Assembly: GCA_025289735.1 (NCBI GenBank) | Contig: GCA_025289735.1_4764.2 | DNA from: a phage | Reading direction: 5' to 3' (one strand) | Length of the DNA stretch: 23,076 bases | Shown: piece after piece, positions 1 to 23,076 of the stretch | Layout of the letters: each line of letters opens with the position of its first letter | Position numbering within the stretch: the first letter of the stretch is position 1 | Notes under the pieces: model-generated | Seen by the model: only the letters and a program-made list of their open reading frames with translations | Told to the model about the DNA's origin: nothing | Databases searched by the model: none | Translations under genes and position numbers: made by a program

Positions 1-676
1 TATTTGTTTCGGCTTTTAATTGAGATATTTCTTTACACTCTTTAACTACTTTAACAAATAATGCTCTTGCTTTTGTGGCGTCAATAACAAGTAGTTTCTT
101 GTACGCCTTCATTTTAACACTATAAGTTTGCCAAATCAAGTCTTTGGCTACCTTGTCGTGTTCGTCGATTATATTTAGAAAGCTATCTAACAACATAAAC
201 GACTCAAACGATATAATCCGATTTTGCAGTAGTTTAAAGATACCGCTAGTTTCGGTTGCGGGATTGTATGTAATTAGCTCTTTAAGAGTAACCCCTCGTT
301 TCTCTGAGAAGTATACCAGACTTTTAATGTCATCGTCAAATCGTGTTGCTGCATCGGTTATCTTTCCTATGTATTCCATATAAAAGCCGTATGCGTCAAC
401 ATCAGTGATTTCACCTACCCATGCATCGGTATTAGCTACCAGATTGCTTAGGAATAGGAAGTATAATTCTCTTAGATTGTACTTTTCCGCTAATTTCGCG
501 AAATAATACTTATCTCTGCGTTTATTGAATGCGGCATCAGATAACCGCATCCTCCAATTGTATTTTACGCAATCATAACGCCCGTTCATGTGAGCTTTCA
601 TCATGCAATATAACATATACACAGATTTAGCATTAATTCGCATATCTGGATCTGGAGGAAGACGGTTTCTGATCAT
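1..676 (-). CDS. 59: DNA helicase loader gp59 (partial; C-terminal end runs off the window start)
   Basis: Manual minus-strand translation from ATG at 676..674 gives MIRNRLPPDPDMRINAKSVYMLYCMMKAHMNGRYDCVKYNWRMRLSDAAFNKRRDKYYF..., closely matching T4 gp59 as recalled (KSVYKLYLMIKQHMNGKYDVIKYNW..SDAAYQKRRDKYFF). Reading frame is still open at position 1. Absent from the ORF track because it is truncated. Confidence 0.8.
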   Translation of the reverse strand, partial: MIRNRLPPDPDMRINAKSVYMLYCMMKAHMNGRYDCVKYNWRMRLSDAAFNKRRDKYYFAKLAEKYNLRELYFLFLSNLVANTDAWVGEITDVDAYGFYMEYIGKITDAATRFDDDIKSLVYFSEKRGVTLKELITYNPATETSGIFKLLQNRIISFESFMLLDSFLNIIDEHDKVAKDLIWQTYSVKMKAYKKLLVIDATKARALFVKVVKECKEISQLKAETN

Positions 677-685
677 ACATACCCC

Positions 686-955
686 TTAAATATCGAGAGT
701 GTTGGTCGGTTCGTCGATCACTCCCTTCCTGAGTGTTCTATTTACTATACATTCTTGTGTGATCTTGTCAATAATGGACACCGGAATATACTTCTGATAG
801 TGACCATATTCGATAGAGTTTTCCTCTACAAACTGAGTGGTCGCTTCAAGATAAGTCAATCCCTCTTCAACAACCAGTTTTTCGATTGCAAGACCGTTTG
901 CTGTTTTATTCGCGGCTTTTACCGCATGTTCATTAAGCATTGAACACCCGATCAT
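686..955 (-). CDS. 33: late promoter transcription accessory protein gp33
   Basis: 89-aa ORF; segment IEKLVVEEGLTYLEATTQFVEENSI resembles T4 gp33 (IEKMVEEFGMSYLEATTAFLEENSI). Synteny 59-33-dsbA-rnh as in T4. True start may differ; the ORF is shorter at the N-terminus than T4 gp33. Confidence 0.75.
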   Translation of the reverse strand: MIGCSMLNEHAVKAANKTANGLAIEKLVVEEGLTYLEATTQFVEENSIEYGHYQKYIPVSIIDKITQECIVNRTLRKGVIDEPTNTLDI

Positions 956-1208
956 AGAGTTCTACCGCTTCGTCGCGTTCTGCTTCGAAGGTTTCGCGCT
1001 GTTGCTGGTGATACAGTTTAAACAGAATGCCCCACATTTTACCATCTACGCCTAATTCTTCTTTAGCACGCTGTTTGATCTCTTTGATCTTATCGCCATA
1101 TGCTTCTTGAATGGTTTTCTGATCGCTGGCTTCTTTAATCAGTTGTGCCAGGGTATTTCCGTGTACATTTTCATCGAATACTACTTTTTCTTTTTTCTGT
1201 TCAGTCAT
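933..1208 (-). CDS. dsbA: DsbA-like double-stranded DNA binding protein (late transcription enhancer)
   Basis: 91-aa ORF between the gp33-like and rnh-like genes, the position dsbA occupies in T4. Size and charged helical character fit; sequence identity to T4 DsbA not verified residue by residue. Confidence 0.6.
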   Translation of the reverse strand: MTEQKKEKVVFDENVHGNTLAQLIKEASDQKTIQEAYGDKIKEIKQRAKEELGVDGKMWGILFKLYHQQQRETFEAERDEAVELYDRVFNA

Positions 1209-1213
1209 AATAT

Positions 1214-1810
1214 TTAACCCTCTTTCGTCATTAATTGAAAACCACGTTCAGCTTTTGAGATTTCGCTAGGACTTAAATCGTCACCCACATATTCTAGCAT
1301 CATTTCTCGGATAATGTCAAGTGCTTTTTCATCACCTGATTTTAACTCGAACTCAAGTTCATAGTGAGCCTCTCCCATTCTTTCGCCGACTTTGCAATAA
1401 TAGAAAGTGTCTTTGCACATTTCCACTATACCACAACCCATATCTAGAGTCAATGACTTGCGGTATGTCATGACTTGCAGTAAAGGAACGATAAGGTCGG
1501 AGTTTACGCCTAGACTATCAACATAATGATAGAAATCATCCATTGTTGAAAAAGTAATTTCTTCTCGGTTGAAGAGTCCAGATTCACTATCACCTATTTT
1601 GACCATGATCAATGATCTATTAACGTCAAGTCGAGCATAAATTCCTTTTCGACGCAGTGCATGATCTTCTGTATCATAATAAAATTCGTGTTTTAGTGTG
1701 TTAGCATGATCTACTAGATTGTACCCGTCATACATTGCTACCCACAAATCACAGATTGTTTCGACGCCAATTTGTGAGTGTGCATAGTATTTTAATTCAA
1801 GTTCTTTCAT
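1214..1810 (-). CDS. CYTH-domain protein (class IV adenylate cyclase / triphosphatase-like), hypothetical
   Basis: 198 aa. N-terminal ELELK (ExExK-type motif), central FYYDTEDHALRRKGIYARLDVNR (YYDT...R.R pattern) and C-terminal YELEFELK acidic strand resemble the CYTH triphosphate-tunnel fold. Lies between dsbA and rnh, which I recall as adjacent in T4. Confidence 0.5.
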   Translation of the reverse strand: MKELELKYYAHSQIGVETICDLWVAMYDGYNLVDHANTLKHEFYYDTEDHALRRKGIYARLDVNRSLIMVKIGDSESGLFNREEITFSTMDDFYHYVDSLGVNSDLIVPLLQVMTYRKSLTLDMGCGIVEMCKDTFYYCKVGERMGEAHYELEFELKSGDEKALDIIREMMLEYVGDDLSPSEISKAERGFQLMTKEG

Positions 1811-1820
1811 GTGTCAACCC

Positions 1821-2768
1821 TTAGAACTCACCAATTTTCTGCAACATTTTAACTAACGCATTTGTTACAAAATAGTTATAAATTTTACCGCGTGGTGCTG
1901 GTTTAGATTTTTCCCATGCTAACAAAATTTCATATTCGATGTTATCAGGAATAAATTCAAAATCAATAAGTTCGCGGTTTTCGTCAAAGCGTCGTGCTTC
2001 TTCCTCTGTCATCAAAGACTTTGGATCTTCGGCATCGAAAATTTGCTCTAACCATTTGGTTGCAATTGGTTTAGCTCGTTCTCCTTCCAGTCGTGAGATA
2101 ATGAAATCACTACGGCACTTGATCGAAGCTACACCGTCTTTTGCGTCACCCTTAACACATTTTACCATCAGGTCTTTGTAAGGGCTACCATATTTGCATT
2201 TCTTCCACGCTTTCTGTACTGGCGCCCACTGTTTCACGTTTTTGTATTTGTGCAACTGTGTGTAGTCACCATCGCCGGAGTTGATTAGCACCTGACGACC
2301 TTCTACAGAAAACTTTTTAGTTAATACAGCGATTATATCATCCGCTTCAACTTTGTCAACCTTAATAACGTGATAAGGCATGTTCTCTTTAAACTCTTCG
2401 GTGATCTTATTGATCGCAGCAAAGATCATCTCCCAATCACGCGGATCTGCGTCTCGTTTTTCCTTACGGTTGCGTTTATAGTAAGGGGCGATATCACGTC
2501 GCCAGTAACCTTTACTTGAATCAAAGGCAAGTACCGTAATAGGGTATTGCTCTTTGAATTTTGTCATATTATAACGCATGGTGTCAAGGATAAGATGACG
2601 GATCATGCCTTCATTAATAGGATCTTCCGGTTTAAAGGTATGCGAGATAGTAGCAATCATAAGCTGCGACATATCAATCAAATGCACACCTTCCGGTAGT
2701 TTATCTTCTGGATCATCAAAGAAATCATTAAGTGTAGCGGTAGTTTTTGTAAACGGGTTATATGTCAT
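1821..2768 (-). CDS. rnh: RNase H / 5'-3' exonuclease (FEN-1 family)
   Basis: 315 aa; strong similarity to T4 RNase H as recalled (GYWRRD, YYK.NR, MPY, EADD.IAVL.KKFS.EG, DGD.TQLHKY.NVKQW, RSDF..R.EGER, IDF..IPDNI, PRGKIY.YFV). Confidence 0.9.
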   Translation of the reverse strand: MTYNPFTKTTATLNDFFDDPEDKLPEGVHLIDMSQLMIATISHTFKPEDPINEGMIRHLILDTMRYNMTKFKEQYPITVLAFDSSKGYWRRDIAPYYKRNRKEKRDADPRDWEMIFAAINKITEEFKENMPYHVIKVDKVEADDIIAVLTKKFSVEGRQVLINSGDGDYTQLHKYKNVKQWAPVQKAWKKCKYGSPYKDLMVKCVKGDAKDGVASIKCRSDFIISRLEGERAKPIATKWLEQIFDAEDPKSLMTEEEARRFDENRELIDFEFIPDNIEYEILLAWEKSKPAPRGKIYNYFVTNALVKMLQKIGEF

Positions 2769-2770
2769 AA

Positions 2771-2956
2771 TTAAGTTCTCTCCACTCTCACAACAACATA
2801 TTCGCCAAACGAGCTAGATACTTCACGATCATACCCGTACTTCTCCATAACTCGCAGAATTGCATTGTTTAGTTCTGCGCGAAAATAATTATAATCCTTA
2901 TCAGGTATTCTGTCAACTATCCATTTTGCACCGTCTGACAAATCAACTTTAACCAT
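2771..2956 (-). CDS. hypothetical small protein (61 aa)
   Basis: ORF immediately upstream of rnh on the minus strand, with AAGAGGA Shine-Dalgarno about 9 nt before its ATG. No recognised homolog. Confidence 0.5.
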   Translation of the reverse strand: MVKVDLSDGAKWIVDRIPDKDYNYFRAELNNAILRVMEKYGYDREVSSSFGEYVVVRVERT

Positions 2957-2994
2957 AATATATCATCCTCTTTTGTTTCTATCAAGCCTCATTT

Positions 2995-3002
2995 TATAAA
3001 TA
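2995..3002 (+). promoter_or_regulatory. T4-type late promoter (TATAAATA) for gene 34
   Basis: Exact TATAAATA about 28 nt upstream of the gp34 ATG, followed by AAGGAG RBS. Matches the gp55/gp33-dependent late promoter consensus. Confidence 0.65.
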
Positions 3003-3030
3003 TGAACATACTATAAAAGGAGACCCAATA

Positions 3031-6000
3031 ATGGCAGATTTTTCTCAACATTTCAAGGCCACATTTGGCTTTGACGCTGGTAATGAAAAGGTCGTCAATG
3101 TAGCATTGGCTGATAAGAATGTCAACACCGATGCGGTCAACGTTGAATTTTTCAATTACCATAATGGTATTACTCAGTATGACACAACTCGCGGTTATGA
3201 TCAATACGGCACTACAATCTATCAAAACCGTCCGTATTATGCAAAAGAAGATATCGCAAAACCAGCAGGTGACTTTGACCCGACTAAATGGCAAGCACTG
3301 CGCACGGACCCACGTTGGGATTATGTTGCAGCAACTTCCGGCGATACTCCTTTAAAGTCCGGTGACTATATCGCAGCGGACTGTCAGTTTGCAAACTTGA
3401 CATTCTCAATGCCTACTAATCCTGTAGAGGGCGACACTATAACAGTAAAAGATATCGGTGGCAAGTGCGGTGTTAATGAGTTATCGTTCCTTTCGGTTGG
3501 TCATGAGTTCTATCATAATGGTGTGGTAAACAACCGCAAATGGTACTGTACTACCCCTTATGCAATGAACTACTTCATTTTTGTTCGCAATCGCTGGCAC
3601 GTTTACCAGACGGGAACGGAGCCACGCGGGGTATATGCACAACCATCTATCGACCCGATCCAGATGCAAAACGGTGATCAGGTATTTCGTCGTAGTTCGT
3701 TGGGTAATATTACCTTAGTGCTTCCTAAGTTTGCCAACAATGGCGACATGATCCAGACTACAGACCTTGACGGATTAACCGCAACCAACCACGTTACGGT
3801 TAAAGTTCATGAGCACGCAGAAGAACAATCAATTGGCACGTCCGGTCTAAAAGAGATTATCGGTAAGCGTAGCGGTCATGGTATATTCATCTTTGACAAG
3901 ACGGAAAACTTATGGCGTTTGTGGGATGGTGATCAGTCTGTTCGTCTTAAACCGATCATCGATGACACTCGCTTATCCCCTAATAGCTATGTTGCAGTAT
4001 TTGGTGATCGTGATGTTACCTTGACTTTACCGACCAATGTCGAGTCGGGTGATCGCATTCAAGTTTCTATGCAGTATATGCACGGAAACCAGACTTGCCG
4101 AATCATTACCTCAGAAGAGGATACAAAAATCCTTATGCAGAAAAACATGGTTCAGTTTCCTAAGCGTAGCGAGTACCCATTCAATGGGACCGATACATGG
4201 ACGGGAGTGTCTGAATTGTCTTTCAACGCTGCAAATGATTATGTACCTTATCTGGAGTTCTCTTATTCAGAAGGTGATGATGGTAAGAAATACTGGCTGG
4301 TGGCACATGCTCACCCGATTGTAGAACGAGTAGATCCGACTCGTAAAGATCGTGTTGGTGTTATTGCGCTTGCTACCCAAGATGAAACAAACAAAAACCA
4401 TGAAGATAATCCTAGCGACGAAGTTGCGGTGACTCCAAAGGTTCTGGCTAACAAAACAGCCAACGAAACTCGACGCGGTATTGCTCGCATTGCAACTCAA
4501 GCGGAAACGCATCAAGATACTGGTTCCAGCTTCCTGGATGATGTTATCGTTACACCTAAAAAGTTAAATGACTGTGTTGCTACCGAAGACCGTCGTGGTG
4601 TGATGGAAATTGCAACTCAACATGAAACCAACGAAGGTTTAGACGATACTCGCGCAATCACTCCTAAGAAGTTAGAAGAGCGTCGAGCGTCAGAGGATCT
4701 TGCTGGTATCGCTGAAATTGTTCAGGTAGGCGGTAGTGCTGCCGCTCGACGTGGCGAAGCTGGTACAGGGATCTATAACATCAACGACCATGCTAAAATC
4801 GTTACTCCGCAAAACATCAACGAAGTTAAGGCGACCGAAACTTCCCGTGGTGTTGGGTATCTGGCAACTGACGCGGAAGTGCAAGGGGCTACAGAATCAA
4901 CCCCGCAAGATGCTTTACTAATCACGACTCGCACGCTAACGAAACGTACTGCTACCGAATCGCGTACTGGTATCGCTGAAATTGCAACTCAGGAAGAAAC
5001 AAACTTAGGTCAAAGTGATAACCATATCATCACGCCTAAAAAGCTGCATACTCGCCGCGCAACGGAAACTTTACATGGTTTAGCAGAAATTGCAACTCAA
5101 GAAGAGTTTGACGCAGGTCGTGACGATGCTCGCATTTCTACCCCATTGAAGATTAAAACCTTCTTTGAGAATGCACAGCGTTTGAAAGTAGACCCGACTC
5201 AGGGGCTTAACCTTACGGGTGACTTGTGGCAAGGTATCATGATCAGCGGTCTTGATGCAACCGAAGACACAAAAGGTGTCGCTAAAGTTGCTACTACTCA
5301 GCTTACGGATGTTGGTCAAGATGATACTACAATCATCACTCCTAAAAAGCTGCAAGGCAAAAAGGCCACCGAAGGTAAAGAAGGTATTATCCGAGTTGGT
5401 ACTCAAGCCGAAACCGTGGCTGGTGCACTGGCTAATGTAGCAATTTCTCCGAAGAACTTCAAATATGTTGTTCAGACAGAGGATACATGGAAAGCAACCG
5501 AAGCGCGTCGTGGTTTCTTGAAAGTTGCTACTCAGGAAAACTGTTTTGTTGGTGATAATCTGCAAGGTTCTACTCAAGAACTAGGAAACTACCAGCATGA
5601 CGGAATTGCTGTTACCCCGAAAGGATTAAACTACGCACTTGCTAATTTCTTACCTAAGATGGCAACCGCTCAGAATAGTTTGAAATTGGGTAACGTAGAG
5701 GCCGCTAAATGGGCGCGTAGAGACATTGACCAGACCATAGAGAGCAATTACACGTTTAATAAAAAAGTTAACGTGAAGGGCGATTTAGAGTGCTTAAAAT
5801 CAGGTTCCTTTGAAACTCTGTCTGTGACTAAGAACTCGACCGATGTTCCGAGTAATGGTCATCTGGTGTTGGGTGAGCGTGGAGTTGACGGTCACACCGG
5901 AATTACTCTGCATGGCACAACCGCATCGGAAGGCATGAAAAACTCTTGGTCTATTATCGTTGGTGGTACGGGAACAGCGCAAGTTGTTGATAGTGATGCT

Positions 6001-6771
6001 ATCGCTTTCGGTAAAATCAATGATGGTGGAGTCGTTGAGCATTACGCCTTTGCTATGAAACACAATGGCGACGCGACAGCATATAGAGACTTTATTGCAG
6101 GTCGTAACCTGTATGCGAAACAAGGCGGTTTATACATTGTTGACCAGTCTAATCCGGCAATGACTCGTTCCCCAGATGGTATGCTGAATATCGGTCACGG
6201 TGGAAGTGTTAACATCAAGGCAGGTCATCAAACGTTAACTACAGAGATCGCCGGACAGAAATATCAGATCGTACACGCAGGAAACGCTGACGAAGTTCTT
6301 AACCGTCAGTTTGTTAAGAATGCTGGCGATACAATGGTCGGTAAGCTGACTATGGATAATGCGCCTATTGTTTCTGTTAAGCATGAAGCTAGCGCGGCAA
6401 CCGCTCCGGCAATCAGCAACATCGGTTTCTGGAATATGCGCGTTACTACCCAGAACATCAAAGAAACTTATCCAGAGAAGAAAAACGGTACTCTGATGCA
6501 ATGGGGTACTGACGCGGACGGGCTTACCCAGCTTTGGTCCCCCGATGGTACTCATAAACATTATATCCGTTCCGGTACTGGTGGTCAATGGACCGCATGG
6601 GGTGAAATTTACACCAAACAGAATAAGCCTACCGCTCAGGAAATCGGGGCAGTAGTTGCAGAAGGTGGTTTAATGAACTCTATGACGGTTCGTGATTGGA
6701 TCAAAGTTGGTAATGTTAAAATCATCGCCAATAATCTGACTCGTACCGTAGATTTTATCTGGGAAGACTAA
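3031..6771 (+). CDS. 34: long tail fiber proximal subunit gp34
   Basis: 1246 aa (T4 gp34 is about 1289 aa). Shared motifs include VNVALAD, PKPAG.F, W.ALRTD, GD.I...DIGGK.GVN, LWRL.DGD, QFPKRSEYP, ELSFN...YVP.LEF, the repeated ITPKKL...ATE..G.AEIATQ units and C-terminal RD.I.VGNV.I. Confidence 0.9.
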   Translation: MADFSQHFKATFGFDAGNEKVVNVALADKNVNTDAVNVEFFNYHNGITQYDTTRGYDQYGTTIYQNRPYYAKEDIAKPAGDFDPTKWQALRTDPRWDYVAATSGDTPLKSGDYIAADCQFANLTFSMPTNPVEGDTITVKDIGGKCGVNELSFLSVGHEFYHNGVVNNRKWYCTTPYAMNYFIFVRNRWHVYQTGTEPRGVYAQPSIDPIQMQNGDQVFRRSSLGNITLVLPKFANNGDMIQTTDLDGLTATNHVTVKVHEHAEEQSIGTSGLKEIIGKRSGHGIFIFDKTENLWRLWDGDQSVRLKPIIDDTRLSPNSYVAVFGDRDVTLTLPTNVESGDRIQVSMQYMHGNQTCRIITSEEDTKILMQKNMVQFPKRSEYPFNGTDTWTGVSELSFNAANDYVPYLEFSYSEGDDGKKYWLVAHAHPIVERVDPTRKDRVGVIALATQDETNKNHEDNPSDEVAVTPKVLANKTANETRRGIARIATQAETHQDTGSSFLDDVIVTPKKLNDCVATEDRRGVMEIATQHETNEGLDDTRAITPKKLEERRASEDLAGIAEIVQVGGSAAARRGEAGTGIYNINDHAKIVTPQNINEVKATETSRGVGYLATDAEVQGATESTPQDALLITTRTLTKRTATESRTGIAEIATQEETNLGQSDNHIITPKKLHTRRATETLHGLAEIATQEEFDAGRDDARISTPLKIKTFFENAQRLKVDPTQGLNLTGDLWQGIMISGLDATEDTKGVAKVATTQLTDVGQDDTTIITPKKLQGKKATEGKEGIIRVGTQAETVAGALANVAISPKNFKYVVQTEDTWKATEARRGFLKVATQENCFVGDNLQGSTQELGNYQHDGIAVTPKGLNYALANFLPKMATAQNSLKLGNVEAAKWARRDIDQTIESNYTFNKKVNVKGDLECLKSGSFETLSVTKNSTDVPSNGHLVLGERGVDGHTGITLHGTTASEGMKNSWSIIVGGTGTAQVVDSDAIAFGKINDGGVVEHYAFAMKHNGDATAYRDFIAGRNLYAKQGGLYIVDQSNPAMTRSPDGMLNIGHGGSVNIKAGHQTLTTEIAGQKYQIVHAGNADEVLNRQFVKNAGDTMVGKLTMDNAPIVSVKHEASAATAPAISNIGFWNMRVTTQNIKETYPEKKNGTLMQWGTDADGLTQLWSPDGTHKHYIRSGTGGQWTAWGEIYTKQNKPTAQEIGAVVAEGGLMNSMTVRDWIKVGNVKIIANNLTRTVDFIWED
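4369..5566 (+). repeat. intragenic tandem degenerate repeats within gp34
   Basis: At least seven copies of the unit TPKKL-(x)-ATE-(x)-G-(x)-EIATQ-E are visible in the translation. Boundaries approximate. Confidence 0.7.
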
Positions 6772-6776
6772 TTAAA

Positions 6777-6792
6777 GGGGGCGAAAGCCCCC
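6777..6792 (+). other. intercistronic stem-loop (GGGGGC-GAAA-GCCCCC) between genes 34 and 35
   Basis: Perfect 6-bp GC stem with GAAA tetraloop directly after the gp34 stop; no downstream T-run, so probably an mRNA stability or processing element rather than a terminator. Confidence 0.5.
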
Positions 6793-6804
6793 TATGGGGT
6801 TATT

Positions 6805-7944
6805 ATGACACAAGAGATAGAATTACGCAACACTGGAGTTAGGTTTGCGCATTTCGACGAAGACTCTGCGACATTTACAAGCATTTCAGAAAACAACTCT
6901 GTGATGTATAAGCTGGAAGTTCGCGGATCTAATGCGGATTCTACCAAACCAGCAAGGATTAGATTTAATGGAGTGGAGATCGTTGGCACTGGCTATGAAA
7001 ATGGCCTAAATTTTAAAGTTCTTACTCCAACTGGACAACTACACGAAGAAAAGGTATTCTATGGTCGCGGTGCTGTATTGGCAATGCGTGATTATCTTTC
7101 TTTGCTGAAAGGTGACTATATCATTGCGATGGCAACGCATGGAGAATTGTTTGCAGATCCGATAAGTGATGTTGTATTTTCTAAGATGGGATCTGTATCA
7201 TTCCCGAATCACATTTTGTTACAGCAAATGCCTCGTGTATCCTATGCAGCAATTTATTCTACTAAAATGGGTAAAATTGTGTGCGAAGGGATGCAAGCAA
7301 CGCACGGGGAAGGTCAAGATTCGTCTATACAGATCGAGAAAGTTTATGATACTATAGACGATCTTGCAATAACAGGAACACCACAACGATTTTTAGATTA
7401 TCCGGTTGAATATGTTAGCGAAGATGCCGAACATTTCGAGCTAATACAATGGCCTCATGATGAGATCAGCGCACCACTTGAGGATTTTAACATAAAGTCA
7501 GGTGACAAACTATCAATATCCTTTGAATTGTTCCGTGATAGTGCCGCAGCCGCAGCCAACGTAACAGCGCGTTTCTATCACAACTACTTCACTGATGGAC
7601 AATATCAAACTGGCGTTCGTTATAATGCCAGCCAGAAAGATCAATGGGAAAAGTTTGAAACCGTCTATACCGTACCGGAAGGAGTTGATAGTGTTACCAC
7701 TGGTTGTATCAGATATCCAACCAACTCCAACGAAGGTATTGTTAAAATTAGAAACATACTAATAACGCCGATCAGTGGAGTCGTCAAAACTACTGGTCCT
7801 ACTTCATTTGGTGTTAATGGTGTTAGAACAACTCATATTCAGGATAACGGTGATTTTACTAACCCTGTAATGAGTCTTCTTAAACTGCCTAGAGATAATA
7901 AACACATCACATCCAACAACTTTAAAGAGTTCGATGTTGATTAA
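6805..7944 (+). CDS. 35: probable long tail fiber hinge protein gp35
   Basis: 379 aa (T4 gp35 about 372 aa), immediately downstream of gp34 with no separate promoter. Assignment by synteny and size; sequence similarity not confirmed from memory. Confidence 0.5.
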   Translation: MTQEIELRNTGVRFAHFDEDSATFTSISENNSVMYKLEVRGSNADSTKPARIRFNGVEIVGTGYENGLNFKVLTPTGQLHEEKVFYGRGAVLAMRDYLSLLKGDYIIAMATHGELFADPISDVVFSKMGSVSFPNHILLQQMPRVSYAAIYSTKMGKIVCEGMQATHGEGQDSSIQIEKVYDTIDDLAITGTPQRFLDYPVEYVSEDAEHFELIQWPHDEISAPLEDFNIKSGDKLSISFELFRDSAAAAANVTARFYHNYFTDGQYQTGVRYNASQKDQWEKFETVYTVPEGVDSVTTGCIRYPTNSNEGIVKIRNILITPISGVVKTTGPTSFGVNGVRTTHIQDNGDFTNPVMSLLKLPRDNKHITSNNFKEFDVD

Positions 7945-7955
7945 CATTTTTAACA

Positions 7956-7986
7956 AGCCGATCCTCGTGGTCGGCTTTATTTTTAT
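7956..7986 (+). terminator. rho-independent terminator after gene 35
   Basis: AGCCGATCCTCGTGGTCGGCT hairpin followed by TTTATTTTTAT. Confidence 0.7.
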
Positions 7987-8125
7987 ACAGTTGGTTAAAA
8001 CATAACCAAAACGAAGAAAGATCTTTAGAATAATAAAAATTTGTTTCGGTTAAAAAGTAGTCAGTGCCTACGGCACGTCGCAAAGCGACAATTGTTAATA
8101 AATATTTTCATTTGAGGAATCAGTA

Positions 8126-8716
8126 ATGTCTAATCTCTTTAACTATGCTAACCCTAGCAACTGGCAGATCAATATTCCAGATGGACAACTAACAAAAGGC
8201 TTTACTTTAAATGCTCAAGGTGTTACACTTCCTGCTATAACCATTCCACCGACTAAACAAGTTGCTGGTCAATATGGTTTGGCGGTTGCTGATTATCCGT
8301 CTAGTCATGTAGAGTTTGACCCGCTGGTAGTCCGGTTTATTGTCGATGAGCATTTGGAAAGTTATCTAAACCTTTACACATGGATGCTTTCTATAGTAGA
8401 CTACAATAACGGTAACTCCACTGCGTGGAAGGATTCAATGCCGGAAGCCGTTCAAGTTCACATGATGGACAACGAACGACGTAACATTGTGTGCACTTTT
8501 AACTTTTATGGTTGTTGGTGTTCACAATTGGGGGAACTTGAGTTAACATACACCGATGATATGCATGAATCTCTGGTGTGTACTGCAATTCTTCCCTTTA
8601 AAACAATGAGCATTGAACGTGATGGTCAACTGATCGTTCCTCGCCCAGCAATTCAGGCGGCGGATCGTCAGAGGGTGGAAGGTATTAAAGCTATGCACCC
8701 TGCTTTTAGAAAGTAA
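8126..8716 (+). CDS. hypothetical protein, probable late/structural (unassigned)
   Basis: 196 aa with GAGGA RBS. Sits between gp35 and gene 1. Not similar to T4 gp36 as I recall it. Weak resemblance to tail-tube-fold proteins (gp19-like W..GELEL segment) is uncertain. Confidence 0.55.
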   Translation: MSNLFNYANPSNWQINIPDGQLTKGFTLNAQGVTLPAITIPPTKQVAGQYGLAVADYPSSHVEFDPLVVRFIVDEHLESYLNLYTWMLSIVDYNNGNSTAWKDSMPEAVQVHMMDNERRNIVCTFNFYGCWCSQLGELELTYTDDMHESLVCTAILPFKTMSIERDGQLIVPRPAIQAADRQRVEGIKAMHPAFRK

Positions 8717-8731
8717 TAAGAGGCTTATATA

Positions 8732-9388
8732 ATGAAATTGATTGCACTTTGTGGTAAAAAGCGAGTAGGAAAAGACACTGCCGCGTTAATCATTGATGGA
8801 CATAGTTATCAACTGGCAGCACCGATCAAAGAAATATTGTGCGAATGTCAACCAGACTTAGGTCTGACTTATCTTGACTTTGACGGGTTAGGGCGTGACA
8901 GAGAATCCGATCTAGGTATTGATACCTATACCGCGCATAAGTGGTTTATTCAGTGTCTGCTTATGCTAGATTCGAAGTATGGCGGTAGTTCCTTTACTTG
9001 TGATCGTCTGGCTGAGATTTACAAGGTCGTTAATGAGATTGGCGAAAAACATAATAACGTCTGGTCTATTCGTCTCATGTTAACCACTCTCGGTACTGAT
9101 ATAATGGTTAACTTGATCAATCCGCTTTATTGGTGTAATCTCTTCGTTAATGAGTTTATGAAGCGCAAAAATGAAGAAGGTTATTTTGTAGTGGTTGATG
9201 TGCGTCAGCCTATTGAAATTGCTCTCGTGCGTGCTATGGGTGCTAAGGTGTTGCATATTCAGCGTGATACTGGTATTGTATCGACTCACTCCACCGAAAA
9301 AGGAATTTTGCCTATTGACGGTGAAACAGTTATCATAAATAATGGCACATTAGAAGAATTTGAAAGCGCGATTCTCGCGAACATTTAA
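8732..9388 (+). CDS. 1: deoxynucleoside monophosphate kinase
   Basis: 218 aa; clear similarity to T4 gp1: MKLI.L.G.KR.GKDT, YQLA.PIK, DRE.DLG, WSIR.LM..LGTD..VN, ARAMGA.V.HI.R, THSTE.G.LPI.DG..VI.N.G.LEE. Confidence 0.9.
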   Translation: MKLIALCGKKRVGKDTAALIIDGHSYQLAAPIKEILCECQPDLGLTYLDFDGLGRDRESDLGIDTYTAHKWFIQCLLMLDSKYGGSSFTCDRLAEIYKVVNEIGEKHNNVWSIRLMLTTLGTDIMVNLINPLYWCNLFVNEFMKRKNEEGYFVVVDVRQPIEIALVRAMGAKVLHIQRDTGIVSTHSTEKGILPIDGETVIINNGTLEEFESAILANI

Positions 9389-9414
9389 TAAAAAGTTATC
9401 AACAAGTAGGAGAT

Positions 9415-9681
9415 GTGAATATGTCCAATCAACATGAACAAATGATTAATGTCCTGAAAGTACGTCTGTTTGACACTCAAGAAAAGGCCGCATTCTTAGA
9501 AGGCCAACTGAAAGATCGTGAGCGTGTATTGATGGAACTGGTACGCATTCTGGGTATTCAGCCAGACGAAAACGGGACTGTTTCCCTTGATGCTATCGTC
9601 GAAGAAGTGAAAGCACTTCTCCCTAAAGACGAAGCCGCAGAAGCCGCAGAAGAGGAAGTAGAACTGATCACGGAGGCTTGA
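9415..9681 (+). CDS. 57A: gp57A-like tail fiber assembly chaperone (small acidic coiled-coil protein)
   Basis: 88 aa, acidic, heptad-like, between gene 1 and the 57B-like gene; size and neighbourhood match T4 57A. Sequence-level match not verified. Confidence 0.5.
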   Translation: MNMSNQHEQMINVLKVRLFDTQEKAAFLEGQLKDRERVLMELVRILGIQPDENGTVSLDAIVEEVKALLPKDEAAEAAEEEVELITEA

Positions 9682-9683
9682 TT

Positions 9684-10148
9684 ATGACCCCGTTTAGAGA
9701 ATCCGTTAAAGGTACATATGCGGCGGTTAAATTCACTGAGGATACACTAGACCGCATTGAAAAATTGCAGGAGTTCTACGATCTTCCTAATGCCGTTCCT
9801 CGTGATAAACTGCATAGCACTATCTTATATTCTCGTGTCTATGTTCCGTTTATCCCAGAAGAAGGGGAGAAGTTCTTAGGCTCTCTGTGTCATCTGAAAG
9901 TGTTTGAAACACAATCCGGTACTAATGCGCTTGTGCTGGCATTTGAAAGCGACTACATGCAATTCAGACACGATATCGGCACTGCTTTAGGTGCGACGTG
10001 GGATTATCCTGAATATGTACCGCATATCACGCTTTCTTATGATGTTGGTGCGCGTAAATTTGGCACTGACCTAGAGTTCGATTTAGAGATTGTCCGATCT
10101 CATGAGTATGTCGAAGATCTAGACCTGGAGTGGACGACCAAACTGTAA
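9684..10148 (+). CDS. acb1: 2H phosphoesterase, 57B/Acb1-like (anti-CBASS cyclic-oligonucleotide phosphodiesterase candidate)
   Basis: 154 aa from ATG at 9684 (the track start 9678 is TTG; GGAGG RBS 7 nt upstream of 9684). Two H-x-T-x motifs (HSTILY, HITLSY) typical of 2H phosphoesterases; T4 57B/Acb1 is about 152 aa and adjacent to 57A and gene 1. Confidence 0.65.
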   Translation: MTPFRESVKGTYAAVKFTEDTLDRIEKLQEFYDLPNAVPRDKLHSTILYSRVYVPFIPEEGEKFLGSLCHLKVFETQSGTNALVLAFESDYMQFRHDIGTALGATWDYPEYVPHITLSYDVGARKFGTDLEFDLEIVRSHEYVEDLDLEWTTKL

Positions 10149-10155
10149 TTCTATA

Positions 10156-10187
10156 CCCCGAAAAATTTTTCGGGGTTTTTTGTTTTT
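10156..10187 (+). terminator. rho-independent terminator
   Basis: CCCCGAAAAATTTTTCGGGG palindrome followed by TTTTTTGTTTTT. Confidence 0.8.
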
Positions 10188-10192
10188 AGGTG

Positions 10193-10221
10193 TTGACAAC
10201 CATAAACGACTATAGCATAAT
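10193..10221 (+). promoter_or_regulatory. early sigma70-type promoter module copy 1 (TTGACA-17-CATAAT)
   Basis: TTGACA at 10193-10198, CATAAT at 10216-10221, then leader ATCGAAACGAAACAC and AGGAG RBS before the ATG at 10260. Confidence 0.7.
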
Positions 10222-10259
10222 GCACATATCGAAACGAAACACACTTAGGAGAATCAAAA

Positions 10260-10634
10260 ATGATGATGTTTAAAGATAAATTCGAATGTCACTACACCCG
10301 TAACTTTGACTTAGTATCCCGCTACTACATTCATAAAGAAACTGGCACGCAAGTAGTTCTTGAATCTCACAGCGAAGTAGGATTCGATTCAACAAAAGTA
10401 GCAATTAGTGCTCGCTTCTGGGATAACGGCAAATTTGCTTATATCGCTTGGAACGACGACGAAAATGTAATTACAGTAGCTTTCGGTGATGACTACTACA
10501 CTAAAAAGACTTTTGATAGCAAGCCATCAAATGAATATCTGAAAGCGTATGTTCAGCACATGTTCCAACGTGTTCTGACCGGAATGGAAATCAATGTCAT
10601 GAAAGACATTGTAGACGAAGTAAAATATTCTTAA
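10260..10634 (+). CDS. hypothetical protein (124 aa)
   Basis: ORF with promoter and RBS directly upstream; no recognised homolog. Confidence 0.7.
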   Translation: MMMFKDKFECHYTRNFDLVSRYYIHKETGTQVVLESHSEVGFDSTKVAISARFWDNGKFAYIAWNDDENVITVAFGDDYYTKKTFDSKPSNEYLKAYVQHMFQRVLTGMEINVMKDIVDEVKYS

Positions 10635-10640
10635 AAATAG

Positions 10641-10669
10641 TTGACAACATGAAACGGGGGTAGTAAGAT
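10641..10669 (+). promoter_or_regulatory. early promoter module copy 2 (TTGACA-17-TAAGAT) with inverted repeat over the -10
   Basis: TTGACA 10641-10646; GGGGGTA (10656-10662) / TACCCCC (10669-10675) inverted repeat flanks the -10; leader CAAACGAAAGGAG. Near-identical to the module at 19448. Confidence 0.65.
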
Positions 10670-10700
10670 ACCCCCACAAACAAACGAAAGGAGAATCAAA

Positions 10701-10859
10701 ATGAAATTTATCGGTAAAACTTTTATGTTCGTAGCTGGTACTCTGTTTACTGCAACTCTGTTAGCTGGTGGCTTAGATATCTTTACTGCCTTTGAAACTT
10801 TCGGGTATACTGTAGCATCGGGTGCTCTCTTCGGATTGGGTTTAGCGATTAGCAAATAA
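10701..10859 (+). CDS. small hydrophobic membrane peptide (52 aa)
   Basis: ATG 7 nt after AGGAG, immediately behind promoter copy 2; translation MKFIGKTFMFVAGTLFTATLLAGGLDIFTAFETFGYTVASGALFGLGLAISK. Below the 60-aa cutoff of the ORF track. Confidence 0.6.
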   Translation: MKFIGKTFMFVAGTLFTATLLAGGLDIFTAFETFGYTVASGALFGLGLAISK

Positions 10860-10868
10860 GGTGATAAT

Positions 10869-11072
10869 ATGGAATTTGATATGGTTAAAGCAAAATTTAT
10901 GGGTAAGGATAAGAGCGGTAAAACATTTGTTATTAATAGAACATTGTTTCGCTCTGACCTTAAGTGGGTAACACAACAATTTGCGGAAGTCAACGAGGCA
11001 GTTGTGACATGCTTCGTTGATGATAAAAAAGTTTTTGAAATTGATCGTCGTGGGGTGTCTAATGATCACTAA
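10869..11072 (+). CDS. hypothetical protein (67 aa)
   Basis: ORF with GGTGA RBS; first gene of a translationally coupled chain. Confidence 0.55.
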   Translation: MEFDMVKAKFMGKDKSGKTFVINRTLFRSDLKWVTQQFAEVNEAVVTCFVDDKKVFEIDRRGVSNDH

Positions 11073-11259
11073 ACTGTTTAGTAATACTTTGTTTCTGATT
11101 GCATTTGTTTTCTTTCTGTGTCTGATGATCGGTGTTGTTACAGTTGGTAGCTATTCCGGTATTACCTTAGATGATTTTTGCAAACTTGTTTTGATCTCGT
11201 TTATACCTAGTATTCTGCTCGCTTTATGTGGTGCTTTTAAATGGCTTTGTACGCTATGA
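11062..11259 (+). CDS. small membrane protein (65 aa)
   Basis: ATG at 11062 overlaps the upstream stop; hydrophobic, two predicted TM helices. The track start 11017 is probably too far upstream. Confidence 0.55.
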   Translation: MITKLFSNTLFLIAFVFFLCLMIGVVTVGSYSGITLDDFCKLVLISFIPSILLALCGAFKWLCTL

Positions 11260-11366
11260 ACGAAATAGAACGAATGATGTTGATAGGTGGACCGGAGTTC
11301 ACTAAATTTGATGCAATTCTTATTGCGTTGGGTTTTCTTATGATCTGTTGTATGGTGGCGCTATGA
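11256..11366 (+). CDS. possible micro-protein (36 aa, hydrophobic)
   Basis: ATG at 11256 overlaps the upstream stop (ATGA); its own stop overlaps the next ATG at 11363. Manual translation MNEIERMMLIGGPEFTKFDAILIALGFLMICCMVAL. Confidence 0.35.
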   Translation: MNEIERMMLIGGPEFTKFDAILIALGFLMICCMVAL

Positions 11367-11587
11367 GTAGCATAAAATATTTTGCTTTCTTGTGTTTTAT
11401 GATGTTCTTCACATTCTTAGCATGTGTTTTCTTTACCTGGCTTGCTCATGTTGATAATGCAACCGGACCGTTTTACTTCTTCTGTGTATTGTCTGTGTTG
11501 ACTGGTGCTCTTGTTACGTGGATGATTCGAGATTGTTACGGAATGTATAAGTTTGAAAAGACTCGACCGAAATGGGGCAAACGATGA
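11363..11587 (+). CDS. small membrane protein (74 aa)
   Basis: Hydrophobic ORF, ATG at 11363 (track start 11348 is TTG). Confidence 0.55.
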   Translation: MSSIKYFAFLCFMMFFTFLACVFFTWLAHVDNATGPFYFFCVLSVLTGALVTWMIRDCYGMYKFEKTRPKWGKR

Positions 11588-11766
11588 AATTATTTGCATG
11601 GCTAATTATTTTAAATGTAATTGTTAAGACCTTTCTCGCTGGTCTGATGATGGCGCATAGCACCGAACCAGAAGAAGCATTAACGTATTTTGTTGCTTAT
11701 GTGTTGGGATTCTTGCTTACTGCGTGGATGTGTGATGAATATCGAAGAATTGAGGTAAAACCATGA
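11584..11766 (+). CDS. small membrane protein (60 aa)
   Basis: ATG at 11584 overlapping the upstream stop (ATGA); hydrophobic. Confidence 0.5.
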   Translation: MKLFAWLIILNVIVKTFLAGLMMAHSTEPEEALTYFVAYVLGFLLTAWMCDEYRRIEVKP

Positions 11767-11981
11767 AAATGACTTTTTATATCTTAGCAAGTATCATGCT
11801 TGTGATCTCTTCTGCCTTATTTGCATTTCTTACCGTTTGGGGGATCTGTACTGATGCGAAGCCGTGGGATATCGTAGAAAATACGGTTATGTTTATTATT
11901 AGTGTCATGTGTCTTTTTGATGCATTTAACTCTATCAAGGAAGAAGATCAAAAACGTCGCGAGAGAAAGCGATATAAATAA
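11763..11981 (+). CDS. small membrane protein (72 aa) with basic C-terminal tail
   Basis: Start overlaps the upstream stop; two hydrophobic segments then KEEDQKRRERKRYK. Confidence 0.55.
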   Translation: MKMTFYILASIMLVISSALFAFLTVWGICTDAKPWDIVENTVMFIISVMCLFDAFNSIKEEDQKRRERKRYK

Positions 11982-12132
11982 TAGTGAACTAAAGACAGCG
12001 CGGTTAGAATGATTTGGACGTCACCTAGCCGCATTTATTACAGCGTATGTGGGCTATCCGGTACGCTAAAGCATTCACTTGCTAGGCCGCTAGCAGGTTG
12101 GAGACAAGGAAGATTCGCTACCTTCCCTATAA

Positions 12133-12156
12133 GCCACTCTTCGGAGTGGCTTTTTT
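12133..12156 (+). terminator. rho-independent terminator (UUCG tetraloop)
   Basis: GCCACTC-TTCG-GAGTGGC followed by TTTTTT. Confidence 0.8.
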
Positions 12157-12184
12157 ATTGCCTAAAATTTTTTTAAAAAAGTTG

Positions 12185-12213
12185 TTGACACCAGATCCGG
12201 CCTATAGCATAAT
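12185..12213 (+). promoter_or_regulatory. early promoter module copy 3 (TTGACA-17-CATAAT)
   Basis: TTGACA 12185-12190, CATAAT 12208-12213, preceded by an A/T tract (12161-12180), followed by leader ATCGAAACGAAACACAC. Confidence 0.7.
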
Positions 12214-12259
12214 ACACCCATCGAAACGAAACACACTTTCTTAAACGGAGAATCAAATT

Positions 12260-12445
12260 ATGGCACGTCGCATCACTAAAGCACTGAAAGCAGTAAGCAA
12301 AGAAAACGTAGTAGCTATTCTGGTAATCTGGGGTTATAACGAAGAATCCGCTAAACAGAAAGTTGAAGCAGGGTTTGAACTGGCAGTAAAAGCAATGCCT
12401 AATGATGACTCTGTAGGACTGGCAAACTATATTGCATATTTCTGA
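12260..12445 (+). CDS. hypothetical protein (61 aa)
   Basis: ORF behind promoter copy 3 with GGAGAA RBS. Confidence 0.6.
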   Translation: MARRITKALKAVSKENVVAILVIWGYNEESAKQKVEAGFELAVKAMPNDDSVGLANYIAYF

Positions 12446-12453
12446 TAAAAGTG

Positions 12454-12482
12454 TTGACAGGGGAGGATAACTCCCCTACAAT
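12454..12482 (+). promoter_or_regulatory. early promoter module copy 4 (TTGACA-17-TACAAT) with spacer palindrome
   Basis: TTGACA 12454-12459, TACAAT 12477-12482; GGGGAG/CTCCCC inverted repeat (12460-12476) in the spacer; leader ATCAACGAAACGGGAGG. Confidence 0.65.
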
Positions 12483-12511
12483 ACAACCATCAACGAAACG
12501 GGAGGACCAAA

Positions 12512-12733
12512 ATGATTAACTTTAAAGACGCAGCAAAAGAAATTATCGACTTTGAGCGTGAACTGTTTGAGATGGAACCAAATATGAGTAAACTGGAATT
12601 GGCTAACCAGATCTGGTGCTCTAAGATGAATCCATCCGACCGCTTAGAAGTTATGAACATCGTAGGCGAAGTGAAAGGTAGTGCATTAATGAAACTCCGC
12701 GCTTGTCACGCTTACATCGCTGATCAACTATAA
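12512..12733 (+). CDS. hypothetical protein (73 aa)
   Basis: ORF behind promoter copy 4. Confidence 0.6.
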   Translation: MINFKDAAKEIIDFERELFEMEPNMSKLELANQIWCSKMNPSDRLEVMNIVGEVKGSALMKLRACHAYIADQL

Positions 12734-12742
12734 GGGGGTAAT

Positions 12743-12937
12743 ATGGGGGATAAACCATTAGTACAACTAAGAGTACGCTATAACCAGATTTTAGCATTAC
12801 TTAAAGCTGAGGGTGTAGACCCATCGGACCGCGAGGCTGTAAAAGCGTGTCTATCTGATACGGTACAACCAAAACATAACTATGCTTGTTATATGTACTT
12901 TTACAATAGGATGAATAGACCGTTTGAGTTTGAATAA
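12743..12937 (+). CDS. hypothetical protein (64 aa)
   Basis: ORF with AAGGGGG RBS. Confidence 0.55.
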   Translation: MGDKPLVQLRVRYNQILALLKAEGVDPSDREAVKACLSDTVQPKHNYACYMYFYNRMNRPFEFE

Positions 12938-12959
12938 CGTTAAGTGTTGAGGTGATACT

Positions 12960-13148
12960 ATGGAAGACCAAATTGAACAATTACGCGAATCCGCTAAAGA
13001 GCATGGTATGAGCGAAGGATTTGTTGAATGGTTTATCTCTAAAAAGGTTGATTCCTGCGGGTGCTTTAACTTCCTTACTATGTCCATTATGTGGGAAGGT
13101 TGGAAAGGTGCTGTAGAAACTGCCTTAAAAATTTTGAAAAAAGACTAA
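12960..13148 (+). CDS. hypothetical protein (62 aa)
   Basis: ORF with GAGGTGA RBS. Confidence 0.5.
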   Translation: MEDQIEQLRESAKEHGMSEGFVEWFISKKVDSCGCFNFLTMSIMWEGWKGAVETALKILKKD

Positions 13149-13156
13149 AAAAGTTG

Positions 13157-13185
13157 TTGACACGCGATAGGGTGTATAGCATAAT
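13157..13185 (+). promoter_or_regulatory. early promoter module copy 5 (TTGACA-17-CATAAT) inside an 11-bp perfect inverted repeat
   Basis: TTGACA 13157-13162, CATAAT 13180-13185; GATAGGGTGTA (13166-13176) and TACACCCTATC (13186-13196) form a perfect inverted repeat around the -10; leader CGAAACGAAACACGAA and AAGGAG RBS. Confidence 0.7.
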
Positions 13186-13228
13186 ACACCCTATCGAAAC
13201 GAAACACGAACTACTAAGGAGTATCAAA

Positions 13229-13555
13229 ATGAAACCAGTATCTGTTAAAGTTATCTTCTCTGAATCTTCTGTATTCGCTAAAGCAAACGAAGTATTCCAC
13301 TTCGAAGACTTCGAGCGTAAAGCACAGGACGCGGCAGCAAAAGCCTATGAAAGCGAATATGACAAAACTCAAATCGAGGTTACTTTCGAAAACGGCACTA
13401 CTTACGCTTGCCGCCTTGACCTGGGTGATCGTCTGTCTGGCTTCCGTCACCATGTAGAGAAGACAATCGCTTTCTCTAAAACCGAAAAAGGAAAACACTA
13501 CTTTTCTGTTTTCGGTACTAAAAATCTGGATTTCTTGAAAACTGTTTCTTTCTAA
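13229..13555 (+). CDS. hypothetical protein (108 aa)
   Basis: ATG at 13229 sits 8 nt after AAGGAG, behind promoter copy 5. The track entry 13091..13555 has an over-extended N-terminus that would cross the promoter. Confidence 0.65.
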   Translation: MKPVSVKVIFSESSVFAKANEVFHFEDFERKAQDAAAKAYESEYDKTQIEVTFENGTTYACRLDLGDRLSGFRHHVEKTIAFSKTEKGKHYFSVFGTKNLDFLKTVSF

Positions 13556-13563
13556 GGTATATT

Positions 13564-13746
13564 ATGAAAAAGATTAATTGGTTAGCGAACATAGGCGCGG
13601 TCTGCGCCTTTAACATCCTCGGATGGATAATGTTACATTTTGATGAGCGAGTTTCAAAATGTGAGGGTGCATTGATTCTCGGATCTGCTAGCATATTCAT
13701 TATGCTGTATGCAATTGCTGTTGACTTAAGCCGCGAGGATTGTTAA
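13564..13746 (+). CDS. small membrane protein (60 aa)
   Basis: Two hydrophobic segments. Confidence 0.5.
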   Translation: MKKINWLANIGAVCAFNILGWIMLHFDERVSKCEGALILGSASIFIMLYAIAVDLSREDC

Positions 13747-13747
13747 T

Positions 13748-13942
13748 ATGAATATTACTAATACTGCCATCGGATTTTCGAGCGCCTTTGCTAGTTTCTT
13801 TGCGCTGGTCTGTATGTTTGTTTTTATTCCTGTTGTATATCTTGGATATTGTGATATTGAAATTGCATTGATTGCTGGGATCTATATGTGGGTTGCGGTC
13901 TTTGTTCTTTCTGTTATAATGTGCAAGATTATTGACCATTGA
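13748..13942 (+). CDS. small membrane protein (64 aa)
   Basis: Strongly hydrophobic, two predicted TM helices. Confidence 0.5.
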   Translation: MNITNTAIGFSSAFASFFALVCMFVFIPVVYLGYCDIEIALIAGIYMWVAVFVLSVIMCKIIDH

Positions 13943-13964
13943 TTAACTATGTGAGGATTATATT

Positions 13965-14285
13965 ATGAGCAAACTGTTTGAAACTCCGCGTGAAATTCTG
14001 ATTGACAAGCTGAAAGAACGTGGTTTTAAAATCAAAGATGCAACCAAATATAGTCGAATTGATGAAATTAAGTTGCATTCTCTTGATGAACTGGTAGAAT
14101 ATGTTGCGGCGGTGGCTGATCCGCAGTTTGATGTGATTGTAGGTGACGTTGAATATCTCGATAATGTATATTCATTCTTCACTTATGGTAAAATTGTGTC
14201 TGTGAAAATATCATTCTGTGAAAATGTGGAGGTGCTTGCTAGTGAACCAGAAAAACCAACTGACAACGGTCCTACGGCAGCGTAA
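13965..14285 (+). CDS. hypothetical protein (106 aa)
   Basis: ORF with GAGGA RBS. Confidence 0.55.
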   Translation: MSKLFETPREILIDKLKERGFKIKDATKYSRIDEIKLHSLDELVEYVAAVADPQFDVIVGDVEYLDNVYSFFTYGKIVSVKISFCENVEVLASEPEKPTDNGPTAA

Positions 14286-14556
14286 CAAGGAAGACCGTCT
14301 GATTTATGCGCTGGCGGTTATCCTTGAAAAAGAATTACCGGATCTTGATGTAGTTTTTACTGACCGACCAGTAGGCCAACGTTACGGAGGATATGACAGC
14401 CTAGTTTATCCATCATATAGCATTGAAATGTGGGTAGAAGATTTTAAAAACTTGGCTGATACATCTAAACCGCTTTATTTGTGGGATGTTGAGTATAATT
14501 GCGATCCTAACTGGCCTGGCATTAATGTTTATGCGTCTATGACTTTAAAGGTGTGA
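14224..14556 (+). CDS. hypothetical protein (about 105-110 aa)
   Basis: Overlaps the end of the preceding ORF in another frame. Start uncertain: ATG 14224 or GTG 14242 (GGAGG RBS at 14229-14233). Confidence 0.5.
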   Translation: MWRCLLVNQKNQLTTVLRQRNKEDRLIYALAVILEKELPDLDVVFTDRPVGQRYGGYDSLVYPSYSIEMWVEDFKNLADTSKPLYLWDVEYNCDPNWPGINVYASMTLKV

Positions 14557-14558
14557 TA

Positions 14559-14717
14559 ATGGTTGAACAAATGTTAACTTCAATGGTAATGGCTTTCTGT
14601 GTGGGTGTTGTTCTGTTTGCGATGATTCCAAAAGACCGAATGAATCTGCTTGTTGCTGTGTGTTTGGGTGTGGTTAGCGGTTGGTGTGGAATCGTTCTAG
14701 AACACGCTCTGCGATGA
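14559..14717 (+). CDS. small membrane peptide (52 aa)
   Basis: ATG at 14559 just after the upstream stop; manual translation MVEQMLTSMVMAFCVGVVLFAMIPKDRMNLLVAVCLGVVSGWCGIVLEHALR. Confidence 0.45.
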   Translation: MVEQMLTSMVMAFCVGVVLFAMIPKDRMNLLVAVCLGVVSGWCGIVLEHALR

Positions 14718-14725
14718 TTAACAAT

Positions 14726-14750
14726 GCGGGTAGGGTAATGTACTACCCGC
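14726..14750 (+). other. stable stem-loop (GCGGGTAG / CTACCCGC), no T-run
   Basis: 8-bp perfect stem with 9-nt loop between the small ORFs and the membrane-protein/endolysin cluster. Confidence 0.5.
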
Positions 14751-14778
14751 ACTAAATTAGCTCACTGGAGGGCTTTCT

Positions 14779-14967
14779 ATGGCGTTTTGTCTATGGTTGC
14801 TTATAGTATGCTTTGTAATTGGTTTATGCTTCTATACTGGCGTATTCTGTTTTGTCGCCTGGATAGACGGCGGATTCTCTAATATCATTTTGCTTGCAGG
14901 ATCAATTGCCTCGTTTCTGTTTATTTGGCTATTTTCATATTTGATTGGTGAATGGGATTTATTATGA
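14779..14967 (+). CDS. small membrane protein (62 aa)
   Basis: GGAGGG RBS; two hydrophobic helices. Confidence 0.55.
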   Translation: MAFCLWLLIVCFVIGLCFYTGVFCFVAWIDGGFSNIILLAGSIASFLFIWLFSYLIGEWDLL

Positions 14968-15143
14968 ACAAATATATGTTTTGGGCGACCATTGCCTATG
15001 TTGTGATTGCGGTAGTATGGGGATTCTGTGTTATTGTCGCTTCTCTGATCTGGTGGGAATCACTTGGTGCGGGTTGTCTGATTAGCGGCGCATCATGTCT
15101 TATCACTGGCGTGATTGTTGGTTTTCTTGTGTCGGAGGCTTGA
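14964..15143 (+). CDS. small membrane protein (59 aa)
   Basis: ATG 14964 overlaps the upstream stop; hydrophobic. Confidence 0.5.
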   Translation: MNKYMFWATIAYVVIAVVWGFCVIVASLIWWESLGAGCLISGASCLITGVIVGFLVSEA

Positions 15144-15145
15144 CA

Positions 15146-15361
15146 ATGGTTTTCTTCGGTCTTATTATAATGGTGCTTAATGTCATTTGTGGCGTTGCTA
15201 TGTTAGCTATGGCCTTTACTGTTCCTATGTCTGTTGATAGCGCCGCATCCGTAGGTGTGTTGGGAATTGTAAACCTGTTTACCGCCCTAGCATGTTGGAT
15301 CACCGGACGCGATGAGGTAATGTATTACTTTTATAAACGTAAACAGAGAAAAGGAAAATAA
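15146..15361 (+). CDS. small membrane protein (71 aa) with basic C-terminus
   Basis: ATG 15146 with GGAGG RBS at 15134-15138; two TM segments then KRKQRKGK. Confidence 0.5.
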   Translation: MVFFGLIIMVLNVICGVAMLAMAFTVPMSVDSAASVGVLGIVNLFTALACWITGRDEVMYYFYKRKQRKGK

Positions 15362-15362
15362 T

Positions 15363-15554
15363 ATGAAATTTGCATTTGGTTTTACCGTGATGTTGATTAT
15401 TGCTCTGAGTATGTGTACCGGAATGCTTGTATTTGGTCTTGCAAACGGATTTAGCATTTATAATAATCAGTGGGTTGATTGGGGAATGGTTGTCGTTAAT
15501 GCGATCCTGATTGGTGCTAATACAAGAAATCTATGCAGGATCGCCGGAATCTAA
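15363..15554 (+). CDS. small membrane protein (63 aa)
   Basis: Hydrophobic ORF directly upstream of the endolysin gene. Confidence 0.5.
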   Translation: MKFAFGFTVMLIIALSMCTGMLVFGLANGFSIYNNQWVDWGMVVVNAILIGANTRNLCRIAGI

Positions 15555-15582
15555 ATATTATCACTCACAAAGGGGGTGAATA

Positions 15583-15972
15583 ATGTTTAAATTATCTCAA
15601 AGAAGCAAAGATCGGCTTGTTGGTGTACATCCTGATCTGGTAAAAGTCGTTCATCGTGCGTTAGAACTGACTCCGGTCGATTTTGGTATTACGGAAGGTG
15701 TGCGTAGTCTAGAAACGCAAAAGAAATATGTTGCGGAAGGTAAATCTAAGACTATGAAATCTCGTCATCTTCACGGTTTCGCGGTTGACGTTGTAGCGTA
15801 TCCGAAAGATAAGGATACATGGAACATGAAATACTACCGCATGATCGCGGATGCATTTAAACAAGCTGGTCGAGAATTGGGTGTTCCTGTTATCTGCGGT
15901 GTTGATTGGGTTACTTTTAAAGACGGACCGCATATGGAACTCGATAAAAAGGTATATCCAGACCCGGTATAA
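15583..15972 (+). CDS. endolysin, L-alanyl-D-glutamate peptidase (peptidase M15, T5-type)
   Basis: 129 aa; similar to T5 endolysin as recalled (VHPDL.KVV.RALELTPVDFGI.EGVR; SRHLHGFAVDV with H-x6-D zinc site; DGPHMEL). Occupies the position of T4 gene e but belongs to a different enzyme family. Confidence 0.8.
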   Translation: MFKLSQRSKDRLVGVHPDLVKVVHRALELTPVDFGITEGVRSLETQKKYVAEGKSKTMKSRHLHGFAVDVVAYPKDKDTWNMKYYRMIADAFKQAGRELGVPVICGVDWVTFKDGPHMELDKKVYPDPV

Positions 15973-15981
15973 CTAAAATCA

Positions 15982-16006
15982 AGCCAGCTTAATCGCTGGC
16001 TTTGTG
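15982..16006 (+). terminator. probable terminator hairpin after the endolysin gene
   Basis: AGCCAGC-TTAAT-CGCTGGCT followed by TTGTG; weak T-run. Confidence 0.45.
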
Positions 16007-16017
16007 AGGATTATAAA

Positions 16018-16593
16018 ATGGCTTTTAAATATTGGGATGAATCCCTACAAAACGAGATAAAACTTAGATATGCTCATATAGAGGGTATCTTATATTATAG
16101 AGTCGATAGTAAAGCTATCAAAGGACGACCATTAGGGAGTAGATATAAACACGGCGATTTAGTTAAAGTCAGAACAAATAAAGATGGTCATCTTAGATTT
16201 TGGCATAGTAGAGATGACGGTCTTCCTAGAGTTCATCTATTCGTGCATAGGGTTGTTTGGTTTCTAGAACATGGGACGCAAGTTAGATTAATTGATCATA
16301 TTGACGGTAATCCTGCGAATAACAATCCTCCAAATCTTAGGGAGGCAACCGACGCGCAAAATCAACATAATAGAAAGAAGAAGTCTAAAAAGTTTTCTAG
16401 TGTGTATAAGGGTGTTAGTAAGTCTAACAGGAAGGATTTGCGTAAGAAATGGAGAGCTAGTATAATGGTCAACCTAAAAAGACATGTTCTTGGACAATAT
16501 GACACAGAAATCGAAGCTGCAATCGCTTATGATAATGCAGCTAGGAAATTTTATGGAGAATATGCTCTATTGAATTTCCCAGATCCAAAATAA
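16018..16593 (+). CDS. HNH homing endonuclease with C-terminal AP2 DNA-binding domain
   Basis: HNH core HRVVWFLEHGTQVRLIDHIDGNPANNNPPNLREATDAQNQHN; AP2-like YKGVS...WRASI...GQYDTEIEAAIAYDNAARKFYG. AGA/AGG/ATA-rich codon usage contrasts with neighbouring genes. Confidence 0.8.
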   Translation: MAFKYWDESLQNEIKLRYAHIEGILYYRVDSKAIKGRPLGSRYKHGDLVKVRTNKDGHLRFWHSRDDGLPRVHLFVHRVVWFLEHGTQVRLIDHIDGNPANNNPPNLREATDAQNQHNRKKKSKKFSSVYKGVSKSNRKDLRKKWRASIMVNLKRHVLGQYDTEIEAAIAYDNAARKFYGEYALLNFPDPK

Positions 16594-16655
16594 AATATTA
16601 ACCATCAACGGGGAGACAATCTAAGGATCTCTCCCCGTTCACTGGAGACTTTACC

Positions 16656-17147
16656 ATGAATATTGACATTGATTTAGAATTAGAAAGTAAAGATTTGATT
16701 TATGCTGCGTGTGTATCTGCCGTAAATGGCATCATAGAACGCCGTAAGCGACGCAATTTTGCTGATGACCTAGATTCCATTGTCTCAATCAATTTAGGCC
16801 GTCAGACAGGGCATACAGACGCTACAATCAAGTTATATGACCATTATACGCGAAAGGGCTATAGTGTCTTTATCGTTTCAACGACGCGGGAACATGCCAA
16901 AACGATCCGAGATCGCGGTCGCGGTGAAAATGTAAATATTTCAAATGTAGATTGTACGTCTATCCGAACTTTCCTGAATCCGATCACATGGCGAGGTCGT
17001 AGTCTTGACAAAACAATTTTTATCCTAGATACTACCATGCGCGGATTTACTGACAGCGTATTGCAGTTTTTAGAAGTAAATCGACTTAGTGTTGGGATGG
17101 GTAATGTAGAAGACCAACCTATTTTCATTGGCTTAGGTATTAACTAA
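16656..17147 (+). CDS. hypothetical protein (163 aa)
   Basis: ORF with GGAG RBS; no recognised homolog. Confidence 0.6.
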   Translation: MNIDIDLELESKDLIYAACVSAVNGIIERRKRRNFADDLDSIVSINLGRQTGHTDATIKLYDHYTRKGYSVFIVSTTREHAKTIRDRGRGENVNISNVDCTSIRTFLNPITWRGRSLDKTIFILDTTMRGFTDSVLQFLEVNRLSVGMGNVEDQPIFIGLGIN

Positions 17148-17272
17148 TGAAAAATAAAGATAGCGTAGCTCGTCGATTTCGTGCTACAATTAAAAAGAAT
17201 CGTAAAATCCAACCTGATAAACTCTATGGTGTTTTGGTTGGTAAAATTAATGACGAACGTCCTGATCTATAA
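17147..17272 (+). CDS. possible small basic protein (41 aa)
   Basis: ATG overlaps the upstream stop (TAATG); translation MKNKDSVARRFRATIKKNRKIQPDKLYGVLVGKINDERPDL. Not in the ORF track (below 60 aa). Confidence 0.35.
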   Translation: MKNKDSVARRFRATIKKNRKIQPDKLYGVLVGKINDERPDL

Positions 17273-17282
17273 GAGGTGAATT

Positions 17283-17699
17283 ATGGAATTTAAAGCAATT
17301 CAAATCATGAAAGGTGAGCATAAAGGTACTATTATTGGTGGACACTTCGCGCCTATGATTCTGGTATCCGAACCGAAAGCACTGATCGGCGCTAAAGTAA
17401 TTGTTAGTAAAACTTTCGCAGAAGACCATGTGATCACCGCAGAAGACGTCGATTCGCTGGCACTGCACACAACTAGCTTCCGTCCGGTGATTGTAGATAA
17501 TGGTGCTCCTGTTGTCGAAGGAGGTCAGCACGCGAATATCAATGTGATGAGTCGCGATCTTCTTCTTGATGCGGTTGCTAATCCTGATAAGTATCCGCAA
17601 CTAACCATTCGCGTTAGCGGATATGCCGTAAGATTCAATAGTCTGACTCCAGACCAACAACGTGATGTTATTTCGCGCACCTTTACGGAAGCAATGTAA
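17283..17699 (+). CDS. grcA: autonomous glycyl radical cofactor (GrcA/YfiD-like)
   Basis: 138 aa; C-terminal [60 protein letters not shown] is near-identical to E. coli GrcA and contains the RVSGY glycyl-radical motif. AAGAGGTGA RBS. Confidence 0.85.
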
Positions 17700-17705
17700 A
17701 TTTTT

Positions 17706-17738
17706 AAGCCAATCCGAAAGGGTTGGCTTTATTTTTAT
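17706..17738 (+). terminator. rho-independent terminator after the grcA-like gene
   Basis: AGCCAATCC-GAAA-GGGTTGGCT followed by TTATTTTTAT. Confidence 0.75.
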
Positions 17739-17746
17739 GAGGTGAT

Positions 17747-18277
17747 ATGATGATTAAAAGATATTGTGATGACCATCCGGTCGAAGAGTGGAAAGTGATT
17801 GAGGATCTTTATCCGTTAACTCATTTTGAGATTAGTTCTCATGGTAGGGTTAGAAACTCCATAACAGGAAAATACTTGTCTATTGTAGACACGAAAGATT
17901 ATACTAAAGTTTCTTTTAAACATCGCCCCAGCAAAACACATAGAACGTTAAACATGCATAGAATGATGGCGGTTGCGTTTATTCCGAATCCAAACAACTA
18001 CCGTGTAGTTAACCATAAGGACGGAAACAAACGAAACTATGATCTTTATAATCTTGAATGGACTACAGACACACGAAATCTTGTTCATGCAAAGGAAGAA
18101 GGATTAAACAAAAATTGGGGCGAGAACCACGGAAACGCAAAACTAACAGATGAACAGGTGAAAGAGATTTTAGATTCTCCGCATATGAAGGGCGTAGAGC
18201 TTGCAAGAAAATATAATGTTTCACCGTCTGCTATTTGTCAGATTCGAAAAGGCGTTCGACGTAACGTAAAATACTAA
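17747..18277 (+). CDS. HNH homing endonuclease (NUMOD4-like N-terminus, HNH_3 core, C-terminal HTH)
   Basis: HFEISSHGRVRN (NUMOD4-like); HRMMAVAFIPNP..VNHKDGNKRNYDLYNLEW (HNH); NAKLTDEQVKEI...ARKYNVSPSAICQIRKG (DNA-binding). Confidence 0.8.
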   Translation: MMIKRYCDDHPVEEWKVIEDLYPLTHFEISSHGRVRNSITGKYLSIVDTKDYTKVSFKHRPSKTHRTLNMHRMMAVAFIPNPNNYRVVNHKDGNKRNYDLYNLEWTTDTRNLVHAKEEGLNKNWGENHGNAKLTDEQVKEILDSPHMKGVELARKYNVSPSAICQIRKGVRRNVKY

Positions 18278-18290
18278 TGAGGGTTTAATT

Positions 18291-18989
18291 ATGCATACAA
18301 TGGTTAAAATGGTCTTCGGATCTCACTTGTACGGCCTTGATACTGAAAATTCAGATAAAGATTATCGTGGTATCTTTGTTCCGACTGCTAAAGAAATTAT
18401 CTTAGGATCGATGAAAGAACACTATGACCAAAGCACTAGCGGTCAAGGTATCAAGAACACCAAAGACGATATTGATGTTAATATGTTCAGTCTAAAACGG
18501 TTTATCAATCTGGCATGTAAAGGCGATATCGGCGCTATTGACATGGTGCACGCGCCTAGTAACATGTTGATTGAATCCTCCAGAGAATGGGAATACATCC
18601 GAACACATCGCGATAAATTCTATCATGTTGGGATGTGGGGTTTGTCTGGCTATCTCAAAAAGCAGGTAGCCAAATCTGAAAAGTATTTCAGTAACTGGAA
18701 AGATCTTTCTCATGCTCTGCGTGTTGGTTATCAGCTACTTGAAATCTATCAGACAGGTGATCTACAATTCCCGCTCGCGCGACGTTCTTCTATTTTAGCG
18801 TGTAAGTTAGGAGAAAGAACCTTTGATAATGTGCGGGAAGAATTGAAAGATCTCTACGAGCGTGTTAAACTCGCGCGTGAAGAGGCAAAGAAAAACGGTA
18901 TGCCGGAAGAACCAGATGTTGACTTTTGGAAAGATTTATTAGAATATATTCATCTGACCGTTGTTCTGGAACACTATACCCGTGGTTAG
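18291..18989 (+). CDS. Pol-beta superfamily nucleotidyltransferase (RlaP/YcgL-like), function unknown
   Basis: 232 aa; N-terminal VFGSHLYGLDTENSDKDYRGIF fits the hG[GS]-x(9-13)-DxD nucleotidyltransferase signature. Confidence 0.6.
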   Translation: MHTMVKMVFGSHLYGLDTENSDKDYRGIFVPTAKEIILGSMKEHYDQSTSGQGIKNTKDDIDVNMFSLKRFINLACKGDIGAIDMVHAPSNMLIESSREWEYIRTHRDKFYHVGMWGLSGYLKKQVAKSEKYFSNWKDLSHALRVGYQLLEIYQTGDLQFPLARRSSILACKLGERTFDNVREELKDLYERVKLAREEAKKNGMPEEPDVDFWKDLLEYIHLTVVLEHYTRG

Positions 18990-19010
18990 TTAATATAGGA
19001 GATTAAGAAA

Positions 19011-19205
19011 ATGAAAGTTTATACCAATAGCAATAAAGGACAAGATATTACGCCAGGAAAGATGTATGATTTTACCCCGACACGAGACTACGAAAATCCA
19101 CCGACAATCGGTTACATCAAAGATGATATAGGTTATCGTATTACGATCCTTCTTGATGGTGGATGTTCTCATCTTCGCGGTGATAAATGGGAGTTAGTAC
19201 CATGA
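19011..19205 (+). CDS. small protein, paralog family member A (64 aa)
   Basis: Shares Y.(F/Y)TP...GYI.DD.G..I.I.L...C.HL.G..W.L with the next two ORFs. Confidence 0.6.
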   Translation: MKVYTNSNKGQDITPGKMYDFTPTRDYENPPTIGYIKDDIGYRITILLDGGCSHLRGDKWELVP

Positions 19206-19447
19206 TGTATGTGATGACACCTTATAGTAACCGCAAGTATATTACACCAAATACACTGTATGAATATACACCACATGAAAGATTTTCGAATAGTGGTTAT
19301 ATCCGTGATGATAAGGGACACCAGATTTTTATTTGTCTTAAAAATTGTGCACACTTAGACGGTCGAACCTGGACACTGATCGAAGAACCAAAACAACCTG
19401 AGAATAAAGGTCTTTGGAATGTGCTAAAAAAATTCTTGAAAAAGTAG
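19202..19447 (+). CDS. small protein, paralog family member B (81 aa)
   Basis: ATG 19202 overlapping the upstream stop; motif ITPNTLYEYTP...GYIRDDKGHQIFICLKNCAHLDGRTW. Confidence 0.6.
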   Translation: MMYVMTPYSNRKYITPNTLYEYTPHERFSNSGYIRDDKGHQIFICLKNCAHLDGRTWTLIEEPKQPENKGLWNVLKKFLKK

Positions 19448-19476
19448 TTGACAGCATGAAACGGGGGTAGTAATAT
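19448..19476 (+). promoter_or_regulatory. early promoter module copy 6 (TTGACA-17-TAATAT) with inverted repeat over the -10
   Basis: TTGACA 19448-19453; GGGGGTA/TACCCCC inverted repeat (19463-19482); leader ATCGAAACAACAAAGGAG. Near-identical to copy 2. Confidence 0.65.
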
Positions 19477-19507
19477 ACCCCCATCGAAACAACAAAGGAG
19501 TATTAAA

Positions 19508-19843
19508 ATGAGTGTTAAAGAAGTGTTTGTTTATACCGACTATGACGGGTGCGCCTATCTCACTGCTGGAAAACTTTACCGTTGTGAGATTATTCATGGT
19601 ACGCTAGGTCGAATTATGTGCGATCCTATTACAAAATTGTGGAAAAATAATCCTAGTGAGCGAGAAACTCTTATTAACCTAGATCCAGACGGTTGTTCAC
19701 ACTTGGGCTATAGAAAATGGCATATAGTTACACATGATGCTTATGGTATTCATCTTGCTACTAAAGAATTAACTATTGACAAGTTCAAGTTTAAAGAAAT
19801 CCCGTTTGTATACTGGCTTCGCAATTTGTTTAAGAAAGGATAA
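19508..19843 (+). CDS. small protein, paralog family member C (111 aa)
   Basis: Contains DPDGCSHLGYRKWHIV, matching the C.HL.G..W motif of the two upstream paralogs, with an extended C-terminus. Confidence 0.6.
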   Translation: MSVKEVFVYTDYDGCAYLTAGKLYRCEIIHGTLGRIMCDPITKLWKNNPSERETLINLDPDGCSHLGYRKWHIVTHDAYGIHLATKELTIDKFKFKEIPFVYWLRNLFKKG

Positions 19844-19847
19844 TAAA

Positions 19848-20270
19848 ATGGAAACAATTAACGTACATGTTCGCCGTAGTAAGCTGCGTAGATTCTTCGA
19901 AACCGAAATGCGCAAAACCAATGCGCAGATCAAAGAAAAGTGTTTGAATGATGGTTATGGTGAGTATATTTTCATTCGCTTTAGTCCGCATATGATCGAC
20001 CGTCTAACCGATCGTCATATCGATGAACATAAGACAATGGAACTATTCAATAAGATAGAAACTCGTTTGCCAGAGATCTTCGACTTCCTGAAAATGGAAG
20101 ACCGACCGAATCGATTAGAAATTACTGACGGTAACATGTGGATCGGGATGACAGTAGATCTAATCGAAGAGGGTAAGCCATATCACGGTCTATGCTGCCG
20201 AATGATTATAGAGAATCCAAAACGACTGGCGGGTAAAATGTCGGCGGTTGTTTTGAAGGTAGACCAATAA
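19848..20270 (+). CDS. regB: RegB sequence-specific endoribonuclease
   Basis: 140 aa from ATG 19848 (the track start 19776 is over-extended). Similar to T4 RegB as recalled: V.IRR.KLRR.FE.E.R..N..I.E, RLEITDGN.W.G.TV, CRM.I.N..RL.GK.S..V.K. Confidence 0.8.
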   Translation: METINVHVRRSKLRRFFETEMRKTNAQIKEKCLNDGYGEYIFIRFSPHMIDRLTDRHIDEHKTMELFNKIETRLPEIFDFLKMEDRPNRLEITDGNMWIGMTVDLIEEGKPYHGLCCRMIIENPKRLAGKMSAVVLKVDQ

Positions 20271-20293
20271 TGGAAATTGGTTAAAAATAATGC

Positions 20294-20322
20294 TTGACTT
20301 TCTGGTGATAGGGCTATATTAT
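20294..20322 (+). promoter_or_regulatory. sigma70-like promoter (TTGACT-17-TATTAT)
   Basis: TTGACT 20294-20299, TATTAT 20317-20322, upstream of the signal-peptide lytic transglycosylase gene. An overlapping TGCTTGA resembles a MotA box but its spacing is off. Confidence 0.45.
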
Positions 20323-20356
20323 GGAATCAGAAAGTTAAGCCAAACAGGAGAAATTA

Positions 20357-20947
20357 ATGTTAAAAGTTCTAAAAGCGATAGTATTGAGTCTGTCACTAGC
20401 CGTTGGTGCTACACACGCATCGACTAGCGCACCGATCAAAAAAGCGCCGATAGACAACTTTACAGCACACCAACTAGATAATTTACATTTCGCCTATCAA
20501 TACGGCGAGCAATTCGAGAAAAGCGGTAAGTTGAAAAAGTACCATCCGAATATTCGCTATAACGGAAAGGGTTTAGGTCACATCCTGGCGGGTATCGCAT
20601 GGCAAGAATCAAGCGCGGGTGCAAACTTAGCACCAAAGAAAAATCATCATGCTTATGGATTATTTCAAAATTACCTTAAAACGGTGAAAGCGAAAAATGC
20701 AAAGCGCGGTGTTAAAATGAGTGATCGCCAGACTATCAACTTTATCATGAATCGCGAGGTTTCTGCATTCTACGCGATGGATGAGTTAGCATACTGGCTG
20801 GATGTTCGAAACGGTAATATCCGACTCGCGCTAGCTTCTTACAATGCTGGATGGAACTATAAAGCCGGGTTAGGCTATGCTGATGACGTACTAAAAAAGG
20901 CTAACCATCTAAAGAGTAAAGGCATTCTTAAGACTAAACGCTATTGA
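20357..20947 (+). CDS. secreted lytic transglycosylase (SLT domain) with Sec signal peptide
   Basis: N-terminal MLKVLKAIVLSLSLAVGATHA-ST signal peptide; SLT motifs AGIAWQESS (catalytic E-S), YGLFQ and ASYNAG. Confidence 0.75.
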   Translation: MLKVLKAIVLSLSLAVGATHASTSAPIKKAPIDNFTAHQLDNLHFAYQYGEQFEKSGKLKKYHPNIRYNGKGLGHILAGIAWQESSAGANLAPKKNHHAYGLFQNYLKTVKAKNAKRGVKMSDRQTINFIMNREVSAFYAMDELAYWLDVRNGNIRLALASYNAGWNYKAGLGYADDVLKKANHLKSKGILKTKRY

Positions 20948-20954
20948 GGAATAT

Positions 20955-21314
20955 ATGAAAAAGTTGACAATAATTGCTATGATTGCTATGATGTTCTCGG
21001 CTGGTGCGCTTGCTAGTAATGAGCGCCCTTATCCAAAGTTTGAATACAAAGGATTTGAGATCAACAAAAAGATCATTAAAACTTTCTGTGATGATGATAA
21101 CATGTGTAGTGATTTTATCGCGCTCGAACTTGATGAAGCATACAAACAAGGTCGAGACGAAAAACGAAAAAATCGAGCGTGGGATCTGAGTATTGCCAGC
21201 TTTGCTAAAACAAAACGCAACCTTTGTGATACTGCCCCTGATAAGCAATTATGCTTTGCTTATCGCGACACACTGTTAAGCCGTTTTATGGCTGGGTTGT
21301 CTTCCCGTGACTAA
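20955..21314 (+). CDS. periplasmic protein with signal peptide (119 aa), unknown function
   Basis: MKKLTIIAMIAMMFSAGALA-SN signal peptide; four Cys in the mature part; directly downstream of the SLT gene. Confidence 0.6.
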   Translation: MKKLTIIAMIAMMFSAGALASNERPYPKFEYKGFEINKKIIKTFCDDDNMCSDFIALELDEAYKQGRDEKRKNRAWDLSIASFAKTKRNLCDTAPDKQLCFAYRDTLLSRFMAGLSSRD

Positions 21315-21329
21315 TGAGAGGTTTATATT

Positions 21330-21785
21330 ATGATTATTGATACTGTAAAGGGCGATCTCATCGCCCTGTTTAAACAAGGAAACGGTCATTTAATTCATGG
21401 TTGTAATTGTTTTCATACTATGGGTGCTGGTATTGCTGCAAAGATCGCGAAAGAGTTCCCGCAAGCGTTAGAGATTGACAAGCAAACTTCTCGCGGTAAG
21501 GTAGAAAAGCTGGGTGGGTTTAGTGTCTGGACGCATCAAGTTAATGGTTATAACTGGTGCGGGGTGAATCTATATACCCAATTCCGACCGGGTCCAAATG
21601 CTGAATATGGTGCTATCCTGAAAGGATTTGAGACTATCAATGATGTTTTTGAAGGTGCTATACAGCCTTTCTATATTCCTAAAATCGGTTGCGGTATCGG
21701 TGGCCTTGAGTGGGAATGTGTAGAAGAGATCATTAATATTGCTACTCCAGACATTAACATTGTGGTGGTTGAATATGACAAATAA
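21330..21785 (+). CDS. macrodomain protein, TARG1/OARD1/DarG-like (putative ADP-ribose hydrolase)
   Basis: 151 aa; GDLIALFKQGNGHLIHGCNCFHTMGAGIAAKIAKEFP and PKIGCGIGGLEWECVEEIINIA...INIVVVEY parallel human TARG1 segments (GDLF..C......AHCIS.DCRMGAGIA..FK..F; MPRIGCGLDRLQWENV..MIEEVF....I.I.VY). Confidence 0.6.
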   Translation: MIIDTVKGDLIALFKQGNGHLIHGCNCFHTMGAGIAAKIAKEFPQALEIDKQTSRGKVEKLGGFSVWTHQVNGYNWCGVNLYTQFRPGPNAEYGAILKGFETINDVFEGAIQPFYIPKIGCGIGGLEWECVEEIINIATPDINIVVVEYDK

Positions 21786-21969
21786 AAATGATCTATATTC
21801 CGGTGATTGGGTGAAACGTCAGTCTGTAGAAAACGTAACTTGTTTTCGTTGTTTCACTGAATACAATATAAAAACCGCTCCTGTTAGTGTTCCAAAGACA
21901 GACGGGTATTATATTAAAGAACCGCATTGCCCTAAATGTAAATGTCGATTATATTGGAGTCATCTATGA
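21775..21969 (+). CDS. small zinc-ribbon protein (64 aa)
   Basis: ATG 21775 (track start over-extended); C-x2-C ... C-x2-C pattern (CFRCF ... CPKCKC). Confidence 0.5.
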   Translation: MTNKNDLYSGDWVKRQSVENVTCFRCFTEYNIKTAPVSVPKTDGYYIKEPHCPKCKCRLYWSHL

Positions 21970-22184
21970 AGAAGCCGAATACCGCTCACATGAAAGAAAA
22001 CTGCCGATGTGTTAGATGTGGTTGGCCTATTATATTCACTTGCTGTAACGACGATATGCAGCGTTTACCGTGGGGAATGTGGGATTGGTGGATGTATTGC
22101 AGCAATAAAGGTTGTGACCATCATGAAGGTGAAGGAGTCTTTCAGGAAACACCTGATTGGGTGGAGGTGATAGAAAATGCTTGA
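21966..22184 (+). CDS. small Cys/His/Trp-rich protein (72 aa), probable zinc binding
   Basis: ATG 21966 overlapping the upstream stop; CRCVRCGW...CCNDD...CSNKGCDHHEGEG. Confidence 0.5.
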   Translation: MKKPNTAHMKENCRCVRCGWPIIFTCCNDDMQRLPWGMWDWWMYCSNKGCDHHEGEGVFQETPDWVEVIENA

Positions 22185-22470
22185 GACTATCATTAATCTT
22201 GTTGTGTGGACTTTTATTTTCGTTATTGTTATTATGGCTGGTATTGAGATTGTAAAACAATATCTATTGCAATCTCGAAATAAACATGTTGTAGTTGATA
22301 TGGACTCGCAAGGAAATAAACTGATCCGGTTAGAAGATGGTCGGGAATATTGGGTAGGTTATCCAAAGACACTACGCGGATTTATCTTTGCTATGGGTGT
22401 TTGCTTCTTTTTCCTTTGTATCTGGACTTATATCGGTTTAGGTCTTGTTGGATTTTTGGAGATTAATTAA
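22177..22470 (+). CDS. membrane protein (97 aa), two TM helices
   Basis: Hydrophobic N- and C-terminal segments flanking a soluble core; overlaps neighbours by a few nt. Confidence 0.55.
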   Translation: MLETIINLVVWTFIFVIVIMAGIEIVKQYLLQSRNKHVVVDMDSQGNKLIRLEDGREYWVGYPKTLRGFIFAMGVCFFFLCIWTYIGLGLVGFLEIN

Positions 22471-23066
22471 TGGCGCAATTATATTTCTACTATGCATCTA
22501 TGAACGCTGGCAAATCAACTTCCCTGTTACAAAGTGCTTATAACTATACCGAACGTGATATGCGAGTATTAATTCTTAAGCCAGCGATTGATAATCGAGA
22601 TTCAGAAAGTGAAGTCGTTTCCCGAATTGGTCTAAGTGCTCCAGCGATCACATTCACTAAATCAGATGATCTTTTCGATTTGGTTTATCGTGAATCACTA
22701 GGTAAGCGTAGACCAGATCGCTGGCGTCCTGATGCTGTGTTTGTAGACGAAGCCCAATTTATGACTAAAGAGCATGTTTTAGGCTTGTGTGCGCTTGTTG
22801 ATGATGCAAATATCCCTGTACTGTGCTATGGCCTTCGCACTGACTTTCAGGGCAATCTATTTGAAGGATCTGCGGCATTAATGGCATTTGCTGATAAACT
22901 GGTCGAAATGAAGGGTATTTGTCATTGTGGTAAGAAAGCAACAATGGTCCTTCGTGTAGATAAAGAGGGTAATGTTATTCGCGATGGTGCTCAAATAGAA
23001 GTTGGTGCAGAGGATAAATATGTTTCTGTGTGCCGTAAACATTTTATTGACGGTACTACCAAATAA
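22470..23066 (+). CDS. tk: thymidine kinase
   Basis: 198 aa; similar to T4 Tk as recalled: YAAMNAGKS.SLL..A.NY.ER.M.VL.LKPAID.RDS..EVVSRIG, VFVDEAQF, YGLRTDF.G.LFEGS..L.A.ADKL.E.K..CHCGKKA. Confidence 0.9.
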   Translation: MAQLYFYYASMNAGKSTSLLQSAYNYTERDMRVLILKPAIDNRDSESEVVSRIGLSAPAITFTKSDDLFDLVYRESLGKRRPDRWRPDAVFVDEAQFMTKEHVLGLCALVDDANIPVLCYGLRTDFQGNLFEGSAALMAFADKLVEMKGICHCGKKATMVLRVDKEGNVIRDGAQIEVGAEDKYVSVCRKHFIDGTTK

Positions 23067-23076
23067 GAGTTAATCA

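Follow-up and report, generated by a model that had tools for sequence, protein, structure and literature searches.

The core gene order of T4-type phages is usually regarded as very stable, and the same phages recombine at very high frequency. Inversion next to tail-fibre genes is known from the invertase-driven switches of Mu (Gin, G segment) and P1 (Cin, C segment), in which the invertible segments are about 3-4 kb long. In Krischvirus, the RB49/JSE-like group of T4-type coliphages, repeat-mediated shuffling is known for promoter-early stem-loop (PeSL) cassettes (PMC2839356). These cassettes are defined by a strong sigma70-like early promoter and a stem-loop terminator (Arbiol et al. 2010, PMC2839356) and are linked to modular shuffling in RB49 and phi1 (Arbiol et al. 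2010, PMC2839356; Comeau et al. 2014, PMC4122927). Here we describe a stretch of phage DNA 23,076 nucleotides long (the window) in which tail-fibre genes 34 and 35 are followed by gene 3 across an intergenic repeat that we call R1.

Gene content and order

The window comes from a Krischvirus and is 96-99% identical in nucleotide sequence to canonical genomes of this group. We compared it with RB49 (NC_005066), JSE (NC_012740), and phi1, and within each of two blocks the genes and their local order are the same as in these phages. The order in the window is rnh on the minus strand, followed by 34, 35, a terminator, an ORF of 196 amino acids, gene 1, 57A, and 57B (Table 1). As in T4 and JSE, rnh lies to the left of gene 34 and is divergent from it. 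The counterparts of gp34 in JSE and other records also carry the gp34 label. The motif TATAAATA just upstream of gene 34 probably acts as its promoter, and AATAAATA is likely to function as the late promoter of gene 3; the region containing AATAAATA and the ribosome-binding site (RBS) does not differ from the canonical spacer between the hypothetical gene (hyp) and gene 3. The terminator-like hairpin after gene 35 has a 9-bp stem with five G-C pairs followed by TATTTTTATA. The same sequence is found in the 35-36 spacer of JSE, and in the window it is the final sequence specific to the gene 35 flank before R1.

Table 1. Features of the window around the junction between genes 35 and 3
Feature	Position	Strand	Basis
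rnh (RNase H)	1821..2768	-	Pfam RNaseH_C 2.6e-37; JSE annotation
Small ORF	2771-2956	-	ORF call
T4-type late promoter motif TATAAATA	2995..3002	+	Exact match, 29 nt 5' of gp34 ATG
Gene 34, long tail fibre proximal subunit, 1246 aa	3031..6771	+	phrog_972, E=0, full length
Gene 35, long tail fibre proximal connector/hinge, 379 aa	6805..7944	+	phrog_1154, 1.1e-126; JSE annotation gp35
Intrinsic-terminator-like hairpin and T-run after gene 35	7955..7987 (hairpin 7955-7977)	+	
R1 intergenic repeat, ~100-108 bp	7991..8098	+	Overlap of two collinear blocks
Late-promoter-like AATAAATA for gene 3	8097..8104	+	7/8 matches to TATAAATA; read from sequence
RBS GAGGAA of gene 3	8114-8119	+	Read from sequence
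Gene 3, predicted tail tube terminator / tail completion and sheath stabiliser, 196 aa	8126..8716	+	
Gene 1, dNMP kinase, 218 aa	8732..9388	+	Pfam DNMK 9.1e-68; phrog_139
Gene 57A, tail fibre chaperone	9415..9681	+	phrog_1002 2.1e-26; Pfam GP57 2.3e-6
Gene 57B, Acb1-family 2H phosphodiesterase	9678..10148	+	Pfam Acb1 1.5e-51; phrog_755 1e-54

The initial annotation of this DNA had read gp34, gp35, the 196-residue ORF, and gene 1 in succession, with no 36, 37, or 38, as an order unlike that of T4. ORF positions and homology matches agree with this reading, and canonical Krischvirus genomes likewise have 36-37-38 after 35. The terminator that it placed after the gp35-like gene corresponds to the hairpin and T-run in Table 1, and Pfam and PHROG matches bear out dNMP kinase, 57A, and 57B downstream. 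We found no homologues of gp36, gp37, or gp38 within the 23-kb window, and positions 7991-23076 are collinear with the early-gene region of JSE (65.56 to 50.48 kb).

The 196-residue protein is a gp3 orthologue

A phmmer search of the PDB with the 196-residue protein matched chain 9mkb_AC, described as 'gp3, tube terminator protein' (E 8.2e-47), with residues 3-171 aligned to residues 7-174 of the 176 in the chain. The protein is 44% identical to T4 gp3 (NP_049753; BLASTP, E 8e-56), matches the 'tail tube' family phrog_45 in PHROG (4.9e-43), and carries the tail-tube family signature Phage_T4_gp19 in Pfam (PF06841; 1.9e-7, 31.4 bits against a cut-off of 28.2 bits). Many Krischvirus records label its counterpart gp3. 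The window protein aligns with T4 gp3 (PDB 9mkb, 9mof, and 9x3p; NP_049753) over nearly the full length and has about 20 additional residues at the C-terminus. The downstream neighbours 1, 57A, and 57B are alike, and the synteny 3-1-57A-57B also occurs in JSE and in T4, where the order is 4-2-3-1-57A-57B. By contrast, the upstream neighbour of gene 3 is gene 35 in the window and gene 2 in T4. By homology, the 196-residue ORF is clearly orthologous to T4 gp3 and encodes a predicted tail tube terminator.

The initial annotation had left this ORF unassigned and described it as unlike gp36. The second part stands: BLASTP against gp36 of JSE (496 aa) gave a best E of 4.3. The first part gives way to gp3 (E 8e-47 to PDB 9mkb). 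The PDB, PHROG, and Pfam matches together with the BLASTP result rule out the proposed diverged fibre or baseplate component, and the confident gp36 match that had also been envisaged was absent from both PHROG and Pfam. The observation on gene order was thus sound, but it overlooked that 3-1-57A-57B is the normal order in T4. Because this order is normal, the sole anomaly is the junction between genes 35 and 3, which lies on a repeat.

Two collinear blocks meet at R1 with a change of strand

Positions 1-8098 of the window match the plus strand of JSE at 144.4-152.5 kb, and positions 7991-23076 match the minus strand at 65.56-50.48 kb. The two collinear blocks overlap by 108 bp (7991-8098), and this overlap is R1. 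Thus, the window consists of two collinear blocks with a strand flip between them and a repeat at the breakpoint. Alignment of the junction showed a left flank of the gene 35 type, R1, and a right flank of the gene 3 type with zero extra bases, so that nothing was gained or lost. Canonical Krischvirus genomes have the orders rnh/34-35-R1-36-37-38-t and 4-2-hyp-R1-3-1-57A-57B, whereas the window has 35-R1-3. Since canonical genomes encode genes 35 and 3 on different strands, a head-to-tail join of the two needs an inversion, and a simple deletion of 36-38 is ruled out.

Both arms of the window are matched at 100% identity (4074-7988 and 12464-19287) by contigs of one sequencing run, SRR21142043, which is probably the source library. 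This argues against a chimera across samples, which we consider unlikely. The k=31 Logan contigs of this run stop at R1 or run into adapter sequence.

R1 is an inverted repeat shared by Krischvirus genomes

R1 is present in all 59 Krischvirus records, and each canonical contig that we examined has it at both loci. In canonical genomes it occurs twice, in inverted orientation: one copy separates the terminator of gene 35 from the late promoter of gene 36, and the other immediately precedes the late promoter of gene 3. The JSE copies are at 152385-152500 (plus) and 65451-65561 (minus). They form the longest inverted repeat in that genome (110 bp, 93.6% identity), where we counted 2 inverted repeat pairs as against 39 direct ones.

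Three small hairpins lie within R1, with invariant stems and variable loops. RNAalifold found these invariant stems to have zero compensatory changes, so an RNA structure is unproven. An Rfam search with R1 returned nothing at E<=1, which rules out a known RNA family. R1 and PeSLs are alike as short intergenic Krischvirus repeats, and R1 would share with PeSLs the role of a recombination substrate that reshuffles gene order. Unlike a PeSL, R1 lacks a sigma70-type -35/-10 promoter, adjoins late genes, and has only two full copies, which are inverted. A promoter scan of 7800-8300 found no sigma70-type site on the plus strand of R1, and on this ground we ruled it out as a PeSL cassette. True PeSLs (TTGACA-N17-TAnAnT around a G+C-rich hairpin) are found elsewhere in the window. 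The outcomes would also differ, with a proposed half-genome inversion for R1 and a local insertion, deletion, or mini-circle for PeSLs.

The same junction occurs in phage LF73P4

One public genome, that of Krischvirus LF73P4 (OZ035795.1), has the same 35-R1-3 junction. It matches the window without a break across the whole of 2771-9388 at 96.0% identity. The record is unannotated; LF73_P4 is a plaque-forming phage of the laboratory (bioRxiv 10.1101/2024.12.20.629700). Identity between the window and LF73P4 is only about 96-98%, so that the junction is shared by two distinct genomes. LF73P4 also has the reciprocal junction, hyp-R1-36, at 141390-141499, followed by 37-38-t, and its gene set is complete. 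LF73P4 has therefore not lost its distal fibre genes but carries them at another place. The initial annotation had offered a location elsewhere in the genome as one explanation for the absent fibre genes, and we favour this solely by analogy with LF73P4, in which some 85 kb separate the 35-R1-3 junction from the reciprocal one with 36-37-38-t. In the genome from which the window comes, genes 36-38 would presumably occupy the corresponding site. LF73P4 has a second rearrangement, bounded by a PeSL and outside the reach of the window, with true PeSLs at its breakpoint. Literature searches found no description of either the LF73P4 rearrangement or the inversion described here.

The junction is rare. 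Among the 59 records that the phage collection contains for Krischvirus, one has it, and about 80 other assemblies have the canonical order. We searched for independent assemblies in IMG/VR, in JGI and ENA metagenomes, and among contigs that encode gp3, gp35, the gene 1 product, or neighbouring proteins in identical or nearly identical form. The junction was absent from both IMG/VR or metagenome contigs (0/2), from the ten contigs with identical gp3, and from the eight that extend beyond gp35. Every contig spanning the site was canonical; those from SRR21142043 were too short. Near the junction, the window is 97.9% identical to LF73P4 as against up to 99.0% to canonical genomes. Being no nearer to LF73P4 than to canonical genomes, the window gives no obvious sign that the junction was inherited from a common ancestor, and a recurrent origin would be needed.

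Discussion

We think it fairly probable, judging from the arrangement of the sequence, that the window contains one junction of a real, large genome inversion between the two inverted copies of R1. A crossover between these copies would flip the intervening segment, which is about 87 kb long in JSE coordinates. Such a flip would join 34-35 to 3-1-57A-57B, as in the window, and would also join 4-2-hyp to 36-37-38-t outside it. The junction probably arose by homologous recombination, and the presumed agent would be the UvsX/UvsY recombination system of the phage. The known PeSL-linked shuffling in Krischvirus, and the PeSL that bounds the second rearrangement of LF73P4, speak for such an event. 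Because the breakpoints are intergenic and upstream of each late promoter, genes and promoter-gene pairings are intact and the phage should stay viable. As in the Mu Gin and P1 Cin switches, the proposed inversion has a breakpoint beside tail-fibre genes. It differs from those switches in the size of the inverted segment, about 87 kb as against about 3-4 kb, and there are no swapped fibre C-termini, the coding sequences being unchanged. Pfam detected no serine invertase or resolvase domain in the nine ORFs flanking the junction. With no such domain in these nine ORFs and an implied segment of this size, the arrangement does not fit a site-specific switch of the Gin/Cin/Hin type.

The competing account with the most weight is a distinctly possible, though not the probable, one: that the genome is canonical and that the wrong flanks were paired across a collapsed R1 inverted repeat during assembly. 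The breakpoints coincide exactly with R1, the canonical order prevails in the other assemblies, and the window and LF73P4 are not mutual closest relatives around the junction, as independent errors would give. The two R1 copies of LF73P4 are identical over an uninterrupted stretch of some 88-90 nt, which exceeds the largest k-mers in common use (77, for example), and the Logan k=31 contigs are in every case interrupted at R1. The second rearrangement in LF73P4 is also bounded by a repeat, and its assembly path could be unreliable. Moreover, a mis-resolved inverted repeat gives exactly such a swapped pair of junctions, so the reciprocal junction in LF73P4 is not independent proof. Against an artefact, R1 is at most about 108 bp, a length below that of typical Illumina reads (150 bp) and well below that of paired-end inserts, which usually lets mainstream assemblers resolve it. 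The RB49 genome (OZ035808), submitted in one series with LF73P4, has the canonical order, the same junction occurs in two different genomes, and the inverted form is plausible as a viable phage, with all genes and promoter-like sequences intact. A comparison of SNPs to place the crossover showed that R1 in both the window and LF73P4 is of the gene 3 type almost throughout; the diagnostic positions vary among strains, so SNPs do not separate recombination from mis-assembly. On balance, we consider it fairly probable that the join is present in phage DNA and is not just a product of assembly.

It is much less likely that the stock was a mixture of two isomers interconverting at R1, with the assembly reporting the majority or an arbitrary form. 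Very frequent recombination in T4-type phages, the status of R1 as the only substantial inverted repeat in JSE, and the presence of the junction in two genomes without a particularly close relationship, which fits recurrent events, are in keeping with such a mixture. However, frequent flipping predicts more inverted or R1-broken genomes among the roughly 80 assemblies, and nearly all of these are canonical and contiguous. The chance that a diverged distal-fibre or baseplate protein replaced gp36-38, or that 36-38 were deleted, is close to nil. Only the absence of 36, 37, and 38 from the 23-kb window speaks for it, and against it are the match of the ORF to the solved T4 gp3, the lack of gp36 similarity, the opposite canonical strands of genes 35 and 3, and the retention of 36-38 by LF73P4, which has the same junction.

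One false lead is thereby removed: both the novel fibre protein and the missing fibre module are gone, and gp3 is in its usual place beside gene 1. If the junction is an artefact, public Krischvirus assemblies including LF73P4 can be mis-joined at R1, and such mis-joins would affect synteny-based annotation and taxonomy. A broader and improbable reading is that Krischvirus genomes are interconvertible isomers in which the inverted R1 pair around the structural-gene half is a dedicated flip-flop site, much as herpesvirus or chloroplast genomes isomerise through inverted repeats. If they were, R1 might be a conserved, hairpin-rich element of about 100 nt recognised by a phage protein and, given its position beside the 36-37-38 host-range module, could be a portable linker for exchange of the distal fibre cassette. 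If the inversion itself is real, a viable T4-type coliphage would have had half of its genome inverted by way of a late-region repeat, and R1 would be a previously undescribed repeat distinct from the PeSL cassettes that shuffle early regions.

Gene content and identity of the 196-aa ORF

The gene order of the window was obtained from a six-frame ORF listing and profile searches. Genes 34 and 35 are followed by a 196-aa ORF and gene 1, and neither method found a homologue of 36, 37 or 38 anywhere in the 23-kb window. The initial annotation had described this order correctly. It had left the 196-aa gene unassigned and proposed that either the distal fibre genes lie elsewhere or the protein is a diverged fibre or baseplate component. 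The second of these proposals does not hold, since on its matches the ORF is gp3. It aligns over residues 3-171 (E 8.2e-47) with the tube terminator gp3 of T4, whose structure is solved (PDB 9mkb/9mof/9x3p), and with T4 gp3 in BLASTP (44% identity, E 8e-56), matches phrog_45 at 4.9e-43, and scores above the Pfam gp19-family threshold. The same gene is labelled "tail completion and sheath stabilizer" or "tail tube terminator" in dozens of related phage records. A resemblance to gp36 was not found (best E 4.3 against Krischvirus gp36). The T4 order is 4-2-3-1-57A-57B, so the run from the 196-aa ORF through gene 1 and 57A to 57B is fully T4-like. The departure from T4 reported initially is confined to the join between genes 35 and 3, the sole unusual feature of the order.

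Features of the window and PeSL breakpoints of LF73P4 (window coordinates unless stated)
Feature	Position	Strand	Evidence or remark
198-aa ORF	1214-1810	-	CYTH, Pfam 1.1e-6
rnh	1821-2768	-
61-aa ORF	2771-2956	-
T4 late-promoter motif TATAAATA	2995-3002		perfect match
Gene 34	3031-6771		phrog_972, E=0
gp34 internal repeats	4366-5407		60-75% identity
Gene 35	6805-7944		phrog_1154, 1e-126
Terminator-like hairpin and T-run	7955-7987		3' of gene 35
Late-promoter-like AATAAATA	8097-8104		right of R1
196-aa ORF (gp3)	8126-8716
Gene 1, dNMP kinase	8732-9388		Pfam DNMK, 9e-68
57A	9415-9681
57B	9678-10148	+	Pfam Acb1, 1.5e-51
PeSL-type repeats	~10210-10246, 10622-10704, 12174-12238, 13146-13207, 19429-19511
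HNH/AP2-type ORFs	16018-16593, 17747-18277	+
LF73P4 PeSL breakpoints (LF73P4 coordinates)	~37605-37690, ~83229-83313		JSE 44907-44991, 126957-127044

The Acb1 family matched by gene 57B is one of anti-CBASS cyclic-nucleotide phosphodiesterases; the label "RNA ligase" persists in many records. The 198-aa ORF that separates dsbA from rnh gives a match to the CYTH (triphosphate tunnel) domain above the Pfam cut-off and is labelled hypothetical in relatives. Within gp34 there are diverged tandem-like repeats with spacings in multiples of 12 nt (e.g. 108, 120), in agreement with multiple matches to the collar-fibre family phrog_910. The HNH/AP2-type homing endonuclease ORFs vary in presence among relatives, the block at 15934-16577 has no counterpart in LF73P4, and insertions differ among relatives; the endonuclease variation looks like typical mobile endonuclease polymorphism. 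Between small early ORFs lie repeats with a sigma70-like promoter around a stem-loop, then an RBS. They are alike in layout to the promoter-early stem-loop (PeSL) cassettes described in RB49 and phi1.

The gene 35/gene 3 join and the R1 repeat

By megablast the window belongs to the genus Krischvirus (RB49, JSE, phi1 and relatives) with 96-99% identity. The region at 2771-9388 is split between two places in 58 of the 59 Krischvirus records. Window 1-8098 aligns with JSE (NC_012740) at ~144.4-152.5 kb on the + strand, and window 7991-23076 aligns with JSE from 65,561 down to ~50,480 on the - strand. The two blocks share 108 bp (window 7991-8098), an intergenic repeat that we call R1. The canonical orders are 35-R1-36-37-38 and hyp-R1-3-1, where hyp is the ORF 5' of gene 3. 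Because genes 35 and 3 are then on opposite strands, a deletion cannot bring them head to tail and is ruled out as the cause of the join. A single crossover between inverted R1 copies would give the 35-R1-3 junction of the window, would flip ~87 kb in JSE coordinates (65.56 to 152.39 kb), and would carry genes 36-38 to the reciprocal junction of the repeat-bounded inversion. Relocation to that junction, and not loss or replacement, is the best explanation for the absence of 36-38 from the window; the first proposal of the initial annotation likewise had the distal fibre genes elsewhere in the genome.

R1 is a conserved ~100-nt intergenic element beside late genes, present at both loci in 59 of 59 Krischvirus records. 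In alignments of canonical genomes, one R1 copy is flanked by the terminator of gene 35 and the late promoter of gene 36, and the second sits directly 5' of the gene 3 late-promoter-like sequence. These copies are in opposite orientation (JSE 65451-65561 and 152385-152500), and a degenerate third lies near JSE ~102130-102321. When JSE was compared with itself, only two inverted repeat pairs emerged, R1 being the longer (110 bp, 93.6% identity), along with 39 direct repeat pairs, many of them PeSL-like early-region cassettes. R1 itself had no match in Rfam, and it was rejected as a PeSL because no sigma70-type promoter was found on its + strand. Its folding beats shuffled controls (z = -3.3), and across 20 distinct copies the hairpin stems are invariant and the loops variable, with most substitutions either lying in loops of the three small hairpins or changing G-C to G-U (+ strand). 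No compensatory changes occur among these copies, which leaves a structural role as a suggestion only.

Rarity of the arrangement and the LF73P4 record

The 35-R1-3 arrangement is rare, and we found no description of it in the searchable literature. The canonical arrangement occurs in 58 of the 59 Krischvirus records of the phage collection, in both the IMG/VR contig and the metagenome contig examined, in 10/10 long contigs with identical gp3, and in all eight contigs running beyond close gp35 homologues. Every R1 copy with both flanks lies between 35 and 36 or between hyp and 3, except in the window and LF73P4 (OZ035795.1).

The R1 junction of the window already exists in one public record, LF73P4, the only one spanning the whole region in one piece. 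Whole-genome comparison with JSE places its 35-R1-3 junction at LF 56.74-56.86 kb and the reciprocal hyp-R1-36 junction, then 36-37-38-t, at LF 141.39-141.50 kb, with no gene loss relative to JSE. LF73_P4 is a laboratory phage that forms plaques (bioRxiv 10.1101/2024.12.20.629700). Compared with JSE, LF73P4 also has a second large rearrangement, with breakpoints inside a PeSL cassette of the classical type (TTGACA, G+C-rich stem-loop, TATACT); it is either large-scale PeSL-mediated reshuffling or a second assembly mis-join. The LF73P4 order could have arisen by R1 inversion followed by PeSL inversion, or by way of a circle that was excised at PeSLs and re-integrated at R1. The window stops short of the PeSL breakpoints, so no more than the R1 junction can be claimed for it. 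Near the junction the window is 97.9% identical to LF73P4 and up to 99.0% identical to canonical genomes. If both are real, the two junctions probably reflect independent origin or later overwriting by recombination.

Rearrangement or assembly artefact

We consider it reasonably probable that the rearrangement is real. Mis-pairing of flanks across R1 during assembly has a smaller yet appreciable probability: the arrangement is rare, its breakpoints fall exactly on the repeat, graph mis-pairing at an inverted repeat gives exactly this "inversion" with its reciprocal junction, and LF73P4 carries a second repeat-bounded change. The k=31 Logan contigs also point this way, ending at R1 with none spanning it; one, SRR21142043_428, has 100% identity to the window from 4074 to 7988 and continues as Nextera adapter (CTGTCTCTTATACACATCT) from 3 nt short of R1, which marks the probable source library as a Nextera one. 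A mixed population of isomers is improbable.

Against an artefact, the same junction is present in two different genomes, normal Illumina reads are longer than R1, and genes and promoters are all intact. The late-promoter-like sequence and gene 3 RBS to the right of R1 move with gene 3, and TATAAATA of gene 36 moves with gene 36. Contigs from the single run SRR21142043 have 100% identity to window 4074-7988 and 12464-19287, and therefore both arms come from one sample, which also speaks for a real rearrangement. SNPs within R1 fit inversion and artefact alike. T4-type phages recombine very actively, a further argument against an artefact, and the genus already has documented repeat-mediated shuffling (PMC2839356). 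The junction reflects either an ordinary rearrangement mediated by a repeat, for which R1 would be the homology substrate, or a mis-join at R1.

Follow-up and report, generated by a model that had tools for sequence, protein, structure and literature searches.

The presence of two short H-x-T motifs in a phage reading frame raises the question of whether the frame encodes a counter-defence enzyme of the Acb1 family and, if so, which immune signals the enzyme would be expected to destroy. The frame considered here lies at positions 9684..10148 (+ strand) of a 23,076-nucleotide stretch of DNA (GenBank assembly GCA_025289735.1, contig GCA_025289735.1_4764.2), which as a whole is referred to below as the window; the phage from which it comes is a Krischvirus, that is, an RB49/JSE-like phage of E. 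coli. An initial annotation of the locus described the product as a 57B/Acb1-like 2H phosphoesterase, likely to be an anti-CBASS/anti-Pycsar nuclease. Two HxT motifs taken alone are weak evidence for such an identification, and it is the matches extending over the whole protein which place the identification far beyond chance. Judged by these matches, the frame is very probably the Krischvirus orthologue of T4 Acb1 (gp57B), a 2H phosphoesterase of about 17 kDa which would act by blunting CBASS.

The acb1 reading frame and its family

The gene, referred to here as acb1 (the orthologue of gene 57B), begins with an ATG at 9684 and ends with a TAA at 10146-10148, which gives a product of 154 amino acids at exactly the position proposed in the initial annotation, and a GGAGG ribosome-binding site (Shine-Dalgarno sequence) can be read directly from the sequence at 9672..9676 (+), 7 nt 5' of the start codon. 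The ATG lies 2 nt beyond the TGA (9679-9681) of a gp57A-like frame at 9421..9681 (+), and the identification of this upstream gene, which had also been proposed in advance, is borne out by Pfam GP57 (27.7 bits, cut-off 27), by PHROG 1002 (“tail fiber chaperone”, E=5.4e-26) and by the annotation of phage JSE, all of which indicate a gp57A-like tail-fibre chaperone. The other frames in the ORF listing that overlap acb1, in different frames or on the opposite strand, are short, with lengths of 31-41 aa only.

The protein encoded by acb1 scores 174.4 bits (cut-off 27; E=1.5e-51) on the Pfam model PF23474 (Anti-CBASS protein Acb1), and the match runs from end to end, with residues 9-152 falling on profile positions 1-143 of 144. 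The family represented by this model lies within the 2H phosphoesterase superfamily (LigT/2_5_RNA_ligase2), and its members have a 2H fold bearing a pair of HxT/S motifs, which is also found in the window protein. When PDB sequences were searched with phmmer, the sole real match was Acb1 of Erwinia phage FBB1 (7T26, apo; 7T27, with 3'3'-cGAMP), which was matched by residues 10-153 with E=1.8e-43 and to which the window protein aligns with 54% identity along the entire chain that was crystallised. The T4 protein 57B/Acb1 is 47-48% identical across its full length (tblastn 46.8%, E=2e-36). Taken together with the Pfam result, these matches sustain the original description of the product as a 57B/Acb1-like 2H phosphoesterase. 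None of the NCBIfam models matched the acb1 ORF. A single-sequence AlphaFold2 model of the window protein, which had a mean pLDDT of 37.5, was unusable and was discarded, so the fold assignment rests on homology to 7T26: a 2H phosphoesterase fold is implied by the 54% full-length identity to that solved structure.

A tblastn search of 50,697 phage records found a homologue in 1,476 of them, nearly all of full length, and the hosts of the phages that carry a homologue belong to Escherichia, Klebsiella, Shigella, Acinetobacter, Aeromonas, Enterobacter, Vibrio and Yersinia. At the DNA level acb1 has 95-99% identity to 59 records of Krischvirus (RB49/JSE-like) coliphages, and proteins which are 100% identical to the window protein have already been deposited in GenBank, for example from phages Skers and vB_Eco_SAP. 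The family is likewise already known, since a Pfam model, crystal structures, mutagenesis and phage genetics have been published for it, and the window gene is an ordinary member.

Two of the homologues found in other phages depart from this ordinary form. The Acb1 homologue of the Slopekvirus vB_KpnM_05F, a Klebsiella phage, is a protein of 207 aa (1459-2082 of the compared locus) with a C-terminal extension of about 55 aa and a Lys in place of the Trp of the C-terminal lid, and the Acb1 match in Pseudomonas phage psageK9 (query residues 38-123, 38% identity, E=5e-8, tblastn) sits within a 600-aa protein (52-1854 of the compared locus) that adjoins the terminase. It is possible that these two proteins represent variant architectures of the Acb1 family.

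Catalytic and substrate-binding residues

The mechanism of Acb1 is defined by the FBB1 structures in combination with mutants of the T4 enzyme. Hobbs et al. (2022, PMC9117128) describe an enzyme of 2H fold, in the U-shaped pocket of which Y12, W74, F107 and W147 of T4 Acb1 stack the bases of the substrate, E141 contacts the adenine N6, and the tetrad H44/T46/H113/T115 catalyses the reaction by a metal-independent acid-base mechanism with a cyclic phosphate as intermediate. Residues 145-152 of the T4 enzyme form a lid which is needed for activity (PMC9117128; 10.1101/2025.08.21.671373). The numbering used in PMC9117128 fits a T4 protein of 152 aa, which begins one codon earlier than the annotated 151-aa ORF of X03016.

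The conservation of these residues was evaluated using pairwise alignments together with an alignment of eight homologues from phages of six host genera (coliphages and phages of Erwinia, Acinetobacter, Aeromonas, Vibrio and Klebsiella). The two motifs named in the initial annotation are found at codons 44-47 (HSTI, nt 9813-9824) and at codons 114-117 (HITL, nt 10023-10034). The first catalytic motif, H44-S45-T46 (9813..9821, +), aligns with H44/T46 of T4 Acb1 and with H44/T46 of FBB1 Acb1, and its His and Thr are invariant among the eight homologues; the second, H114-I115-T116 (10023..10031, +), aligns with H113/T115 of T4 and is also invariant across the eight. The spacing from histidine to histidine is 70 residues in the window protein, 69 in T4 Acb1 and 70 in FBB1 Acb1. 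Both catalytic histidines are therefore retained in the HxT positions of the T4 and FBB1 enzymes, as had been anticipated, and the displacement from the 2H catalytic positions which the initial annotation had named as the observation that would count against it does not appear in the alignments with T4, with FBB1 or among the eight homologues.

The residues which hold the substrate follow the same pattern. The Y12 codon (9717..9719, +) corresponds to the base-stacking Y12 of T4 Acb1, and the E144 codon (10113..10115, +) to T4 E141, the residue that reads the adenine N6; both positions are invariant among the eight homologues. In the alignments F74 (9903..9905, +) and Y108 (10005..10007, +) are the aromatic counterparts of W74 and F107 in T4. 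The C-terminal lid, residues 148-154 with the sequence LEWTTKL (10125..10145, +), aligns with the T4 lid 145-152 in such a way that W150 is the counterpart of T4 W147, and the alignment of this region continues to the C-terminus (LDLEWTTKL in the window protein, LKLDWADDLK in T4). All nine of the published functional residues of T4 Acb1 are conserved or conservatively replaced in the window protein. The positions that are invariant across the eight homologues are G10, Y12, K42, H44, T46, Y49, S50, R51, T76, G79, R95, G103, D107, Y111, P113, H114, T116, Y119, E141, E144 and L146.

The likeness to FBB1 Acb1 extends to the numbering, because the two proteins have H44/T46 and H114/T116 at the same positions, and they also have in common F74, Y108, the adenine-reading Glu and a C-terminal lid containing Trp. 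They differ by a 2-residue insertion in the loop that precedes the final strand (DLEFDLEI compared to -EYKVPV) and in the host genus of the phage, which for FBB1 is Erwinia. There is also a difference in length from T4 Acb1 (154 aa compared to 152 aa).

Assuming that the window protein works as its T4 and FBB1 homologues do, its U-shaped beta-sheet pocket would take up a cyclic di- or trinucleotide of a CBASS system, the bases of which would be stacked by Y12, F74, Y108 and W150 and the adenine N6 of which would be read by E144, and the C-terminal lid (residues ~148-154) would shut over the ligand. The tetrad H44/T46/H114/T116 would then carry out metal-independent acid-base catalysis, in which the 2'-OH of a strained adenosine would attack the 3'-5' phosphodiester to give a 2',3'-cyclic phosphate, and the hydrolysis of this intermediate would yield a linear product with a 3'-phosphate. 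The expected substrates are the adenosine-containing products of CBASS CD-NTases, namely 3'3'-cGAMP, cUA, cAAA and cAAG, and the destruction of these signals would keep the CBASS effectors off, so that abortive infection would be averted.

The published activity of the family gives this expectation its content. In Hobbs et al. (2022, PMC9117128), T4 Acb1 and nine further homologues are all reported to cleave 3'3'-cGAMP and cAAA, and Acb1 is described as not cleaving cGG, cA4 or 3'2'-cGAMP; deletion of acb1 from T4 reduces plating on CBASS hosts by more than 300-fold and leaves the phage otherwise normal, and Acb1 activity is present from about 15 min in T4 infection. The RB49-like phage vB_EcoM_G2494, the Acb1 of which differs from the window protein at one residue, was included in the lysate screen described in that paper. 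T4 Acb1 also cuts 2'3'-c-di-AMP and, when overexpressed, can trigger the Panoptes guard system (10.1101/2025.08.21.671373). A literature search found no paper linking Krischvirus with CBASS, and a search on Acb1 and anti-CBASS found none with RB49 in the main text. Because the lid and the residues that bind the substrate are kept, the retention of anti-CBASS activity is the best inference for the window protein, and it is by analogy with the characterised members that we infer its enzymatic activity, its substrate range and its protective effect in vivo.

The exact specificity could differ from that of the characterised enzymes, because identity to them is 47-54% and related 2H phosphodiesterases vary: the selectivity and the products of the group-3 2H PDEs differ from one enzyme to another and are set by the enzyme core (preprint 10.1101/2025.08.21.671373). 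A substrate range that is shifted compared to that of T4, such that the Panoptes decoy 2'3'-c-di-AMP is poorly cleaved or spared, for example, or such that 2'-5'-linked signals are gained, would be in keeping with an identity to T4 Acb1 of only 47% and with the two stacking positions that are unlike those of T4 (F74 for W74, Y108 for F107). Both of these substitutions are, however, also found in FBB1 Acb1, which was crystallised with 3'3'-cGAMP bound, and the nine further homologues tested in PMC9117128 cleaved cGAMP and cAAA without exception (9/9); in addition, the sequence of the window protein contains no sign of an altered pocket. A shift of this kind is unlikely; if it were real, the Krischvirus enzyme would be functionally distinct from that of T4, and in RB49-like phages the evasion of immunity would be weighed differently against its triggering.

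Alternative activities and selection on acb1

Some of the labels attached to the protein point away from immune signals altogether. PHROG 755 is labelled “RNA ligase”, several records name the orthologue RNA ligase or RNA 2',3'-cyclic phosphodiesterase, and the protein has weak superfamily-level similarity to two LigT-type profiles, PF13563 (2_5_RNA_ligase2; 19.4 bits, E=0.0011) and PF02834 (LigT_PEase; 14.1 bits, E=0.057), both matches being confined to the region around the second HxT motif. On this evidence the product could be taken for a 2H phosphoesterase of generic type that acts on RNA ends, that is, a LigT-like 2'-5' RNA ligase or 2',3'-cyclic phosphodiesterase with a role in RNA repair or tRNA metabolism. 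Both LigT-type scores, however, fall below their curated cut-offs (27 for PF13563 and 23.3 for PF02834), whereas the Acb1 model reaches 174 bits, so that the protein is to be placed in the Acb1 family and not among the LigT-type RNA ligases or cyclic phosphodiesterases. The residues that hold a cyclic dinucleotide are also kept (four aromatics, the adenine-reading Glu and the lid Trp), the “RNA ligase” labels are either older than the 2022 characterisation or have been propagated automatically, and T4 with acb1 deleted is reported (PMC9117128) to grow normally when CBASS is not present. A LigT-type RNA ligase was accordingly rejected as a candidate, since the family-specific evidence for Acb1 outweighs similarity at the level of the superfamily, and an enzyme of RNA ends is a very unlikely reading of the gene.

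The second half of the anti-CBASS/anti-Pycsar proposal in the initial annotation fares differently from the first. The anti-CBASS part agrees with the evidence given above, but the anti-Pycsar part finds no support in the sequence or in the published assays, in which Acb1 has no action on Pycsar signalling. A dual nuclease, which would hydrolyse cCMP and cUMP in addition to CBASS messengers, has nothing to commend it except that T4 Acb1 is, in general, promiscuous in its action on oligonucleotide messengers (10.1101/2025.08.21.671373). In Hobbs et al. (2022, PMC9117128), Acb1 and Apyc1 are each described as specific, for CBASS or for Pycsar signalling, the degradation of cCMP and cUMP is assigned to Apyc1, which is stated to be without structural or mechanistic homology to Acb1, and the Acb1 pocket is described as fitting cyclic di- and trinucleotides only. 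Apyc1 (e.g. PDB 7T28) is like Acb1 in that it is a phage enzyme, described in the same paper, which degrades cyclic nucleotide immune signals; it is unlike the window protein in that it has an MBL fold with an HxHxDH motif and two Zn, is dimeric, and acts on cyclic mononucleotides. A Pfam search with the window protein gave no MBL/Lactamase_B match at E<=1, and no HxHxDH motif occurs among the five histidines of the protein (44, 70, 96, 114 and 140). Anti-Pycsar activity was rejected on these grounds and because Apyc1 is the counter-enzyme for Pycsar, and a dual nuclease must be considered highly improbable.

The Acb1 reading also requires that the gene be functional at present. Among the variable codons of six Krischvirus copies of acb1, 17 have synonymous changes only and a single one changes an amino acid (D129N), and on the strength of this ratio the gene is under clear purifying selection. 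The possibility that acb1 is a relic which has decayed or lost its activity, and which now serves no function, is negligible and is excluded by the conservation pattern, since the ORF is intact, its RBS is good, none of the catalytic and binding residues is missing, synonymous-only codons predominate, and the gene occurs in all 59 of the 59 phage records that carry the gene block in which it lies.

The gene block, its surroundings and what acb1 means for RB49-like phages

The block begins with gene 3 (8126..8716, +), which encodes the tail completion protein or sheath stabiliser (PHROG 45, Pfam gp19-like, JSE annotation), and continues with gene 1 (8732..9388, +), which encodes the dNMP kinase (Pfam DNMK, E=9.1e-68), followed by the gp57A-like gene and acb1. 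The four genes are co-oriented with very short gaps, and the block is closed by a feature resembling an intrinsic terminator at 10155..10186 (+), which was found in a terminator scan and consists of a hairpin (10155-10176) with a 9-bp stem containing 5 GC pairs, followed by a T-run; a terminator is annotated at the equivalent site in phage G2494. It is probable that acb1 is co-transcribed with genes 3, 1 and 57A and that the transcript ends at this terminator. The order gp3-gp1-57A-57B is kept in all of the straboviruses examined (T4, JSE, G2494, Minot, AsFcp_4, K571 and 05F), so that the synteny covers T4 together with straboviruses of Acinetobacter, Aeromonas, Vibrio and Klebsiella. T4 Acb1 (gp57B, NP_049750.1) is the positional orthologue of the window protein: it has the same place in the order, with a start that abuts or overlaps the stop of 57A, and the T4 layout is mirrored in the window down to a terminator and an early-type promoter directly 3' of 57B. 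The exact T4 late promoter sequence, TATAAATA, has two occurrences in the window, at 2995 and at 11973, a number that does not exceed chance, and neither of them lies upstream of the block; a version with one mismatch, AATAAATA, at 8097-8104, 21 nt before the ATG of gene 3, could be a candidate late promoter, which is only a guess. Rfam and tRNA scans of the window gave no matches.

The promoter that follows the terminator is a near-consensus sigma-70 promoter (TTGACA-17-CATAAT, 10193-10221), and it precedes an ORF of 124 aa (10260-10634, +) which belongs to phrog_15253 (function unknown; E=1.8e-87). It is at this point that the window departs from T4, in which the downstream neighbour is ipI; the 124-aa protein at the ipI position is unrelated. 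The 124-aa ORF has a sub-threshold Pfam match to T4 Gp30.7 and no NCBIfam match, and a search of PDB sequences gave only chance-level matches to MHC. With its own strong promoter, this ORF can be considered a candidate early or anti-defence gene, as yet uncharacterised.

The left part of the window has a different arrangement from that of most related genomes. Positions 7991-23076 are collinear with JSE, RB49 and their relatives, and positions 1-8098, which contain gp33, a dsbA-like gene, rnh, gp34 and gp35, have their match elsewhere in these genomes, inverted and at a distance of about 77 kb. At the junction (7945-8125) gp35, the long tail fibre connector gene (6805-7944), is joined directly to gene 3 (8126-8716), and the two matches overlap over a sequence of 108 bp (7991-8098) of which phage Delraymugoa has two copies, one downstream of gp35 and the other upstream of gp3, in inverted orientation. 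Of the 59 Krischvirus records, 58 have the gp35 and gp3 halves in opposite orientation with about 77 kb between them, each half having one copy of the 108-bp repeat at its border, and the junction seen in the window is common to one record only, that of Krischvirus LF73P4 (OZ035795.1). The junction is due either to recombination between the repeats, which would have produced a large inversion, or to a flip in the assembly, and it is without effect on the acb1 gene.

Several other genes in the window invite comparison with T4. A glycine-radical domain is found by Pfam (E=4.7e-15) in the Vs.6 orthologue (17283-17699, +), which in this respect is similar to the autonomous glycyl-radical cofactor proteins of the YfiD/GrcA type, which are small “spare part” proteins. 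The Tk.4 orthologue (21330-21785, +) has a Macro domain, which binds or hydrolyses ADP-ribose (Pfam, E=1.3e-06), and is annotated in JSE as a phosphatase with an A1pp motif; it may be of relevance to host defences that use ADP-ribose. An ORF resembling a homing endonuclease, with HNH_3 and AP2 domains according to Pfam, lies at 16018-16593 (+), and a second homing endonuclease is annotated in JSE at a position collinear with 17747-18277 (+); both sites coincide with gaps in the collinearity with LF73P4 (15933-16578 and 17752-18278). Between nrdC.11 and regB (19011-19843, +), three small ORFs of 64, 86 and 111 aa occupy the site of vs.3, vs.4 and vs.5 in T4.

The last of these sites is relevant to the role of Acb1, as T4 Vs.4 is the Acb2 sponge; T4 ipI, for its part, is an anti-restriction gene. 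A tblastn search with T4 Acb2 (Vs.4) and IpI found nothing credible within the window (best E=2.6), the three small ORFs have no Pfam match, and Pfam gave no Acb2-like domain in the small ORFs between vs.6 and regB. Given that no Acb2 (Vs.4) homologue is detectable at the syntenic site in the window, Acb1 could be the main anti-CBASS tool of the RB49-like lineage.

The assignment of acb1 opens no route to an open question, because the family, its structure, its mechanism and its phenotype have all been published, and beyond better annotation it has little consequence. Most GenBank records call the orthologue a “hypothetical protein” or “RNA ligase”, and the evidence supports renaming it as the anti-CBASS nuclease Acb1. 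For the use of RB49-like coliphages in phage therapy, and for the analysis of their host range, the presence of acb1 predicts resistance to CBASS systems of the cGAMP, cUA and cAAA/cAAG types, and it also predicts a possible sensitivity to guard systems of the Panoptes type, which sense the loss of 2'3'-c-di-AMP.

Follow-up and report, generated by a model that had tools for sequence, protein, structure and literature searches.

Promoter and stem-loop cassettes of RB49/phi1 type at six fixed positions in the early-gene region of a Krischvirus genome

Results

The window, i.e. the whole stretch of 23,076 nucleotides of phage DNA analysed here, is by its sequence Krischvirus DNA, from the RB49/JSE/phi1 group of T4-type coliphages: record comparison gave 97.3% identity with phage JSE, and 61 Krischvirus records match it. 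In the hyperplastic early-gene region between 57B and regB lie six intergenic repeats, all on the + strand, whose TTGACA elements begin at 10193, 10641, 12185, 12454, 13157 and 19448, as the initial annotation had stated. The stop codon of the upstream gene ends 6–44 nt before TTGACA. The -35 element is preceded by A-rich sequence (AAAAAGTT/AAAATA) and followed in 6/6 cassettes by a spacer of exactly 17 nt and a -10 hexamer (CATAAT, TAAGAT, CATAAT, TACAAT, CATAAT and TAATAT in copies 1–6) with A2 and T6 in every case; the promoters match the sigma-70 consensus at 10–11 of 12 positions. Downstream of the -10, all six continue into an A/C-rich leader with a ribosome-binding site, GGAG, ahead of an ORF that begins with ATG. 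These ORFs are annotated in JSE and RB49, and encode hypothetical proteins in all records.

The composite pattern TTGACA-N17-NANNNT-N12-42-GGAG-N4-10-ATG has 7 matches in the window, namely the six cassettes and one intragenic match on the - strand, compared with a mean of 0.02 in 100 shuffles of the window. GTTGACA occurs 12 times where 3.8 are expected. The description of the modules as near-identical is too strong, since pairwise identities in the alignment of the six range from 63 to 92% over 37–83 nt. Likewise, the leader proposed as common to all is found exactly (ATCGAAACGAAAC) in copies 1, 3 and 5 only, with variants in copy 6 (ATCGAAACAAC), copy 4 (ATCAACGAAAC) and copy 2 (ACAAACAAACGAAAG), and of the AGGAG motif only the GGAG part is invariant.

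Transcription most likely starts, judging from sequence, at the A located 7 nt after the -10 element (8 nt in copy 5). In 19/22 cassettes, AT[CA] lies 6 nt from the -10, and the early strand has 17 occurrences of ATCGAAAC, compared with 2 on the other strand and about 3 expected. For early promoters of RB49, Nolan et al. 2006 (PMC1524935) reported C at -3 to -1, and found that mapped 5′ ends agree.

Cassettes 1 and 3 have no hairpin within the promoter (folding z -0.75 and +0.95, respectively). Cassette 1 (10193–10262) comprises a -35 at 10193–10198, a -10 at 10216–10221, a predicted start at A10228 (ATCGAAACGAAAC), GGAG at 10248–10251 and an ATG at 10260. Directly upstream lies a canonical intrinsic terminator (ACCCCGAAAAATTTTTCGGGGT plus T-run, 10155–10182, hairpin 10155–10176), also annotated in G2248, G5211 and GEC-3S. 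Cassette 3 (12185–12262; -35 12185–12190, -10 12208–12213, predicted start A12220 with ATCGAAACGAAAC, GGAG, ATG 12260) similarly follows a canonical terminator (AAGCCACTCTTCGGAGTGGCTT plus T-run, 12131–12158, hairpin 12131–12152).

In the four other cassettes the promoter itself contains an inverted repeat. The initial annotation had several of these embracing the -10, which holds for copies 2, 5 and 6; in copy 4 the hairpin occupies the spacer. Cassette 2 (10641–10703; -35 10641–10646, -10 10664–10669, predicted start A10676, ATG 10701) and cassette 6 (19448–19510; -35 19448–19453, -10 19471–19476, predicted start A19483 in ATCGAAAC, ATG 19508) share the 7-bp stem GGGGGTA/TACCCCC reported previously (-14 kcal/mol, z -3.9 and -3.0, respectively), with arms at 10656–10662 and 10669–10675 around a loop at 10663–10668 in the former, and at 19463–19469 and 19476–19482 around a loop at 19470–19475 in the latter. 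In cassette 4 (12454–12514; -35 12454–12459, -10 12477–12482, predicted start A12489, ATG 12512), the GGGGAG/CTCCCC repeat proposed earlier is extended by one pair, (A)GGGGAG/CTCCCC(T) (12459–12465 and 12471–12477, loop GATAA 12466–12470; -14 kcal/mol, z -2.9): it fills exactly the 17-nt spacer, and its closing pair is made by the final base of the -35 with the initial base of the -10. Cassette 5 (13157–13231; -35 13157–13162, -10 13180–13185, predicted start A13193, ATG 13229) has a repeat that had been given as 11 bp and is in fact a perfect 13 bp, CGATAGGGTGTAT/ATACACCCTATCG (13165–13177 and 13184–13196, loop AGCATA 13178–13183; -21.2 kcal/mol, z -7.6).

In copies 2, 5 and 6, the loop contains most of the -10 (4–5 of its 6 bases), and -1 is the last position of the 3′ arm. 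The hairpins are situated upstream of the predicted start sites. This precise placement recurs in about 20 cassettes per genome, where different arms occupy the same place: GGGGGTA/TACCCCC, GGGAGTA/TACTCCC, GGGTGTAT/ATACACCC, GGGGATAT/ATATCCCC and GCGGTTAT/ATGACCGC. At one pair followed across cassettes, G-C is found 6 times, A-U 5 times and G-U twice, with no unpaired case. Non-Watson-Crick pairs in the stems comprise 4 G·T and 0 A·C, an asymmetry that is expected of sense-strand RNA and not of duplex or cruciform DNA, and that alone is not significant (one-sided p about 0.06).

Conservation of the palindromes in related phages had been named beforehand as the observation on which the PeSL reading could fail. 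The stem cores proved invariant in 13–18 genomes. Across these genomes, only 2/58 stem-arm columns are variable, as against 27/86 other columns of spacer and discriminator (Fisher p = 1.5e-5), and across 18 genomes the stem arms are conserved to the same degree as the -35 and -10. The 5′-arm columns, which lie in an otherwise free spacer, are all invariant in the 13–18 genomes, and the adjoining 6–9 nt carry 4–6 variants. Only this 5′-arm conservation constitutes independent evidence, because the 3′ arms coincide with the C-rich -6 to -1 segment that RB49 early promoters prefer anyway. Copies 1 and 3, which have no internal hairpin, share the same -10/leader module, and it is equally conserved. 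In copy 5, an 8-bp core (GGGTGTAT/ATACACCC) is common to all relatives; its lengthening to 13 bp, to which a T inserted at 13192 contributes, occurs in this window alone, and G2494, OZ035808 RB49 and the window form a stepwise series towards perfection.

A further regularity concerns terminators. Only the two hairpins preceding copies 1 and 3 correspond to the definition of a Rho-independent terminator, and the window is split between 4 cassettes with an internal hairpin and 2 with an upstream terminator, none having both. A census of one complete genome, OZ035808, yielded 49 candidate cassettes, of which 24 have an internal GC hairpin, 10 an upstream hairpin with T-run, 0 both and 15 neither; the chance of finding no cassette with both is P = 4e-4, although these counts, like those of covariation above, are not fully independent events since the cassettes are paralogues. 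This genome-wide exclusion suggests the same role for the internal hairpin and the true terminator. The hairpins of copies 2, 4, 5 and 6 were themselves considered as Rho-independent terminators and rejected under that definition: their stems are followed by ACAAACAAA, ACAATACAA, AAACGAAAC and ATCGAAACA, respectively, with 0–1 T, and internal hairpins in general have 0–3 T in 9 nt, compared with at least 5/7 for canonical terminators. By the usual rule, the lack of a U-tract would make them weak intrinsic terminators.

The cassettes had been called mobile, and at these six sites mobility is not visible. All six keep their positions in 17 relatives, where no indel breakpoint coincides with any of them; the regional breakpoints among the 17 are at 13751/13949 and at two homing-endonuclease genes. 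The only exchange visible at the six sites is short gene conversion between copies. The spacer of copy 6 in the window and in G2494 carries 4–5 clustered changes, and over about 42 nt these match a paralogue at another place in the genome. Conversion has also given the consensus leader to copy 2 in JEP8 and copy 4 in Whisky. Between copies 4 and 5 the sequence forms an allelic mosaic, and in a stretch beyond the end of the window, a gene-38 indel between RB49 and G2248 ends inside a PeSL.

Discussion

The repeats had been identified as PeSL cassettes, i.e. a strong early promoter with a stem-loop, and the sequence supports this assignment, to the RB49/phi1 type: all sequence-level PeSL features are present, and the window is from Krischvirus. 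The element is already known, described and partly tested in the RB49/phi1/JSE phage group, and the six cassettes are therefore a correct re-discovery and not new. PeSLs were defined in RB49/phi1 by Arbiol, Comeau, Kutateladze, Adamia and Krisch (Arbiol et al. 2010, Genome Biol Evol 2:140, PMC2839356), who reported 51–52, i.e. about 50, per genome, close to our census of OZ035808. Moreover, the GenBank record of GEC-3S has promoters annotated at five positions orthologous to copies 1–5, along with two terminators. What is added here is stem conservation, the exclusion of terminators, the restriction of mismatches to G·T, the placement of the hairpins and their lack of U-tracts, the fixed positions with short conversions between copies, and the private 13-bp palindrome.

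Like the PeSLs of RB49 and phi1, the cassettes belong to the same genus and the same region (between 57B and regB/vs/tk). The plan is also shared: an AT-rich stretch that contains the upstream stop codon, a promoter of TTGACA-N17-TATAAT-like form, and at the 3′ end a ribosome-binding site and the ATG that opens a small, functionally uncharacterised ORF, with a G(n)-loop-C(n) stem-loop that occupies the spacer, overlaps the -10 or precedes the -35. Of the five stem-loop positions in the definition of the type (upstream of the -35, over it, in the spacer, over the -10 and downstream of it), the published cases most commonly occupy the spacer or overlap the -10 (PMC2839356); here, copies 2, 5 and 6 fall in the class over the -10 and copy 4 in the spacer class, and in copies 1 and 3 the stem-loop, a terminator, is upstream of the -35. 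There is no essential difference between the two sets, except that the six sites, compared among 17 relatives, show short conversions and no presence/absence polymorphism, and that copy 5 carries its perfect 13-bp palindrome as a variant private to this genome.

Most probably, each of the six PeSLs combines an early promoter, one stem-loop closing the upstream transcription unit, and homology for recombination. The promoter would be a near-consensus sigma-70 early promoter, in which GTTGACA is preceded by an A/T-rich segment and followed after 17 nt by the -10, and its predicted start would yield an unstructured A/C-rich leader (AUCGAAACGAAAC...) with a GGAG ribosome-binding site. The single stem-loop of each cassette would mark where the upstream transcription unit ends. 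For copies 1 and 3 it would be the ordinary terminator that closely precedes the promoter; for copies 2, 4, 5 and 6, it would be a hairpin with a G-rich 5′ arm supplied by the spacer and a 3′ arm supplied by the C-rich stretch that follows the -10. Because such a hairpin does not extend beyond the start site, the mRNA of the cassette itself cannot form it. It would form only in read-through RNA from the upstream gene, where it may attenuate read-through, cap the 3′ end of the upstream RNA, or both. Similar to Rho-independent terminators, these internal hairpins are GC-rich and placed shortly after the upstream stop codon (here 12–21 nt past it); unlike them, they have no U-tract, and their 3′ arm doubles as positions -6 to -1 of a promoter. 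The start sites of the six cassettes, and attenuation by hairpins that, like these, lack a U-tract, are what we infer. The roughly 100 bp of shared sequence may in turn provide homology for the phage's own recombination system, which would homogenise the copies and occasionally delete, insert or swap genes between cassettes.

Next to the anatomy, conservation and terminator exclusion observed here, this proposal draws by analogy on other RB49/phi1 PeSLs, for which promoter activity, the terminator activity of one stem-loop and recombination have been demonstrated. LacZ fusions were used for promoters (PeSL193/192 and PeSL206/205) and for a single stem-loop as terminator (PeSL211/210), and recombination between PeSLs was shown to yield mini-circles (PMC2839356).

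Among the three functions suggested in the initial annotation, a stem-loop in RNA started upstream fits best. The hairpins might instead act in DNA, as single strands or cruciforms arising in replication and recombination, and drive cassette shuffling as sites where strands break or exchange or where a recombination protein binds, with effects on RNA being secondary. Arbiol et al. needed betaine to keep the stem-loops from blocking sequencing reactions on single-stranded template, placed one mini-circle crossover inside a loop, and speculated on a recombination protein binding GGGG...CCCC (PMC2839356), all of which favours such a role. So do the conversion tract of copy 6, which spans the hairpin, and the palindrome of copy 5, perfected in two steps of which the second, a T inserted opposite a bulged A, makes this a signature of palindrome-templated mutation in DNA. 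A recombination function does not, however, predict exclusion with ordinary terminators, the stems tolerate G·T and no A·C pairs, and 0/6 sites is an indel breakpoint in the 17 relatives. Stems of 7–8 bp with loops of 5–6 nt are also short for cruciform extrusion. A primarily DNA-level role hence appears unlikely.

The unlikely extrusion of such short stems from duplex DNA also bears on the idea that the hairpin tunes its own promoter, by keeping the -10 single-stranded in a non-template loop or by supercoiling-dependent opening, and so sets its strength or the timing of shut-off. The placement is suggestive: 4–5 of the 6 bases of the -10 in the loop and an arm ending at -1 in copies 2, 5 and 6, an exact fit closed by -35 and -10 bases in copy 4, and recurrence in about 20 cassettes per genome. 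We regard this as quite improbable, as copies 1 and 3 share the equally conserved -10/leader module while lacking the hairpin, and the hairpin-or-terminator rule points to a function tied to upstream transcription. Palindromes overlapping the -10 or spacer are also in the classical place for a repressor operator, and G-run/C-run arms are common to most cassettes (PMC4122927 compared), which could indicate that a dimeric DNA-binding regulator, encoded by phage or host, shuts early promoters down. This operator reading fits worst of the three, since the cassettes are not alike in arm sequence, loop or position. No shared recognition sequence was found among the arms (GGGGGTA, GGGTGTAT, GGGGAG, GGGGATC and GCGGTTAT), loops are of 3, 5 or 6 nt with a symmetry centre that shifts between classes, arm sequences co-vary in a way that preserves pairing rather than bases, and about a third of candidate cassettes are without any palindrome; its likelihood is very small. 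Equally improbable is the notion that the palindromes have no function and are products of templated mutation and copy-to-copy conversion, merely tolerated in spacers. The stepwise series leading to the unique copy 5 palindrome and the demonstrable conversion between copies agree with it, whereas 5′ arms invariant beside hypervariable spacer bases, the same architecture with unrelated arms, also in other phage families, and genome-wide terminator exclusion do not.

Compared with phage "morons" and integron cassettes, a parallel drawn in the Discussion of Arbiol et al. (PMC2839356), PeSLs likewise involve a small accessory gene travelling with its own promoter and terminator, but have no integrase and no attC-type site; their exchange is presumed to rely on general homologous recombination, with the conserved cassette itself as substrate. 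The PeSLs of T4/PST and KVP40/nt-1 (Comeau, Arbiol and Krisch 2014, PMC4122927) are also composite units of promoter and stem-loop, concentrated in hyperplastic regions and linked to gene swaps. They differ in their promoter consensus (-35 TTTACW or TTGYVH) and in their stems, AG(n)A-loop-TC(n)T and A3-4G3-loop-C3T3-4, from the RB49-type G(n)-loop-C(n) found here (PMC4122927). Promoters with such built-in hairpins recur with unrelated arm sequences, and in other phage families.

Genomic setting of the cassettes

Between positions 10000 and 20000 the window is 97.3% identical to phage JSE, with 61 records matching, and the region of copies 1-5 is 99.2% identical to phage G2494; by this similarity the window is that of a Krischvirus, of the RB49/JSE/phi1 group of T4-type coliphages. 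The six promoter cassettes, copies 1-6, lie between 57B and regB/vs/tk in the early-gene region, each 5' of a small hypothetical ORF. In the GEC-3S GenBank record, promoters (-35 and -10 signals) are already annotated at the positions of copies 1-5, as are both terminators, upstream of copies 1 and 3.

Promoter-early stem-loop cassettes (PeSLs) were defined in RB49 and phi1, at 51-52 per genome and chiefly in hyperplastic regions (Arbiol et al. 2010, PMC2839356). In each, a consensus sigma-70 promoter, AT-rich in its upstream part, is combined with a stem-loop in which a poly-G and then a poly-C run are frequent, and the next ORF contributes its ribosome-binding site and ATG; five subclasses are distinguished by stem-loop position, the commonest being the -35/-10 interval or over the -10 (PMC2839356). 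One PeSL gave a lacZ output of about 13,000 Miller units, a single stem-loop, that of PeSL211/210, cut read-through to an extent comparable with rrnB T1, and neighbouring PeSLs recombine to yield circular DNAs, with crossovers within the cassette (PMC2839356). The element was later extended to T4/PST and KVP40/nt-1, with the RB49-type stem given as G(n)-loop-C(n) (Comeau et al. 2014, PMC4122927). The six cassettes match the element of the 2010 paper, which supports their interpretation as PeSLs in the initial annotation, and names for these six do not appear in the main text of that paper (PMC2839356). The element was already described in 2010 and 2014 for the same phage genus, and the six cassettes add nothing beyond those publications; they belong to a real regulatory repeat family that is recognisable from sequence alone.

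The window itself joins two blocks (1-8098 and 7991-23076) at a junction at 7991-8098. Block 1 (rnh-59-gene 34-gene 35) corresponds to JSE 144402-152500 on the + strand and block 2 (genes 3, 1, 57A, 57B and early ORFs) to JSE about 65560-50558 on the - strand; the two are on opposite strands in JSE, OZ035808 and FL15, with a large distance between them (about 87 kb in JSE). The arrangement across the junction was found in no database record, the blocks being distant and inverted in every database genome. The junction passes through a hairpin-rich repeat of 108 bp (-24.4 kcal/mol), present in OZ035808 as two full and two partial copies, which normally precedes gene 36 and gene 3, the two sites being in inverted orientation. 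It represents either a true large inversion via this repeat or a chimeric assembly.

Anatomy of the cassettes

All six cassettes were recovered where they had been placed, with TTGACA at 10193, 10641, 12185, 12454, 13157 and 19448 (+ strand), and in 6/6 exactly 17 nt separate this hexamer from a -10, behind which come an A/C-rich leader, GGAG and an ORF-opening ATG. The -10 hexamers of copies 1-6, read on the + strand of the window sequence at 10100-13400 and 19300-19700, are CATAAT, TAAGAT, CATAAT, TACAAT, CATAAT and TAATAT. The composite pattern TTGACA-N17-NANNNT-N12-42-GGAG-N4-10-ATG has seven matches in the window, namely the six cassettes and one intragenic match on the opposite strand, against a mean of 0.02 in the shuffled window. 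The modules had been called near-identical, but they are related only, falling into repeat families of 63-92% identity over 37-83 nt.

Folding predicts a 7-bp hairpin, GGGGGUA/UACCCCC, in copies 2 and 6 (-14 kcal/mol; z -3.9 and -3.0), a 7-bp hairpin filling the spacer in copy 4 (-14 kcal/mol; z -2.9) and a hairpin of -21.2 kcal/mol (z -7.6) in copy 5, whose inverted repeat is perfect, as previously described, but 13 bp long rather than 11. No hairpin was found by folding within the promoters of copies 1 and 3, and textbook terminators precede these two at 10155-10176 and 12131-12152, respectively (+ strand). A U-tract is absent after the internal hairpins, with 0-3 T in 9 nt both in the window and genome-wide. 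On the - strand the copy-2 hairpin was flagged by a terminator scan, its 5' flank GAAAC forming a T-rich tail when reversed; an antisense terminator was rejected here, the tail being weak and interrupted (5 T of 8), the local genes all lying on the + strand, and the flank belonging to the hypervariable part of the spacer.

A pattern search of the complete relative OZ035808 gave 49 candidate cassettes, near the published number. An internal GC-rich hairpin is present in 24 and an upstream terminator (hairpin and T-run within 110 nt upstream of the cassette) in 10, while none has both and 15 have neither. The probability of no overlap between the two classes is 4e-4 (hypergeometric), a value to be read in light of the cassettes being paralogues and the counts partly dependent.

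Conservation in related phages

The orthologous region was compared in 17 relatives, diversity being drawn from GenBank phage records; IMG/VR, scanned with the proteins encoded after copies 4 and 6, gave one contig. In each genome sampled, all six cassettes are present and their positions are unchanged. Variable columns number 2/58 in the stem arms against 27/86 in the other spacer and discriminator positions (Fisher p = 1.5e-5), with 0/35 in the -35 and 1/31 in the -10. Copies 5 and 6 show the contrast most sharply: the 6-9 nt immediately 5' of the stem exist in four to six versions, and the G-rich 5' arm is invariant.

Among the 18 genomes the perfect 13-bp palindrome of copy 5 is found only in the window. 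Most relatives have an 8-bp core with GAGA...A-TC; in G2494 and OZ035808, GATA adds a further 4 bp beyond a bulged A, and in the window a single T insertion at 13192 (within 13184-13196) pairs with the bulged A to give the perfect 13 bp. The insertion adds 1 nt between the copy-5 -10 and the start site.

Predicted start sites and proposed role of the hairpin

In 19/22 cassettes of OZ035808, AT[CA] follows the -10 at a distance of 6 nt, and ATCGAAAC occurs in this genome 17 times on the early strand and twice on the other, with about 3 expected. Because of this spacing and early-strand excess, transcription is likely to start at the A of ATCGAAAC. The T7 A1 transcript likewise begins AUCGA. Early promoters of RB49 favour C at -3 to -1, and mapped 5' ends fit their consensus (Nolan et al. 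2006, PMC1524935). In copies 2 and 6 the 3' hairpin arm has its last base at -1 relative to the predicted start; in copy 5 that base is at +4, and in copy 4 the arm is complete before the -10. A transcript from the cassette's own promoter would therefore be unable to form the hairpin, which lies 12-21 nt past the stop codon of the upstream gene, the place for a 3'-end structure of the upstream transcript.

The best-supported reading of the six cassettes is the published PeSL model, slightly refined. Each would pair a strong early promoter, whose leader is unstructured, with one insulating hairpin that functionally belongs to the upstream transcription unit, and the shared cassette sequence would also support homologous exchange. 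The weak point of this mechanism is attenuation by internal hairpins lacking a U-tract. How such promoter-embedded hairpins stop or process upstream transcripts becomes a sharper question, since they would be absent from the cassette's own RNA, never accompany true terminators and tolerate G·U pairs.

The stepwise perfection of the copy-5 stem, including T13192, looks like palindrome-templated mutation, an event that may sit comfortably with a hairpin acting as a recombination structure at the DNA level. This alternative is nevertheless improbable; the non-Watson-Crick stem pairs comprise four G·T and no A·C, which, in small numbers, is the direction expected of RNA pairing on the sense strand. 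A role intrinsic to the cassette's own promoter, to which the position of the stems in the spacer or around the -10 might point, is more doubtful still. The palindromes could also be operators, as their symmetry might suggest, or be devoid of function, and we regard both as very unlikely. The former is the rival least compatible with varied and co-varying arms: arm sequences differ between cassettes at the same place, and in the largest hairpin family one pair is G-C in 6, A-U in 5 and G-U in 2 sequences and unpaired in 0. Covariation in that family rests on this single pair, with 8/500 shuffles reaching the observed score; since the copies are paralogues, it is taken as no more than supportive. 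Palindromes of no function, of which the private perfection of copy 5 might be one case, sit poorly beside the near-invariance of the arms.

Exchange between cassettes

The cassettes had been described as mobile, and exchange between copies is indeed seen, but no indel breakpoints were found at the six sites when the window was compared with JSE, RB49, G2248 and JK32. In the window and G2494, the copy-6 spacer carries 4-5 clustered changes relative to other relatives and agrees over about 42 nt with a paralogue at OZ035808 46116, and leaders have been converted to the consensus in copy 2 of JEP8 and copy 4 of Whisky. Copies 4 and 5 enclose an allelic mosaic of 60-77% nucleotide identity with flanks of 95-100%; the ORF 12512-12733 in this interval has two alleles in Krischvirus, with 17 records at >=95% and 42 at 73-76% amino-acid identity. 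Past the end of the window, an end of the gene-38 indel in RB49 and G2248 falls within a PeSL, directly behind its -10. PeSLs provide a concrete mechanism for the modular evolution of large virulent phages, as self-contained promoter/insulator units that double as recombination linkers.

Regional breakpoints lie at 13751/13949 (gene replacement) and at 15933/16578 and 17752/18278 (both homing-endonuclease genes). The endonuclease genes at 16018-16593, annotated in relatives as an HNH endonuclease or AP2/ERF-domain protein, and at 17747-18277, a homing endonuclease in JSE, are polymorphic for presence among close relatives and coincide with two of the three breakpoints. They are preceded by a stem-loop at 15981-16002, flagged on the - strand only, and by a terminator-like hairpin at 17706-17729, respectively. 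JK32 has an apparent tandem duplication of about 266 bp, equivalent to window 14629-14894, in that JK32 14134-15079 and 15080-18191 align with window 13949-14894 and 14629-17748.

The leader module in other phage families

Four elements make up the 3' half of the cassette: the -10, a C-rich -6 to -1, the leader CATCGAAACGAAAC and a ribosome-binding region rich in A; a hairpin around the -10 is frequent. CATCGAAACGAAAC placed 6 nt past a -10, often with a hairpin around or before it, also occurs in Drexlerviridae and a Pseudotevenvirus, namely in the T1-like siphoviruses BECP10 (1440-1525 and 1985-2070), Samwise (1440-1545) and ZL19 (1440-1540) and in the RB43-like myovirus GuL6 (570-660, 1170-1260 and 1450-1545). 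The conserved upstream motif in these four phages, ATAGCACnnnTTGCTAAA, about 22 nt before the -10, differs from that of the Krischvirus cassettes. A 47-nt probe spanning the -10, leader and ribosome-binding site matched 472 phage records at E<=1, and no mention of the leader or upstream motifs as text was found in the searchable literature.

The two ORFs after copy 4 (12492-12942) are shared with the Rogunavirus BECP10 (1501-1952) at 82% nucleotide identity, the homology beginning in the leader, and the copy of ORF 12512-12733 in the 50-kb phage GaoY1-9D (84%) is nearer to the window's allele. It is tempting, if rather speculative, to regard the 3' half of the cassette as a linker shared across phage families and not specific to T4-type phages. 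If this reading holds, PeSL-type linkers would mediate gene exchange between unrelated virulent coliphage families beyond the T4-like phages, and confirmation that the module is common to T1-like phages would give the linker idea wider scope.

Additional features of the region

A conserved 177-nt non-coding stretch (11982-12158, + strand) extends from the stop codon of the previous ORF to copy 3, with the terminator at its end. Its predicted fold (-60.2 kcal/mol, z -3.1) comprises a closing stem, three hairpins and the terminator, and variation among 18 genomes falls mostly in one hairpin loop, at about 12048-12056. Neither compensatory changes among the 18 genomes nor an Rfam family or tRNA were found for it, and known RNA families and tRNAs were likewise not detected in the whole window (Rfam gathering thresholds and ARAGORN) or at 11900-12260 in Rfam E-value mode. 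The stretch is a candidate for a small RNA of the phage or for a 3'-UTR element.

GGAG is present in the ribosome-binding site of 6/6 cassette-led genes, against 12/38 other genes at the JSE locus (Fisher p = 0.003); in the window it lies at 10248-10251, 10690-10693, 12249-12252, 12501-12504, 13217-13220 and 19497-19500, each followed by an A-rich spacer. The regB gene is located inside the window at about 19848-20270, and according to the RB49 record its product cuts GGAG in early mRNAs, so that the invariant GGAG might reflect targeting by the window-encoded RegB endoribonuclease. A further early-promoter match, TTGACT-17-TATTAT at 20294-20322 (+ strand), lies 5' of vs.1 (ATG 20357); it has no family leader, hairpin or terminator, and is kept in OZ035808 (128534).

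Follow-up and report, generated by a model that had tools for sequence, protein, structure and literature searches.

Does the chain of very small, hydrophobic open reading frames (ORFs) behind an early promoter of an RB49-like (Krischvirus) T4-type coliphage form a genuine operon, and what might its products do during infection? Among the products of T4-type genomes, small membrane proteins are understood least, and only very few, Imm and RI among them, have a known role; Krischvirus phages, moreover, serve in phage-therapy cocktails. We analysed the locus at positions 10701–11981 within a 23,076-nt stretch of phage DNA (hereafter the window, meaning this whole stretch). A first-pass annotation had described it as a translationally coupled operon of six or seven micro membrane proteins, of a kind that often encodes superinfection-exclusion or host-membrane-targeting factors.

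Layout of the transcription unit

Transcription is predicted to begin at a PeSL-type early promoter cassette on the plus strand (10641–10677), which combines sigma-70 boxes with a G/C stem-loop and an A/T-rich upstream sequence. The −35 box TTGACA (10641–10646) and the −10 box TAAGAT (10664–10669) are separated by a 17-nt spacer, and a G5/C5 stem-loop at 10654–10677 (arms ACGGGGGTA...TACCCCCAC) overlaps the −10 box, so that what had been called promoter copy 2 is borne out. The A/T-rich aaaaatag lies upstream of the −35 box, and AAGGAG-N8-ATG of the first ORF follows the cassette. These are the sequence features that define a PeSL (Arbiol et al. 2010), the promoter and terminator activity at this site being predicted; for other PeSL cassettes of RB49 and phi1, experiments have demonstrated strong promoter and terminator activity (PMC2839356). 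The cassette is nearly identical to another at 19448 and is one of six in the whole window. The same promoter site is annotated as a promoter in GEC-3S, and the hairpin as a terminator in G2494.

The transcription unit ends at an intrinsic terminator (12131–12160, plus strand) with a 9-bp stem, a UUCG loop and a T-run, which is also annotated in GEC-3S, G2494, and the Makalu phages; in L021, a metagenomic relative, the loop is GAAA instead. No internal terminator was found within the operon, and internal promoter-like sites occurred at chance level (16 versus 10.1 ± 3.0 expected). The single unit running from the promoter at 10641 to this terminator encodes seven proteins on the plus strand: o1 (RB49p124; 10701–10859, 52 aa), o2 (dmd; 10869–11072, 67 aa), o3 (RB49p122; 11062–11259, 65 aa), o4 (RB49p121; 11256–11366, 36 aa), o5 (RB49p120; 11363–11587, 74 aa), o6 (RB49p119; 11584–11766, 60 aa), and o7 (RB49p118; 11763–11981, 72 aa). 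The size range of 36–74 aa given earlier was correct.

At five of the six junctions, stop and start overlap, and these overlaps are kept in relatives: o1 and o2 are separated by a 9-nt gap, o2 and o3 overlap by 11 nt, and o3 to o7 are joined by four ATGA overlaps. The first-pass annotation had named both ATGA and TAATG as overlaps; the four ATGA junctions stand, but the TAATG at 11060–11064 does not join stop to start here, since o2 is read in another frame than this TAA. The TAA serves as the true o2 stop in only 3 of 13 relatives, through a 1-nt insertion at 11051. With overlaps or a short gap at every junction, a single mRNA and no internal terminator, the locus has the structure of a translationally coupled operon, and its stop/start overlaps would allow translational coupling. 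The operon architecture is well supported by the sequence, and the claim of a polycistronic unit holds, given one promoter, one terminator and the stop/start overlaps.

This layout suggests how the unit might be expressed. Unmodified host RNA polymerase would make the mRNA, spanning ~10676 to ~12160, straight after infection. Ribosomes would load at the strong Shine-Dalgarno sequence of o1 (AAGGAG, anti-SD duplex −8.7 kcal/mol) and re-initiate down the chain, and the products would then appear together and in similar amounts. The anti-SD duplex energy ranges from −4.7 to −8.7 kcal/mol in all ORFs except o4 (−1.5 kcal/mol). Since o4 has no Shine-Dalgarno site, its translation would depend on coupling, although this is suggestive only.

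The ORFs themselves are already known, having been in GenBank as RB49p118–p124 and annotated since 2003 as hypothetical proteins. Several had been thought to fall below the usual annotation threshold, which is true in part: o3, o4 or o5 is unannotated in certain records (e.g., W115, JK32, and Brandy), but all seven are annotated in RB49, Phi1, JSE, and GEC-3S. We found nothing in the literature on RB49p118–p124, on Krischvirus small membrane proteins or on RB49 expression data.

Six predicted membrane micro-proteins and one antitoxin

With a GRAVY value of −0.42, o2 is soluble and the only non-hydrophobic ORF of the seven. It matched Pfam PF17587 with 57.7 bits (cut-off 27) over model positions 2–60 of 60, and phrog_2102 with an E-value of 2.3e-31. 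A phmmer comparison aligned its residues 4–62 to residues 2–60 of 60 of T4 Dmd (PDB 5HY3 chain B; E = 2.6e-13), the two proteins being 47% identical, and the gene is annotated as dmd in RB49. By sequence, then, o2 is Dmd, a soluble antitoxin predicted to neutralise RnlA/LsoA-type toxins; in T4, dmd belongs to the early genes (PMC3014915). The description of the locus as a membrane-protein operon consequently stands for six hydrophobic ORFs, the micro membrane proteins, but not for the whole unit, because one ORF encodes this cytoplasmic antitoxin.

For o1 and o3–o7, GRAVY values of 0.32–1.67 and KD19 maxima of 1.64–3.02 were obtained. Transmembrane (TM) prediction, which had been proposed as a check, gave six membrane proteins, namely five two-helix hairpins (o1, o3, o5, o6, and o7) and the single-helix o4. 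The hairpins are predicted to sit in the inner membrane in an N-in/C-in orientation; both of their ends carry K/R, the loop is acidic, and the KD profiles and charge distribution fit this topology. The glycine-rich hairpin o1 has a KD19 maximum of 1.64; it matched phrog_16462 only, and its homologues are all at least 82% identical and all Krischvirus-like. The two-TM hairpin o3 reaches a KD19 maximum of 3.02 and varies more than any other member; it exists in two allelic forms and shows 60–99% amino acid identity across 59 records. In o4, a 19-aa acidic head precedes a C-terminal TM helix. Its start is annotated in three ways, giving 29, 36 or 41 aa (the last if from 11241), and its ATG is ATA in Phi1. 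In two independent metagenome assemblies, o4 and o5 form a natural in-frame fusion that keeps both reading frames open, which points to a link between the two; were this fusion functional, o4 would be oriented N-out/C-in. The most conserved member is o5, a two-TM hairpin with a basic C-terminal tail (+7/−2), for which AlphaFold2 placed helices at residues 4–31 and 35–67 (pLDDT 75). The two helices of o6 enclose the acidic loop STEPEEALT. For o7, a two-TM hairpin with the highly charged C-terminal tail KEEDQKRRERKRYK (+8/−4), helices were modelled at residues 2–29 and 34–71 (pLDDT 85). In a comparison of the window with L021, o7 keeps its loop motif WDIVEN and its charged tail, and the helix residues differ.

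We searched for relatives of these six proteins in several collections. Pfam, PHROGs, and NCBIfam yielded no homologue outside their own small PHROGs, and at E ≤ 1 Pfam returned only weak, unrelated matches and no Imm-family match. PDB sequences contained no homologue. By tblastn against 50,697 phage records, only near-identical Krischvirus copies were recovered, each of the six being present in 59 of 59 Krischvirus records and nowhere else. A word search of 5.8e9 proteins with o5 and o1 retrieved only near-identical or Krischvirus-like relatives, a full HMMER search with o7 over 1.84e9 representatives gave one cluster, and a Foldseek search with the o7 model against BFVD found no homologue beyond Krischvirus. 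In these searches none of the six matched Imm, Sp or any other characterised family, those for anti-defence and exclusion included. We also asked whether the six are paralogues of one another or of the other 14 small membrane proteins that RB49 encodes, and rejected this: by BLASTP, phmmer, and hhalign the best score was 18.9 bits, and shuffled controls had a mean of 18.2 and a maximum of 23.5 bits.

Such short ORFs might be chance hydrophobic frames in T-rich DNA or remnants of a larger membrane gene, a view to which their size, the lack of homologues beyond one genus and their omission by some gene callers and annotators would lend weight. The substitution pattern largely refutes it. Frame conservation in relatives, which had been named as a test that could refute the operon, does not do so: each of the seven frames is kept intact by 13 GenBank relatives and by the metagenomic L021 and L024, and, one exception aside, every start codon is retained in 14 of 14 genomes. 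Indels in the ORFs are in-frame (12 nt and 6 nt), the sole exception being a 1-nt insertion near the 3′ end of dmd that is compensated by an alternative stop. Variable sites fall mostly at codon position 3, and pN/pS is 0.04–0.47 (o1, 0.07; o3, 0.47; o5, 0.07; o6, 0.24) and always lowest in the annotated frame. Against L021, dN/dS is 0.04–0.40, with 0.04 for o5 and 0.20 for o7, the latter measured on a relative only 73% identical in nucleotides. These values indicate purifying selection on all six micro-proteins; it is seen in each ORF, and in no frame other than the annotated one. The idea that the ORFs are pieces of one polytopic membrane protein, split or decayed, was rejected: joined end to end, o3–o7 (307 aa) had no Pfam match at E ≤ 1 and so gave no sign of one. 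The o4–o5 fusion also keeps its frames open. We regard a non-functional origin as extremely improbable. Gene content of the seven-gene unit is invariant across 59 genomes; the comparison genomes are all at least 90% identical over the locus, and the conservation of the gene set therefore spans little evolutionary time.

Surroundings of the operon and possible functions

We then examined how small membrane proteins are distributed in RB49. Among annotated coding sequences of at most 100 aa, a predicted TM segment was found in 6 of 7 within the operon and in 13 of 113 outside it (Fisher p = 4.7e-5). The enrichment extends to a wider 5-kb stretch reaching from acb1 (anti-CBASS) to the endolysin, in which 14 of 19 small coding sequences have a TM segment versus 5 of 101 elsewhere (p = 1.6e-10); 14 of the 19 small predicted membrane proteins of RB49 thus lie here. 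Eight more small membrane ORFs are found close to the operon in other transcription units, which makes the membrane theme regional rather than specifically tied to dmd. At the upstream end, Acb1 (PF23474, 174 bits) is encoded ~550 nt from the operon.

Because the region ends at an M15-type endolysin (15583–15972), a part in lysis timing has to be weighed, with products acting like class II holins, pinholins or antiholins. Small size, two TM helices and a charged C-terminus, seen in o5 and o7, are usual holin hallmarks, the N-in/C-in topology is also alike, and o5 weakly matched Phage_holin_3_6 (E = 0.076, 13.5 bits). That match is far under the 28.4-bit cut-off, however, and no family match exceeded its threshold. 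The endolysin is 3.6 kb away, with several promoters and terminators in between, at least three further promoter cassettes among them, so that the operon is not in a lysis cassette; better candidates are the five membrane ORFs that immediately precede the endolysin (14559–15554). The operon is also unlike holin genes in its early-type promoter and in an mRNA common with an immediate-early antitoxin, and RB49 already has T holin, RI, and spanins. We consider a lysis function very unlikely.

A comparison with T4 provides a further reference. The early operon that holds dmd there also contains tifA (anti-ToxN), adfA (anti-DarT), and sp (spackle) (PMC9391042). The Krischvirus unit resembles this run of dmd–tifA(61.4)–sp(61.3)–adfA(61.2)–61.1 in its early promoter, in its homologous Dmd and in the pairing of dmd with small genes of defence or exclusion, which are candidates in Krischvirus. 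The two differ in position, the T4 run sitting between genes 41 and 61 and the Krischvirus operon between 57B/acb1 and the endolysin, and have no partner genes in common; the six Krischvirus proteins are predicted integral membrane micro-proteins, in contrast to the partners in T4, which are soluble or periplasmic. Searches of the RB49 genome and the window with T4 proteins recovered only Dmd and 61.1, and Imm, Sp, TifA, AdfA, e.2–e.4, and trna.4 had no match. The T4 region from 57B to e (ipI, trna.2–4, tRNAs, rnaC/rnaD, and e.2–e.8) occupies the same syntenic slot after 3-1-57A-57B. It holds four small membrane ORFs (trna.4, e.2, e.3, and e.4) versus 14 in Krischvirus, no genes are common to both slots, and T4 has tRNAs whereas Krischvirus has none.

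Superinfection exclusion, in which at least one hairpin would act like T4 Imm and alter the inner membrane early against later T-even-type DNA, draws on this comparison. Imm, an early protein of 83 aa, combines two hydrophobic helices with a charged tail at its C-terminus; o5 and o7 share its architecture, size class (~80 aa) and, by prediction, early expression. The exclusion gene sp lies in the dmd operon of T4. RB49 has no detectable imm or sp (tblastn E = 8.8 and 0.049, with none annotated), so any exclusion function must come from unrelated proteins. However, none of the six shows a sequence relation to Imm, the resemblance of o5 and o7 is confined to architecture, and the two-helix hairpin is a generic shape. 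A single exclusion function would also leave six different proteins unexplained. We judge this explanation unlikely.

General membrane takeover, that is, inhibition or re-tuning of host transporters, respiration, division or proteases such as FtsH, appears unlikely as well. Bacterial small membrane proteins such as AcrZ, MgrB, MgtS, and SgrT modulate larger partners, and the early sigma-70-type promoter, the small size and the hairpin topology would suit such a role; in o7, the conserved WDIVEN loop and tail with variable helices fit a specific protein contact. Against this, no target and no homology were found, and restriction to one genus with fast allele turnover in o3 and o7 looks more like arms-race genes.

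As the best reading, the operon would be a counter-defence and host-membrane module of the immediate-early phase, where the part at the membrane is what we infer. On this reading, and tentatively, the micro-proteins may serve a counter-defence island as its membrane arm, neutralising defence or toxin effectors of the host that are embedded in the membrane or act on it. They would insert into the inner membrane and bind host membrane proteins or each other, perhaps as a small hetero-oligomer, while Dmd and the neighbouring Acb1 would handle cytoplasmic effectors. No known defence effector was identified as a target of the six, and any specific membrane function would be a guess by association. 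A bolder version, which we hold to be quite unlikely, joins all six, made in roughly equal amounts through coupled translation, in an 11-helix hetero-oligomeric anti-defence complex of the inner membrane, a device of a new kind, that blocks pore-forming or depolarising abortive-infection effectors. Candidate targets would include the TM effectors of CBASS, retron, Rex-, Kiwa-, and Zorya-type systems; the o4–o5 fusion would be a Rosetta-stone trace of the complex, and Acb1 and Dmd its cytoplasmic counterparts.

The PeSL units described in RB49 and phi1 (Arbiol et al. 2010, PMC2839356) share with this locus a textbook PeSL start and a hyperplastic, ORFan-rich region, but they are treated there as mobile single-ORFan modules that come and go, whereas the seven-gene unit does not vary in content. 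That study does not mention dmd, ORF118, ORF124 or ORF125. As counter-evidence to any argument from association, which is a weak one in such a setting, the region is hyperplastic and unrelated ORFans are shuffled within it by PeSL recombination (PMC2839356).

The locus offers a compact test case, with six unrelated micro membrane proteins that are always inherited as a set, encoded on one predicted early mRNA with a known antitoxin and close to a known anti-CBASS gene. If any of them neutralises a membrane-acting defence or excludes phages, a membrane class would be added to phage counter-defences, which would also help explain Krischvirus host range. If they are dispensable, the locus would be another ORFan block in a hyperplastic region.

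A structured stretch downstream of o7

Between the o7 stop and the terminator lies a conserved, structured untranslated stretch (11982–12130, plus strand) with four hairpins. Its folding energy is −61.6 kcal/mol (z = −3.4), 10 of its 149 sites are variable versus 9–25% of sites in the ORFs, and one compensatory pair change is seen in L021. A late-promoter consensus, TATAAATA, is found at 11973–11980 by the o7 stop; it is the only one and lies downstream of all ORFs. The stretch would form the 3′UTR of the operon and might possibly also be made as a separate late RNA, which would start near 11987 and measure ~170 nt. It belongs to no Rfam family and has no similarity to T4 rnaC/rnaD or to E. 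coli genomes. An ORF at 12009–12176 (55 aa) was considered as coding and rejected, because relatives carry 1–2 nt indels there. The structured RNA, taken with the terminator (11982–12160), may be more novel than the membrane ORFs.

Operon architecture and conservation of the coding frames

Comparative sequence analysis showed that the operon has a single promoter and a single terminator and that its seven coding frames are conserved. The chain of very small ORFs reported in the first-pass annotation was recovered as seven ORFs of 36–74 aa on the plus strand at 10701–11981: o1 (10701–10859, 52 aa), o2 or dmd (10869–11072, 67 aa), o3 (11062–11259, 65 aa), o4 (11256–11366, 36 aa), o5 (11363–11587, 74 aa), o6 (11584–11766, 60 aa), and o7 (11763–11981, 72 aa). 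Five of the six junctions overlap. The annotated ATGA overlaps were found at all four junctions from o3/o4 to o6/o7, while o2 and o3 share 11 nt and o1 and o2 are separated by 9 nt. The TAATG at 11060–11064, also listed as an overlap, forms no stop/start overlap in the window, since its TAA does not lie in the reading frame of o2; SSG23, JSE, and Makalu_003 have one extra nucleotide at 11051, and there this TAA terminates o2.

The annotated "promoter copy 2" ahead of the operon was located at 10641–10669 (plus strand) as a sigma-70-type cassette with TTGACA-17-TAAGAT; its leader is A/T-rich, a G5/C5 stem-loop overlaps its −10 box, and AAGGAG-N8-ATG lies downstream. By its sequence it is a promoter-early stem-loop (PeSL) cassette, of the kind described by Arbiol et al., for which strong promoter and terminator activity was demonstrated in RB49/phi1 (PMC2839356). 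The window contains six cassettes of this type in all; that at 19448 is nearly identical to the cassette of the operon. An intrinsic terminator lies at 12131–12152 (plus strand), with a T-run behind it. No internal terminator was found inside the operon, and promoter-like sites there occur at chance frequency. Host sigma-70 polymerase would be expected to transcribe the operon immediately after infection, and translation would be coupled, starting from the strong o1 ribosome site. Predicted anti-Shine-Dalgarno pairing was −8.7 kcal/mol for o1, −4.7 to −6.9 kcal/mol for dmd, o3, o5, o6, and o7, and merely −1.5 kcal/mol for o4, so translation of o4 would depend on coupling. Across the 14 genomes, the only start codon that departs from ATG is that of o4 in Phi1, which is ATA. 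The o4 start is itself ambiguous between ATG 11256, in the ATGA overlap and without a Shine-Dalgarno site, and an in-frame ATG at 11241 that is conserved in 14 of 14 genomes; o4 is annotated as 29, 36, or 41 aa across GenBank records.

Loss of the reading frames in related phages, which the first-pass annotation had named as counter-evidence, was not observed: o1–o7 are open in all 13 GenBank relatives, where the sole indel within 10701–11981 is a 1-nt insertion near the end of dmd. Summed over all genome pairs, pN/pS was 0.07 for o1, 0.18 for dmd, 0.47 for o3, 0.34 for o4, 0.07 for o5, 0.24 for o6, and 0.11 for o7. The annotated frame gave the lowest value for all seven ORFs, and variable sites concentrate at codon position 3; this substitution pattern makes it extremely improbable that the ORFs are non-genes. 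The same seven ORFs are present in two more divergent metagenomic relatives found via an o1 homologue, with in-frame indels only (12 nt in o1 and 6 nt in dmd). Against one relative, the 174.8-kb metagenomic Krischvirus-like contig L021, dN/dS of the window ORFs was 0.04–0.40, o7 included. Nucleotide identity to this contig was 73% for o7 (7075–7293 against 11763–11981), with flanks at 93–99%, and was 83% for o3, 97% for o5, and 98.7% for the 124-aa ORF upstream. Such mosaic divergence suggests that individual micro-ORFs have exchanged alleles or evolved faster locally.

The Dmd antitoxin and six predicted micro membrane proteins

We identified o2 as the Dmd antitoxin by homology: it scored 57.7 bits against Pfam PF17587 (cut-off 27 bits), matched phrog_2102, aligned end to end with T4 Dmd (PDB 5HY3 chain B, E 2.6e-13), and was 47% identical to Dmd of about 740 T4-group phages. 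In T4, Dmd is made early and acts as the antitoxin to the host's RnlA toxin; in its absence, middle and late mRNAs are destroyed (PMC3014915; PMC9391042). The description of the ORFs as hydrophobic holds for six of them (GRAVY 0.32–1.67) and fails for o2, whose GRAVY of −0.42 indicates a soluble protein.

These six products are also predicted membrane proteins, as had been proposed, from hydropathy and charge and, for o5 and o7, from AlphaFold2. Two hydrophobic helices each were found in o1, o3, o5, o6, and o7, with K/R at the N-terminus and behind helix 2 and an acidic or uncharged inter-helix loop of 8–12 residues; by the positive-inside rule, this distribution predicts N-in/C-in membrane hairpins. 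Single-sequence AlphaFold2 models contained long helices at residues 2–29 and 34–71 in o7 (pLDDT 85) and at 4–31 and 35–67 in o5 (pLDDT 75). The o4 product has an acidic head of 19 residues followed by a C-terminal helix. All six would insert into the inner membrane.

In two independent metagenome assemblies (L026, 3001–3312; L027, 2565–2876), the region corresponding to window 11256–11587 has one extra G within the ATGA shared by o4 and o5, which joins o4 and o5 in frame and leaves the own ATG of o5 out of frame. Counted from the o4 ATG, the resulting three-helix ORF has 110 aa (103 aa by the gene caller). This fusion supports translation of both ORFs and their acting in one place. By implication, the C-end of o4 and the N-end of o5 share one side of the membrane.

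The membrane ORFs were restricted to one genus. In tblastn searches of GenBank phage records, o1 and o3–o7 each matched exactly 59 Krischvirus records, with no match outside the genus at E ≤ 0.1. Relatives of o5 among 5.8e9 proteins were near-identical only, o7 fell into one cluster among 1.84e9 representatives, and o1 relatives reached no lower than 82% identity. Searches against Pfam, PHROGs, NCBIfam, PDB, and BFVD gave nothing significant, nor did concatenated o3–o7 match a Pfam family. The ORFs are already known as hypothetical proteins: the RB49 equivalents of the seven-gene operon, RB49p124 to RB49p118, have been annotated since the 2003 record, and the W115 record calls four of them "putative membrane protein". 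A literature search found no published discussion of the six. We did not find three incremental points stated elsewhere: that the ORFs and dmd make up a single, invariant early operon, that the ORFs are limited to one genus and subject to purifying selection, and that they are part of an island beside acb1 with strong enrichment for membrane proteins.

Genomic setting and candidate functions

The window derives from an RB49-like T4-type coliphage of the genus Krischvirus (Straboviridae). The region 10600–12200 had 59 matches among GenBank phage records at 93–99% identity, all of them Krischvirus, with vB_EcoM_G2494 at the top (99.3%). The gene order is gp3, gp1 (dNMP kinase), gp57A, 57B, the 124-aa ORF, and the operon, followed by additional small ORFs and an M15-type endolysin (15583–15972). 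The 57B homologue (9684–10148), labelled "RNA ligase" in the RB49 record, matched the anti-CBASS nuclease Acb1 (Pfam PF23474, 174 bits), so that the dmd operon is preceded, at a distance of about 550 nt, by another known counter-defence gene. The T4 counterpart slot instead carries ipI, trna.2–4, tRNA genes, rnaC/rnaD, and e.2–e.8, whereas no tRNA genes were found in the RB49 genome or the window. The dmd gene has also moved, from the 41–61 interval in T4 to the 57B–endolysin region in RB49.

As a separate observation, the proximal tail-fibre genes (gp34 and a connector) are joined directly to gp3-gp1-57A at about 8098–8125, between a gp35-like gene (end 7944) and gp3 (start 8126). This junction is present in one of the 59 Krischvirus records (OZ035795.1, LF73P4). 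Because the two blocks lie about 87 kb apart on opposite strands in RB49, the arrangement suggests that the present genome underwent a large inversion or rearrangement.

We then counted predicted TM segments (KD19 ≥ 1.6) among the 120 annotated RB49 CDS of ≤100 aa, of which 19 had one. The operon accounts for 6 of 7 genes, against 13/113 elsewhere (Fisher p = 4.7e-5). Of the 19 small CDS in the 5-kb interval from 57B/acb1 to the endolysin, 14 had a TM segment, compared with 5/101 elsewhere (p = 1.6e-10), so that this interval holds 14 of the 19 small membrane proteins predicted for RB49. No kinship among these was detectable (best 18.9 bits, shuffle mean 18.2). Unrelated two-helix micro membrane ORFs in separate transcription units also occur at 13564–13942 (two) and 14559–15554 (four or five; RB49 coordinates 55137–57326 for these further runs).

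With somewhat less than even confidence, we tentatively read the micro-proteins, by association, as acting in counter-defence at the membrane. This reading draws on the inclusion of Dmd in the operon, on Acb1 just upstream, on the co-transcription of T4 dmd with tifA (anti-ToxN), sp, and adfA (anti-DarT) (PMC9391042), and on the allelic turnover of o3 and o7, as expected of arms-race genes. The T4 dmd-tifA-sp-adfA run is the closest analogue as a unit, although it lies elsewhere in the genome, has none of its partner genes in common with the operon, and lacks integral membrane partners; homologues of T4 imm, sp, tifA (61.4), and adfA (61.2) were not detectable in RB49. The micro-proteins could instead provide Imm-like superinfection exclusion, a reading helped by the absence of imm and sp from Krischvirus but regarded here as rather unlikely; the likeness of the six to Imm and class II holins is limited to size and topology, and their assignment to these or other families was rejected for want of a family match. 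A general tuning of host membrane machines stands a slightly slimmer chance. Control of lysis timing is very unlikely, given the early operon promoter, the distant endolysin, and the t, rI, and spanins already present; a holin or antiholin would more plausibly be sought in the 14559–15554 run, directly upstream of the endolysin, than in the operon.

A structured element downstream of o7

A conserved, structured element (11982–12160, terminator included) separates the o7 stop from the terminator. Within the locus, conservation is highest in the 150 nt between these two, where 10 of 149 sites are variable, mostly in one hairpin loop, against 9–25% in the ORFs. The computed fold of the element consists of four hairpins (−61.6 kcal/mol, z = −3.4), with one compensatory change (G-C in the window, G·U and A-U in the metagenomic relatives L024 and L021, respectively) and a UUCG-to-GAAA swap of the terminator loop in a divergent relative. 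It matched nothing in Rfam, T4 rnaC/rnaD, or E. coli sequences. Nearly all records listed leave it without annotation, and three of those listed place a "hypothetical protein" there; a 55-aa ORF at 12009–12176 was ruled out as coding by 1–2 nt indels. The T4 late-promoter consensus TATAAATA sits directly upstream at 11973–11980, one of two copies in the window, a number equal to chance expectation. Given this position, the element may be a 3′UTR and at the same time a separate late RNA about 170 nt long.

Follow-up and report, generated by a model that had tools for sequence, protein, structure and literature searches.

In the genome of a Krischvirus (an RB49-like, T4-like E. coli phage), positions 11982-12132 of the 23,076-nt stretch of DNA analysed here (the window) form the sole long ORF-free gap between co-directional genes within the surrounding 12.6 kb, with a GC content of 49 % as against ~38 % in the flanks. 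A first-pass annotation described this gap as non-coding but structured sequence in front of a terminator and suggested that it may represent a novel small RNA or a remnant. The description is borne out, with the gap (hereafter the element) ending at an intrinsic terminator (12131-12158). The question raised by the locus is whether the element is a gene for a small RNA, a part of an mRNA, a site in the DNA or the residue of a former gene.

Coding potential and flanking transcription signals

The absence of a plausible ORF from 11982-12132 was confirmed, the candidate ORFs being unconserved. Three ORFs of at least 20 aa occur at the element (55 aa, 12009..12176; 48 aa, 12098..12244; 28 aa on the minus strand, 11948..12034), and these lack a Shine-Dalgarno sequence, cross the terminator or are disrupted in relatives by 1-2 nt indels. 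Among the aligned relatives every candidate frame is broken by 1-2 nt indels and a 1-nt deletion, and the indels of 1-2 nt found among homologues in the loop of hairpin 2 (see below) rule out coding. Comparison by tblastn gave matches in Krischvirus only, often split over two frames, with no credible coding homologue elsewhere, and thus neither a conserved ORF nor a coding homologue marks the element as a protein-coding gene or pseudogene. The annotators of different genomes called differing ORFs at the element, or none, while metagenome gene callers left the stretch empty. None of the 59 GenBank Krischvirus records carries an RNA annotation here and several carry spurious ORFs, so that a small annotation correction would follow.

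The terminator (12131..12158, plus strand) consists of a 9-bp stem with a UUCG loop (12131-12152) followed by six T residues (U6 in the RNA), shows no diversity (pi = 0) and is annotated as such in the relative GEC-3S and other records; the RNA is predicted to have its 3' end here. The terminator is also the stem-loop half of a PeSL, the promoter-early stem-loop cassettes which bound the gene modules of the hyperplastic region in RB49 and phi1 (PMC2839356, PMC4122927) and whose stem-loops showed a termination efficiency similar to that of rrnB T1 in a reporter assay (PMC2839356). The other half is a sigma-70-type early promoter (TTGACA-17-CATAAT, 12185..12213, plus strand), which drives the DUF7421 gene (12260..12445). 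The features of a PeSL, namely a GC-rich terminator, an AT-rich tract, an early promoter and repetition, were found for 12131-12213 only, and in this respect the cassette is typical. However, while PeSL cassettes number ~10 or more per genome (~10 copies for the promoter part), the 145 nt before this one (11986-12130) are single-copy and not part of the repeat. Furthermore, the cassettes usually follow directly after a stop codon, as at 10155 after the 57B stop at 10148. Linkage of the element to the downstream DUF7421 gene was considered and rejected, with homologues of this gene occurring in ~50-kb phage contigs (16 IMG/VR loci) that do not contain the element.

Upstream of the element lie 57A and 57B (9415..10148) and an early operon which runs from early promoters at 10193 and 10641 to the terminator. 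This layout guarantees that early transcripts cross the element, as would be expected if it were a cis-acting 3' UTR that protects the mRNA end, sets termination or insulates the operon from the PeSL, with no separate small RNA (sRNA). At least one other ORF-free stretch (~235 nt) precedes a PeSL terminator in GEC-3S, without a late-promoter motif, which is also in keeping with such a role. A purely cis-acting UTR, in itself an ordinary result, is nevertheless considered rather unlikely, given that protection of a 3' end normally requires no more than the terminator hairpin and that two further properties of the element, a late-promoter motif and the invariance of its unpaired segments, do not fit it well.

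The first of these properties is an octamer, TATAAATA (11973..11980, plus strand), which conforms to the T4-type consensus for gp55-dependent late promoters. In such promoters the motif is placed at -13 to -6 relative to the start (PMC1524935), and on the strand of the element it stands at this position, 6 nt before a predicted transcription start at ~11986. The octamer is unchanged in 17/17 aligned homologues, and no diversity was observed in 11973-11985 (pi = 0; 14 sequences). It overlaps the last codons and the stop of the 72-aa ORF, and as it spells Tyr-Lys-stop it is partly accounted for by coding. Replacement of TATAAATA by TACAAGTA would be a synonymous change of the Tyr-Lys codons that keeps the stop. 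On the plus strand of the window a single other copy is found, at 2995, 29 nt before the gp34 tail-fibre gene. In ~161 kb of the GEC-3S genome, where ~20 copies are expected from composition, 15 occur and all are sense-oriented; none is antisense, or intragenic with nothing downstream. Thirteen of these are followed, after 20-90 nt, by genes which are either late-type or under a late promoter in T4 (gp9, gp18, gp22, gp23, gp24, uvsW, gp51, rI, gp34, gp36, gp31, 57A and gp53), and the remaining two comprise one before tiny ORFs and the site of the element itself. An octamer that otherwise marks late units in GEC-3S is left unexplained in its invariance by a cis-acting 3' UTR. A published list of 17 RB49 late promoters, based on a 43-nt wide HMM, omits the site of the element, and in one metagenomic variant (L169) 14 nt including the octamer are missing while the element is retained.

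Between the octamer and the strong terminator ~170 nt past it there is no ORF. This order, with a late-promoter motif and then structured RNA immediately before a terminator, could be that of a long 5' leader, through which DUF7421 and genes beyond it would be re-expressed late by terminator read-through, the hairpins serving as an attenuator or put-like antiterminator. Such a leader is quite improbable. While the other gene-preceding octamers of GEC-3S are 20-90 nt from the start codon, that of the element is 280 nt away, and both the 9-bp GC-rich terminator with its U6 tract and a separate early promoter intervene. Moreover, PeSL stem-loops terminate strongly in the reporter assay (PMC2839356), and no cis-regulatory family in Rfam matches the element.

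Comparison with tRNA genes, T4 rnaC and rnaD, and known RNA families

The first-pass annotation had pointed out that T4 encodes tRNAs and small stable RNAs between e and 57B, and both the tRNAs and rnaC/rnaD are indeed found in this interval of the T4 genome. Its placement of the element at the same locus holds in part, in that the element lies in roughly the same interval downstream of 57A/57B, but the link is positional only. The synteny is approximate because the 'endolysin' encoded in the window (15583..15972) is a Peptidase_M15_4 enzyme and not a homologue of T4 e.

The element is neither a tRNA nor the remnant of one. In agreement with the lack of a canonical T-loop noted earlier, ARAGORN predicted no tRNA genes in the whole window, and the Rfam scan gave no match to tRNA or tmRNA even at E <= 10. 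RB49-type phages carry no tRNA genes (PMC1524935). A search of Rfam 15 likewise returned no matches at the gathering thresholds, either in the window or in ~148 kb of GEC-3S, and the element thus matches no curated family. The sub-threshold matches, to EF3314_EF3315 (23.9 bits against a threshold of 100) and RNAI (22.8 against 47), were driven by the terminator.

The T4 rnaC (139 nt) and rnaD (119 nt) are small stable non-coding RNAs of unknown function (PMC3014915), and they resemble the element in occupying a variable interval downstream of 57A/57B. They are, however, co-transcribed with and processed from a tRNA operon, whereas the window is devoid of tRNA genes and the element has its own late-promoter motif and intrinsic terminator. 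The rnaC sequence furthermore includes a tRNA-like T-arm (CCGGGTTCGAATCCCGG), while the element has no tRNA-like arm. Homology to rnaC/rnaD was rejected, as the covariance model R1 found no match in the 66-78 kb region of T4, which contains rnaC, rnaD and eight tRNAs. A weak match of this model in GEC-3S (L176, 39675-39816; 15 bits) proved to be a terminator artefact.

Predicted RNA structure and sequence constraint

Several hairpins had been noted in the element, and their coordinates, as well as those of the terminator, were confirmed (AGCGTA/TACGCT at 12042-12047/12062-12067; TGCTAG-GCCG-CTAGCA at 12080-12095). The repeated CTAGCCGC/CTAGGCCGC motifs that were reported alongside them are present as hairpin arms, within hairpin 1 (3' arm) and hairpin 3 (5' arm with loop), but repeat-finding tools detected no direct or tandem repeat. 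Clustering of CTAG was discarded as a signal, equally dense clusters being found elsewhere in the window.

From 5' to 3' on the plus strand, the predicted RNA begins with an A-rich end (11986..11999) which is left single-stranded by both the MFE and the consensus fold and in which a G/A substitution and a deletion of 1 nt at 11994 are tolerated. Hairpin 1 (12000..12032) is predicted to combine an outer stem (GCGGUUAG/CUAGCCGC), an inner stem (UGAU/GUCA) and a UUGGAC loop; all 12 of its pairs are invariant, with a pi of 0.004 as compared to 0.05-0.15 at neighbouring silent sites. It is followed by a conserved AU-rich linker, AUUUAUUAC (12033..12041), which is single-stranded in all folds and varies at 12040 only. 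Hairpin 2 (12042..12067), with the stem AGCGUAU/GUACGCU and a variable apical part, is the only fast-evolving segment of the element (pi 0.109, near neutral; 10/26 sites segregate). Although five of its ten pairs vary, 98.7 % of the cells overall remain paired; one pair has changed on both sides, from G:C to A:U via a G:U intermediate, three vary through wobble, and one differs only by unpaired cells in two sequences. The covariation check across related phages thus indicates that hairpin 2 is kept paired by compensatory and wobble changes. The predicted hairpin 3 (12074..12102) is built on the core UGCUAG-GCCG-CUAGCA and reaches 12 pairs in total, with a single bulge; 11 of the pairs are invariant and the central 18-mer occurs in every recovered homologue. 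The remainder (12103..12130) is predicted to comprise a purine-rich linker (GAGACAA), hairpin 4 (GGAAG/CUUCC, 12108-12126), in which one A-to-G change preserves a G:U pair, and CCUAUA. A GGAG tetramer spans 12100-12103, with its first three bases inside the stem of hairpin 3. Diversity over 12068-12130 is low (pi = 0.009). An alternative pairing, between 11982-11990 and 12111-12120, is proposed by RNAalifold, and since all of the columns concerned are invariant, this and hairpin 4 are indistinguishable.

As a whole the fold exceeds chance only moderately. When the terminator is included (11982-12160) it reaches -61.1 kcal/mol (z = -3.34; 1/200 shuffles as good), and without it (11987-12130) the difference is marginal (z = -1.75; 12/200 shuffles as good). 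In the consensus fold, the contribution of covariation is approximately zero. Hairpins 1, 3 and 4 show no covariation because their sequences do not vary, so that their pairing is so far predicted, and the support for structure outside hairpin 2 is weak.

Hairpin 3 is also a perfect 6 + 6 inverted repeat with a 4-bp spacer, and next to the element stands the PeSL cassette, for which a role in recombination is known (PMC2839356). The element could be read at the level of the DNA, as an operator-like palindrome for a phage or host protein (e.g. TGCTAG-N4-CTAGCA), as a site of recombination or replication, or as a further part of the mobile PeSL, and sequence invariance is compatible with recognition by a protein. 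Several observations render a DNA-level function improbable. The element is single-copy, as opposed to the PeSL parts with their ~10 copies per genome, and no DNA-binding gene adjoins it among the neighbouring genes. The six non-Watson-Crick pairs in the model are all G:U on the plus strand, the mismatches between arms being G:U-compatible on this strand only, and the minus strand folds no better than shuffled sequences (z = -0.59). Finally, the pairing of hairpin 2 has been kept through a G:U intermediate, which would be meaningless for duplex DNA.

Each of the 59 Krischvirus records contains the element once, 96-100 % identical (BLAST against all phage records), and it is also present in metagenomic relatives whose 72-aa neighbour protein is only 81-83 % identical. 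Outside Krischvirus, BLAST gave no match in other phage records. No match, nor an extended antisense match, was found by blastn in 28 Gb of E. coli genomes, and there was none in 7.3 Gb of plasmids. Two pattern scans of 185k bacterial species genomes gave no matches, and pattern scans of IMG/VR and JGI metagenomes recovered only close Krischvirus relatives and chance matches; a loose metagenome pattern accounted for more than 120 of the latter, none confirmed by BLAST.

In hairpin 1 and the hairpin 3-4 parts, 5/110 sites segregate. By comparison, 24/101 sites do so in the adjacent promoter/leader, and 16/61 and 38/70 third-codon sites in the flanking genes (Fisher p for the constraint comparisons from 1e-4 to 2e-14). 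Loops and linkers are invariant, and nearby silent sites vary 5-25 times more. Judged from these alignments, the hairpin 1 and hairpin 3-4 region is under strong sequence constraint, that is, purifying selection. This is the second property that argues against a cis-acting 3' UTR, as a stabiliser or insulator needs structure and not sequence, yet loops and linkers are invariant.

Strong constraint also contradicts neutral decay. The proposal that the element is a remnant, namely the decaying residue of a tRNA, stable RNA or protein gene from the hyperplastic region, draws on its position roughly in the T4 interval of the tRNAs and rnaC/rnaD, and on a metagenomic contig (L170) which runs from inside the element into an uppS-like reading frame. 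The L170 junction is, however, missing from 59/59 phage records and lies 50 nt from the contig end, and the contig is thus probably chimeric. Constraint far stronger than neutral, the lack of tRNA features, the silence of the covariance model in the T4 tRNA/rnaC/rnaD region and the absence of a coding homologue outside the genus largely refute the remnant, which is extremely improbable.

A candidate small RNA and its possible functions

The earlier suggestion of a novel small RNA is the one favoured by the genus-wide conservation, the constraint, the compensatory and wobble changes in hairpin 2 and the late-promoter octamer, and the element is regarded as a good small RNA candidate. There is about an even chance that 11986-12157 is a Krischvirus-specific non-coding RNA of ~172 nt, predicted to be made from the late promoter and to form also the 3' end of the early operon. 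The candidate has clear boundaries, with a proposed start and end, four hairpins and a base-level map of constraint. No transcript data for Krischvirus were found in the searchable literature.

The RNA would consist of four hairpins and the terminator hairpin. Early in infection, it follows from the sequence layout that it would be the untranslated 3' end of the operon transcribed from the two early promoters (10193 and 10641). In the late phase of infection it would become a stand-alone short transcript, initiated at ~11986 under the gp55-type TATAAATA and ending at the same terminator. Constraint on the sequence itself, beyond pairing, points to specific recognition. The invariant parts comprise hairpins 1 (including its UUGGAC loop) and 3, the AU-rich linker and the purine-rich region of hairpin 4, and these may pair with an mRNA, possibly with the aid of Hfq via the terminator and U-tail, or may bind a protein; hairpin 2 could be merely a structural spacer. 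The outcome would be trans-acting control over the expression of host or phage genes at a late stage of infection. A terminator with U6 and invariant unpaired segments (12033-12041, 12103-12107 and 12127-12130) are present, features which are not specific to Hfq-binding sRNAs. Duplex tiling was uninformative for antisense targets within the phage, and in an exact-match scan the longest antisense match to ~170 kb of phage sequence was 12 nt, as compared to 11-15 nt in shuffles. Function as a CsrA sponge was rejected, with four GGA motifs counted in the sequence against ~3 expected and hence no enrichment.

For phage lambda, an encoded sRNA has been described that acts on the replication machinery of the host (bioRxiv 10.1101/2024.10.31.621285). 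The element resembles trans-acting phage sRNAs in being short and non-coding, with an intrinsic terminator and a position at the 3' end of a coding operon, as is often the case among them, and in the proposal that they work through short conserved single-stranded segments. Prophage sRNAs include DicF and the anti-sRNAs AgvB and AsxR. These and the lambda sRNA are of temperate or prophage origin, with mapped targets and Hfq dependence, while the element belongs to a virulent T4-like phage, has a predicted gp55-type late promoter and is known from sequence alone.

Genes for Acb1 (anti-CBASS) and Dmd (anti-RnlA/LsoA) lie 1-2 kb upstream of the element in the same direction of transcription, and an RNA decoy against host defence can be envisaged, for instance one that imitates ToxI, the antitoxin RNA of ToxIN type III toxin-antitoxin systems. 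Pectobacterium phage PhiTE carries such an RNA, pseudo-ToxI, which mimics a type III antitoxin. Like this phage non-coding counter-defence RNA, the element is situated near counter-defence genes and has a 13-nt stretch in common with ToxI, with GATTCGCTACCTT (12111-12123) identical to the ToxI repeat at 12 of 13 positions. The ToxI sequence used was verified, identical ToxI arrays being found on at least 49 E. coli plasmids. The similarity is nevertheless at chance level (shuffle p ~0.02-0.1) and is equalled or bettered elsewhere in the window. Unlike pseudo-ToxI, the element contains no tandem 36-nt repeats and no AAAU ToxN cleavage site between 11986 and 12158, and ToxI is absent from its Rfam matches. 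A defence decoy of this type is thus very improbable. Mimicry of the type I-F CRISPR repeat, GTTCACTGCCGTACAGGCAGCTTAGAAA, was also rejected, with 12074-12104 (TTCACT, hairpin and TTGGAGA) only loosely alike and without an Rfam CRISPR-DR match.

A more far-reaching and speculative possibility, to which a low likelihood is assigned, is that the element is a trans-acting riboregulator or an RNA decoy, the first such case in a virulent T4-type phage, switched on by its late promoter, conserved throughout its genus and located in a counter-defence region. If so, it would act on late host gene expression or against RNA-targeting host defence. The element is carried by RB49, phi1, JSE and several phage-therapy isolates, and as these coliphages are easily grown, the candidate small RNA is directly testable.

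Coding potential, predicted fold and distribution

The stretch preceding the terminator at 12131-12158 (11982-12132 in the first-pass annotation, whose coordinates and motifs were all correct when checked against the sequence) is a real, probably structured non-coding feature, comprising a conserved element at ~11986-12130. As had been claimed, it encodes no credible gene. All ORFs of at least 20 aa touching the element extend past the terminator or have no ribosome-binding site. Relatives carry a single-nucleotide deletion at 11994 and indels of 1-2 nt at 12052-12056, and every reading frame is broken as a result. The tblastn matches of a 55-aa ORF were confined to Krischvirus and often comprised two out-of-frame pieces, metagenome gene callers placed no gene in the stretch, and the GenBank annotations include three mutually inconsistent ORFs, or none. 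ARAGORN identified no tRNA in the window. Rfam yielded no family at gathering thresholds; the sub-threshold matches at E <= 10 were all driven by the terminator. No direct or tandem repeats were reported in the element by repeat analysis.

The predicted fold incorporates four hairpins (12000..12032, 12042..12067, 12074..12102 and 12108-12126) and the terminator, and is a clear thermodynamic outlier only when the latter is included (z = -3.34). The folding energy of the element by itself is unremarkable (144 nt without terminator, z = -1.75; opposite strand, z = -0.59).

A 161-base core of the element occurs once per record in 59 Krischvirus records (96-100 % identity), with no match in other phage records (blastn word size 11, E <= 1). 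The element is missing from complete E. coli genomes (28 Gb) and 72,556 plasmids, and two pattern scans of one genome each from 185,579 species of bacteria and archaea produced zero matches. A further ten or so variants (L002, L133-L138, L169, L170 and L172), all Krischvirus-like and 93-98 % identical in the element, came from IMG/VR and metagenomes through look-ups anchored on proteins and scans for DNA patterns; the remaining pattern matches were attributable to chance. A covariance model (R1), built from an alignment of 16 distinct sequences (A3), recovers the element in the window at 173.7 bits. It has no match in the T4 region containing the tRNAs, rnaC and rnaD or in the T1-like contigs carrying a homologue of the downstream DUF7421 gene, and finds no second copy in the annotated relative GEC-3S. 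The element is accordingly restricted to this genus and present as a single copy. In the variant contig L170 (OQVL01013596.1, 1-180), the element runs without interruption to the position equivalent to 12110 and gives way, 50 nt before the contig end, to a reading frame encoding IPQHIAIILDGNGRW, which we take to be an undecaprenyl-pyrophosphate synthase-like motif. As this junction occurs in no phage record, the contig is probably chimeric.

The locus had been likened to that of the T4 tRNA and small-RNA cluster. This cluster does lie between 57B and e in T4, but the likeness is one of loose map position, since the lysin of this phage belongs to the M15 peptidases and is not homologous to e. 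By ARAGORN and R1 the element has no kinship to tRNAs or T4 stable RNAs, and the suggestion that it is a remnant is unsupported, the strong purifying selection contradicting neutral decay.

Sequence constraint and base pairing

In the most diverged relatives the element retains 93-97 % nucleotide identity, as opposed to 75-87 % in the adjacent 72-aa gene (ORF72; 11763..11981). Nucleotide diversity (pi), computed on a 14-genome alignment, is 0.004 in hairpin 1, 0.009 across 12068-12130 (hairpins 3 to 4) and zero in the terminator, with values of 0.109 in hairpin 2, 0.049 in the downstream promoter/leader, and 0.055 and 0.154 at third codon positions of the downstream and upstream genes, respectively. 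The segregating-site counts agree, with 5/110 in the constrained parts of the element as compared to 24/101 in the promoter/leader, 16/61 and 38/70 at third positions of DUF7421 and ORF72, and 10/26 in hairpin 2 (Fisher p 1e-4 to 2e-14 for the constrained parts against each class). A recent recombinational sweep cannot account for this difference, as several of the comparison classes lie within the same conserved block. The element is under strong constraint at the sequence level, and the sequence itself, loops and linkers included, is under purifying selection. Because the constraint on loops and linkers is sequence-specific, the element would more likely be recognised by an RNA or protein partner than serve as a generic stabiliser.

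The hairpins reported in the first-pass annotation are all predicted, but variation backs the pairing of hairpin 2 only; hairpins 1, 3 and 4 never vary, so that variation speaks neither for nor against their pairing. Hairpin 2 is the sole freely varying segment, and its pairing is nonetheless maintained in 98.7 % of cells. Variation affects five of the ten pairs: one is altered on both sides (G:C to A:U, with a G:U intermediate also seen), three are altered via wobble, and one departs solely through unpaired cells in two sequences. Across the whole model 99.5 % of cells pair, versus 28-47 % when partners are slid by 1-3 columns, while the observed covariation score was reached by 6/500 column shuffles, a control that is lenient for related sequences. 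An alternative RNAalifold helix (11982-11990 with 12111-12120) is indistinguishable since its columns never vary. The model contains six non-Watson-Crick pairs, each of which is G:U when read on the + strand and would be an A-C mismatch on the other. The - strand folds no better than shuffles, and GC content is 49 % in the element and ~38 % in its flanks. Comparative evidence of this type points to a constraint that would act on the + strand RNA.

A putative late promoter

The T4 late-promoter consensus TATAAATA is placed at -13 to -6 (PMC1524935). This octamer occurs on the + strand at 11973-11980, overlapping the Tyr-Lys-stop codons of the 72-aa ORF, by which it is partly accounted for. From its position, transcription would start at ~11986, and a stop at the terminator would give an RNA of ~172 nt. 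The only other copy on this strand of the window lies 29 nt before the gp34 tail-fibre gene. Across ~161 kb of GEC-3S, 15 copies were found, against ~20 expected from base composition over both strands, and all 15 are on the sense strand of local genes. Thirteen are located 20-90 nt upstream of genes, namely gp9, gp18, gp22, gp23, gp24, uvsW, gp51, rI, gp34, gp36, gp31, 57A and gp53; one follows the gp23 terminator and precedes three tiny ORFs, and one is that of the element. The octamer thus seems to be avoided wherever it is unused, so that an invariant copy before an ORF-free, terminator-bounded element is hard to dismiss. The site is missing from a published list of 17 RB49 late promoters based on a 43-nt HMM. 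In the metagenomic contig L169 (MAVA01000028.1, 3330-3350) 14 nt (GATATAAATAATAG) are gone, and with them both the octamer and the ORF72 stop codon, while the upstream A-run has two additional A's and the remainder of the element is intact; this may represent a genuine promoter-less variant or a sequencing error.

The unit following gp23 (GEC-3S 96199-96746; L175 31199-31746) starts from the second octamer not placed before a normal late gene. It includes annotated ORFs of 32, 45 and 50 aa and a terminator, and is possibly a further late unit that is non-coding or encodes micro-proteins. A ~235-nt ORF-free stretch of GEC-3S, between BN201_0086 and a terminator of the promoter-early stem-loop (PeSL) type (L174 48129-48363, minus strand), resembles the element in layout, but has no late-promoter octamer and no Rfam match. 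The variant AATAAATA occurs at 8098-8105, 21 nt before the gp3 start codon, and agrees with the reported occurrence of either A or T at position -13 in late promoters of RB49 (PMC1524935); a strict TATAAATA census therefore undercounts late promoters.

Genomic setting and possible function

The source phage belongs to the genus Krischvirus and is an RB49-like coliphage of the T4 type, with 601 bases around the element sharing 98-99.7 % identity with 59 Krischvirus genomes. Following the GEC-3S annotation, the gene order is gp3, dNMP kinase, 57A, 57B and a long series of small early genes. Consensus scans located strong early promoters on the + strand at 10193, 10641, 12185, 12454 and 13157, and + strand terminators at 10155 and 12131 only; early transcripts necessarily carry the element as their 3' end. 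The terminator (12131-12158) is combined with the promoter at 12185-12213 in a PeSL cassette, a unit of terminator and early promoter that recurs in RB49 and phi1 (PMC2839356), and this repetition is why the 601-base query matches ~10 places per genome. The terminal 3' hairpin of the element is part of this cassette, while the element body lies outside it.

Late in infection, the element would be transcribed as a stand-alone RNA from the putative late promoter, would adopt the four-hairpin fold beyond hairpin 2, and may act in trans. Its mode of working would most resemble that of phage-encoded, terminator-ended small RNAs. The searches for a partner gave no candidate: complementarity to ~170 kb of phage sequence was no better than chance level, and no long E. 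coli match on either strand and no GGA motif enrichment were found. Conservation and the promoter motif provide good evidence for a candidate small RNA. The proposal that it may be a novel small RNA is favoured by its presence throughout the genus, the constraint, the maintained pairing of hairpin 2 and the promoter motif directly upstream. No record annotates the element as RNA, and the literature searched made no reference to small RNAs in phages of the RB49 type. According to a 2010 T4 review, trans-acting small RNAs were yet to be characterised in T4, and its relatives might be a source of candidates (PMC3014915).

Two counter-defence genes, which share the early transcription direction, lie just upstream: 57B (9678..10148; labelled 'RNA ligase' in records), classified by Pfam as the anti-CBASS nuclease Acb1, and Dmd (10869..11072; Pfam), an antitoxin against RnlA/LsoA. 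Several small hydrophobic ORFs without family assignment (11017..11981), the last being the 72-aa ORF, separate Dmd from the element. Given these neighbours an anti-defence role of the element is conceivable but unsupported. Mimicry of ToxI was rejected, as the similarity to the antitoxin repeat (12/13 bases) does not reach significance and both the defining tandem repeats and the ToxN cleavage sites are missing. The element belongs neither to a curated RNA family nor to the tRNA/rnaC/rnaD or ToxI groups. Dozens of small mobilisable plasmids nevertheless carry the 36-nt ToxI repeat of Pectobacterium pECA1039 at 100 % identity, with at least 49 found in E. coli and 12 in Salmonella; ToxIN with that antitoxin is thus common in the hosts of these phages.

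ORFs of 1246 and 379 aa (3031..7944) have the lengths of the GEC-3S long tail-fibre genes gp34 and gp35, and the gp3-gp1-57A-57B block directly follows their terminator (7956-7985; junction ~7990/7991). These blocks are far apart in 58/59 Krischvirus records (~85 kb in GEC-3S) and contiguous only in OZ035795.1 (Krischvirus LF73P4); the junction is due to a rare rearrangement on a large scale or to an artefact of assembly. The DUF7421 gene (12260..12445), directly after the PeSL cassette, shares 75-80 % protein identity with genes in ~50-kb IMG/VR phage contigs, far above expectation for unrelated phage groups, which suggests its recent exchange. The same variable region encodes an HNH and AP2-domain homing-endonuclease-like protein (16018..16593) and a nucleotidyltransferase of the RlaP family (RNA repair pathway; 18291..18989).

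Follow-up and report, generated by a model that had tools for sequence, protein, structure and literature searches.

The window, the whole 23,076-nt stretch of phage DNA analysed here, comes from a Krischvirus, that is, an RB49/JSE-like T4-type phage. Five ORFs, all on the plus strand, lie between 14779 and 15972: four small membrane-protein genes, smp1 to smp4, followed by an endolysin gene (Table 1). Their sizes agree with the JSE and RB49 annotations. The gene order of the window is 3, 1, 57A, 57B ... endolysin, vs.8, vs.6 ... regB, vs.1, vs, tk, as compared with 3, 1, 57A, 57B ... e, ipIII, ipII, denV, vs.8, vs.6 ... in T4, and the position and neighbours of the endolysin gene agree with those in RB49, JSE and ECD7.

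The first-pass annotation placed an M15 endolysin at the position of T4 gene e, which is true at the level of the interval, from 57B to vs.8. It also described the four upstream genes as overlapping; they are tightly packed, but the sole overlap is that of smp1 with smp2, 4 nt long (ATGA), and the remaining smp genes are separated by gaps of 2 nt and 1 nt. On the other side, the homing endonuclease gene, an insertion that separates the endolysin gene from vs.8, is present in only some Krischviruses, and the weak terminator-like hairpin that follows the endolysin gene overlaps the SD of the endonuclease gene.

Table 1. Genes and sequence features of the endolysin locus and of the region upstream (window coordinates)
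Feature	Position	Strand	Remarks
PeSL-type early promoter, predicted	13157..13195	+	TTGACA 13157-13162, 17-nt spacer, CATAAT 13180-13185
smpA, 60 aa, two predicted TMDs	13564..13746	+	same early unit; PHROG 16425, no function assigned there
smpB, 64 aa, two predicted TMDs	13748..13942	+	locus polymorphic
smpC, 52 aa, two predicted TMDs	14559..14717	+	RB49 ORF107c TMHMM 5-23, 30-47 (PMC1524935)
G+C-rich hairpin, stem GCGGGTAG / CTACCCGC	14725..14751	+	smpC-smp1 spacer; no U-tract
smp1, 62 aa, two TMDs, without basic residues	14779..14967	+	PHROG 19354, no function assigned there
smp2, 59 aa, two TMDs	14964..15143	+	start overlaps smp1 stop; PHROG 16151, no function assigned there
smp3, 71 aa, two TMDs and basic C-terminal tail YKRKQRKGK	15146..15361	+	PHROG 15232, no function assigned there
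smp4, 63 aa, one strong and one weaker TMD	15363..15554	+	directly upstream of endolysin
RNA hairpin, predicted	15548..15593	+	5' arm 15548-15566 (promoter region), 3' arm 15574-15593 (SD and AUG)
Late-promoter-like octamer TCTAAATA	15550..15557	+	25 nt upstream of endolysin ATG
Endolysin, 129 aa, Zn-dependent M15C L-alanyl-D-glutamate peptidase	15583..15972	+	no signal peptide or TMD
Hairpin AAGCCAGC / GCTGGCTT, weak terminator-like	15981..16002	+	3' of endolysin stop
HNH-AP2 homing endonuclease gene, free-standing	16018..16593	+	Pfam HNH_3, AP2; PHROG 99

A known endolysin in place of T4 lysozyme

The endolysin matches Pfam PF13539 (Peptidase_M15_4; E 4.8e-8, 33.9 bits against a curated cut-off of 25), PHROG 465 (endolysin; E 5.5e-63) and, in the PDB, entries 23ri (E 2.3e-77), 8q2g (E 2.9e-74) and the T5 endolysin 2mxz (E 3.4e-20). 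The Zn-binding residues H62, D69 and H117 and the conserved active-site W109, whose roles have been described (PMC10487532), are all present in the alignment. These matches and the M15 alignment bear out the earlier identification of an L-Ala-D-Glu peptidase of the T5-endolysin family rather than a T4-type muramidase. The enzyme is non-orthologous to T4 lysozyme, which has been replaced by an M15 peptidase in the same 57B-vs.8 interval.

The likeness to T5 endolysin noted in the first-pass annotation holds for the family but does not extend to closest kinship. EndoT5 (2mxz) shares family, fold class and, according to the literature, the bond cleaved, yet its identity to the window enzyme is only about 38%, as is that of T5-like phage endolysins. 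The nearest relatives are the endolysins of P2-like and Sashavirus phages (about 58-61% identity) and Serratia ChiX (PDB 5opz, E 1.9e-32). EndoRB49 is also without the Ca2+ regulation known for EndoT5 (PMC10487532).

Judged by its sequence, the enzyme is the known EndoRB49/LysECD7 (23ri, 8q2g), essentially the same protein with a variant C-terminus. It is identical to 23ri over residues 1-103, while the last ~26 residues represent another allele, ICGVDWVTFKDGPHMELDKKVYPDPV as against EWGGDW(T/V)SFKDG(P/V)H(L/F)QLPHSKYPDP. This C-terminal allele (ICGVDW...DKKVYPDPV) is common to JSE, Whisky, phiS and one metagenomic lineage. Published work documents cleavage of the L-Ala-D-Glu bond by the RB49 and ECD7 alleles, and EndoRB49/LysECD7 has been the subject of many papers, with solved structures under PDB 23ri and 8q2g.

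Small membrane proteins in a predicted early transcription unit

The interval from 57B to the endolysin gene has 22 genes, of which 13 are hydrophobic ORFs of 36-74 aa; smp1-4 are the last four of these. TMHMM results published for RB49 include 13 ORFs between ORF103c and ORF124c, almost every one of them predicted to have two helices (PMC1524935 Additional file 2). The adjacency of smp1-4 to the endolysin gene is therefore not special, since they are four of 13 tiny membrane ORFs spread over this hyperplastic region, and the two-TMD architecture, basic tails included, recurs kilobases away in the tiny ORFs at 11363 and 11763. We considered the 13 tiny ORFs as a duplicated family and rejected the idea, as the best E value in an all-against-all BLASTP comparison was 0.1.

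The first-pass annotation was right to describe four tiny membrane proteins (59-71 aa) upstream of the endolysin: each of the four is strongly hydrophobic and is predicted to span the membrane with two helices. These two-helix calls agree with those published from TMHMM for RB49 ORF103, 104 and 106, the helices of the smp4 counterpart, ORF103c, being placed at residues 5-27 and 37-54 (PMC1524935 Additional file 2). The start of smp3 was taken as 15146, since a strong GGAGG precedes it and no SD precedes 15095, the start of a longer ORF (15095-15361) considered as a dual-start form of this gene. An 11-of-12 sigma-70 match at the smp2/smp3 junction (15140-15168) is probably fortuitous, because it is absent in divergent relatives and transcription from it would start inside smp3.

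All four smp genes are genuine genes rather than chance ORFs. Intact copies of smp2, smp3 and smp4 occur in all 13 of the genomes compared, as well as in the metagenomic relatives L014-L017, and their pN/pS values (0.23, 0.08 and 0.25, respectively, against 0.04 for the endolysin) point to purifying selection at the protein level. Constraint is strongest in smp3, whose C-terminal half does not vary within the clade; TMD2 and the tail are unchanged even in relatives that are only 80% identical. In smp1 (pN/pS 0.39) constraint is weak: ELT4 has lost the gene, Whisky and PHB13 carry frameshifts in it (together 3 of 13 isolates), and ECD7 has an altered version.

A natural deletion of 1,505 bp, seen in contigs of ~165 kb from independent metagenomes, removes smpB through smp2 together with the N-terminal half of smp3. 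In the deletion variant smp4 remains, but of smp3 only the C-terminal half (TMD2 and tail), intact smp3 being lost. Both smp1 and smp2 are dispensable. All 59 Krischvirus records retain the four genes together with the endolysin gene, as do metagenomic relatives with smp3 80-87% identical; such conservation is weak evidence of linkage, because all these genomes are closely related.

Transcription of smp1-4 is predicted to begin well upstream. The PeSL-type promoter at 13157 lies 34 nt upstream of an LPD25-like gene, its stem-loop (13166-13195) overlapping the -10 hexamer, and is the predicted start of an early unit that would run through smp1-4 into the endolysin gene. It corresponds to RB49 Pe:57746, predicted by Nolan et al. 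2006 (PMC1524935); the next early promoter in those RB49 predictions, Pe:52389, lies downstream of nrdC.11. PeSLs, with both their promoter and their terminator activity, have been described (PMC2839356), and novel ORFs appear to be co-expressed with early genes in T4-like phages (PMC1524935). From 13747 to 15550 we found no late-promoter-like motif; the sole one follows smp4. GGAG (RegB-type) SD motifs, tried as a marker of early genes, are present in smp1 and smp3 but proved uninformative, because the late gene gp34 has one as well.

Gene content and structure within the unit vary among strains. In place of smpB, RB49 and Phi1 have two different small membrane genes. The G+C-rich hairpin at 14725-14751 has a conserved stem and a variable loop in divergent relatives, and some records annotate it as a "terminator"; it is possibly an attenuator, a processing/stability element or a degenerate PeSL stem-loop. 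As a PeSL promoter it was rejected, its -35-like and -10-like hexamers being 29 nt apart. The smp genes resemble the PeSL cassettes of RB49/phi1 (Arbiol et al. 2010, PMC2839356) in being small, same-orientation, non-essential ORFans with strain-variable gene content and a sigma-70 promoter and stem-loop upstream in an AT-rich intergenic setting (13157-13195, for the whole unit). They differ from those cassettes in that they are not individually PeSL-flanked, with no PeSL directly before smp1.

Homology searches gave no functional family for the small proteins. Against Pfam, NCBIfam and PHROGs, smp1-4 produced sub-threshold noise or function-less families only, and no holin family appeared in any of the three, with Pfam taken up to E 0.1. 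An exhaustive profile HMM search of 1.84 billion representatives with smp3 returned nothing beyond its own cluster and a single N-terminal fragment, and word-indexed searches of 5.8 billion proteins returned only relatives at least 80% (smp3) or at least 86% (smp4) identical. The homologues of smp3 and smp4 are confined to Krischvirus-like contigs. The smp proteins show no similarity to T or to the P2-like holin encoded beside the closest non-Krischvirus homologue of the endolysin.

Spanin architecture was likewise absent. An i-spanin is taken here to have a TMD at its N-terminus and, after it, a mostly helical periplasmic domain of at least some 70 aa; all four smp proteins have two TMDs, with loops of at most 12 residues and no soluble or periplasmic domain. 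For an o-spanin we looked for a lipoprotein signal with the lipobox [LVI][ASTVI][GAS]C, which is absent in smp1-4: the closest approaches, LSMC in smp4, LIVC and IGLC in smp1 and NVIC in smp3, all violate position -1. With holins of any class the four proteins share their small size and the presence of at least one TMD.

A hairpin leader in front of the endolysin gene

With late promoters placed at -13 to -6 (PMC1524935), the octamer TCTAAATA predicts a late +1 at about 15563, within the 5' arm of the leader hairpin. This hairpin would form only on transcripts that come from upstream, because the predicted late start lies inside its 5' arm; the folding of a transcript starting at 15564 is no better than that of shuffles. 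A scan of the whole window against Rfam gave zero matches.

The arrangement resembles that of T4 gene e, where experiments document an RBS-masking hairpin with a late promoter within it (McPheeters et al. 1986, reviewed in PMC3014915). We folded the T4 e leader as well and obtained the layout seen in the window, with a late-promoter-like octamer in the 5' arm and SD and AUG in the 3' arm. The two leaders differ in having no sequence similarity, and in that the window has one putative motif versus two in T4, TCTAAATA versus TATAAATA. Klebsiella phage KP27 (Slopekvirus), which also has an M15 endolysin, shows the same leader layout in unrelated sequence. PMC3014915 assigns "no apparent gene e" to RB49, phi-1, RB43 and RB16 and does not analyse them. 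A putative leader gate in front of a non-orthologous endolysin may be a new observation.

The leader hairpin may instead attenuate transcription or have arisen by chance, the endolysin being translated from an early polycistronic mRNA together with smp1-4. Such a view is consistent with the modest fold, at -12.5 kcal/mol (z -2.8), with a leader that offers almost no sequence variation for a covariation test, and with the octamer itself: TCTAAATA is non-consensus, with a C at -12 that is rare in RB49 late promoters according to Nolan et al. (PMC1524935), and that work, which predicted 17 late promoters for RB49, does not include the site. Other observations argue for a gate. Opening the leader from -14 to +3 around the endolysin start codon would cost 13.6 kcal/mol, the highest value among 40 genes of the window, and divergent relatives retain the hairpin in a stronger form, an A-to-G change pairing with the promoter C. 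Identical or near-identical octamers precede late genes in JSE, TCTAAATA being found before gp37 and CCTAAATA before the t holin gene, and the same layout recurs in T4 e and in KP27, where the fold reaches a z of -5.0. We therefore regard an attenuator or chance structure as possible but rather doubtful, and prefer to view the hairpin as a gate: the endolysin would be expressed separately from smp1-4, because the hairpin that holds its SD and AUG carries a late-promoter-like motif in the 5' arm.

Lysis route and the role of the small proteins

The first-pass annotation contrasted the locus with T4, which uses the distant holin T. This contrast falls away, as a T holin at 95% identity or more is found in 59 records, exactly as many as there are Krischvirus records. 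The JSE protein has 218 aa, matches Phage_holin_T (E 1.6e-60) and is encoded 3' of the tail-fibre genes; JSE also has rI (beside tk) and the pseT.3/pseT.2 spanins (beside pseT), and JSE, Phi1 and RB49 have been placed in T4 spanin families (PMC6139136). The T holin, rI and spanin genes were seen in relatives 96-99% identical, at loci that the window does not cover. The system is like that of T4 in its dispersed plan, with the endolysin in the e interval, T after the tail fibres, rI by tk and the spanins by pseT, and differs in the exchange of the muramidase e for a non-homologous peptidase and in the absence of ipII, ipIII and denV between endolysin and vs.8. We infer that lysis follows the usual T4 pathway with the enzyme exchanged: the soluble M15 endolysin would accumulate in the cytoplasm and cross through the holes of the T-type holin to reach the wall, while RI would serve in lysis inhibition and the PseT.3/PseT.2 spanins in disruption of the outer membrane.

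Since the phage, like its relatives, presumably keeps the holin, antiholin and spanins of T4, smp1-4 are most likely early accessory genes. The earlier suggestion of a holin/antiholin or spanin-like cassette finds no support, given the retention of T, rI and spanins in relatives, the lack of any family match or spanin architecture, the placement in a predicted early unit and the natural losses. We consider it probable that smp1-4 are early inner-membrane accessory ORFans rather than a lysis cassette, in a phage that follows the T4 lysis route with a swapped and separately expressed endolysin. We would reconstruct the timing of expression, the part played by the hairpin and what smp1-4 do for the phage as follows. 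Early transcription of the region would proceed from sigma-70 PeSL promoters, the nearest at 13157, and the smp proteins would most likely insert early into the host inner membrane as helical hairpins, where they could then be conditionally useful in host takeover, phage exclusion or counter-defence, like T4 Imm or Sp. On the early read-through mRNA the SD and AUG of the endolysin would be locked in the leader hairpin. Late transcription from TCTAAATA would start inside the 5' arm and so yield a translatable endolysin mRNA, as for T4 e.

Class II holins and pinholins, such as S21 68, have two TMDs and a basic cytoplasmic C-terminus. On paper smp3 resembles them, with its ~70 aa, two TMDs and highly basic C-terminal tail, and smp3 and smp4 especially could be lysis-timing accessories, either a pinholin-like or class II holin with its antiholin or modulators of T, which arrived or evolved along with the replacement endolysin and are co-inherited with it. 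The smp genes adjoin the endolysin gene in the same orientation with minimal spacers, the block is conserved throughout the 59 Krischvirus records as well as in divergent metagenomic relatives, smp3 is about as constrained as the endolysin, and the deletion variant spares smp4 along with TMD2 and the tail of smp3. This explanation nevertheless appears unlikely. The genus has a complete set of T, RI and spanins, the smp proteins have neither detectable homology to holin families nor homologues outside the genus, and the same architecture with basic tails is found in the tiny ORFs at 11363 and 11763. The smp genes lie in a predicted early unit that lacks a late-promoter motif, and masking of the endolysin TIR on read-through mRNA would uncouple its expression from theirs. 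Nor do related enzymes keep such company: upstream of the KP27 M15 endolysin are soluble proteins, without small membrane proteins, and the P2-like phages with the closest endolysin homologues use an unrelated 107-aa holin. Compared with class II holins, smp3 is without a family relationship, an upstream late promoter or a dual-start motif with a usable SD, and in its intact form it is missing from natural deletion variants.

It is also unlikely that some or all of smp1-4 are debris of the hyperplastic region, PeSL-shuffled ORFan cassettes with little or no function whose place beside the endolysin gene is accidental. RB49-type hyperplastic regions are rich in non-essential ORFans (PMC2839356), and the disruptions of smp1, its comparatively high pN/pS, the natural 1.5-kb deletion and the polymorphic gene content at the smpB locus are consistent with this account. 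It does not fit well with smp2-4, which are intact in all isolates compared and in the metagenomic relatives and are under purifying selection, or with the invariant C-terminal half of smp3. A role for smp1-4 as early accessory membrane proteins remains the reading we favour.

Taken as a whole, the finding is ordinary and largely known. Re-identifying the endolysin adds little, because LysECD7/EndoRB49 is a heavily studied enzybiotic scaffold. Tiny membrane genes beside an endolysin in a T4-type genome are not evidence for a lysis cassette; their adjacency is not telling, because such genomes scatter their lysis genes and fill plastic early regions with ORFs of this kind. As conserved, genus-restricted membrane proteins, smp3 and smp4 are candidates for superinfection exclusion, host range or counter-defence.

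The leader invites a broader proposal, that T4-like phages re-create an e-type expression gate whenever lysozyme is swapped for an unrelated endolysin, and we judge the chances of this to be about even. If it is true, the gate rather than the enzyme would be the conserved feature of the locus, and the CTAAATA-type motifs before the endolysin gene, t and gp37 would be functional late promoters in Krischvirus. An e-like gate before a non-orthologous endolysin in two genera would then mean that the logic of expression outlasts the gene it controls.

Endolysin identity and genomic setting

The window belongs to the genus Krischvirus (RB49, JSE, Phi1, phiS and others; megablast, 93-99% identity, 59 records). 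The endolysin and the four small membrane-protein genes 5' of it, smp1-4, are tightly packed and agree with the JSE and RB49 annotations. The sizes also fit the 59-71 aa of an earlier description of four overlapping genes; the sole overlap among the five genes is one of 4 nt between smp1 and smp2. The proposed location of the endolysin at the position of T4 lysozyme gene e is borne out at the level of the interval, as 57B-endolysin-vs.8 in both T4 and the window phage.

Coordinates of the endolysin, the small genes before it and the early promoter element (PeSL, early sigma-70 promoter plus stem-loop)
Feature	Window position	Strand	Remark
smp1	14779-14967	+	62 aa
smp2	14964-15143	+	59 aa
smp3	15146-15361	+	71 aa
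smp4	15363-15554	+	63 aa
endolysin	15583-15972	+	129 aa
PeSL element	13157-13195		upstream of LPD25-like gene; textbook form

The endolysin matches Pfam Peptidase_M15_4 above the curated cut-off and PHROG 465 'endolysin' (5.5e-63), is near-identical to the solved chains 23ri and 8q2g (E about 1e-75), and aligns with Serratia ChiX (E 1.9e-32) and T5 endolysin 2mxz (E 3.4e-20). It contains H62, D69 and H117, the Zn ligands of EndoRB49, and the conserved W109 (PMC10487532), and its pN/pS is 0.04 across 13 genomes. This enzyme is already well known, as EndoRB49 and LysECD7. The label "T5-type" given by the first-pass annotation is right as to family, but its closest kin beyond Krischvirus are Sashavirus and P2-like phage endolysins (58-61% identity by tblastn), ahead of KP27 (47%) and T5-like phages (about 38%).

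The 3' end of the endolysin gene, its last roughly 80 nt, is a mosaic (region including the downstream endonuclease gene, window 15892-16593). An HNH-AP2 homing endonuclease gene lies 3' of the endolysin in the window, JSE, Whisky and phiS; in these carriers roughly a third of the nucleotides of this end differ from the RB49, Phi1 and ECD7 allele, and the end is nearly the same as in a metagenomic lineage without the endonuclease. Of the 26 C-terminal residues, 14 are altered (EWGGDW to ICGVDW among them), with W109 and H117 kept; the pattern looks like a flank replacement linked to the endonuclease. The KP27 endolysin also has a homing endonuclease directly 3'. Further downstream, the vs.6 orthologue (17283-17699) encodes a 138-aa Gly_radical protein, a GrcA/YfiD-type autonomous glycyl-radical cofactor, an identity already known for T4 vs.6.

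On a larger scale, window 1-7944 (gp33, dsbA, rnh, gp34, gp35) aligns collinearly to JSE 145-152.5 kb, and 7991-23076 to JSE 65.6-50.5 kb in reverse complement; the junction at 7945-8125 separates gp35 (6805-7944) and gp3 (8126-8716). JSE has about 108 bp of this sequence (7991-8098) twice, once upstream of gp36 and once upstream of gp3, as inverted copies. The break in collinearity and these copies imply that, compared with JSE and RB49, about 87 kb has been inverted by recombination between short inverted late-promoter cassettes. The junction is shared only with Krischvirus LF73P4 (OZ035795.1), and may be an assembly artefact.

Transcription and the endolysin leader

The endolysin spacer is 28 nt and holds TCTAAATA at 15550-15557, spaced from the ATG much like the motifs that precede gp34 and gp3. 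In JSE the same octamer stands before gp37, a late gene, and CCTAAATA stands before t; within the 46-kb locus that strand has seven NNTAAATA motifs, four of them a short way upstream of late genes. In the predicted RNA fold, 15548-15566 base-pairs with 15574-15593 and so buries the Shine-Dalgarno sequence (SD) and AUG (-12.5 kcal/mol, z -2.8), and a transcript from 15564 folds into no structure that buries them. Opening -14 to +3 of the endolysin costs 13.6 kcal/mol, the highest among 40 window genes (the second is 9.8). The hairpin is kept and stronger in divergent relatives, in which an A-to-G change at codon 3 creates a pair with the motif's C.

The same gate design is documented for T4 gene e (PMC3014915; T4 leader also folded here). 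RB49 and phi-1 were given there as having 'no apparent gene e', and were therefore not examined. The KP27 leader (L018 2941-2996, upstream of endolysin KP27_166) shares this layout in an unrelated sequence: it folds at -24.9 kcal/mol (z -5.0) with CATAAATA inside the structure, its outer helix is formed by ACCUCUU and the SD AAGAGGU, and for its inner hairpin the record annotates only a putative terminator. The predictions of Nolan et al. include no late promoter at the endolysin leader site, and the same authors call C at -12, as in this motif, rare among RB49 late promoters (PMC1524935). The endolysin is probably expressed late via an e-like gate, from a predicted promoter.

The PeSL element comprises a stop codon, an A-rich tract, TTGACA, a 17-nt spacer, CATAAT and a stem-loop across the -10, and is the counterpart of the predicted RB49 early promoter Pe:57746, after which the published predictions place the next early promoter only downstream of nrdC.11. 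PeSLs are sigma-70 promoter/terminator cassettes typical of RB49/phi1 hyperplastic regions, which hold many non-essential ORFans (PMC2839356), and novel ORFs are apparently co-expressed with early genes (Nolan et al., PMC1524935). Because of this promoter, this co-expression and the absence of any late-promoter-like octamer from 13747 to 15550, we infer early expression of smp1-4. A hairpin between smpC and smp1 (14725-14751) has a conserved 8-bp G+C stem and no U-tract; the loop has been exchanged, in part for its own reverse complement, in the divergent metagenomic lineage L014-L016.

Small membrane proteins and the lysis question

Hydropathy places two membrane helices in each of smp1-4, in line with the TMHMM predictions published for their RB49 orthologues (PMC1524935 Additional file 2); as first described, these are real membrane proteins. 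Among 13 genomes, smp2, smp3 and smp4 are intact in all (pN/pS 0.23, 0.08 and 0.25), while smp1 (0.39) is lost by deletion in ELT4, carries a frameshift in Whisky and PHB13 and has an altered form in ECD7. Metagenomic relatives with smp3 at only 80-87% identity retain the order 62-59-71-63-129 aa, and the second helix and basic tail of smp3 are invariant in them.

A 1,505-bp natural deletion (window 13726-15230), found in contigs that come from independent metagenomes and are about 165-166 kb long, is a partial knock-out already made by nature. At an 8-bp microhomology, CTGTTGA[C/T] (L021 4089-4096, also L022), it removes smpB, two soluble ORFs, smpC, smp1 and smp2, and joins smpA in frame to the C-terminal half of smp3, giving a chimera with three predicted helices and the smp3 tail; smp4 and the endolysin stay in place. 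smp1 and smp2 are dispensable, and smp3 and smp4 are conserved.

The smpB locus itself is polymorphic (window 13748-13942 vs RB49 ORF111 + ORF110, L003 330-724), with one 64-aa membrane gene in the window, JSE, Whisky and phiS, a variant thereof in SSG23 and Makalu3, and two different 65-aa membrane genes in RB49, Phi1, E26, ELT4, PHB13, ECD7 and W115.

The first-pass annotation had likened smp1-4 to a holin/antiholin or spanin-like cassette, a reading that is not supported. JSE encodes a 218-aa Phage_holin_T protein (E 1.6e-60) directly after the tail-fibre genes, and tblastn finds this T holin at >= 95% identity in 59 records, the number of Krischvirus records; the T homologue elsewhere in the genome that it was suggested to look for is thus present in relatives of the window phage. 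JSE also encodes the antiholin rI, adjoining tk, and the spanins pseT.3/pseT.2, and the T4 spanin families of a spanin census include JSE, Phi1 and RB49 (PMC6139136). The smp1-4 proteins have neither a periplasmic domain nor a canonical lipobox, and so do not match spanin architecture; searches of Pfam, NCBIfam and PHROGs matched them to no holin family and no family of known function. Homologues of smp3 and smp4 were confined to Krischvirus-like contigs, and an exhaustive smp3 profile search of 1.84 billion representatives returned only its own cluster and one N-terminal fragment.

The small proteins are not special to the endolysin, since 13 of 22 genes in the 57B-endolysin interval (10701-15554) are tiny hydrophobic ORFs of 36-74 aa, mostly with two helices. 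Three of them, at 11363 and 11763, several kb upstream, and at 15146 (smp3), have a common layout of two helices and a basic tail; between the 13, neither paralogy nor sequence similarity was detectable. In KP27, a T4-like phage with an M15 endolysin near vs.1, soluble proteins take the upstream place of the small membrane ones. A role of smp3 and smp4 in lysis timing seems improbable.

The original observation is correct, and its interpretation needs revision: the pathway is most likely ordinary T4 lysis in which a known endolysin, not orthologous to T4 lysozyme, fills the e slot, and smp1-4 are genus-restricted membrane ORFans of a hyperplastic region. Our best guess is that smp3 and smp4 would serve accessory functions directed at the host membrane, such as exclusion, takeover or counter-defence.

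Follow-up and report, generated by a model that had tools for sequence, protein, structure and literature searches.

The 23,076-nt stretch of phage DNA analyzed here (the window) stems from a Krischvirus, a T4-type coliphage similar to RB49 and JSE, showing 96% nucleotide identity to phage JSE and matching 59 Krischvirus records at megablast sensitivity. The locus belongs to a hyperplastic small-ORF region and runs in the order endolysin, HEG1, vs.8, 41-aa ORF, vs.6/GrcA, HEG2 and nrdC.11 (HEG, homing endonuclease gene; the insertion sites of HEG1 and HEG2 are termed sites 1 and 2), with all genes on the plus strand. HEG1, the GrcA-like vs.6 and HEG2 are intact ORFs, and the annotated synteny is also seen in JSE, RB49, G2248, JK32 and others. 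From IMG/VR, only one Krischvirus contig was retrieved with the GrcA protein as query. The following features are referred to below.

15583–15972, plus strand: endolysin of the M15 L-alanyl-D-glutamate peptidase type (Peptidase_M15_4, E = 4.8e-8; annotated as endolysin in relatives)
15889–15972, plus strand: HEG1-linked allele of the endolysin 3' end (last 27 codons, ICGVDWVTFKDGPHMELDKKVYPDPV plus stop, about 84 nt)
15981–16002, plus strand: stem-loop AAGCCAGC-TTAATC-GCTGGCTT, part of the putative HEG1 module and missing from HEG1-less genomes
16018–16593, plus strand: HEG1, free-standing HNH and AP2 homing endonuclease gene, 191 aa (domain matches)
16579–16593, plus strand: last 15 nt of the HEG1 ORF, CCAGATCCAAAATAA, equal to the last 15 nt of the endolysin gene in HEG1-less genomes (junction comparison)
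16610–16636, plus strand: GGGGAGA...TCTCCCC stem-loop upstream of vs.8, common to all genomes
16656–17147, plus strand: vs.8 homolog (annotated as vs.8 in JSE and RB49; phrog_1488)
17147–17272, plus strand: conserved 41-aa ORF (phrog_13848, E = 1e-30; annotated in relatives)
17283–17699, plus strand: vs.6, GrcA/YfiD-like autonomous glycyl-radical cofactor, 138 aa (T4 vs.6 homolog)
17481–17699, plus strand: vs.6 3' half encoding the glycyl-radical domain (last ~220 nt; allele W in the window)
17706–17729, plus strand: terminator-like hairpin after vs.6, common to all genomes
17747–18277, plus strand: HEG2, free-standing I-HmuI-like NUMOD4 and HNH homing endonuclease gene, 176 aa (domain matches)
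18291–18989, plus strand: nrdC.11-like nucleotidyltransferase (RlaP, E = 3e-14; phrog_388)

The two endonuclease genes

The first-pass annotation had described two different homing endonuclease genes, of the HNH-AP2 and NUMOD/HNH types, around the GrcA-like gene, and the domain matches agree with this assignment. HEG1 matches HNH_3 at 40.1 bits (Pfam cutoff 24.8) and phrog_99 at E = 4e-44; its AP2 match of 25.3 bits is under the Pfam cutoff of 33.3, and the same stretch also matches solved plant AP2/ERF domains (WRI1, E = 3e-10). Genes of the HNH-AP2 type have previously been described in RB49 (Magnani et al., 2004; RB49ORF040c). HEG1 shares the architecture of RB49ORF040c at about 44% identity; the RB49 paralog, however, is found at another locus, whereas HEG1 is located downstream of the endolysin gene and its ORF ends in a 15-nt endolysin remnant. 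HEG2 matches phrog_59 (E = 6e-36) and NUMOD4 at 23.8 bits (cutoff 23.4), while its HNH_3 match of 24.3 bits falls just under the Pfam cutoff of 24.8, and its C-terminus is helix-turn-helix-like. Alignment with I-HmuI (1U3E, E = 1.4e-8), the HNH endonuclease of the SPO1 intron, covers the DNA-binding sheet at the N-terminus as well as the HNH motif (HR...HKDGNK.N...NL.W.T), at similar total length (176 versus 174 aa), but HEG2 is free-standing and I-HmuI intron-encoded. T4 MobD is likewise encoded directly upstream of nrdC.11; despite this equivalent position, neither HEG2 nor HEG3, the alternative occupant of site 2, shows detectable homology to it, and both were rejected as MobD homologs.

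The AGA/AGG-rich codon usage first noticed for HEG1 was borne out, as these triplets make up 15 of its 17 arginine codons compared with 47/296 (16%) in the 43 other ORFs of the window (Fisher p = 6e-10), and its GC3 of 0.266 is the lowest of the window. HEG2 is intermediate in this respect (6/13, p = 0.013). Codon usage is atypical in both genes, as in foreign DNA.

A stem-loop and a Shine-Dalgarno sequence are present at every junction of the locus, and AAGCC...GGCTT hairpins are enriched (four found, 0.19 expected). At site 1, the Shine-Dalgarno sequence GAGGA of HEG1 comes after the stem-loop at 15981–16002, and the coding strand lacks a promoter-like match. At site 2, GAGGTGA precedes HEG2 and follows the hairpin at 17706–17729, the 3' arm of which overlaps a weak sigma-70-like -35 element (TTGGCT, 17-nt spacer, TATGAT; 9/12 match). 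T4 late promoters can be dismissed as drivers of both genes, since the sole matches to TATAAATA are far from the locus at positions 2995 and 11973. The stem-loop at 16610–16636 is of the type of the PeSL elements described in RB49/phi1 (PMC2839356).

A GrcA-like glycyl-radical cofactor gene

The vs.6 product fits the class of autonomous glycyl-radical cofactors, being small and stand-alone with a C-terminal Gly_radical domain (PF01228, E = 4.7e-15, residues 78–119) and a conserved RVSGYAV motif, in which Gly113 (codon 17619–17621) is the predicted radical glycine. The closest solved structure is E. coli GrcA (6OWR, E = 6e-29), with PflB ranking second. Compared with T4 vs.6, identity is 52% overall and synteny with vs.8 is retained. 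The stand-alone format, the terminal PFL-type radical domain and the RVSGYAV motif with 21 surrounding identical residues are shared with both T4 Y06I and E. coli GrcA, whereas the lengths differ (138 aa versus 120 aa in T4 and 127 aa in E. coli) and the N-terminal half is Krischvirus-specific.

The C-terminus had initially been described as nearly identical to the host protein. This holds for a 21-residue core (21/21) but not for the radical domain as a whole, where only 47/62 residues (76%) are identical to GrcA and 46/62 to PflB residues 698–759; for comparison, identity to host GrcA is 55/62 for the RB49 allele and 59/62 for T4 vs.6. The Krischvirus radical domain occurs in at least four alleles, whose divergence from one another is as great as that from host GrcA/PflB (39–51 of 62 residues identical). 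Of the two alternatives proposed, host-derived or tightly constrained, the second is to be preferred. At the DNA level, the closest E. coli match to the phage gene, which is pflB, is only about 70% identical over 185 nt, ruling out a recent host capture. Given this distance from host DNA and the synteny with T4, vs.6 is, as far as sequence comparison tells, an ancestral T4-type auxiliary gene under constraint and not a recent acquisition. A T4 counterpart is known, as had been pointed out, and has been validated biochemically: PFL activase installs the radical in Y06I (T4 vs.6) and E. coli YfiD, and both rescue PFL after its cleavage by oxygen (PMC8683613). By homology to these proteins, the host PFL activase would be expected to activate vs.6 at Gly113, whereupon vs.6 would stand in for the oxygen-cleaved C-terminus of host pyruvate formate-lyase.

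Direct bracketing of GrcA by endonuclease genes, also part of the first description, applies to one side, as HEG2 abuts GrcA directly, but not to the other, because vs.8 and the 41-aa ORF are located between HEG1 and GrcA. In T5, a GrcA-like gene lies between hegD and hegE at about 1.4–1.5 kb from each. The "HNH" label of vs.6 in ZCEC14 is a mis-annotation and was discarded as a further case of GrcA combined with a HEG.

Polymorphism and linked alleles

Presence/absence and alleles were counted in the 59 Krischvirus records, junctions were derived by anchored sequence extraction, and linkage and assortment were evaluated in 18 genomes hand-picked by category, i.e., a non-random sample. As anticipated, both endonuclease genes are polymorphic among related phages: HEG1 is present in 14 and HEG2 in 5 of the 59 records, while site 2 is empty in 45 and alternatively holds HEG3, an unrelated HNH gene, in 9. 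All four presence/absence combinations of HEG1 and a site-2 HEG exist, and the two sites assort independently (Fisher p = 0.33; 18 hand-picked genomes).

Each HEG travels only with the 3' end of the gene directly upstream. Diverged tracts are confined to endolysin nt 307–390 and vs.6 nt 199–417 (p = 0.0002 each), with left-hand breakpoints inside the coding sequence (endolysin nt ~307, vs.6 nt ~200–250) and right-hand breakpoints in intergenic DNA, in genomes that are otherwise 95–97% identical. At site 1, the HEG1-linked endolysin allele was found in 11/11 HEG1 genomes versus 0/7 others of the 18-genome sample and, like HEG1 itself, in 14 of the 59 records. The HEG1-less allele, EWGGDWTSFKDGPHLQLPHSKYPDPK plus stop, is about 38% diverged from it; distances over nt 307–390 amount to 0.375 between and 0.026 within groups (permutation p = 0.0002), and dS is 1.15 in this segment versus 0.09 over nt 1–306. 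The left boundary is identical in all HEG1 carriers, and the right-hand homology boundary is the stem-loop at 16610–16636. By the junction comparison, the final 15 nt of HEG1 are left over from the 3' end of the resident endolysin gene and supply the HEG1 codons PDPK plus stop. The intact HEG1 copies compared differ from that of the window by 0–3 residues, whereas in pEJ01 a 1-nt deletion has caused a frameshift.

At site 2, the vs.6 3' half is represented by at least four anciently diverged alleles, each tied to the occupant of the downstream site (permutation p = 0.0002; 18-genome sample). Divergence is 24–41% at the nucleotide level with dS > 1.2 in nt 199–417, compared with 2% in nt 1–198. 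Allele J is found in exactly the 9 records with HEG3, and the five HEG2 carriers compared (the window and four public genomes) all possess ...TFTEAM alleles. KFS-EC carries the HEG2-associated allele W, yet its site 2 is empty, with a crossover located after the vs.6 stop codon and before the loop of the hairpin. G2248 and kvi lack HEG2 as well and have W/R recombinant vs.6 genes. Hence, allele and HEG are separable by ordinary recombination, and allele W may be older than HEG2. The HEG2 of the window is a distinct allele with 81% amino-acid identity to that of JSE and 91% to that of phiS, homologs at ≥80% identity being limited to 5 records. Its HNH and C-terminal parts are under purifying selection (omega 0.07–0.11), while codons 18–72 in the N-terminal DNA-binding region change fast (omega 0.5–0.8 between types).

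With dS being saturated in the linked segments (>1.1) versus 0.07–0.09 next door, these segments must have been imported rather than mutated in place. Searching the phage collection for donor lineages of the endolysin 3' allele and vs.6 allele J yielded nothing above about 74–85% identity outside HEG carriers.

In the same 18 genomes, the intervening and downstream sequences showed no linkage to HEG state, neither vs.8 (permutation p = 0.60 and 0.44) nor the vs.6 5' half (p > 0.4) nor nrdC.11 (p = 0.56), the latter with 2% nucleotide divergence; homology downstream of the HEG2 site resumes exactly at the nrdC.11 ribosome-binding site. The order vs.8, 41-aa ORF, vs.6 is the same in every HEG-less relative, and T4 also keeps vs.8 and vs.6 in this order, with vs.7 in between. 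Judging from this pattern of variation, vs.8 is a member of the conserved block and of neither mobile module.

Probable homing, rival explanations and significance

The sharp boundaries and the linkage of private upstream alleles to each endonuclease gene are probably best accounted for by two HEGs having inserted independently on either side of the conserved vs.8/41-aa ORF/vs.6 block, with intronless homing and co-conversion. Signatures of a HEG life cycle are the occurrence of all four presence/absence combinations, the occupation of site 2 by the unrelated HEG3 and the frameshifted HEG1 of pEJ01. Each mobile unit would then join a diverged and presumably cleavage-resistant 3' portion of the preceding gene to a stem-loop with ribosome-binding site and to the ORF of the endonuclease itself. 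In module 1, these would be the variant allele of endolysin nt 307–390, the hairpin and HEG1 (HNH-AP2), and in module 2 the radical-domain half of vs.6 (allele W), the hairpin and HEG2 (I-HmuI-like). In co-infected cells, the putative endonuclease would introduce a cut or nick into a HEG-less allele, within the 3' end of the gene upstream or close to it; the break would be resected and repaired from the HEG-carrying genome, by which the HEG would be copied and the stretch between cut site and insertion site necessarily co-converted. Such a scheme is known from free-standing HEGs of T4, which cleave DNA at some distance from where they are inserted, with co-conversion of the flanking sequence (PMC2988022). 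The HEG1-linked endolysin 3' end would accordingly be the form of the HEG1 target region that resists cleavage, and the allele W 3' half of vs.6 the corresponding cleavage-resistant, co-converted tract of HEG2, the radical domain of GrcA and the C-terminus of the endolysin being replaced repeatedly by imported alleles.

For HEG1, a single ancestral insertion that has been spread by ordinary recombination would explain the identical left boundaries of all carriers equally well. Ordinary homologous recombination between co-infecting relatives, at PeSL stem-loop/promoter elements and conserved coding stretches, might also have shuffled modules in which the HEGs are passive, possibly inactive cargo. 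PeSL-mediated insertion and deletion has been documented experimentally in RB49/phi1 (PMC2839356), and the surrounding small ORFs, the stem-loops and Shine-Dalgarno sequences at each junction with the excess of AAGCC...GGCTT hairpins, the -35/-10 match overlapping the hairpin in the site-2 spacer and the KFS-EC crossover are all in line with such a process. Nevertheless, it is an unlikely explanation, as the left-hand boundaries are within coding sequence and outside the intergenic elements, the only genes occupying the two sites are three different nuclease genes, HEG2 evolves under purifying selection and site 1 is devoid of a promoter-like match on the coding strand. Moreover, the strict linkage between HEG and private upstream allele is predicted by target-site immunity but not required by passive shuffling. 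Compared with the PeSL cassette (Arbiol et al., 2010), an intergenic element combining a sigma-70 consensus promoter, a stem-loop and a Shine-Dalgarno/ATG with internal rearrangement breakpoints, the locus gives a mixed picture: stem-loops and Shine-Dalgarno sequences are found at all junctions and right-hand breakpoints are intergenic, but a weak promoter match exists at site 2 only (9/12) and left-hand breakpoints are in coding sequence.

That positions 16018–18277 form a single cassette mobilized by homing endonucleases, as the first-pass annotation had suggested, is contradicted by the independent assortment of the HEGs, the unlinked interior and the preservation of the block in HEG-less relatives. 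In its more specific form, an island in which HEG1, vs.8, the small ORF, GrcA and HEG2 are mobilized jointly by both endonucleases with GrcA as cargo, the idea draws on island features (PMC10055350) that are indeed present here, namely endonuclease genes on both sides of a small block, a varying occupant at the cognate position (HEG2 or HEG3) and a gene-fragment remnant beside HEG1. In HEG islands (Barth, Dunham and Seed, 2023; PMC10055350), however, the interior is inherited with the HEGs and conserved across otherwise dissimilar phages, whereas here variation in the vs.8 region (p = 0.44–0.60) and the vs.6 5' half is unlinked to either HEG and a search at megablast sensitivity found nothing similar to the locus outside Krischvirus. 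Direct or inverted repeats flanking 16018–18277 were not found beyond chance-level matches of 12–31 nt, which also rules out a transposon-like cassette with terminal repeats. The joint cassette is therefore largely refuted and retains only a very small probability.

It is just as improbable that the HNH proteins are domesticated nucleases kept mainly for phage benefit (such as exclusion of markers of competing phages, or amplification or protection of neighboring genes) and not as purely selfish elements: related phages are known to compete by means of nucleases of the class to which the I-HmuI-type architecture has been linked, titles of recent papers connect phage HEGs with interference competition and anti-defense gene amplification, and HEG2 is under purifying selection, but HEG1 is missing from 45 and site 2 empty in 45 of the 59 records, one HEG1 copy is decaying, and sequence does not separate benefit from selfish drive.

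Independent homing with co-conversion, as favored here, closely resembles what is known from SegF, SegG, MobE and Hef/SegH of T-even phages (PMC2988022), which are likewise promoter-less or hairpin-preceded intergenic ORFs in the orientation of their neighbors, polymorphic in close relatives, associated with co-conversion tracts in adjacent genes and replacing each other at one locus. Different from these, the diverged tract linked to the HEGs is strictly upstream. The locus represents a clear textbook example of phage genes being reshaped by mobile nuclease genes and not a new kind of system.

As a more speculative extension, which we consider possible but rather doubtful, HEG2 and HEG3 might recognize the radical-domain DNA of vs.6 and HEG1 the G-run region GGGGTGGGG of the endolysin C-terminus, with rival HEG lineages driving the replacements. 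Since DNA encoding the same motif is common to the GrcA genes of T4-, T5- and Klebsiella-type phages and to host grcA/pflB, the endonucleases could even have targets in other genera or in the host chromosome. If true, competing HEG lineages would repeatedly replace the catalytic-domain half of an auxiliary metabolic gene, and the fast-changing HEG2 codons 18–72 would track the vs.6 alleles in an arms race between nuclease and target.

The analysis predicts target regions for three uncharacterized HNH endonucleases, for which JSE-type phages, RB49 and KFS-EC would represent ready-made donor, recipient and presumably immune HEG-less strains, respectively. For annotation and phage-therapy comparisons, caution is advised, as GrcA and endolysin variants in Krischvirus would be hitch-hikers of mobile elements and not adaptive host-range changes. 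Precisely at the positions of the endonuclease genes, the functional half of a gene, endolysin or GrcA, has been exchanged for an anciently diverged version, and the locus represents a compact natural experiment on selfish nucleases remodeling phage genes.

Gene order and placement of the block

Positions 15500-19000 share 96.3% identity with Escherichia phage JSE, and the 59 records matching this interval all belong to Krischvirus (RB49-like T4-type Straboviridae), a placement that agrees with other genes of the window (RNase H, a CYTH protein, a 1246-aa ORF without Pfam match, dNMP kinase, Acb1, an SLT-domain vs.1 homologue and thymidine kinase). Acb1, an anti-CBASS phosphodiesterase, is strongly matched at 9678-10148 (E = 1.5e-51). 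The order of the seven genes from endolysin to nrdC.11 is identical in JSE:

15583-15972, + strand, M15 endolysin
16018-16593, + strand, HEG1, homing endonuclease gene (HNH_3 + AP2)
16656-17147, + strand, vs.8
17147-17272, + strand, 41-aa ORF
17283-17699, + strand, vs.6, GrcA-like (Gly_radical domain)
17747-18277, + strand, HEG2, homing endonuclease gene (NUMOD4 + HNH_3)
18291-18989, + strand, nrdC.11 nucleotidyltransferase

The genes as such are already known, since JSE and relatives carry the annotations 'Homing endonuclease', 'vs.6' and 'autonomous glycyl radical cofactor', and both RB49 HNH-AP2 endonucleases and phage GrcA are found in the literature. The bracketing of the GrcA homologue by two different HNH genes, as described in the first-pass annotation, holds insofar as both flank it, but is loose on the HEG1 side, where two other genes intervene. 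Four AAGCC...GGCTT hairpins on the + strand (7955-7977, 12131-12152, 15981-16002 and 17706-17729; 0.19 expected by chance) appear to represent one kind of terminator or stem-loop that recurs in this phage and may be related to the PeSL (conserved stem-loop/promoter) elements of RB49/phi1.

Occupancy of the two endonuclease sites

For comparison, the endolysin-to-nrdC.11 interval was taken from the window and 17 relatives. Both endonuclease genes are polymorphic, and the place of HEG2 (site 2) has an alternative occupant, HEG3, an unrelated 197-aa HNH gene.

Occupancy of the HEG1 site and site 2 in the window and 17 relatives
Neither HEG: RB49, kvi, G2494, KFS-EC, one IMG/VR contig
HEG1 only: G2248, KMB43, G5211, TB34
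HEG2 only: 011D4
HEG1 and HEG2: window, JSE, Whisky, phiS
HEG1 and HEG3: JK32, FL04, pEJ01
HEG3 only: LF73P4

In the whole phage collection, HEG1 (at least 95% identity) is present in 14 records, HEG2 (at least 80%) in 5 and HEG3 (at least 95%) in 9, all of them Krischvirus, and the next relatives show less than 60% identity (maximally 46% among the matches listed) and reside at other loci or in other phages. The HEG1 of pEJ01 (locus L015, 2019-2593) is a decaying copy, its ORF being broken into pieces of 148 and 42 aa by a 1-nt deletion at insert offset 418.

The atypical codon usage expected for HEG1 was likewise observed, with AGA/AGG accounting for 15 of 17 Arg codons, compared with 47 of 296 over the remaining ORFs (Fisher p = 6e-10) and a GC3 of 0.266, the minimum of the window. 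HEG2 is intermediate (6/13, p = 0.013), and the usage in GrcA and vs.8 is that of the window in general. Both halves of the picture that would speak against mobility, absence of polymorphism and uniform codon usage, are thus contradicted. AGA/AGG is also raised in the ORFs at 6805-7944 (7/16 Arg) and 13091-13555 (6/11 Arg, LPD25 domain), which may be further imported genes.

The proposal that 16018-18277 is one endonuclease-mobilised cassette, by contrast, was not borne out. In the genomes compared, picked by category and not at random, occupancy of the HEG1 site and of site 2 is unassociated (7 with both, 4 with HEG1 only, 2 with site 2 only, 5 with neither; p = 0.33). Repeats flanking the whole segment 16018-18277 were looked for and not found, and the gene order of the block is unchanged in HEG-less relatives, vs.8 also preceding vs.6 in T4. 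Variation amounts to about 2% in the vs.8 region, vs.6 nt 1-198 and nrdC.11; it is not split by HEG state (permutation p = 0.44-0.60), apart from a weak signal (p = 0.03) in vs.6 nt 1-198, a tract adjoining the variable half of the gene. Sharp splits are confined to endolysin nt 307-390, separated by HEG1 (distance 0.375 between versus 0.026 within groups, p = 0.0002), and vs.6 nt 199-417, separated by the site-2 occupant (0.287 versus 0.104, p = 0.0002). The model of a HEG island, in which cargo between two HEGs is co-inherited with them (PMC10055350), fails on this key test. Within vs.8, codons 4-8 (16665-16680) exist in two forms differing by a 6-nt indel and substitutions, one in the window, G2248, KFS-EC, KMB43, G2494, pEJ01 and LF73P4, the other in JSE, RB49 and others, a distribution independent of both HEGs.

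Alleles linked to the endonuclease genes

The first unit comprises a variant endolysin 3' end, a hairpin and HEG1, whose C-terminal part matches solved plant AP2/ERF domains. The endolysin ends in ICGVDWVTFKDGPHMELDKKVYPDPV in 11/11 HEG1 carriers compared and in EWGGDW(T/V)SFKDG(P/V)H(L/F)QLPHSKY(P/Q)DPK in 7/7 HEG1-less genomes, with the Zn-ligand motif DGPH retained by both versions, as read directly from the sequences. Exactly 14 records in the collection possess the variant end plus hairpin, the remaining 45 matching only the shared part upstream. Over 81 nt the variant is 38% diverged (dS 1.15), compared with 2% (dS 0.09) in the 306 nt before. Besides this end, the unit contributes the stem-loop at 15981-16002 and a GAGGA ribosome-binding site. 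Since the HEG1 ORF terminates in CCAGATCCAAAATAA, identical to the final 15 nt of the endolysin gene in HEG-less genomes, and identity to these genomes restarts directly afterwards, HEG1 sits within the original endolysin 3' end and has brought its own substitute end. On the left border of the diverged tract, the HEG-less endolysin allele shows GGGGTGGGG, absent from HEG1 carriers, and HEG1-less alleles show GAATGGGGTGGGGATTGG (RB49 locus L002, about 1890-1915, corresponding to window 15889-15912), replaced by ATCTGCGGTGTTGATTGG in carriers. The AP2 domain of a Trichodesmium HNH-AP2 protein reportedly binds poly(dG)/poly(dC), and by this analogy the G-run in GGGGTGGGG and GAATGGGGTGGGGATTGG is a candidate for the sequence that the AP2 domain of HEG1 recognises.

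The second unit consists of the vs.6 3' half, a hairpin and HEG2. Over its first ~200 nt, vs.6 hardly varies, and the other ~220 nt, coding for the radical domain, fall into at least four allele classes.

Alleles of the vs.6 3' half and state of site 2
W: window, JSE, Whisky, 011D4; HEG2
W: KFS-EC; empty
R (ends IARTFTESL as E. coli GrcA): RB49 and others; empty
P: phiS; HEG2 variant
J (FL04 and G37-3 with a sub-variant): all 9 HEG3 records and no others; HEG3

Between alleles, nucleotide differences amount to 24-41% with saturated synonymous sites (dS > 1.2) and dN of 0.13-0.32, and the proteins have 39-51 of 62 residues in common, about their distance from host GrcA or PflB. In G2248 and kvi, vs.6 is recombinant between W and R, the crossover lying near nt 280 in both, and KFS-EC (L011, 2662-3162) combines allele W with an empty spacer, its crossover lying between stop codon and hairpin loop; these three phages offer naturally occurring controls with which to map the HEG2 target. 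On the right, homology restarts precisely where the ribosome-binding site of nrdC.11 begins in the case of HEG2, and 5 nt earlier in that of HEG3. Upstream of HEG2, phiS retains the entire empty-site spacer (L007, 3695-3790), and the spacer in the window (17700-17760) and JSE lacks 33 nt, as would result from a deletion between two TATGAT repeats. The shorter spacer brings into use an upstream ATG and the Shine-Dalgarno sequence GAGGTGA, shared by HEG3 carriers. In T4 (L018, 9436-11209), the free-standing HNH HEG mobD also lies directly upstream of nrdC.11, and sequence comparison of mobD with HEG2 and HEG3 gave no detectable similarity; HEGs may have landed repeatedly, in different genera, at the 5' junction of nrdC.11.

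Among solved structures, HEG2 is closest to I-HmuI, an HNH homing endonuclease (E = 1.4e-8, alignment spanning the HNH motif). The window encodes a distinct allele, especially over 17800-17960, with 81% amino-acid identity to JSE and 91% to phiS, its DNA being JSE-like to ~17800 and JSE-identical in the last 80 nt, with codons 18-72 phiS-like at the protein level. This stretch, which aligns with the I-HmuI DNA-binding sheet, diverges strongly between the JSE and phiS/window types (dN 0.52, omega 0.5-0.8); purifying selection acts on the HNH and C-terminal parts (omega 0.07-0.11).

The GrcA-like protein and probable intronless homing

Among solved structures, vs.6 best matches E. coli GrcA, followed by PflB. 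The near identity to the host protein previously claimed applies to a 21-residue core round the radical glycine, Gly113, which is identical, but not to the 62-residue radical domain (47/62 identical to GrcA, 46/62 to PflB). As the DNA is only ~70% identical to E. coli, with pflB as top match, the protein likeness reflects constraint and not recent capture, which favours the second of the two readings first offered, host derivation or tight constraint. The anticipated T4 counterpart exists, T4 vs.6 (120 aa, 52% identical) in the order vs.8-vs.7-vs.6. Its product, judging from size and domain, is probably Y06I; Y06I and E. coli YfiD are the two proteins validated biochemically as 'spare parts' for pyruvate formate-lyase cleaved by oxygen (PMC8683613). 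That vs.6 of T4-like phages matches Gly_radical had previously been noted (Nolan et al., 2006). About 1,580 phage records hold GrcA homologues. A gene labelled 'HNH homing endonuclease' in GenBank, from the Tequatrovirus ZCEC14 (L019, 1998-2360), is a mis-annotated vs.6/GrcA homologue. In T5 (L020, 1-4267), the GrcA-like gene T5.056 is situated in the tRNA region, with hegD on one side and hegE (F-TflV) on the other, not directly adjacent to either, each being about 1.4-1.5 kb away.

T-even free-standing endonucleases cleave away from their insertion site, within a neighbouring gene, and repair copies everything from cut to HEG, resulting in co-conversion and marker exclusion (PMC2988022). Because the pattern at both sites agrees with this behavior, we infer two independent intronless-homing modules, with targets that would lie, in HEG-less phages, within the 3' ends of endolysin and vs.6; immunity would be provided by the linked diverged alleles. 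As the main alternative, passive modular shuffling could take place at PeSLs, a process demonstrated experimentally in RB49/phi1 (PMC2839356) and in line with stem-loops at every junction and the enriched AAGCC...GGCTT hairpins. Against such shuffling speak the left breakpoints within genes, the occupation of the sites by nuclease genes only and the tie of each nuclease gene to a private upstream allele. In a limited literature search, no description of HEG-linked allele replacement at this locus was found. The locus is a clean new case of a known phenomenon, with the modest twist that the hitch-hiking tract is an auxiliary metabolic gene's radical domain.

Follow-up and report, generated by a model that had tools for sequence, protein, structure and literature searches.

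Three adjacent small genes upstream of regB in a Krischvirus encode divergent members of one widespread phage-specific domain family

Small early genes are a main reservoir of host-takeover and anti-defence functions in T-even phages, and most of them are unassigned. Among the closest described systems are the PeSL-ORFan cassettes of phages RB49 and phi1, in which a promoter-early stem-loop (PeSL), a consensus sigma-70 promoter with a polyG/polyC hairpin over its -10 box that was shown experimentally in both phages to act as promoter and terminator, is typically followed by a Shine-Dalgarno sequence and the start codon of the ORFan (Arbiol et al. 2010, PMC2839356). That study does not mention regB, nrdC.11 or ORF095/096. 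In T4, the slot between vs.6 and regB holds three small genes, vs.5, vs.4 and vs.3. Here we describe the corresponding slot in a stretch of phage DNA of 23,076 nucleotides (the whole of which we refer to as the window), where three small genes with diverged but related products are found.

A nucleotide search with region 18291-20300 identified the window as a Krischvirus, that is, an RB49/JSE/phi1-like T-even phage of the Straboviridae: the 59 matches among phage records were all Krischviruses (RB49, phi1, JSE, GEC-3S and relatives) at 90-99.4% identity, the closest being vB_EcoM_G2494. The gene order is vs.6, a homing endonuclease gene, nrdC.11, the three small hypothetical genes, regB, vs.1, vs and tk.4, and the features that matter for what follows are these:

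18291..18989, + strand: nrdC.11, upstream flank, RlaP-type nucleotidyltransferase (JSE and RB49 annotations; Pfam RlaP on the ortholog in L018, of a divergent Krischvirus-like lineage)
19011..19205, + strand: ORF1, 64 aa, minimal single-domain copy (ORF list), ortholog of RB49p097 and phi1 ORF097
19202..19447, + strand: ORF2, 81 aa, domain at residues 1-62 plus tail, ortholog of RB49p096 and phi1 ORF096
19448..19507, + strand: PeSL module, TTGACA, 17 nt, TAATAT, with a G5/C5 hairpin over the -10 box and the AGGAG of ORF3
19508..19843, + strand: ORF3, 111 aa, domain at about residues 5-77, linker and C-terminal amphipathic helix, ortholog of RB49p095 and phi1 ORF095
19848..20270, + strand: regB endoribonuclease, downstream flank (record annotations; Pfam REGB_T4 on orthologs)

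The original prediction had placed three ORFs of 64, 81 and 111 aa at this locus, and both coordinates and sizes agree with the ORF list. All three are preceded, at the usual spacing, by GGAG-type ribosome-binding sites (GGAG at 18998-19001 for ORF1 and at 19190-19193 for ORF2, AGGAG at 19496-19500 for ORF3). The ATG of ORF2 at 19202 overlaps the stop codon of ORF1 as ATGA, an alternative upstream ATG at 19187 would give an 86-aa product, and only 4 nt separate the stop codon of ORF3 from the start of regB. Across the 59 Krischvirus genomes the trio is 89.6-99.5% identical at the nucleotide level and the gene order is the same, the trio as a whole being present in one piece in 59/59 records; the order nrdC.11-trio-regB is likewise kept in a divergent lineage, L018-L020. 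Taken together, pN/pS values of 0.12-0.30, the GGAG ribosome-binding sites and retention in 59/59 genomes show that all three members of the trio are real protein-coding genes on which purifying selection acts, located in the early hyperplastic part of a Krischvirus genome. No Rfam match to a structured RNA was found in the region.

Existing annotation says little about these genes. ORF1 orthologs are called ‘hypothetical protein’ in every Krischvirus record inspected, and no mention of the RB49p097/096/095 or phi1 ORF097/096/095 tags, or of phrog_6261, was found in the searchable literature. In the records of phages JK32 and Skers the ORF3 ortholog is labelled as RegB endoribonuclease; we reject such a relationship, since ORF3 gave no BLASTP alignment to RegB and no Pfam hit to REGB_T4, and our analysis thereby corrects the label.

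The three products are paralogous, as had been proposed from a motif read in the sequence. BLASTP aligned ORF1 with ORF2 at E 1e-13 (40% identity over 63 aa) and with ORF3 at E 1e-4, and ORF2 aligned with ORF3 in just two short pieces at E ~0.01. All three matched the same protein cluster, phrog_6261 (ORF1 at 1e-27, ORF2 at 5e-6 and ORF3 at 2e-37), the best PHROG of ORF2 being phrog_15978 (2e-58). A family HMM from which close relatives had been left out (87 family members, each less than 45% identical to the three; Z set to 1e6) still recovered ORF2 at 2e-21, ORF1 at 3e-18 and ORF3 at 1e-11. The shared homology therefore lies well beyond chance by both BLASTP and the family HMM. The motif as originally written describes ORF1 and ORF2 accurately and ORF3 only in part: the core T-x-G-K-x-Y ... 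I-x-D-D-x-G ... I-x-L ... C/S-x-H-L-x-G-x-x-W is complete in the first two, whereas ORF3 has all of it but D-D-x-G, retaining Y-x-T-x-G-K-x-Y, I-x-L, C-x-H-L and W, lacking ‘TP’ and carrying a loop insertion of about 10 residues where ‘GYI.DD.G’ would stand. A search of the whole window revealed no fourth copy, and nucleotide-level repeats between the copies amounted to a single weak 23-nt match at the gene starts.

The domain extends far beyond this genus. When 1.84 billion cluster representatives were searched exhaustively with HMMER, 363 proteins were recovered at E<=1e-3, 22 of them at E<=1e-10, so that the family comprises at least 363 clusters at 50% identity. Typical members have 58-75 residues with the consensus MKVKTDY.GC.YLTAGKVYE...G.I.DD.G...I.L..CAHL.G..WEVVE, in which K17, Y19, D39, H54 and W60 are conserved. 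The domain occurs singly in 211 of the 214 retrieved proteins with a domain match, the other three (P0020, P0025 and P0030) carrying two or three tandem domains in one polypeptide, and among longer proteins with a single domain it lies at the N terminus in 23 of 25. A few of the matches, to long repetitive proteins such as P0017, are spurious and due to the repeats. Homologs are present in Vibrio phages and on metagenomic contigs with diverse phage genes, including a Mu-type portal, a Terminase_3/Sf6 terminase and a phage-type RNA polymerase, always amid small unannotated genes. Comparison of their gene neighbourhoods in other phages disclosed no recurring neighbour gene and no linkage to regB or RlaP. 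A tblastn search with the family consensus, not sensitive enough to chart how the family is distributed in cultured phages, reached only 19 Vibrio phages, and a search for related loci of P0023 and P0021 in IMG/VR found nothing.

In terms of existing catalogues, ORF1 and ORF3 fall into phrog_6261 and ORF2 into both phrog_6261 and phrog_15978, which are each of unknown function. Distant family members match both PHROGs, and the two are really one domain family, multi-domain and fused proteins included. None of the three window proteins had a Pfam match at E<=1, and no model for the family exists among the Pfam and NCBIfam models scanned; the FosA matches of ORF3 in NCBIfam were rejected as chance level (17-19 bits against cutoffs of at least 180). 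DUF6501 (PF20111), itself a family of unknown function, matched 9 of 98 family members weakly (best E 0.0011) and none of the window proteins at E<=1. Pfam scans of the trio and the 98 family members gave no sequence match to the KOW, Sm or S1 families, and scans of Pfam, NCBIfam and PHROG gave no match of the trio to described anti-defence families such as Tad2. Fusion partners, searched for with Pfam in 20 longer homologs, were limited to sub-threshold DUF3704, Tad2-like and Nup54 segments. The trio domain is thus a widespread, phage-specific domain of about 60 residues, catalogued but without a curated function or Pfam model, and three ‘hypothetical proteins’ of every RB49-like therapeutic or model coliphage examined can be assigned to it.

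The AlphaFold2 model of ORF1, built from a 74-sequence alignment, had a mean pLDDT of 95.8 and shows a small beta-barrel with short strands at 2-4, about 19-23, 33-37, 43-47 and 61-63, along with a short helix spanning 52-54. The model of ORF3 had a pLDDT of 72.7, with a well-predicted N-terminal domain that includes the loop insertion, a poorly predicted segment at residues 85-100 and a helix at residues 101-108. The shared domain is predicted, with high confidence for ORF1, to fold as a five-stranded beta-barrel that may be of the SH3/Tudor type. A Foldseek search of the PDB gave nothing significant, its weak matches being SH3 and Tudor barrels (the SH3 domains of Grb2, Nck and p40phox; the Tudor domain of 53BP1) with scores too low for a claim of homology. 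Foldseek against BFVD returned uncharacterised phage proteins only, and a profile search of PDB sequences returned nothing meaningful (best E 0.07, to a short piece of archaeal RNAP subunit N). The trio had no profile match to SH3 families, isolated single-member weak matches of SH3 or Tudor type occurred among the 98 members, and the SH3 peptide-binding residues ALYDY, WW and P-x-N-Y are absent from the trio domain. A similar barrel is seen in the small protein Gp54 of Escherichia phage Bas11 (PDB 9AXB), an activator of CapRel-SJ46 (PMC11578894); it is 6% identical and was not recovered by the PDB profile search. In the ORF1 model the C-x-H-L-x-G-x-x-W motif falls on the short helix (52-54) and the last strand (61-63), which suggests that it belongs to the scaffold and is neither a catalytic nor a metal site. 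As this core is conserved across at least 363 clusters from diverse phage and metagenomic contigs, Vibrio phages among them, it is likely to be structural and not a variable interface.

To describe variation among Krischviruses we extracted orthologs from 13 genomes. Variable amino-acid sites make up 19% of ORF1 (six sites with three or more states; pN/pS 0.25), 41% of ORF2 (pN/pS 0.30 over the domain) and 13% of ORF3 (pN/pS 0.12 over the domain), compared with 4-6% (pN/pS 0.04-0.10) in nrdC.11, regB and vs.1. The rapid divergence that had been proposed thus holds in the sense of a local hot spot, amino-acid turnover in the trio being 3-8 times that of the flanks. In ORF1 the variable sites are 2, 11, 24, 26, 27, 29, 37, 40, 42, 48, 51 and 59, which in the predicted model lie mostly between strands or at their ends. 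Amino-acid identity of ORF3 is 95-99% across the 59 Krischvirus records. ORF2 exists in two allele classes, one found in the window, RB49 and phi1 and the other in JK32, Skers, E26, W115, Brandy, SSG23 and PHB13, and in a sliding comparison identity falls only in mid-ORF1 and in the core of ORF2. Between the two classes the ORF2 domain has dN 0.21 and dS 1.2, whereas the flanks of the same genomes have dS 0.12-0.20, which argues for the exchange of old alleles and not for fast change in situ. Gene-wide positive selection was not detected, omega or pN/pS being below 1 in every gene and segment tested. The variation therefore fits better with old alleles moved by recombination under purifying selection than with recent positive selection, and the locus is a hot spot of recombination as well as of divergence. 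Copy-number variation, for which a comparison of related genomes had been proposed, was not seen: the trio is complete in 59/59 isolate genomes.

The claim that the third copy has its own promoter module is correct. Immediately upstream of ORF3, at 19448-19482, a TTGACA-17 nt-TAATAT promoter of the sigma-70 early type, its TAATAT at 19471-19476, is combined with the hairpin GGGGGTA/TACCCCC (fold -15.1 kcal/mol, z -2.66); a pattern search for PeSLs in the window gave 2 copies against 0 expected, with the promoter scan in agreement at ORF3, and further strict PeSL copies lie at 10641 and 12454. In its upstream PeSL followed by a Shine-Dalgarno sequence and start codon, ORF3 resembles the PeSL-ORFan cassettes of RB49 and phi1 (PMC2839356). 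It differs from them in having a PeSL on one side only, none being present between ORF3 and regB, and with this single bordering PeSL it is not an excisable (mini-circle) cassette of the two-PeSL kind. ORF1 and ORF2 differ further in having no PeSL of their own. They have no promoter of their own and, judging from the sequence, probably share the nrdC.11 transcript and would be translationally coupled through the ATGA overlap, and ORF3 and regB are apparently co-transcribed from the PeSL.

The proposal that the trio arose by local duplication followed by rapid divergence is plausible for one pair and not for the third gene. We compared the copies with 105 family members over 65 alignment columns by BLAST and column-bootstrap rank tests, which have limited resolution. 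The ORF2 group ranks about 8th among the relatives of ORF1, and the two genes, being adjacent, translationally coupled and fairly near to each other in the family, may descend from a local duplication. For ORF3, by contrast, ORF1 and ORF2 rank only about 36th of 105 (median), and ORF3 ranks about 76th for ORF1; ORF3 thus appears no closer to its neighbours than to homologs in unrelated phages, and would be either very old or separately acquired. In L018-L020, a more distant, uncultured Krischvirus-like lineage with the same synteny and trio genes of 64, 80 and 100 aa, the flank proteins are 90-93% identical to those of the window and ORF1, ORF2 and ORF3 are 75%, 56% and 38% identical, respectively. 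In T4, the three genes in the same slot encode unrelated helical proteins, and the family HMM found no homolog there (best E 1.6 over T4 positions 50000-68000). The slot before regB is a hyperplastic position that is filled differently across genera.

ORF1 is a bare domain, and only ORF2 and ORF3 end in cationic amphipathic helices:

19412..19444, + strand: ORF2 residues 71-81, LWNVLKKFLKK, amphipathic helix, charge +4, hydrophobic moment 0.74
19805..19837, + strand: ORF3 residues 100-110, FVYWLRNLFKK, amphipathic helix, charge +3, hydrophobic moment 0.65

Among 5000 shuffles of each tail, 73 reached the observed hydrophobic moment for ORF2 and 356 for ORF3; the AlphaFold2 model places a helix at ORF3 residues 101-108, and the relatives P0023 and P0026 have similar tails. 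MinD and FtsA carry C-terminal amphipathic helices that target them to the membrane. The tails of ORF2 and ORF3 are like these in being C-terminal, cationic and strongly amphipathic (the FtsA tail has a moment of 0.78), and by this analogy they may be membrane helices, although it is just as likely that these helices bind protein. In the divergent lineage, whose ORF3 is only 38% identical as a whole and far more diverged in its N-terminal domain, the final 19 residues are unchanged, which argues for strong constraint on this tail or on the DNA directly before regB; the conservation may alternatively stem from signals for regB, whose start lies 4 nt further on.

The reading that we prefer, and to which we assign a probability of roughly 55%, is that the trio proteins are produced in early infection and serve as small binding modules. 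Each barrel would dock onto a host or phage macromolecule through its variable loops, and in ORF2 and ORF3 the C-terminal helix would anchor it either to a partner or to the inner membrane. All three would be old members of the family, maintained next to one another with differing specificities, with amino-acid change falling in the predicted inter-strand segments and whole alleles being swapped by recombination in the hyperplastic region. A more far-reaching form of this proposal, which we put forward as a speculation with the odds against it, is that the barrel is a new ‘docking’ domain, widespread in phages and serving host takeover or counter-defence, present here in one soluble and two membrane-tethered versions with different targets and recombining loop alleles; if so, its characterisation would define a new Pfam-level family of hundreds of members together with a function. 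On present evidence the locus is ordinary in kind, consisting of ORFan paralogs in the hyperplastic region of a T-even phage and not of a new kind of system, and what is new is some useful detail on how the domain is predicted to fold, how far the family extends, the amphipathic tails and the allele classes, together with an annotation shown to be mislabelled.

The alternative that survives best is the one favoured by the original prediction, namely that the trio proteins are inhibitors in an arms race, each copy neutralising a different variant of a host target or of a defence system, with duplication and fast divergence widening the range. Turnover at 3-8 times that of the flanks would be expected of such proteins, as would the six sites of ORF1 at which 14 closely related genomes show at least three states, the split of ORF2 into two allele classes and the replacement of the ORF3 domain in the sister lineage, and the early region around the locus is hyperplastic and has many accessory ORFans (PMC2839356). 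Links to defence also exist, in that the distant homolog P0119 is fused to a Tad2-like anti-Thoeris segment and the similar barrel of Bas11 Gp54 is sensed by CapRel (PMC11578894). However, these links are sub-threshold (E 8e-4, 20.4 bits against a cutoff of 25) or, at 6% identity, a matter of fold only, and no member matches a known anti-defence family. The selection data also point the other way: none of the genes or segments tested reaches a pN/pS of 1, dS between the two forms of ORF2 has gone to saturation when set against the flanks, as expected of old alleles and not of fast recent change, ORF3 is 95-99% conserved across the genus, and copy number is constant in 59 isolates. We therefore regard inhibitors in an arms race as possible but unlikely.

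Less likely again is a role in RNA metabolism, in which the proteins would be nucleic-acid-binding barrels of the KOW/Tudor/Sm-like kind that modulate cleavage by RegB, or the nrdC.11 nucleotidyltransferase, at the early-to-middle switch. Small SH3-like barrels often bind RNA. The order nrdC.11-trio-regB is conserved in all Krischvirus records and in L018-L020, ORF3 appears from its position 4 nt before regB to be co-transcribed with it, and the ribosome-binding sites of the trio carry GGAG, which a note in the RB49 record gives as the RegB target motif. Yet T4 has regB with unrelated helical proteins (vs.5, vs.4 and vs.3) in the slot, homologs elsewhere are linked to neither regB nor RlaP, ORF3 lacks similarity to RegB, and KOW, Sm and S1 sequence matches are missing. 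It is because the linkage is confined to the Krischvirus genus that we place this role behind that of arms-race inhibitors, and we consider it improbable.

That the three genes lack any meaningful function and are carried along as neutral cargo when PeSLs shuffle the region is largely excluded; such cargo might be expected in an ORFan-rich hyperplastic region with PeSLs, at a position where T4 manages with unrelated genes, but it would not be under purifying selection in all three genes (pN/pS 0.12-0.30), retained in 59 genomes and a divergent lineage, or built from a domain whose core is strongly conserved across at least 363 clusters. Least probable of all, and largely refuted, is that the C-x-H pair forms a metal (zinc) site in small metalloproteins or in dimers around a shared metal, given that this pair, conserved though it is in the three window copies and most family members and joined by extra Cys and His residues in ORF3, provides the only two candidate ligands in all of ORF1 where a small metalloprotein would have three or four conserved ones, that several members have Ser in place of Cys (SIH, SAH, SSH), that His gives way to Tyr in one ORF2 allele class (class B, CAYL) and to Phe or Gln elsewhere, and that the motif forms the short helix at 52-54 before the last strand in the predicted model.

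In metagenomic scaffold L017, ORF1 and ORF2 are fused in frame, with the crossover in the common GGTTACATCAAAGATGAT stretch, which yields a two-copy variant; the fusion was seen once and may be an artefact of assembly. The trio genes are short, at 64-111 codons, and allele classes and this two-copy fusion exist in nature, which makes the locus a well-defined and inexpensive experimental target.

In T4 (L022, NC_000866, 12801-13558), the slot that nrdC.11 and the trio occupy in Krischvirus holds vs.3, vs.4 and vs.5, small helical genes that are unrelated to the trio. T4 nrdC.11 is found at a different location, where it adjoins mobD, and is longer than Krischvirus nrdC.11 by about 100 residues.

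The orthologs of ORF3 in MK962753 (JK32), MW748999 (Skers), MK327932 (G2248) and MT478991 (011D4) carry the label ‘endoribonuclease (RegB)’. We rejected the identification of ORF3 as RegB, since similarity to RegB was undetectable and the Pfam family REGB_T4 gave no match; it seems to have been carried over from the adjacent regB gene. In a divergent, uncultured Krischvirus-like lineage, ORF3 (L018 4299-4601; also in L019 and L020) encodes 100 aa with an overall identity of only 38% to ORF3 of the window. Its domain lacks the loop insertion and has diverged far more than this overall figure, yet the final 19 residues of the L018 protein (SKFKFKEIPFVYWLRNLFK) are identical to those of the window protein. 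The protein P0016 (ENA, 111 aa) joins ORF3 residues 1-28 to an MraZ-family (PF02381) body and is most likely a chimera from metagenome assembly.

The ORF2 copy of JSE (L001 6912-7181) encodes 89 aa with altered C-terminal residues; it has lost its stop, and its frame continues into the promoter-early stem-loop (PeSL) region. On a metagenomic scaffold (L017 45-296; ENA ERZ16268176 scaffold_28569), the N-terminal half of ORF1 is joined in-frame to the C-terminal half of a class-B ORF2, with the crossover within an 18-nt stretch common to both ORFs. ORF3 and then regB follow directly downstream, and the 28 nt 5' of the fusion are unlike the end of nrdC.11. The arrangement represents either a variant with two copies or an error of assembly.

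The following features of the window lie upstream of nrdC.11:

10641-10675, + strand, PeSL-type module (TTGACA promoter and polyG/polyC hairpin)
12454-12476, + strand, PeSL-type module (TTGACA promoter and polyG/polyC hairpin)
17706-17751, + strand, terminator-like hairpin AAGCCAATCC...GGTTGGCTT with a T-run after it, and overlapping promoter-like site
17747-18277, + strand, homing-endonuclease ORF (176 aa) in the vs.6 - nrdC.11 interval

The first module differs from the PeSL preceding ORF3 by one mismatch in 35 positions. In the element at 17706-17751, immediately 5' of the homing-endonuclease ORF, the promoter-like site that the hairpin overlaps consists of TTGGCT and TATGAT separated by 17 nt, plus the TG of an extended -10; the element is possibly a non-polyG PeSL. 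The nrdC.11-ORF1-ORF2 transcript likely originates at this predicted site.

No homing endonuclease is present between vs.6 and nrdC.11 in G2494, RB49, phi1, Skers, E26, W115, Brandy, SSG23, PHB13, Makalu_001 or UPWr_E1. JSE is annotated with the same insertion as the window in this interval, and an HNH endonuclease occupies the same position in JK32.
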